Positions 1 to 18,934 of a DNA stretch of 18,934 bases are shown piece by piece. The stretch covers positions 1 to 18,934 of the forward strand of contig JAYZBQ010000024.1 of assembly GCA_036338695.1 (NCBI GenBank). Reading direction: 5' to 3'. Source of the DNA: Myxococcota bacterium. GTDB lineage: Bacteria > Myxococcota > UBA4151. Numbering within the stretch: the stretch's first letter is position 1; each line of letters starts with the position of its first letter. The translations under genes were made by a program, and so were the position numbers. The notes under the pieces were generated by a model, which worked only from the letters and a program-made list of their open reading frames with translations, was not told where the DNA came from and made no database searches.

Positions 1-1
1 G

Positions 2-286
2 GATTGGCTTGGTCTGACGCGACCGATCAATGTGGAACCTCTGCCAGGCATTGCGCCGACACCCAGGCACGTCGCCCGTGTGCTGCACACGATGAAGACC
101 CAAAAAATAAGGAACATCCTACAGGAGCGCCACTACCCCACACGTACGAGCGACACGCTGGCACGTCTTGCCAAGGCGCAGGTCGTCGTGATCCCTGGCG
201 GCGCTAACTTTGCTGACCAGAATGAGACGTACACCGCTCGAATCAAGCGAACGGCGGAGGTGATTTATGATGCGCTCAATCGCTAG
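2..286 (+). CDS. Metal (Zn/Mn) ABC transporter substrate-binding protein, ZnuA/TroA family, C-terminal part (5' truncated by window edge)
   Basis: Frame is open from base 2 (DWLGLTRPINVEPLPGIAPTPRHVARVLHTMK...). EPxPGIxPTPxH resembles the EPKPGIPPSPxHL segment of cluster A-I binding proteins. Lies upstream of a ZnuC/ZnuB-like pair. Stop TAG 284-286. Confidence 0.8.
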   Translation, partial: DWLGLTRPINVEPLPGIAPTPRHVARVLHTMKTQKIRNILQERHYPTRTSDTLARLAKAQVVVIPGGANFADQNETYTARIKRTAEVIYDALNR

Positions 287-1091
287 ATCTCTTGGCTTTG
301 GAGGCGCCCTCTTCTGCATCGCAGGATGCCTGGGCGACGGCTTACCTTGGGGTGAGCTCAACGCGTCTGTCACGGCAAGCTTCGCTCCGTCACCCGGACG
401 ATTGGACGCTCAAGGGCGGCTCAAAACCGCGGGGAACTACGTGGTCGCGCTCGAGGACGTGGCGGTAGGTTTCGACGCCTTATCCGTCGTCTTGGCTGCG
501 CAAGGCGCCGCCGGTTTTGACCCCGCTAATCCGCCCGAGGGCTATTCATTATGCCATAACGGACACTGCCACTCCGACAGCGGCGCGCTCGTCGACTACG
601 AAGACATTGCGCTCGAGATGGCAGGTGGTTCAGGCGGTGCGCGCGTCGTCGTCGGTTTGGATACCCAGCCGCAAACTTTATCCGCAGTCGCGAGCCCAGT
701 GGCGCCGACGCCCTGCGAGCCCAGCCCGTGCGAGGTACCCCTCGGCGAGCTCGCCGGTATCGAGCTCAACATCAGCTCAGTGCGCCTGCGCGGGACCGTC
801 TTTGATACGTTGCTAGGCGATGCACGCCGACTCCCTGAAGAAGGCTATGCGGTCGACCTGGATCTCCCCCTCACGACCGCGCTGACAGCTGAGATCCAAG
901 GCAGTATCGGCCCGGGGGCGCCGGTGGGACTCAACCTAGCGGTCGACTTCCAGCTCCCGGCTGCGCTACTCGATGACATCGATTTTGGCGTCGCCCCACC
1001 AGCCGACGAGGGTGCATGGAAGCAGGCGCTCAACGAAGCGCTCGTCGACCACGCTACGCTCAACACAACCATCAACCGTTCGAACGACTGA
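267..1091 (+). CDS. Hypothetical lipoprotein with Cys/His motif (GYSLCHNGHCHSD), probable metal-binding accessory protein
   Basis: 274 aa. Basic N-terminus, hydrophobic stretch and IAG|C lipobox. CHNGHCH at nt 552-572. Start overlaps the end of the binding-protein gene, implying an operon. Confidence 0.7.
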   Translation: MMRSIARSLGFGGALFCIAGCLGDGLPWGELNASVTASFAPSPGRLDAQGRLKTAGNYVVALEDVAVGFDALSVVLAAQGAAGFDPANPPEGYSLCHNGHCHSDSGALVDYEDIALEMAGGSGGARVVVGLDTQPQTLSAVASPVAPTPCEPSPCEVPLGELAGIELNISSVRLRGTVFDTLLGDARRLPEEGYAVDLDLPLTTALTAEIQGSIGPGAPVGLNLAVDFQLPAALLDDIDFGVAPPADEGAWKQALNEALVDHATLNTTINRSND

Positions 1092-1130
1092 TTTCAGTCA
1101 AAACAACATCTCATAACAAGGAGTTAACCG

Positions 1131-1631
1131 ATGAGATTTCAAGCCCTGCTAGGTACCCTAGTTCTCTTTACTGCGACCGCTTTGTCGGGTTGTGGCGATC
1201 ACGAAGAGCATCACAGCCCCGCCGAGGAAGCCTGTGAGCACACCAAAGAAGGTCCTTTCCAAGACGTCACGGCGACGGCTGCAGCCGACGGCGCGCCCTC
1301 GGCGACGTTTGAGCACACCGCCGTGCGGATCACGCTCGTCGCTGACGCTGATGACAACACGCAGAACGTTGGCTATGTGACCTATCAAGCAGACGAAGCC
1401 GCCGAGTTCGCGTTCTTCCTCTCGGTGGATATCCCGATGGAGATCACGGATGCAAACGGCGCTGCGGTTGAGATCGAAGAAAGCGCCGACGTCGCTGAAT
1501 GCGGCGAAGTCGCCAAGCAACACAACGCGGACCTGGAAGTCGGCACCTACACGCTGAAGATCGGTCCGACCACGGAGACGACCGTCAGCCTGGTGGTGGA
1601 AGAGGCAAGTCACGAAGGTGAAGACCACTGA
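1131..1631 (+). CDS. Hypothetical His-rich acidic lipoprotein, probable metal-binding accessory protein
   Basis: 166 aa. AAGGAG RBS at 1118-1123. Signal peptide with LSG|C lipobox, followed by GDHEEHHSPAEEACEH. C-terminus SHEGEDH. Confidence 0.8.
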   Translation: MRFQALLGTLVLFTATALSGCGDHEEHHSPAEEACEHTKEGPFQDVTATAAADGAPSATFEHTAVRITLVADADDNTQNVGYVTYQADEAAEFAFFLSVDIPMEITDANGAAVEIEESADVAECGEVAKQHNADLEVGTYTLKIGPTTETTVSLVVEEASHEGEDH

Positions 1632-2361
1632 GTCGAACGCTGAGCTGACCCCGCGGCTGGTCTGCAGTGACCTGCAGATTGGCCGTGCGGGTCAGCCGCT
1701 TTTGCCCCCGGTCAATTTGGCTGTTCATCCCGGTGAAGTCTGGGTCCTGGTCGGTCGAAATGGCTCGGGAAAAAGCACGCTCCTGCACACACTTCTCGGG
1801 AGCCTGAAACCGGTCGGCGGAAACTACACCCTTCAGCGTGGTTGCCGGCTCGGTCACGTACCACAGCGCGAGAGCCACGACCTCTGCGTACCGGCGCGTG
1901 GCGTCGATATGGTAGAGTCTGGTGCCGATCGATCTTGGGGTTTTTGGCGCTGGGGGGGTCGCGCCGATAAGGTCGACGCAGCGCTCACAGCGGTCGGAGC
2001 CCATGACGTTGCGCGTGAGCCCTTTAGTCATCTCAGCGAAGGGCAGAAGCAGCGTATCTTGATGGCGCGGGCGCTGGTAAGTGACCCGGACGTGCTCGTG
2101 CTTGATGAGCCGACCAGCGCCATGGATCCGCTCGCCGAGCAAACCATCTATGAGCTGATCAGCCAGCTTCAGACCGAGCGCTCGCTCGCTGTCATCATTG
2201 CGAGCCACTCGCTGGCGGTGCTTCCTGCGATCGCCACCCATATCGTGTACCTCGACCGTGACGATCAGATAGTGCTGTCAGGCGCTCGTGAATACGTGCT
2301 GAGCAGCGCACCCTTTCGGGCTCGCTATGGCGAGATCCTACCCCACTCGGCGGATGCGTGA
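1618..2361 (+). CDS. Metal ABC transporter ATP-binding protein (ZnuC-like)
   Basis: Walker A GRNGSGKST, Q-loop HVPQ, signature LSEGQKQR, Walker B/D-loop VLVLDEPTSAMD, H-loop ASH. GTG start overlaps the upstream gene, so the exact start is uncertain. Confidence 0.92.
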   Translation: MKTTESNAELTPRLVCSDLQIGRAGQPLLPPVNLAVHPGEVWVLVGRNGSGKSTLLHTLLGSLKPVGGNYTLQRGCRLGHVPQRESHDLCVPARGVDMVESGADRSWGFWRWGGRADKVDAALTAVGAHDVAREPFSHLSEGQKQRILMARALVSDPDVLVLDEPTSAMDPLAEQTIYELISQLQTERSLAVIIASHSLAVLPAIATHIVYLDRDDQIVLSGAREYVLSSAPFRARYGEILPHSADA

Positions 2362-3200
2362 TGGACGCAGCGCCCACACTGGCTGAGTTCGTTGCTGCGT
2401 GGGATCTGTTTCGTGCGCCGGCGCTGACAGGCGCCCTGGCGGGCATGATGCTGGGCTGTCTTGGTGTCTACGTCGTGCTGCGCCGGATGGTCTTTCTAGC
2501 GGCGACGGTCTCACAAGCAGCCTCCTTCGGCGTCGCGCTCGCCTACCTGGCGGGTCTAAGTGCGCTCGGCACGCTGGCGCCCACGCTCGGCGCGCTCGTC
2601 CTCACTTTTATCACCCTCTATGTGATCGCCTCCGATACCAGCCACGAGCAGCATCGCCGGGATGCGCTGTTGGGCTTTATGTTTCTCGCAAGTGCGGCGG
2701 GAACGCTGGTCGTCGGCACCCGCATCGTCGAGGAGATTCAAGACATTGAGAGCGTCCTTTTTGGTACGGCGGTCGCGGTCCTACCCAACGACTTTCGGCT
2801 GATGATCGGGCTCGCATGCTCGATCATCGCCATCCAGCTGTGGGGATGGCGCGGGTTCAGCGCGGTCTCATTTGACCGCGTCGGTGCGCGGGTCAGACAG
2901 CTCCCGGTCAAAGGGCTGGAGCTCACGCTGTTTGTCTGCCTCGGCGTGGCGCTGGCGGTGTCGACCCGAGTGCTCGGTGCGCTCCCAACCTTTGCGTTCA
3001 CGGTGTTGCCGGCGCTCGCTGCGATCAACGTGGCGCCCAATCTGCGCTGGAGCCTGCTCGTCGCCGCGCTCCTCGGCTCGATCAGCGGTTTTGGCGGTTA
3101 CCTCTTCGCCTTCCTCTTTGAGTTTCCTGTGGGCGCCACGCAGACACTCCTTGCGGCGTCGCTGACCAGCGTGTCGTACCTGTTCGCCCACCGCCACTGA
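2358..3200 (+). CDS. Metal ABC transporter permease (ZnuB/ABC-3 family)
   Basis: Multi-pass hydrophobic protein with GCLGVYVVLRRM, ESVLFG and FDRVGARV segments typical of ABC-3 permeases. GTG 2358 / ATG 2361 overlap the ATPase TGA (translational coupling). Confidence 0.9.
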   Translation: MMDAAPTLAEFVAAWDLFRAPALTGALAGMMLGCLGVYVVLRRMVFLAATVSQAASFGVALAYLAGLSALGTLAPTLGALVLTFITLYVIASDTSHEQHRRDALLGFMFLASAAGTLVVGTRIVEEIQDIESVLFGTAVAVLPNDFRLMIGLACSIIAIQLWGWRGFSAVSFDRVGARVRQLPVKGLELTLFVCLGVALAVSTRVLGALPTFAFTVLPALAAINVAPNLRWSLLVAALLGSISGFGGYLFAFLFEFPVGATQTLLAASLTSVSYLFAHRH

Positions 3201-3240
3201 CCGAGCGGCTCGGCAGCGACGCGCTTAGGTGGCTCACCGC

Positions 3241-4251
<1,011 letters not shown>

Positions 4252-4415
4252 CTTCTCCGCTCCATCCGCTTTACGCCGCGTGGCAGACGACCACGCACAC
4301 TCGCTCTAACCCATTCTGTTGCACCCTGCACGGCCTCGCCAGCTCTCGGCGCCGAGGGTACTCGCCGGCGCGCTCGAAAACCGTTAGGAGCAGCCATCCG
4401 AGCGGGAGCACCCCT

Positions 4416-5039
4416 TTGAGCAAGCCTACCCCCCCACACATCGCTCGCGCCCTGTCGGCGTTGGCTGCTCAAGACGAGCGGCTTGCGGCGTTAATCGAAG
4501 AGCACGGGGCCTTCACCCCCCGCCGCGCCGACCCACCCGATGCCTTTGCGGCGCTCGCGCGGGCGATCATCTTCCAACAGCTCGCCGGAAAGGCTGCGGC
4601 GTCGATTCACCGACGCTTCTGCGCGCTGGTCGACGGTCAGGTCAGGCCTGCTCGAGTCGGACAACTTTCACCTGATCAGCTGCGCAGCGCGGGGCTGTCT
4701 GCGAGCAAGGCGCGCGCCGTAGCGGAGTTGGTCCAGTGTGCGCAGGGCGGTGCGCTCGAGCTCTCCACGCTCGATACACTCGGCGATGAGGCGCTCACCA
4801 AGCACTTGTGCCAAGTGCGCGGCGTGGGGCCGTGGACTGCGCAGATGTTCATGCTCTTTGAGCTGGGTCGGCTGGACGTTTGGCCTACAGGCGACCTCGC
4901 TGTACGGCGCGGGTTTTCTTCCATCTACGGGCTCGAGCCAGCCGTCACCGCTCGCCAACTCGAGCCGCTCGGTGACCCGTTTCGCCCCTACCGCTCGATC
5001 GTCGCATGGTATTGCTGGCGTGTCATGGACACACCCTGA
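4416..5039 (+). CDS. DNA-3-methyladenine glycosylase II family protein (AlkA-like, HhH-GPD)
   Basis: AIIFQQL, helix-hairpin-helix VRGVGPWTAQMF, WPTGDLAVRRG with catalytic Asp, PYRS. TTG start with GGGAG upstream. Confidence 0.9.
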   Translation: MSKPTPPHIARALSALAAQDERLAALIEEHGAFTPRRADPPDAFAALARAIIFQQLAGKAAASIHRRFCALVDGQVRPARVGQLSPDQLRSAGLSASKARAVAELVQCAQGGALELSTLDTLGDEALTKHLCQVRGVGPWTAQMFMLFELGRLDVWPTGDLAVRRGFSSIYGLEPAVTARQLEPLGDPFRPYRSIVAWYCWRVMDTP

Positions 5040-5048
5040 CCACCCCGA

Positions 5049-5609
5049 TCATCGCAGCGCCTGGCGCCGCTGCCAGACCGAGCGCCGCAGCCGCCAGAGC
5101 TCTTGCTCGGTCAGCTTGGGGTCGACGTAGCGCCCCGGACCAACGCCTAAAAACTCCGCGCCGGTCTTCTCTTTGACGCGCCGCGACCCAAGGTTTCCGG
5201 CGGCGTTTGCGAAGATTAACTCCTCAAACCCGAGCGCTTCGAAAGCGTGGGCGTTCACAGCCTCGCACGCTTCCGTCATGAGCCCTTGTCCCCAAAACCT
5301 GCGCCCCAGCCAAAACCCGCGATGCTCTGGCTGACCGTCCCGCCATAAGTCGATAGCACCGATGCAGGCTTCAGGCGCCGCCTTACTCCGGAGCGCCCAC
5401 ACCCACCGGTCCTGCCCTTGGACGGGGATGACCACCTCGCTCAAAAAGGACTCAACGCCGCCTGGTGGGTACGGCCACGGGACGTCTGCTGAGAGGTAAC
5501 GAATGACCTCATAGTCAACGAAGTGCTCGGCGTAGCCCGCAGCGTCATCCAAGCTGATGGGCACCAGCAGTAAGCGCGCTGTCTCCAAGGTGGGGACCGG
5601 ATTCACCAT
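5049..5609 (-). CDS. GNAT N-acetyltransferase, RimJ/RimL type
   Basis: PTLETARLLL, GFWLGRRFWGQGLMTEA (acetyl-CoA motif A), NLGSRRVKEKTG. ATG 5609 chosen over the track's 5621 because GGAG precedes it. Confidence 0.88.
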   Translation of the reverse strand: MVNPVPTLETARLLLVPISLDDAAGYAEHFVDYEVIRYLSADVPWPYPPGGVESFLSEVVIPVQGQDRWVWALRSKAAPEACIGAIDLWRDGQPEHRGFWLGRRFWGQGLMTEACEAVNAHAFEALGFEELIFANAAGNLGSRRVKEKTGAEFLGVGPGRYVDPKLTEQELWRLRRSVWQRRQALR

Positions 5610-5669
5610 CGCTCGCTCCAAAGCGCTTACCCCCTTATCGGCAGCCCGCCCCCCTGAGTTGCCGGCTGA

Positions 5670-6581
5670 TCAGGCGGGGACATCCCGCCCGAGTGACTCG
5701 ACGGCGTGCTCGATGAAGCTCTGCACTCGAGGCGAGAGGTGCCGGCTCTCCGGCCACACCATGCTCACCGAGCCAACCTGCTGAGACCACTCCGGCAGCA
5801 CGCGCACCAGCGCGCCGGCGCGCACGTACCGCTCGACCTCAATGCTCGAGACCAAGGCAATGCCTGCGCCGCTCAGGGCAAACTGAGTCTGGGCTGCGGT
5901 GTCATCGACGACCCAGCGTGGATCCTCAAAAGGAGGCCGCTCGTGCGAACGCCCGGACCGATGGTGCCACTCGATGACTCGGCGATCGACGATGGCATGA
6001 GCGACCAGTCGGTGCCCCGCCAGGTCGTCCAGCTGAGCGGGAGCTCCGCACTCGACCAGATACTGGGGGCTGGCATAGAGTCCACGCTCAAAGCGCATCA
6101 GCCGGCGCGCCCGCAAGCTTGGGTCGCCCGACAGCGGCCCGATGTGGAGCCGAAGCGCCACATCAAAGCCGTCCTCTACCAACGAGATGAGCCGGTTCGA
6201 GACCTCAAGCTCGACACGAGTCTGCGGGAACCTGAGCGCGTAGTCGCGCAGACACCGCACAAGCCGCTCGCTTTGACCAAAACTGGGCGTCGTCGTGACC
6301 CGCAGCACGCCGCTGGGTTCATCGTCCGGTGCAGAGAACCCTTCGATCGTCATCTCGAGCCGATCCAGCAAGGGCTTGGTGCGATGGAGCAAGTCCAAGC
6401 CGGCTTCAGACAACTTGATCGAGCGCGCGGTGCGACGAAAGAGCTCGACCCCGAGCTCGTCCTCCAGGCGCTGAATACGGCGACTGATCGTGGATTTCGG
6501 GACATCGAGACGCCGAGCCGCCTCCGTCATCGTCCCGTGCGTCGCCACGACCGTGAAGGTGGTGAGATCAGGGATGTTCAT
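5670..6581 (-). CDS. LysR-family transcriptional regulator (CrgA/DmlR-like)
   Basis: N-terminal HTH (GTMTEAARRLDVPKSTISRRIQRLEDELGVELFRRTARSIKLSEAG), SLVEDGFDVALR, C-terminal SPRVQSFIE. ATG 6581 has GGAG upstream. Divergent from the YceI operon. Confidence 0.95.
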   Translation of the reverse strand: MNIPDLTTFTVVATHGTMTEAARRLDVPKSTISRRIQRLEDELGVELFRRTARSIKLSEAGLDLLHRTKPLLDRLEMTIEGFSAPDDEPSGVLRVTTTPSFGQSERLVRCLRDYALRFPQTRVELEVSNRLISLVEDGFDVALRLHIGPLSGDPSLRARRLMRFERGLYASPQYLVECGAPAQLDDLAGHRLVAHAIVDRRVIEWHHRSGRSHERPPFEDPRWVVDDTAAQTQFALSGAGIALVSSIEVERYVRAGALVRVLPEWSQQVGSVSMVWPESRHLSPRVQSFIEHAVESLGRDVPA

Positions 6582-6598
6582 TGCAGGCAGCTCCAATC

Positions 6599-6654
6599 GT
6601 CTCAAAAACGCAACTCAAGCGTCCAAATTTAGCTCGTTGTACAGCTAACGCAAC
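6599..6654. promoter_or_regulatory. Putative LysR binding sites in the divergent promoter
   Basis: Two T-N11-A boxes (T6600/A6612 and T6640/A6652). They share the 8-mer AACGCAAC (6607-6614, 6647-6654) exactly 40 bp apart. The second lies in the dyad GTTG-N11-CAAC (6636-6654). Confidence 0.55.
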
Positions 6655-6689
6655 CTGATACCTTTCGACTATCAACTAGGAGACACCCC

Positions 6690-7235
6690 ATGAATCGAGC
6701 ACGTATCACCCTTCTCATGATCGCCGGGTTGGCGGCACCCGCTCAAGCCGCCGAGATCGACACGGCGCAGTCGTCGATTACTTGGACCGGCAGCAAGGTG
6801 ACCGGCGATAGCCACACAGGCGTCGTCCCGGTCAAGTCTTCCAAGCTCAAGGTGAAGGGCGGTCAAGTGGTGGGCGGCGGCGTGGTCATGGACATGGCCA
6901 AGTTTACGGTCACCGACCTCAAGGGCAAGTGGGCGGATAAGTTCATCGGGCACATGCACAGCAAGGACTTCTTTAACACCAAGCAGTTCCCGACGGCGTC
7001 CCTCACGATCAAATCCATCACGAACGGGACGCTCCAGGGCACGCTCACCATCATGGGCACCGCCCAACCGATCAGCTTTCCTGTCAAACGCGACGGCGCC
7101 TTCTACGTGGGTAAAGCGAGCTTTGACCGCACCAAGTATGGCATCAAGTACGGCTCGGGGTCTTTCTTCAAGGGGCTCGGGAACCGGATGATCAACGATC
7201 AAGTCGACGTCGCCTTCCGAATCGCCGTCAAGTAG
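6690..7235 (+). CDS. YceI-family periplasmic lipid/polyisoprenoid-binding protein
   Basis: Signal peptide (AQA|A), IDTAQSSITWTGSK, HMHSKDFFNTKQFPTA, GTLTIMG, FDRTKYGIKYGS. AGGAG RBS. Confidence 0.93.
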   Translation: MNRARITLLMIAGLAAPAQAAEIDTAQSSITWTGSKVTGDSHTGVVPVKSSKLKVKGGQVVGGGVVMDMAKFTVTDLKGKWADKFIGHMHSKDFFNTKQFPTASLTIKSITNGTLQGTLTIMGTAQPISFPVKRDGAFYVGKASFDRTKYGIKYGSGSFFKGLGNRMINDQVDVAFRIAVK

Positions 7236-7241
7236 CGGCCG

Positions 7242-7958
7242 ATGACCACTGCGACGGGGCGATCACCTCAGCGCAGCGTGCGTCGCTCCGCCGATCGTGG
7301 GCGGGGCGAGCACGGCTGGCTGTCCTCTCGCCACAGCTTCAGCTTCGCGAACTATTACGACCCCGACCACATGGGGTTTGGTCACCTTCGGGTGATCAAC
7401 GAAGATCATGTGCGACCAGGTGCCGGGTTTGGTCGACACGGACACCGTGACATGGAGATCATCACGTTTGTGGTGACCGGTGAGCTCGCTCACCAAGACA
7501 GCACCGGCGAGCGCGGGACCCTGCGCTATGGTGACATCCAGGTTATGAGCGCCGGGCGCGGCATCGAGCACAGCGAGTTCAACGCCAGCGCAGAAGAGCC
7601 CGTTCAGTTCATCCAGATCTGGGTCGAGCCCGCCCAGCGGGGCGGCGAACCGAGCTACCAGCAGCGGTTCATCGAGCCGTCCAACGGGCTCTCATTGCTG
7701 GTCAGCCCCGACGGCGCCGACGGCAGCCTGACCATTCGCCAGGACGCCAGCATCTACCGCGGCGTCCTCGACGCCGAGCAGGCGCTCACCGTCGACCTGC
7801 TGCGCCCGAGGACCTACCTGCACCTGGTCCGCGGCGAGCTGAGCGCGCTGGACGTTGCCCTCAAAGCCGGCGATGCTTTAGCGCTGACGCACCACCCCCA
7901 CCTTAAGCTATTCGCCACCGAACCCGCCGAGTTTCTCCTCTTCGACCTCGCTGAATAA
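7242..7958 (+). CDS. Pirin-family protein (YhhW-like bicupin)
   Basis: HGWLSSRHSFSFANYYDP, LRVINED, GFGRHGHRDMEIIT, MSAGRGIEHSE. The three His and one Glu iron ligands are present. Confidence 0.95.
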   Translation: MTTATGRSPQRSVRRSADRGRGEHGWLSSRHSFSFANYYDPDHMGFGHLRVINEDHVRPGAGFGRHGHRDMEIITFVVTGELAHQDSTGERGTLRYGDIQVMSAGRGIEHSEFNASAEEPVQFIQIWVEPAQRGGEPSYQQRFIEPSNGLSLLVSPDGADGSLTIRQDASIYRGVLDAEQALTVDLLRPRTYLHLVRGELSALDVALKAGDALALTHHPHLKLFATEPAEFLLFDLAE

Positions 7959-7967
7959 GGATCCCCG

Positions 7968-8507
7968 ATGACCACACAACGCACCCTCCTCGCCTTCGCC
8001 GGCTCCTTTCGCTCTGGGAGCCTGTCGCACGCGCTGCTCAAGGGGTACGACGGCGCGCTGCCGCCGACATGGACCCTCAAGCTGTGCGATTACCGCAACG
8101 TCCCCTTGTACAATGGCGACATCGACGGTGGACCCGCCGTGGAGGCGGTCAAAACGGCGATCACGGAGGCGGACGCGCTGGTGTTTAGCGCGCCGGAATA
8201 CAACTACTCGATCCCCGGCGTGCTCAAAAACATGATCGATTGGGCGAGTCGCCCGGCTTACAAATCGCCGCTCGCAGGGCATCGAGCCGGGCTGATGACG
8301 CTCTCAGGCGGTGTCTCGGGCGGTGCGCGTGCTCAGCAGCACCTCAAAACGATCCTCTTGGGTACCGCGACGGCCATCTACACCGCCCCCGAGATGCTGA
8401 TCCCGAACGCAGCCAGCGCCTTCGAGGGGGGCGTGCTCACGGACGAGAAGGTGCGCGCCCAGGTCGAGCGCTACCTGTGCGGGCTGTGCGAGTGGGCTGA
8501 GCGCTAA
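7968..8507 (+). CDS. NAD(P)H-dependent FMN reductase (ChrR/YieF-like)
   Basis: GSFRSGSLS FMN-phosphate loop, PEYNYSIPGVLKNMIDWASR, SGGARAQQHL. Confidence 0.93.
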   Translation: MTTQRTLLAFAGSFRSGSLSHALLKGYDGALPPTWTLKLCDYRNVPLYNGDIDGGPAVEAVKTAITEADALVFSAPEYNYSIPGVLKNMIDWASRPAYKSPLAGHRAGLMTLSGGVSGGARAQQHLKTILLGTATAIYTAPEMLIPNAASAFEGGVLTDEKVRAQVERYLCGLCEWAER

Positions 8508-8510
8508 GAC

Positions 8511-8538
8511 CGGCGCCGGCTTGGGCGACGAGCCGCCG
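8511..8538. terminator. GC-rich hairpin between convergent genes, possible bidirectional terminator
   Basis: CGGCTTG-ggcga-CGAGCCG stem (one G-U pair), extendable by CGG/CCG, in the 33-bp gap between the FMN reductase and pdxH stops. No U-tract. Confidence 0.3.
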
Positions 8539-8540
8539 AC

Positions 8541-9143
8541 TTAGGGCTGCAGCCGCCACTGCATCCAACCTGCCTCAACCGGCTTGAGGATCCACCGGTC
8601 GTGAATACGGCCTGGCCGGTCTTGCCAAAACTCCCAAGCGCTCGCCTCGAGGTGAAACCCTGACCAATGCGGCGGGCGAGGCACCACGCCCTCAAAACGA
8701 GCCGAGGCGTCCTCGACAGCAGCCTCGAGCGCCTGCCGCGACGCGACCGGGCGGCTCTGGTCCGAAGCCCACGCGCCAAGGTTCGAGAGCCGGCTCCGGC
8801 TGGCGAAGTAGGCGTCAGCCTCCGCGTCCGAGAGGCGCTCTACGACCCCCTCGACGCGCACTTGGCGCTTGAGGATCGACCAGTAGAACGCCACCGAGAC
8901 ACGCCGGTCGCGTGCCAGCTCGTGACCTTTATCCGACTCAAGGTTTGTAAAGAAGCGCAGACCGGTTGGGCTGACCCCCTTGCACAGGACAAAGCGCGTC
9001 CGGGGTGCGCCGTCCAAGCCTAAGGTGGAGAGCGCCATGGCGGTGTGGTTATGCTCACCGGAAGCCTGAGCCTCCTCCAGCCATCGCTCGAGCCAGCTCG
9101 AGGGGTGTTCAGCAGCCAACTCAGCAAACTCAGGGATCGACAT
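8541..9143 (-). CDS. pdxH: Pyridoxine/pyridoxamine 5'-phosphate oxidase
   Basis: AMALST, RFVLCKG, FFTNLESDKG, RQVRVEG, YFASR, GAWASDQS, PRPPHWSGF, EFWQDRPGRIHDR, C-terminal RLQP. ATG 9143 preferred (GGAG upstream); alternative 9188. Confidence 0.95.
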   Translation of the reverse strand: MSIPEFAELAAEHPSSWLERWLEEAQASGEHNHTAMALSTLGLDGAPRTRFVLCKGVSPTGLRFFTNLESDKGHELARDRRVSVAFYWSILKRQVRVEGVVERLSDAEADAYFASRSRLSNLGAWASDQSRPVASRQALEAAVEDASARFEGVVPRPPHWSGFHLEASAWEFWQDRPGRIHDRWILKPVEAGWMQWRLQP

Positions 9144-9283
9144 GGGTTTTACGCTCCAGAGCCTCAGCGTCTCGACGCCGCCATCCATTCCGACCGAAGC
9201 CTGGCTCGTGTCAACCGCAAGGAATGGTGACCGTCAGCGCCCTTCCCCTTGTCACGCGTGAATCGACCGACTAGACGCGGCGC

Positions 9284-9856
9284 ATGAAGGCGCTGCTGAG
9301 CAAGACATCAGACGCTTGGGTCGAGGCCGTACTCGGCGACTTTAACGCCTTCTTGCTCGACCACGCCGCATGCGAGCGCAAGGCGTCTGCGATGGCGATG
9401 ACCTTTATCGTGCGCTACCCGGACCGCGACGCCATCCATGAGCCCATGATCCGCCTCGCCAAGGAGGAGCTCTCCCACTTTCACGAGGTCTTTCGCCTCA
9501 TCAAGAAGCGAGGCTTGCGGTTCCGCAAGGACTCCAAAGATAGTTATGTCAACGGTCTGCTCCGGCATGTGCGGCAAGGACGGGACATCGAGTTTCTGGA
9601 TCGGTTGGTGATGGCGGGTGTCGTTGAGGCGCGCGGGCACGAGCGCTTCGATCGCTTGGCGCAGGCGCTGCCGCCCGGCGAGCTTCACGACTTTTATCAC
9701 GCGATCGCTCAATCGGAAGCGCGTCATGCGCACCTCTTCCCCGACCTCGCTAAGCTCTACTTCGATGAGGTCACCGTCGCTGCCCGCTGGGATGATTTTC
9801 TAAGCTATGAAGCCGAGTTGATCGCGCAGCTCCCCGCGCAGCCCGCGCTGCACTGA
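9284..9856 (+). CDS. miaE: tRNA-(ms2io6A37) hydroxylase, ferritin-like di-iron enzyme
   Basis: LLDHAACERKAS, LAKEELSHF, DRLVMAGVVEARGHERF, SEARH, terminal ALH give the di-iron ligand pattern of MiaE. Confidence 0.92.
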   Translation: MKALLSKTSDAWVEAVLGDFNAFLLDHAACERKASAMAMTFIVRYPDRDAIHEPMIRLAKEELSHFHEVFRLIKKRGLRFRKDSKDSYVNGLLRHVRQGRDIEFLDRLVMAGVVEARGHERFDRLAQALPPGELHDFYHAIAQSEARHAHLFPDLAKLYFDEVTVAARWDDFLSYEAELIAQLPAQPALH

Positions 9857-9858
9857 TC

Positions 9859-11091
9859 TTGGCGCGCGCCCTCTCCAAGTACCTCGCTGGGCACGCCGAG
9901 GAGGAGGCTAAGCTCCGGCCCCGGCTGGCGCGCCGCTACCGCTTCGTCGTCTGCATCCCGGCTTGTGACGAGGAGGACACGCTGCTCGAGACGCTGCGCA
10001 ACCTCGCATCGACCGAACAAGCTCAAAACGCGCTGGCGATCGTCGTGCTCAACGCCAGCGCCGGCGCGCCCGAGCGCGTCCACGCCGCCAACGCTCGGTG
10101 CGCGCAGGCGCTTCGGTCCGCAGCGCAACTCGGCAGCTCGTGCAGAGCGCTGGGCTCGCTGAGCGGCCTCGATCTCCTGCTGATCGACCGCGCCGAGCCG
10201 GGGCGCACGCTGCCGCCAAAGCAAGGCGTCGGCTTGGCCAGAAAGATCGGCGCCGACGTGGCGCTCGCGTGGATCGCAGATGGCAGCGTCGAGACGCCGC
10301 TCATTTGGTCAACGGACGCCGACGTCGTCGTCCCGCCCGATTACTTTACGCGCCCCCTCCACGCATCGCTCGACGCCTCCGCCTTTGTGTTCCCCTTCAC
10401 CCACCGCCTCGAGGGGGACGCGTCGCAGCGCGCAGCGATGCGCTCGTACGATCAGTACCTGCGCTACTACCTCGACGGGCTTCGACGCGCCGGCTCGCCC
10501 TATGCCTTCCACACCATCGGCAGCACCCTCTGCATCGGCGCGACCGCCTATGCGCAGGTGCGCGGCTTTCCAAAGCGTCAAGCCGGTGAGGACTTCTATC
10601 TGCTCAACAAGCTCGCCAAGGTCGGCTCCATCGTCACGCTCACCGGTCAGCCGATCGAGCTGTCCGGGCGGACCTCGGACCGTGTCCCCTTTGGAACAGG
10701 CGCTGCCGTCCGGCAGATCCAGGCTCAGCGCGCACAAGGCTCAGCGTACACGGTCGAGAACCCCCTCGTCTTTGACGCCCTAGGCGCTTGGCTTGAGCTG
10801 CTCGACCATGCCGCTCACGAAGACGCCTTTGAGGCGCTCGAAGACCGACTCGAAGCGCTCGAGGCGCCCTATGCGCAGCCGCTTCGACGAGCGCTCGGCG
10901 CCGCAGGTCATCTCGCAGCTGCGCGCGCTGCCTTTGAGCAATGCCACGGCACCGTGCTGCGTAAGCGCCTCCATGACTGGAACGACGCCTTCCGAACGCT
11001 CAAGCTCATCCATCAGCTACGCGACGAGGGGCTCGACGAGGTCCCGGCTGACGAGGTCTTCGCTCCCGATCACTCGATCCCAACCGGGTGA
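9859..11091 (+). CDS. Glycosyltransferase family 2-like (GT-A fold) protein of unknown substrate
   Basis: VVCIPACDEE (IPxxNE-like), GVGLARKIGAD, DxD motif STDAD, GFPKRQAGEDFY. TTG start 2 nt after the miaE stop. Confidence 0.75.
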   Translation: MARALSKYLAGHAEEEAKLRPRLARRYRFVVCIPACDEEDTLLETLRNLASTEQAQNALAIVVLNASAGAPERVHAANARCAQALRSAAQLGSSCRALGSLSGLDLLLIDRAEPGRTLPPKQGVGLARKIGADVALAWIADGSVETPLIWSTDADVVVPPDYFTRPLHASLDASAFVFPFTHRLEGDASQRAAMRSYDQYLRYYLDGLRRAGSPYAFHTIGSTLCIGATAYAQVRGFPKRQAGEDFYLLNKLAKVGSIVTLTGQPIELSGRTSDRVPFGTGAAVRQIQAQRAQGSAYTVENPLVFDALGAWLELLDHAAHEDAFEALEDRLEALEAPYAQPLRRALGAAGHLAAARAAFEQCHGTVLRKRLHDWNDAFRTLKLIHQLRDEGLDEVPADEVFAPDHSIPTG

Positions 11092-11216
11092 AATCCGACG
11101 CGTGGTGGCTCCGTTGAACGGTTTGGTCGATGCAGACTTGCATCCGCACCGTGATCGACTTAGCAGGACGGACCCTTTGAACGACCGTTCTCTCACCATA
11201 TTGCTGGGGCTATGCG

Positions 11217-13988
11217 TTGACTCTCTACACTGACTATCTTGAGCAAATCGAAACCCGAAAAGCGAACGGTTTGCACCCGAAACCGATCGAAGACGCTGCG
11301 CTCGTTGAGGTTCTGATCGAGCAGATCATCGATCAAGGACACGAGCACCGCGCCAGCTCGCTCGACTTCTTCATCTACAACACACTCCCCGGGACGACCA
11401 GCGCCGCAGGGGTCAAGGCGAAGTTCCTAAAGAAGGTCGTGCTCGGCGAGGCGAGCGTCAGCGAGATCGGCGTCGATTTTGCGCTCGAGCTGCTCTCGCA
11501 CATGAAGGGCGGCCCTTCCGTCGAGGTGCTGTTGGACCTAGCGCTCGGCGAGGACGCAGATATCGCCGCCAAGGCAGCGGCTGTGCTCAAGACCCAAGTC
11601 TTTCTTTATGAGGCTGACACCGACCGGCTCGAAGCGGCGCACAGGGCGGGACACCCGCTCGCAACCGAGCTCCTCGAGAGCTACGCGCGTGCGGAGTTCT
11701 TCACCGAGCTGCCGCCCGTGGATGAGACCATCCAGGTGGTTACGTATGTCACCGCCATCGGCGACGTCTCCACCGACCTGCTGTCCCCCGGCAGCGACGC
11801 GCACTCGCGCTCGGACCGAGAGATGCACGGGCAGTCGCTGTTTGAGCACAACCAGGACAAGCAAAACGAGCTCCTTGAGCTCAAGCGCCAGCACCCGGAC
11901 AAGCGGGTCATGCTGGTCGCCGAAAAAGGGACCATGGGCGTCGGTTCGTCGCGTATGTCCGGGGTCAACAACGTTGCGCTCTGGACCGGCGTGCAAGCGA
12001 GCCCTTACGTGCCCTTCATCAACATCGCCCCGATCGTGGGCGGCACCAACGGGATCTCACCGATCTTTCTGACCACGGTCGGCGTCACCGGTGGGATCGG
12101 TGTTGACCTGAAGAACTGGGTCAAGAAGCTCGACGAGCGAGGTGAGCCCATCATGGACGAGGACGGCGAGCCCGTGCTCGAGCAGGTCTTCTCGATCGAC
12201 ACCGGGACCGTCCTAACGATCAACACCAAGACCAAGAAGCTCTACAACGAAGACAGCAGCAAAGAGCTGTGCGACATCGCGGCCGCGCTGACGCCGCAAA
12301 AACTTGAGTTCATCCGTGCTCAAGGCTCCTATGCGGTCGTCTTTGGCAAGAAACTTCAGAGCACCGCTGCAGCGATCCTCGGGGTCGAGATGCCGGCGGT
12401 CTACGCCACCTCCAAAGAGATCTCGCACGAGGGTCGCGGGCTCACAGCCGTCGAGAAGATTTTCAACAAGAACGCCGTCGGGACCACGCCGGGCAAGGTG
12501 TTGCACGCCGGCTCCGACGTCCGGGTCAAGGTCAACATTGTTGGCTCACAAGACACCACCGGGCTGATGACCTCTCAAGAGCTTGAGATGATGGCGGCGA
12601 CGGTGATCTCACCGACCGTGGACGGCTCGTACCAATCAGGCTGCCACACCGCCTCGGTCTGGGACCGAAAGGCGCAGCGAAACATCCCAAAACTCATGAG
12701 CTTCATGAACGACTTCGGGCTCATCACCGGGCGTGACCCCAAAGGCGAGTACCACCCGATGACCGACGTCATCCACAAGGTGCTCAACGACCTCACCGTC
12801 GACGACTGGGACGTGATCATCGGTGGCGACTCTCACACCCGCATGTCCAAAGGTGTCGCCTTCGGCGCCGACTCCGGGACGGTGGCGCTGGCGCTGGCCA
12901 CCGGCGAGGCGACGATGCCCATCCCTCAATCCGTCAAGGTGACCTTCAAAGGTACCCTCAAAGATCACATGGACTTCCGCGACGTCGTCCACGCCACGCA
13001 GGCGCAGATGCTCAAAGAGTTCGCCGGCGATAACGTGTTCCAGGGGCGGGTCATCGAGGTCCACATCGGGACGCTGCTGGCCGACCAAGCCTTCACCTTC
13101 ACCGACTGGACAGCAGAGATGAAGGCGAAAGCCTCGATCTGTATCTCCGAGAGCGACACGCTTGCGGAATCCCTTGAGATCGCCAAACGACGCATCCAGG
13201 TGATGATCGACAAGGGAATGGACAACGCCAAGGGCGTTTTGCAAGGTCTGGCGGATAAAGCCAGCGCCCGCATCGCTCAGCTTCAATCCGGCGCCAAGCC
13301 TCCGCTCACGCCCGACGCCGACGCGCATTATGCGGCGGAGTTTGTCGTCGATCTCGACCAGATCAACGAGCCGATGATCGCTGATCCGGACGTGCACAAC
13401 GAGGACGTCTCCAAGCGCTACACGCACGATACGATCCGCCCCATCTCGTTCTACGAGGGCTCCAAGGAGGTCGACCTCGGCTTTGTCGGCTCGTGCATGA
13501 TCCACAAAGGGGACATGAAGATCCTGGCGCACATGCTTCGGAACATCGAGAAGCTCCACGGGACGGTCGAATTCAAAGCGCCGCTGGTCGTGGCGCCTCC
13601 GACCTACAACATCGTCGACGAGCTCAAAGCCGAGGGTGACTGGGACGTGCTCGAGCGCTACTCCGGCTTTGTGTTTGATGACAGCAACCCGAAGAATACG
13701 GCGCGAACGAGCTACGACAACATGATGTACCTCGAGCGACCGGGCTGTAACCTGTGCATGGGCAACCAAGAGAAGGCAGCCAAAGGCGACACCGTGATGG
13801 CGACCTCCACGCGGCTGTTCCAAGGGCGCGTCGTCAAGGACGCCGAGGACAAAAAAGGGGAGTCGCTCTTAGCCTCCACACCGGTCGTGGTCCTGTCCAC
13901 GATTCTGGGGCGCACGCCAAATATCGACGAGTACATCGCAGCGGTCGACGGCATCAAGCTGACCAACTACGCGCCCCCAGCCAACTAG
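11217..13988 (+). CDS. acnB: Aconitate hydratase B (aconitase/2-methylisocitrate dehydratase)
   Basis: 923 aa. HEAT-like N-terminus, STDLLSP, GVGSSR, GSQDTTG, GGDSHTR, and [4Fe-4S] ligands in GSCM and PGCNLCMGNQ. TTG start. Confidence 0.96.
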   Translation: MTLYTDYLEQIETRKANGLHPKPIEDAALVEVLIEQIIDQGHEHRASSLDFFIYNTLPGTTSAAGVKAKFLKKVVLGEASVSEIGVDFALELLSHMKGGPSVEVLLDLALGEDADIAAKAAAVLKTQVFLYEADTDRLEAAHRAGHPLATELLESYARAEFFTELPPVDETIQVVTYVTAIGDVSTDLLSPGSDAHSRSDREMHGQSLFEHNQDKQNELLELKRQHPDKRVMLVAEKGTMGVGSSRMSGVNNVALWTGVQASPYVPFINIAPIVGGTNGISPIFLTTVGVTGGIGVDLKNWVKKLDERGEPIMDEDGEPVLEQVFSIDTGTVLTINTKTKKLYNEDSSKELCDIAAALTPQKLEFIRAQGSYAVVFGKKLQSTAAAILGVEMPAVYATSKEISHEGRGLTAVEKIFNKNAVGTTPGKVLHAGSDVRVKVNIVGSQDTTGLMTSQELEMMAATVISPTVDGSYQSGCHTASVWDRKAQRNIPKLMSFMNDFGLITGRDPKGEYHPMTDVIHKVLNDLTVDDWDVIIGGDSHTRMSKGVAFGADSGTVALALATGEATMPIPQSVKVTFKGTLKDHMDFRDVVHATQAQMLKEFAGDNVFQGRVIEVHIGTLLADQAFTFTDWTAEMKAKASICISESDTLAESLEIAKRRIQVMIDKGMDNAKGVLQGLADKASARIAQLQSGAKPPLTPDADAHYAAEFVVDLDQINEPMIADPDVHNEDVSKRYTHDTIRPISFYEGSKEVDLGFVGSCMIHKGDMKILAHMLRNIEKLHGTVEFKAPLVVAPPTYNIVDELKAEGDWDVLERYSGFVFDDSNPKNTARTSYDNMMYLERPGCNLCMGNQEKAAKGDTVMATSTRLFQGRVVKDAEDKKGESLLASTPVVVLSTILGRTPNIDEYIAAVDGIKLTNYAPPAN

Positions 13989-14081
13989 TCTCGCAGGCTA
14001 AAAAATCAGGGCCTGGTCTTGAGCGCGAGGCGCTGCTCCACCACACTCCGAGCGATCGCTTAGGTCGTAAGGAGTGACACC

Positions 14082-14963
14082 GTGCCGCTTGAGACAGCCC
14101 TCTCCAAAAAGCTGGGGCTCCGCTACCCGATCGTCTGCGCGCCCATGTTCATCATCTCCAACAAAGAGATGCTGCTGGCCTGCGCCGAGGCGGGCATCCT
14201 CGGAGCGATGCCGTCGCTCAACGCTCGGACCATCGAGGGTCTGCGCAGCGACCTTGAGTGGCTGCGCGCTCGGACGGACAAGCCCTTCGCCATCAACATG
14301 ACCATCGGCCTGACCGACCCAGAGCGTCTTCAGCAAGACGTCGCCCTGTGTGAAGAGTTCGAGGTCCCTGTCTGGATCACGAGCTACGGGAACCCGACCG
14401 AGTTTGTGCGGCGCGCCAAGGCCTGCGGATCGACCGTGTTCCATGACGTCGTTAACCTCAAGCACGCTCTCAAGGCACAGTCCGCTGGGGTTGACGCCAT
14501 CATCGGGGTCGCCGCCGGCGCAGGGGGGCATGCGGGGAAGATCAGCCCCTATGCCCTCTATCCGTACCTGACGGATCAGCTCGACGTCCCGGTCATCGCC
14601 GCCGGCTGCATCAGCACCGGTCGCCAGATCGTCGCTTCGCTCGCGCTGGGTGCCGAGCTGGTGTACATGGGCACCCGCTTCATCGCGAGCGAGGAGTGCG
14701 GAGCGCCCCAAGCGTACAAGGACAAGGTGGTTGCCTGCGGTCCGGAAGATATCGTCTACACGGACAAGGTCAGCGGCGTGAACGCCAACTTCATCGCCGA
14801 CACTCTGCCCGATCCAGGGGCTGATGGGGATGGCGCCAAGCGCTGGAAAGATATCTGGTCTGCCGGTCACGGTGTGGCCGACGTCAAGGCTGTGCGCTCC
14901 ATCGAGCAGATCGTCGACGAGCTCGTCCGTGAATACCACGACGCCGTGCAGGCGCTGAGCTAA
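14082..14963 (+). CDS. Nitronate monooxygenase family (NMO/FabK-like) FMN enzyme
   Basis: PIVCAPMF, AGAGGHAG, PVIAAGCI, YMGTRFIASEEC, DIWSAGHGV. AAGGAG RBS before the GTG. Confidence 0.9.
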   Translation: MPLETALSKKLGLRYPIVCAPMFIISNKEMLLACAEAGILGAMPSLNARTIEGLRSDLEWLRARTDKPFAINMTIGLTDPERLQQDVALCEEFEVPVWITSYGNPTEFVRRAKACGSTVFHDVVNLKHALKAQSAGVDAIIGVAAGAGGHAGKISPYALYPYLTDQLDVPVIAAGCISTGRQIVASLALGAELVYMGTRFIASEECGAPQAYKDKVVACGPEDIVYTDKVSGVNANFIADTLPDPGADGDGAKRWKDIWSAGHGVADVKAVRSIEQIVDELVREYHDAVQALS

Positions 14964-14995
14964 ACCGACACCGGCCCGCTCAGCTCGTCCGCGGC

Positions 14996-15898
14996 TCAGG
15001 CGTCAGCTTGATCTAGGGCGCGCGCGATGATCGCTTCTGTCTCGAGCCACAAGCGCTCCGCCAACTCATCATCGAGCGCCTTGGGGTGGATCGGGTCCAC
15101 CACCTTATTATCCGAGAAGTAGGCGCCGCTGACCTGCGCTAAGCCAGGATGCGTGGCGACGAGGCACTGCGTCGATGCACCTTGTGGCGTGGTCTTCATG
15201 AACGCCTTAAGCCGCTCATACATCGCCTCTTTGTTTGGAACGTGCCGCCCTAGGTTGGTGTCGATCACACCCGGGTGGACCGAATTGGCGGTCCTCGACG
15301 AGCCCTCGAAACGGCGCGCCAGCGAGCGCGCAAACAATAGATTAGCGAGCTTACTCTGCCCGTAGGCTGTCCAGGGGTGGTACCCTTGGGTGGCTGCGAG
15401 GTCGTCCAGCTCGATACCCGACTCTGGCGCCATCCGGTGGGCACCGCTCGAGAGCATCACGACCCGCCCGTCCTCGGCCAGCGACTCGAGGAGACCCGTG
15501 ACCAGCCGAAAGTGACCAACATGGTTGACGAAGAACTGCTCCTCGATACCATGGATCTGCTGGTGATCTTGCAGCGCCATGACGCCTGCGTTGGCGATGA
15601 TGCCGTCGATCGAGCCCAGCGCTCGAACCGTCGCCACGGCGGCGTCGACGCTCGCCAGATCACCGAGTTCGCAAGCGACCGCCTGTGCGCCCAGCCCGAG
15701 CGCGTCGAGCGCCTCGATCGCCTTCTCTTGGGTGCGTGCAAGCCCGATGATCTGAGCGCCTCGCAGCGCCAGGACGCGGCAGGTCTCGTGCCCGAGGCCG
15801 GAGTTACAGCCCGTGACGACAAAACACTTACCCGACAGGTCGATGCCAGACGTCACCGCTTCCGCTGTATCTTGAGCTCCAAAGGACAGTTCGGACAT
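14996..15898 (-). CDS. Short-chain dehydrogenase/reductase (retinol dehydrogenase/WWOX-like)
   Basis: TGCNSGLG, ANAGVM, NHVGHF, YGQSKLAN, SVHPGVI. True start probably ATG 15898 (MSELSFGAQDTAEAV); the track's 61-aa extension looks non-coding. Confidence 0.92.
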   Translation of the reverse strand: MSELSFGAQDTAEAVTSGIDLSGKCFVVTGCNSGLGHETCRVLALRGAQIIGLARTQEKAIEALDALGLGAQAVACELGDLASVDAAVATVRALGSIDGIIANAGVMALQDHQQIHGIEEQFFVNHVGHFRLVTGLLESLAEDGRVVMLSSGAHRMAPESGIELDDLAATQGYHPWTAYGQSKLANLLFARSLARRFEGSSRTANSVHPGVIDTNLGRHVPNKEAMYERLKAFMKTTPQGASTQCLVATHPGLAQVSGAYFSDNKVVDPIHPKALDDELAERLWLETEAIIARALDQADA

Positions 15899-16138
15899 GA
15901 GCTTACCCTGATGATCGACAGCCCGATGATGGACCGACCGTGAGCGCTGATCAAGTGCGCAACCGATCCGATTCCGGGTCGCCATCACAACCGGCTGACG
16001 CTCATCATCAAGCCTGCAATCAACGTATTCTCCTGCGAACGCCTTGCGAAGTTGCACAGCGCTCTTGTAATCAAATATCAAACTCAGCGGTGCAGCTTGG
16101 AACAGTTCAACCCGGTTTGTGACGCACAGGAGCCTGTC

Positions 16139-17089
16139 TTGCAGCTACACCTCAATCCCTCGCTTCCCACGATGATCCTCGGCATGGCTTGTATCGGATG
16201 TCAGGTCCCGCAGGCTGACACGTCGGGCTCACAAAGCCTCGCCGACACCGGCGCTCCACCACAGCGACCCGATGCTGAATACGGCTTATCAGAGCAACGT
16301 TTGAGCGTTGACGGAGAGCCGCGTGACTATGAGCTCTACGTCCCCGAAAGCTACAGCCACGACCAAGCGGCACCTGTCGTCCTGAACTTTCATGGAGGAG
16401 GAGGAAGCGCGCGTAGCCAGCGCGCCGTGTCCGACATGCGTTCACTGGCGGAGACCCATAATTTTCTGTTGGTCTACCCCGAAGGCACTCTTCTCGAGAA
16501 CGGATCGACGCACTGGAACCCATTACCACCAGGTGCTGAAGGAAAGAGTGACGCCAACGACTTTGGGTTCATCGCGGCGCTCATCGACGAGCTCTCAAGC
16601 CGCTATCAGATCGATCCTCTGCGTGTCTATGCGACCGGCTACTCGAATGGTGCGGGCATGGCTTACGGGCTCGCCTGCTATCTCAGTGATCGCATCGCGG
16701 CGATCGCTCCTGTCTCAGGTTCAATGTACGCTCAGATGCAAACGGACTGCCCCGCAAGCCATCCGACAGGGGTTGCGATCTTTAACGGGACCCAAGACGC
16801 TCAGCGCCCGTACGACGGCTTTCCGGGTTGGTTTCTCTCCGTCGATGACGCCGCCACATTCTGGGCATCGCATAACCAAACCGCCGCATCGCCGCAGATC
16901 GACGAGTTGAGAGACTCGGGCCGCGTGATCGAACGCACGCGTTACGGCAGCGACGGCGAGGCACAAGTCGTCAAACACAAAGTGATGGGTGGCGGTCATG
17001 AGTGGTTCGACCTCAACCTTGACGGCGCCAACCTTGACGAGACGATCTGGTCGTTCTTTGCGCAGCATGATCGCGATGGAGGCCGCTAG
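16139..17089 (+). CDS. PHB depolymerase/LpqC-family esterase, probable lipoprotein
   Basis: NFHGGGG oxyanion region, GYSNG nucleophile elbow, NGTQD Asp, GGGHEW His. In-frame TTG 16139 follows AGGAG; CIG|C lipobox-like motif. Confidence 0.85.
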   Translation: MQLHLNPSLPTMILGMACIGCQVPQADTSGSQSLADTGAPPQRPDAEYGLSEQRLSVDGEPRDYELYVPESYSHDQAAPVVLNFHGGGGSARSQRAVSDMRSLAETHNFLLVYPEGTLLENGSTHWNPLPPGAEGKSDANDFGFIAALIDELSSRYQIDPLRVYATGYSNGAGMAYGLACYLSDRIAAIAPVSGSMYAQMQTDCPASHPTGVAIFNGTQDAQRPYDGFPGWFLSVDDAATFWASHNQTAASPQIDELRDSGRVIERTRYGSDGEAQVVKHKVMGGGHEWFDLNLDGANLDETIWSFFAQHDRDGGR

Positions 17090-17112
17090 GCGGGGATGAT
17101 GACGGCGCCTAG
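17086..17112 (+). terminator. Inverted repeat overlapping the esterase stop codon
   Basis: CTAGGCG (17086-17092) / CGCCTAG (17106-17112) form a perfect 7-bp stem with a 13-nt loop. No U-tract. Confidence 0.3.
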
Positions 17113-17277
17113 TATGCCCTAGCACGGGTTCGAAATGGTATCGCTCTGGCGAACCAGTAACCACTAGCTGACGAGCCTTTGCTCACGTGGTCGACGTGGC
17201 ACTCAGCGAGCCATACCACCTTGCCCCCCTTGGTGGGCGAACTTACAAGAGCGTGTACTCAACGCATTCGGTGGTTC

Positions 17278-17694
17278 ATGTCCGCATCGACCTCACCCCT
17301 GTTTCACGACGTCGTGAGCGACCCCGATCAACGCGTCGAGGTGACCACCACCCTTTATCCGAACGCCCACGCCTGGATCGCCGTGAGCGGCTACGGCTGC
17401 TCTGGCGGCATGCGCGCCGCAGCGGTGAGCTTTGAAGCGGCGCTCGAGCGACTCGAGCCCCATGAACGCCTCCTCATTGGCGTCGACCTGGCAGGTGTCA
17501 CGGGCGCAAGCCTCAACGGACAGCTCCGCCTAGTCGCTTGGATGATCGCACAGCAACACCGAATTGAACGCATCGCGGTCGTGAGCGGCTCAACCGCTGC
17601 GCTGCAGATCGCCGAGGCGGTCGTCAGCCTCCTCCCCTTCGCCAAGAGGATCGCTTTTTACGCGAGCGATACAGAGGCTAGGGCGGCTCTGTAG
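17278..17694 (+). CDS. Hypothetical protein, STAS/SEC14 (SpoIIAA-like) fold
   Basis: 138 aa from ATG 17278. LLIGVDLAGVTG, RIERIAVV and C-terminal FYASDTEARAAL match the beta/alpha pattern and F-x4-EA-x2-W/L ending of STAS/SEC14 proteins. Confidence 0.6.
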   Translation: MSASTSPLFHDVVSDPDQRVEVTTTLYPNAHAWIAVSGYGCSGGMRAAAVSFEAALERLEPHERLLIGVDLAGVTGASLNGQLRLVAWMIAQQHRIERIAVVSGSTAALQIAEAVVSLLPFAKRIAFYASDTEARAAL

Positions 17695-17780
17695 CGCTAA
17701 AAATTCGCGCCTGGCTCGAGCCACTTTGAGTTCCGCTCGACGGGGCTCTGATTCGGTACCTAGTCACATCGCACGAGGCA

Positions 17781-18089
17781 GTGTGAACGTGCGACGCCGA
17801 CGGCGAGTTCGTAGGTGGTCGCTCGTTCCTTGAGAGTCAGGATAACCGTTACTCCGACCACAGGGTGGTCGATGAGCTCGAGCGCCGCGGCATGGACCGG
17901 CGCGAGATCACTGGCGCGAAGTCCCAGAATATGCGCTTTCCCGATGACGCGTTCATGACCGACGCCGGTCAGTTCGCCGAGGAGTTTCGGCCTGCTCCCA
18001 GCGTCTACGCCTTCATCAGCCGCGACAAACGTCAGCTCCACAGCTATTTTGCGAAGCTCTCCGACATCTACGAGGCGGCGACCGACTAG
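17781..18089 (+). CDS. Orphan protein; frame extends upstream of the track's GTG 17865 to an in-frame TGA (17784-17786). Either a candidate selenoprotein or a gene fragment
   Basis: The frame reads GTG-TGA-TCDADGEFVGGRSFLESQDNRYSDHRVVDELERRGMD...EAATD with host-like GC3 codons. I do not recognise the family. Confidence 0.4.
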
Positions 18090-18182
18090 GAGCCTACAGA
18101 GAAGTGACGCTCTTGGCGTGCGCAAATTCGCTAGCCTCGATAAGCCGACGAGCGGCAAAACAGCCACGCAAAGGAGTAGAAT

Positions 18183-18515
18183 ATGTCGGTCTTTCAGCGC
18201 TGGTCAGAGGGGACACAGCAGCGTGACGCCGAGGCGATGATCAGCTGCTTGCACGCAGACTTCACCTTTATCCGTCACAAGAGCGGCGCAACGATGAATC
18301 GAGCCGAGATGGCGACGATGCTGCGTGGGTTCATGGGGAACCCGAACGTAGTCGTGCGAAGTCAGCGCTGCCTCTATGAGAACGAGGAGGTCCTCGTCGA
18401 ACACTCGGTGATGGACTTTGCGGACGGCTCATCGGAGTCGGTGATCAGCTTTATGCGCCTACGCGACGGCGCCATCATCGAAACTCAGACAGGCGCAACG
18501 CCCATGAGCAGCTGA
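18183..18515 (+). CDS. SnoaL/NTF2-like family protein
   Basis: 110 aa. DAEAMISCLHADF, RCLYENEEVLVEH, LRDGAII. AAGGAG RBS at 18171-18176. Confidence 0.82.
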   Translation: MSVFQRWSEGTQQRDAEAMISCLHADFTFIRHKSGATMNRAEMATMLRGFMGNPNVVVRSQRCLYENEEVLVEHSVMDFADGSSESVISFMRLRDGAIIETQTGATPMSS

Positions 18516-18565
18516 ATCGATTACCCTGCCGGAATGCATCCAGCGCAGGATTGTTCCACAGGTTC

Positions 18566-18934
18566 ATGGAGGGTGCTGTGGACTCCGCACTGATGAGCAG
18601 ATCGCTCCCCGCCGCTCACGCCGAACGCATTCGGCACGTCTCAAGCGGTCAGTGCGAGGGTGCGTTCGTCTTGTACTGGATGCGTACGGCGCTGCGCGCA
18701 CACGATAACCCGGCGCTCGACGTGGCGCTGCACGCCGCCGACGCGCTGGGGTTGCCGGTGTTCGTTTACCACGGACTGAGCGAGCGCTACCCACACGCCT
18801 CGGACCGACACCACACGTTTATCCTCCAGGGTGCGTTGGACGTGCAGCGGGCGCTGCAGGCTCGAGGTGTTGGCACGGCGTTTCACCTCGAACGTGCAGG
18901 GCACCGAGGCGCTCACCTTGCGGAGCTGGCGGAG
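18566..18934 (+). CDS. Deoxyribodipyrimidine photolyase-like protein (class II type), N-terminal part, runs off the window
   Basis: Absent from the ORF track because it has no stop. My translation contains FVLYWMRTALRAHDNPALDVA, LPVFVYHGL and ASDRHHTFILQG. Start may be 18566, 18578 or 18593. Confidence 0.85.
   Translation, partial: MEGAVDSALMSRSLPAAHAERIRHVSSGQCEGAFVLYWMRTALRAHDNPALDVALHAADALGLPVFVYHGLSERYPHASDRHHTFILQGALDVQRALQARGVGTAFHLERAGHRGAHLAELAE

Follow-up and report, generated by a model that had tools for sequence, protein, structure and literature searches.

A conserved operon of Myxococcota joins a metal-type ABC importer to an outer-membrane barrel and two accessory lipoproteins

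Why does the operon of a metal-type ABC importer carry two lipoprotein genes between its binding protein and its ATPase? The question arises from the start of the window (the whole stretch of 18,934 nucleotides analysed here, from a Myxococcota bacterium), where five open reading frames lie on the plus strand: the 3' end of a binding protein (SBP; 2..286), lipoprotein A (274 aa; 267..1091), lipoprotein B (166 aa; 1131..1631), an AztA/ZnuC-like ABC ATPase (1618..2361; Pfam ABC_tran) and an ABC-3 permease (2358..3200; Pfam ABC-3). We give roughly even odds, a probability of about 0.5, to the reading that the operon imports zinc under scarcity, by capture at the surface and hand-over to the ABC transporter; import of some divalent metal is very probable.

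Gene layout and conservation of the operon

A first-pass annotation had described the five plus-strand frames as joined by overlaps or a 39-bp gap, and the sequence confirms this: all gene junctions overlap, with the sole exception of the 39-bp spacer between A and B (1092..1130, plus strand), which carries a ribosome-binding AAGGAG. The genes listed were right but incomplete at the start: the window opens at the edge of a contig, inside the SBP gene, and the first operon genes lie outside it. The 5' part of the SBP gene is found on the minus strand of a second contig, C93 (G000:C93, L001 2-808), which overlaps the window's contig (C24) by 181 bp at 91.7% identity; the link is based on this overlap and on relatives, not on a single contig. 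C93 carries an outer-membrane barrel gene upstream of the SBP, so the upstream outer-membrane gene that had been suspected is present. Its neighbours are a divergent Fur-family regulator and MerC-like, COG0523 and HupE/UreJ genes.

Synteny was assessed in 80 loci carrying lipoprotein A, which were found by the CHNGHCH pattern and whose neighbours were screened with chosen marker genes. The SBP was present in 78 of them, the barrel in 76, B in 71, and ATPase and permease in 66 each; among the 47 loci with long flanks, the barrel was found in 47 and the SBP in 46. Thirty-five of the 80 loci share the order barrel-SBP-A-B-ATPase-permease, indicating that the arrangement is not due to chance. The genes are a conserved operon of barrel, SBP, A, B, ATPase and permease, and the proposed metal ABC context with conserved synteny was thus borne out over the 80 loci. 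Myxococcus xanthus carries the full set (MXAN_2948-2953; all parts within MXAN_2941-2953), with MXAN_2950, MXAN_2951 and MXAN_RS14250 as orthologs of A, the SBP and B, and its genetic tractability makes all claims made here testable. A literature search, largely of what appears outside subscription journals, found no study of the operon: MXAN_2942 and MXAN_2948-2952 appeared only as table entries, and neither the RefSeq/UniProt identifiers of the system nor DUF3526 (see below) gave a match.

The annotation had proposed a metal-uptake system with a chaperone relay of its own. One form of this, in which A and B act as chaperones in the periplasm and load the SBP directly, like ZinT or AztD, would fit the barrel-SBP-A order of 63 of the 76 loci having a barrel, the overlap of A with the SBP stop in the window, and the joint rise of MXAN_2950 (log2FC 1.54) and MXAN_2951 (1.77) during predation, as given in an excerpt of PMC9548883. 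We hold this to be very unlikely: neither protein has a significant match to a ZinT, ZrgA or AztD-type model (Pfam, NCBIfam), and in the 13 rearranged loci A adjoins the barrel 12 times and the SBP never. By gene order, A goes with the barrel and not with the SBP; the proposal is adjusted in this respect and supported in its metal-uptake context.

Twenty barrel loci picked for having no adjacent A contained the SBP in all 20 cases, the permease in 18 and B in 2. The absence of B from 18 of these loci argues that the lipoproteins are dispensable: A and B are accessories, optional boosters rather than core parts. On the barrel tree, which was built by a quick method and leaves 24 of its 56 branches open, A has a patchy distribution. 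In Myxococcaceae the B gene lies outside the operon, and B is also found without A or barrel. No metal gene was found near two distant B paralogs (L123, L125).

Transporter core and outer-membrane barrel

The SBP belongs to cluster A-I (ZnuA/AdcAII type). Its Pfam ZnuA match has an E-value of 2.3e-6 for the fragment in the window and 4.7e-47 for the C93 copy, only the latter being over the cut-off. The ligands H57, H136, H202 and E251 (C93 numbering), the last encoded within 2..286, align with those of 3cx3/7lm7 and are kept in 76-78 of 79 sequences. They form an AdcAII-type His3-Glu set, and the best matches are Zn-type proteins with His as third ligand. A PF01297 SBP, an ABC ATPase and a PF00950 permease share one operon, as in cluster A-I importers. 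No equivalog cut-off of NCBIfam was reached for ZnuB/C or AztA/B/C (bits versus cut-off: ZnuC 112/306, ZnuB 58/284, AztA 155/220, AztB 96/280), and the CxxxHxCC zinc-sensing motif of ZnuC was found in 0 of 66 ATPases.

The divergent permease motif pointed out in the annotation is real. Ala49-x3-Gln53 (2502-2516) stands in place of Asp36 and His40 of ZnuB, the double mutation of which impairs zinc uptake in E. coli. Across 67 permeases the Asp36 site is Ala in 64, Gly in 1 and a gap in 2, and the His40 site is Gln in 61, His in 4 and a gap in 2; the periplasmic E126 and D129 are conserved. The motif does not strengthen the case for the lipoproteins, as had been argued, because all of the barrel-linked family has it, whether the lipoproteins are there or not. 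A variant specific to lipoprotein operons was accordingly rejected, barrel-linked loci without lipoproteins sharing it. The variant offers a natural test of the ZnuB/PsaC transport model. The core thus resembles ZnuABC, AdcABC and AztABC in its ZnuA-family His3-Glu SBP, ABC ATPase, ABC-3 permease and Fur-family control, and differs in lacking Asp36/His40 and CxxxHxCC, in its sub-cut-off scores and in the additional barrel and two lipoproteins.

Little is described of how zinc crosses the outer membrane with high affinity where no TonB receptor takes part. The barrel family, present in 216 of the 301 genomes of Myxococcota that were searched, is labelled 'zinc-regulated TonB-dependent outer membrane receptor' in databases. 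This automatic label is at odds with the size of the barrel (433 aa for the C93 protein, against the typical size of TonB-dependent receptors) and with the absence of a plug; no Pfam family was matched at E 0.01 and no Plug match was obtained, and we rejected a TonB receptor on these grounds. Weak matches were mostly to porin-type BBP2 (25 of 62, versus 5 of 62 for TonB barrels). Five His residues of the barrel, H120, H191, H193, H428 and H431, are invariant. The barrel is like ZnuD and Caulobacter ZnuK/L in its presumed role in outer-membrane zinc entry and in its database naming, and unlike zinc TonB-dependent receptors in size, lack of a plug and porin-type weak matches.

The two lipoproteins

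Both lipoproteins were said to be metal-ligand-rich and uncharacterised, and both statements held: conserved His and Cys residues were found in the alignments of A and B, and no significant Pfam or NCBIfam match was obtained for A (window protein; Pfam also for 50 aligned members) or for B (window protein and 21 aligned members), ZrgA being the one model touched by B (1 of 21 members, E 0.034). Searches of PDB sequences with A, B and barrel profiles gave nothing under E 0.1. The lipobox Cys21 is invariant in the 50 aligned A and the 21 aligned B sequences. We consider A and B likely to bind metal.

A is predicted to be an MbnP/DUF4382-like beta-sandwich into which a module of about 38 aa (FDPxxPPxGY-x-x-CHxGHCH; 516..629, plus strand) is inserted, with a hairpin at residues 96-102 (552-572) that forms a predicted His3 metal site. 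The match to MbnP (7l6g; 165 aligned, rmsd 4.1) aligns over more residues than any other top-ranking row, at a Z of 7.0 that is below 8, in the range usual for unrelated sandwiches. Comparison with MbnP/DUF4382-like Atlas structures gave TM 0.45-0.55 (0.47-0.55 for MbnP), and Foldseek listed no match at E 0.001. A may share its predicted fold with MbnP/DUF4382 lipoproteins and differs from MbnP in sequence: WxW, the kynurenine motif of MbnP according to an excerpt of PMC11951088, was present in 0 of 81, PF20243 and PF14321 were unmatched, and the CHxGHCH insert is found instead. The invariance of CHNGHCH over the 80 loci is circular because the loci were collected with that pattern; in an HMM search, which used no word index, CHxxHCH was present in 105 of 106 matches.

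The inserted module is mobile and is also found fused to FKBP lipoproteins. In all 7 loci retrieved, and on contig C29 of the same genome, these are encoded beside DUF3526 ABC-2 permeases. An excerpt of PMC4176598 describes Caulobacter znuGHI as a Zur-repressed ABC-2 system; among 14 controls, PF12040 was matched in Caulobacter only.

B is predicted to be a sandwich like the PPC or clostridial collagen-binding domain (5iku: Z 11.8, 107 aligned, rmsd 2.6; Foldseek E 4e-5), and its top scores (Z 11.8, 11.0 and 10.7) are far above the remaining rows. It differs from these domains in its 13% identity, its stand-alone lipoprotein form and the absence of a Pfam PPC match, and it has an added C-E-H helix, a conserved Cys pair and His-rich tails. 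C35 and H37 (C-x-H) and C124 are invariant, and H62 is nearly so. Two short contigs cover B in one metatranscriptome, too few to call expression. The system brings in two lipoprotein families that lack a Pfam entry, together with the small mobile His/Cys module.

ZinT, AztD and ZrgA are accessory proteins of zinc ABC systems, and the Pfam and NCBIfam libraries include models of the first two. A and B share with them the character of extra exported His-rich proteins tied to such a system, and differ as lipid-anchored predicted sandwiches, of which A tracks the barrel. None of the three was among the families listed in any fold search of A and B, and a fold shared with one of them may have gone unlisted.

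What A does at the barrel can be read in another way, with zinc as cargo: A would mainly be an assembly factor or lid of the barrel, B a passive store, and there would be no relay. Three A homologs lacking the hairpin (L090, L091, L093) still flank the barrel, the module also occurs on a folding enzyme, FKBP, and B relocates as described above, all of which this account explains. The hairpin is, however, the most conserved part of A, above the scaffold, and many genomes have the barrel but no A, so that A is not needed for barrel assembly; we regard this account as decidedly unlikely. A may instead capture metal at the barrel, a placement to which we lend slightly less than even credence, and the lipoproteins may form a chaperone relay.

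Regulation, cargo metal and proposed route

The Fur-type control looked for upstream is represented by the Fur-family gene and a palindrome. TGCAA-N5-TTGCA was found upstream in 11 of 63 regions (0.03 in shuffles), and it agrees with the predicted Desulfovibrio Zur box, ATGCAACnnnGTTGCAT, given in an excerpt of PMC545781. The clade of the window has a palindrome of its own, TGAGAA-N4-TTCTCA (4 of 63 regions), which is unlike the Zur box; the Fur protein of the locus scores higher with PerR/Fur than with Zur models, every score being under the cut-off. Together with the His3-Glu ligands of the SBP, the predicted Zur box in 11 of 63 regions makes zinc the likeliest cargo metal, and we think that zinc is probably the preferred metal.

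In many relatives the operon begins with a CruR-like leader peptide, which is missing from the locus of this genome. All 45 leader frames precede the barrel (37), B (7) or the SBP (1). Where B is separate and has room upstream, a leader of its own was found in each case (6 of 6 loci). Each consists of a signal-like segment and a metal motif at a fixed distance ahead of a Pro-Pro tail; the spacing is 47 in 25 of 45 (range 44-52), compared with 45 in CruR. In these features and in operon-first position the leaders resemble CruR/DUF2946 arrest peptides, and they differ in having His-x-x-Cys with an upstream His for CXXC and APKxSPP for RAPP; one of 16 weakly matched PF11162 (18.1 versus 23.7 bits). 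A sigma-70 promoter scan gave nothing at the leader regions of this locus or of M. xanthus.

A rival keeps the architecture and changes the cargo to Mn, Co, Ni, Fe or Cu, or a small metal chelate. It accounts for the replaced permease site (Gln in 61 and Ala in 64 of 67), the HupE/UreJ and CobW-family neighbours in this genome, the copper precedents for an MbnP-like fold and a CruR-like leader, and the Mn/Fe proteins that are also among the SBP matches. Against it stand the Zn-type best SBP matches with His as third ligand, an upstream box equal to the predicted Zur box, the absence of WxW from A in 81 of 81 and the His-x-x-Cys of the leader in place of CXXC; we consider it unlikely.

In the zinc reading, scarcity of metal would lift repression of the operon. 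This would be the work of the divergent Fur-family protein with its palindrome in this clade, and of a Zur-type box or the His/Cys leader in many relatives. A, at the outer-membrane barrel, would capture metal by the three His of its disulfide-clamped hairpin. The metal would pass the plugless barrel, which has invariant His residues, probably without TonB. His-rich B would buffer or shuttle it in the envelope, and the SBP would deliver it to the permease, which would have to use residues other than Asp36/His40, perhaps E126/H128/D129. The synteny, the SBP ligands, the Zur-type box, the joint rise of MXAN_2950 and MXAN_2951 in predation and the DUF3526 permeases beside the FKBP-borne module speak for this reading. 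Against it count the lost Asp36/His40, the sensor motif missing from the ATPases, the separate palindrome of this clade, the dispensability of A and B, and the B paralogs with no metal gene nearby. As a whole, TonB-independent zinc scavenging by a His3-hairpin surface lipoprotein that feeds a His-lined porin, with B as buffer and a permease lacking the Asp/His site considered essential, is speculative and, in our judgement, rather unlikely. This includes its extension to a zinc-sensing counterpart of copper-sensing CruR, a His/Cys arrest peptide that would gate the operon of M. xanthus and many relatives. Over the 63 regions, 38 have a leader and 16 a Zur-type box, with an overlap of 3; the leader shifts the promoter to the edge of the 900-base region, and no inference is drawn from these counts. 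It also weighs against zinc that MbnP and CruR, the known relatives of the A fold and of the leader respectively, handle copper.

The probable importer operon and its likely upstream half

All five ORFs of the first-pass annotation lie at the positions it reported, namely the 3' end of a ZnuA-type substrate-binding protein (SBP; 2..286), lipoprotein A (274 aa; 267..1091, + strand), lipoprotein B (166 aa; 1131..1631, + strand), an ATPase (1618..2361) and a permease (2358..3200), with overlapping junctions and a single 39-bp gap. Family profile searches assigned the SBP fragment to ZnuA, the ATPase to ABC_tran and the permease to ABC-3. The family search suggested for A and B returned no Pfam or NCBIfam match, either singly or via members of their alignments. 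The remaining window (3241-18934), annotated by eye, holds what we take to be ordinary-looking genes: SDRs, an AlkA-like glycosylase, LysR with YceI/pirin/FMN reductase, PdxH, a MiaE-like gene, aconitase B and the start of a photolyase.

The window is the entire contig C24 of a 3.36-Mb genome, and homologs carry Myxococcota labels. The start of a second contig, C93, overlaps window positions 2-182 at 91.7% identity, probably as a strain variant since both alleles were seen among sequencing-run contigs. C93 holds the remainder of the SBP and a 433-aa outer-membrane-barrel-like gene, with Fur-family, MerC, COG0523, DUF6702 and HupE/UreJ genes on the opposite strand; the recommended upstream inspection thus uncovered both a barrel-like gene and a divergent Fur-family gene. 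The C93-C24 join is inferred rather than assembled, from this overlap and from two same-family relatives (L003, L005) in which Fur (-), barrel, SBP, A, B and ATPase follow in the same order on a single contig. Behind the Fur gene, a divergent operon (2767-5871, + strand, of the C93 locus, L001) encodes a COG0523 GTPase, DUF6702, HupE/UreJ and a member of the MerC family into which a long His-rich stretch is inserted. On the features tested, the barrel does not class with the TonB receptors, and we reject that assignment.

Gene order and the proposed import route

A word-indexed search gave 197 homologs of A, and an HMM search about 700 clusters at 50% identity. Neighbourhoods were counted in the best 80 of 172 A-bearing loci, where the barrel is present in 76, the SBP in 78, B in 71 and the ATPase and permease in 66 each, bearing out the anticipated linkage to metal ABC genes. 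Within these 80, the complete operon order occurs in 35 and B follows A in 58, while loci with long flanks carry the barrel in 47/47, the SBP in 46/47 and B in 44/47. In Myxococcaceae, B lies ~5-8 kb off on the opposite strand. Across 301 Myxococcota genomes (including the unpublished G184), A matched in 96 (8 weak or partial; matches are interdependent because 76 of the 96 come from one family), B in 102 and the barrel in 216. Twenty barrel loci picked for having no adjacent A keep the SBP (20/20) and permease (18/20) and seldom B (2/20), so we regard barrel and ABC transporter as the core and the lipoproteins as accessories. Two records labelled as Ca. Sericytochromatia and one MAG labelled as Klebsiella pneumoniae carry the operon too (L066, L081, L082).

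The reading we find most likely, at roughly even odds, is zinc import: A would capture metal on the side of a plugless barrel, the metal would cross that barrel and the His-rich B would buffer it. The proposed link between A and the barrel is one of gene order. The order barrel-SBP-A is found in 63 of 76 barrel-containing loci; in the other 13, counting marker genes only, A adjoins the barrel in 12 and the SBP in none. This argues against direct loading of the SBP by the lipoproteins, which we consider improbable. It also amends the chaperone relay proposed earlier, of which the metal ABC context stands, with synteny now shown to be conserved, whereas gene order ties A to the barrel and not to the SBP.

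The two lipoproteins

The predicted structure of A is confident (pLDDT 90). Among folds that cover it well, MbnP comes closest (Z 7.0, 165 aligned, rmsd 4.1), and its Atlas matches fall in DUF4382 and MbnP clusters (TM 0.45-0.55), at most suggesting a shared MbnP/DUF4382-like fold. A fails MbnP membership on the features tested, and WxW, given as an MbnP motif in PMC11951088, is absent from A in 81/81 sequences. Neither lipoprotein had seemed to resemble ZinT or AztD, and indeed both fail ZinT, AztD and ZrgA membership on the features tested.

Conservation in A centres on an inserted stretch, FDPxxPPxGY-x-x-CHxGHCH, which the model folds into a hairpin with strands at 93-97 and 100-103; its motif is retained in 105/106 new HMM matches. 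Strand alternation would put three His on one face, a predicted metal site, and the two Cys on the other, where they would pair. The insert is modular, being absent from three A homologs that adjoin barrels and present on FKBP-type lipoproteins. Seven of the latter were fetched (L083-L089) and one lies on contig C29 of the source genome (L002, 5603-6364, - strand) beside two DUF3526 ABC-2 permeases; all eight adjoin such permeases. The C29 protein also adjoins a His-Asp-repeat COG0523 C-terminus. Among 14 control genomes, DUF3526 matched in Caulobacter only, where it may correspond to znuGHI, which PMC4176598 describes as a Zur-repressed ABC-2 system.

The model of B (pLDDT 86) matches PPC/collagen-binding domains (Z 11.8), with C35, H37 and C124 conserved in 72/72 sequences, H62 in 70/72 and a median of 7 His in the mature proteins. 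Among loci with B only, two adjoin Fur genes and in two no metal gene was found. Assembly or storage roles for the lipoproteins appear rather unlikely. Distant B paralogs form tandem arrays, two adjoining TonB receptors; arrays of four with an (H)ACxH motif occur in Myxococcaceae (L116-L119, L126), and a TonB receptor is adjacent to B-domain lipoproteins in L119 and in L124.

Metal specificity and leader peptides

The SBP ligands His57, His136, His202 and Glu251 are as in AdcAII-type proteins. A de novo search found TGCAA-N5-TTGCA in 11/63 upstream regions versus 0.03 in shuffles, the core of a predicted Desulfovibrio Zur box (PMC545781). The suggested Zur/Fur box has a predicted Zur-type counterpart in those regions, but the source genome's clade has another palindrome, TGAGAA-N4-TTCTCA (4/63), between barrel and Fur gene. 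With one mismatch allowed, its extended form, TTGAGAA-N4-TTCTCAA (L001, 2184-2201), occurs nowhere else in the source genome; contig C92 carries two 7-1-7 sites resembling Fur boxes, at about 39165 and 39222. Model comparison gave the Fur-family protein of this locus no assignment to Zur. A cargo metal other than zinc is rather unlikely.

The permease motif, already noted as divergent, has Ala/Gln at the positions of E. coli ZnuB Asp36/His40; a mutant altered at both of these residues fails when zinc is low (PMC12236471). Of 21 more permeases linked to a barrel, 20 keep Gln (one row is unaligned, and four have Asp one position earlier). The ZnuC sensor motif occurs in 0/66 ATPases. Both features count against a plain ZnuABC, and on them membership of ZnuBC proper fails; the system belongs to cluster A-I and works like ZnuABC with accessories.

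ORFs ending PKx[SG]PP number 45 of 5215 in the loci, and every one lies ahead of a gene of the system: the barrel in 37 cases, B in 7 and the SBP in 1. They have a signal-like segment and invariant His/Cys, with 47 residues from His-Cys to tail in 25/45. This layout and its spacing resemble those of CruR, a copper-sensing arrest peptide (PMC9426467), though the ORFs fall short of its Pfam family. They are candidate metal-sensing arrest peptides, His/Cys leaders ending APKxSPP; with 43 others they include M. xanthus MXAN_2953 (L056, 526-951, + strand, before the barrel) and MXAN_2941 (L056, 10179-10613, - strand, before B). The source genome's locus has no such PKx[SG]PP leader.

A search of mostly openly accessible articles met these genes only as table entries. 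The M. xanthus DK1622 genes were assigned from their order and length and from the clusters they belong to. Published data give 51-77 FPKM for MXAN_2953 versus 1-4 for the barrel (MXAN_2952), and 34-72 for MXAN_2941 versus 1-8 for B. Leader transcripts thus stand roughly 10-50x above the next gene, a pattern that fits attenuation. A (MXAN_2950) and the SBP rise jointly at 6 h of predation (PMC9548883, whose main text does not contain the word 'zinc').
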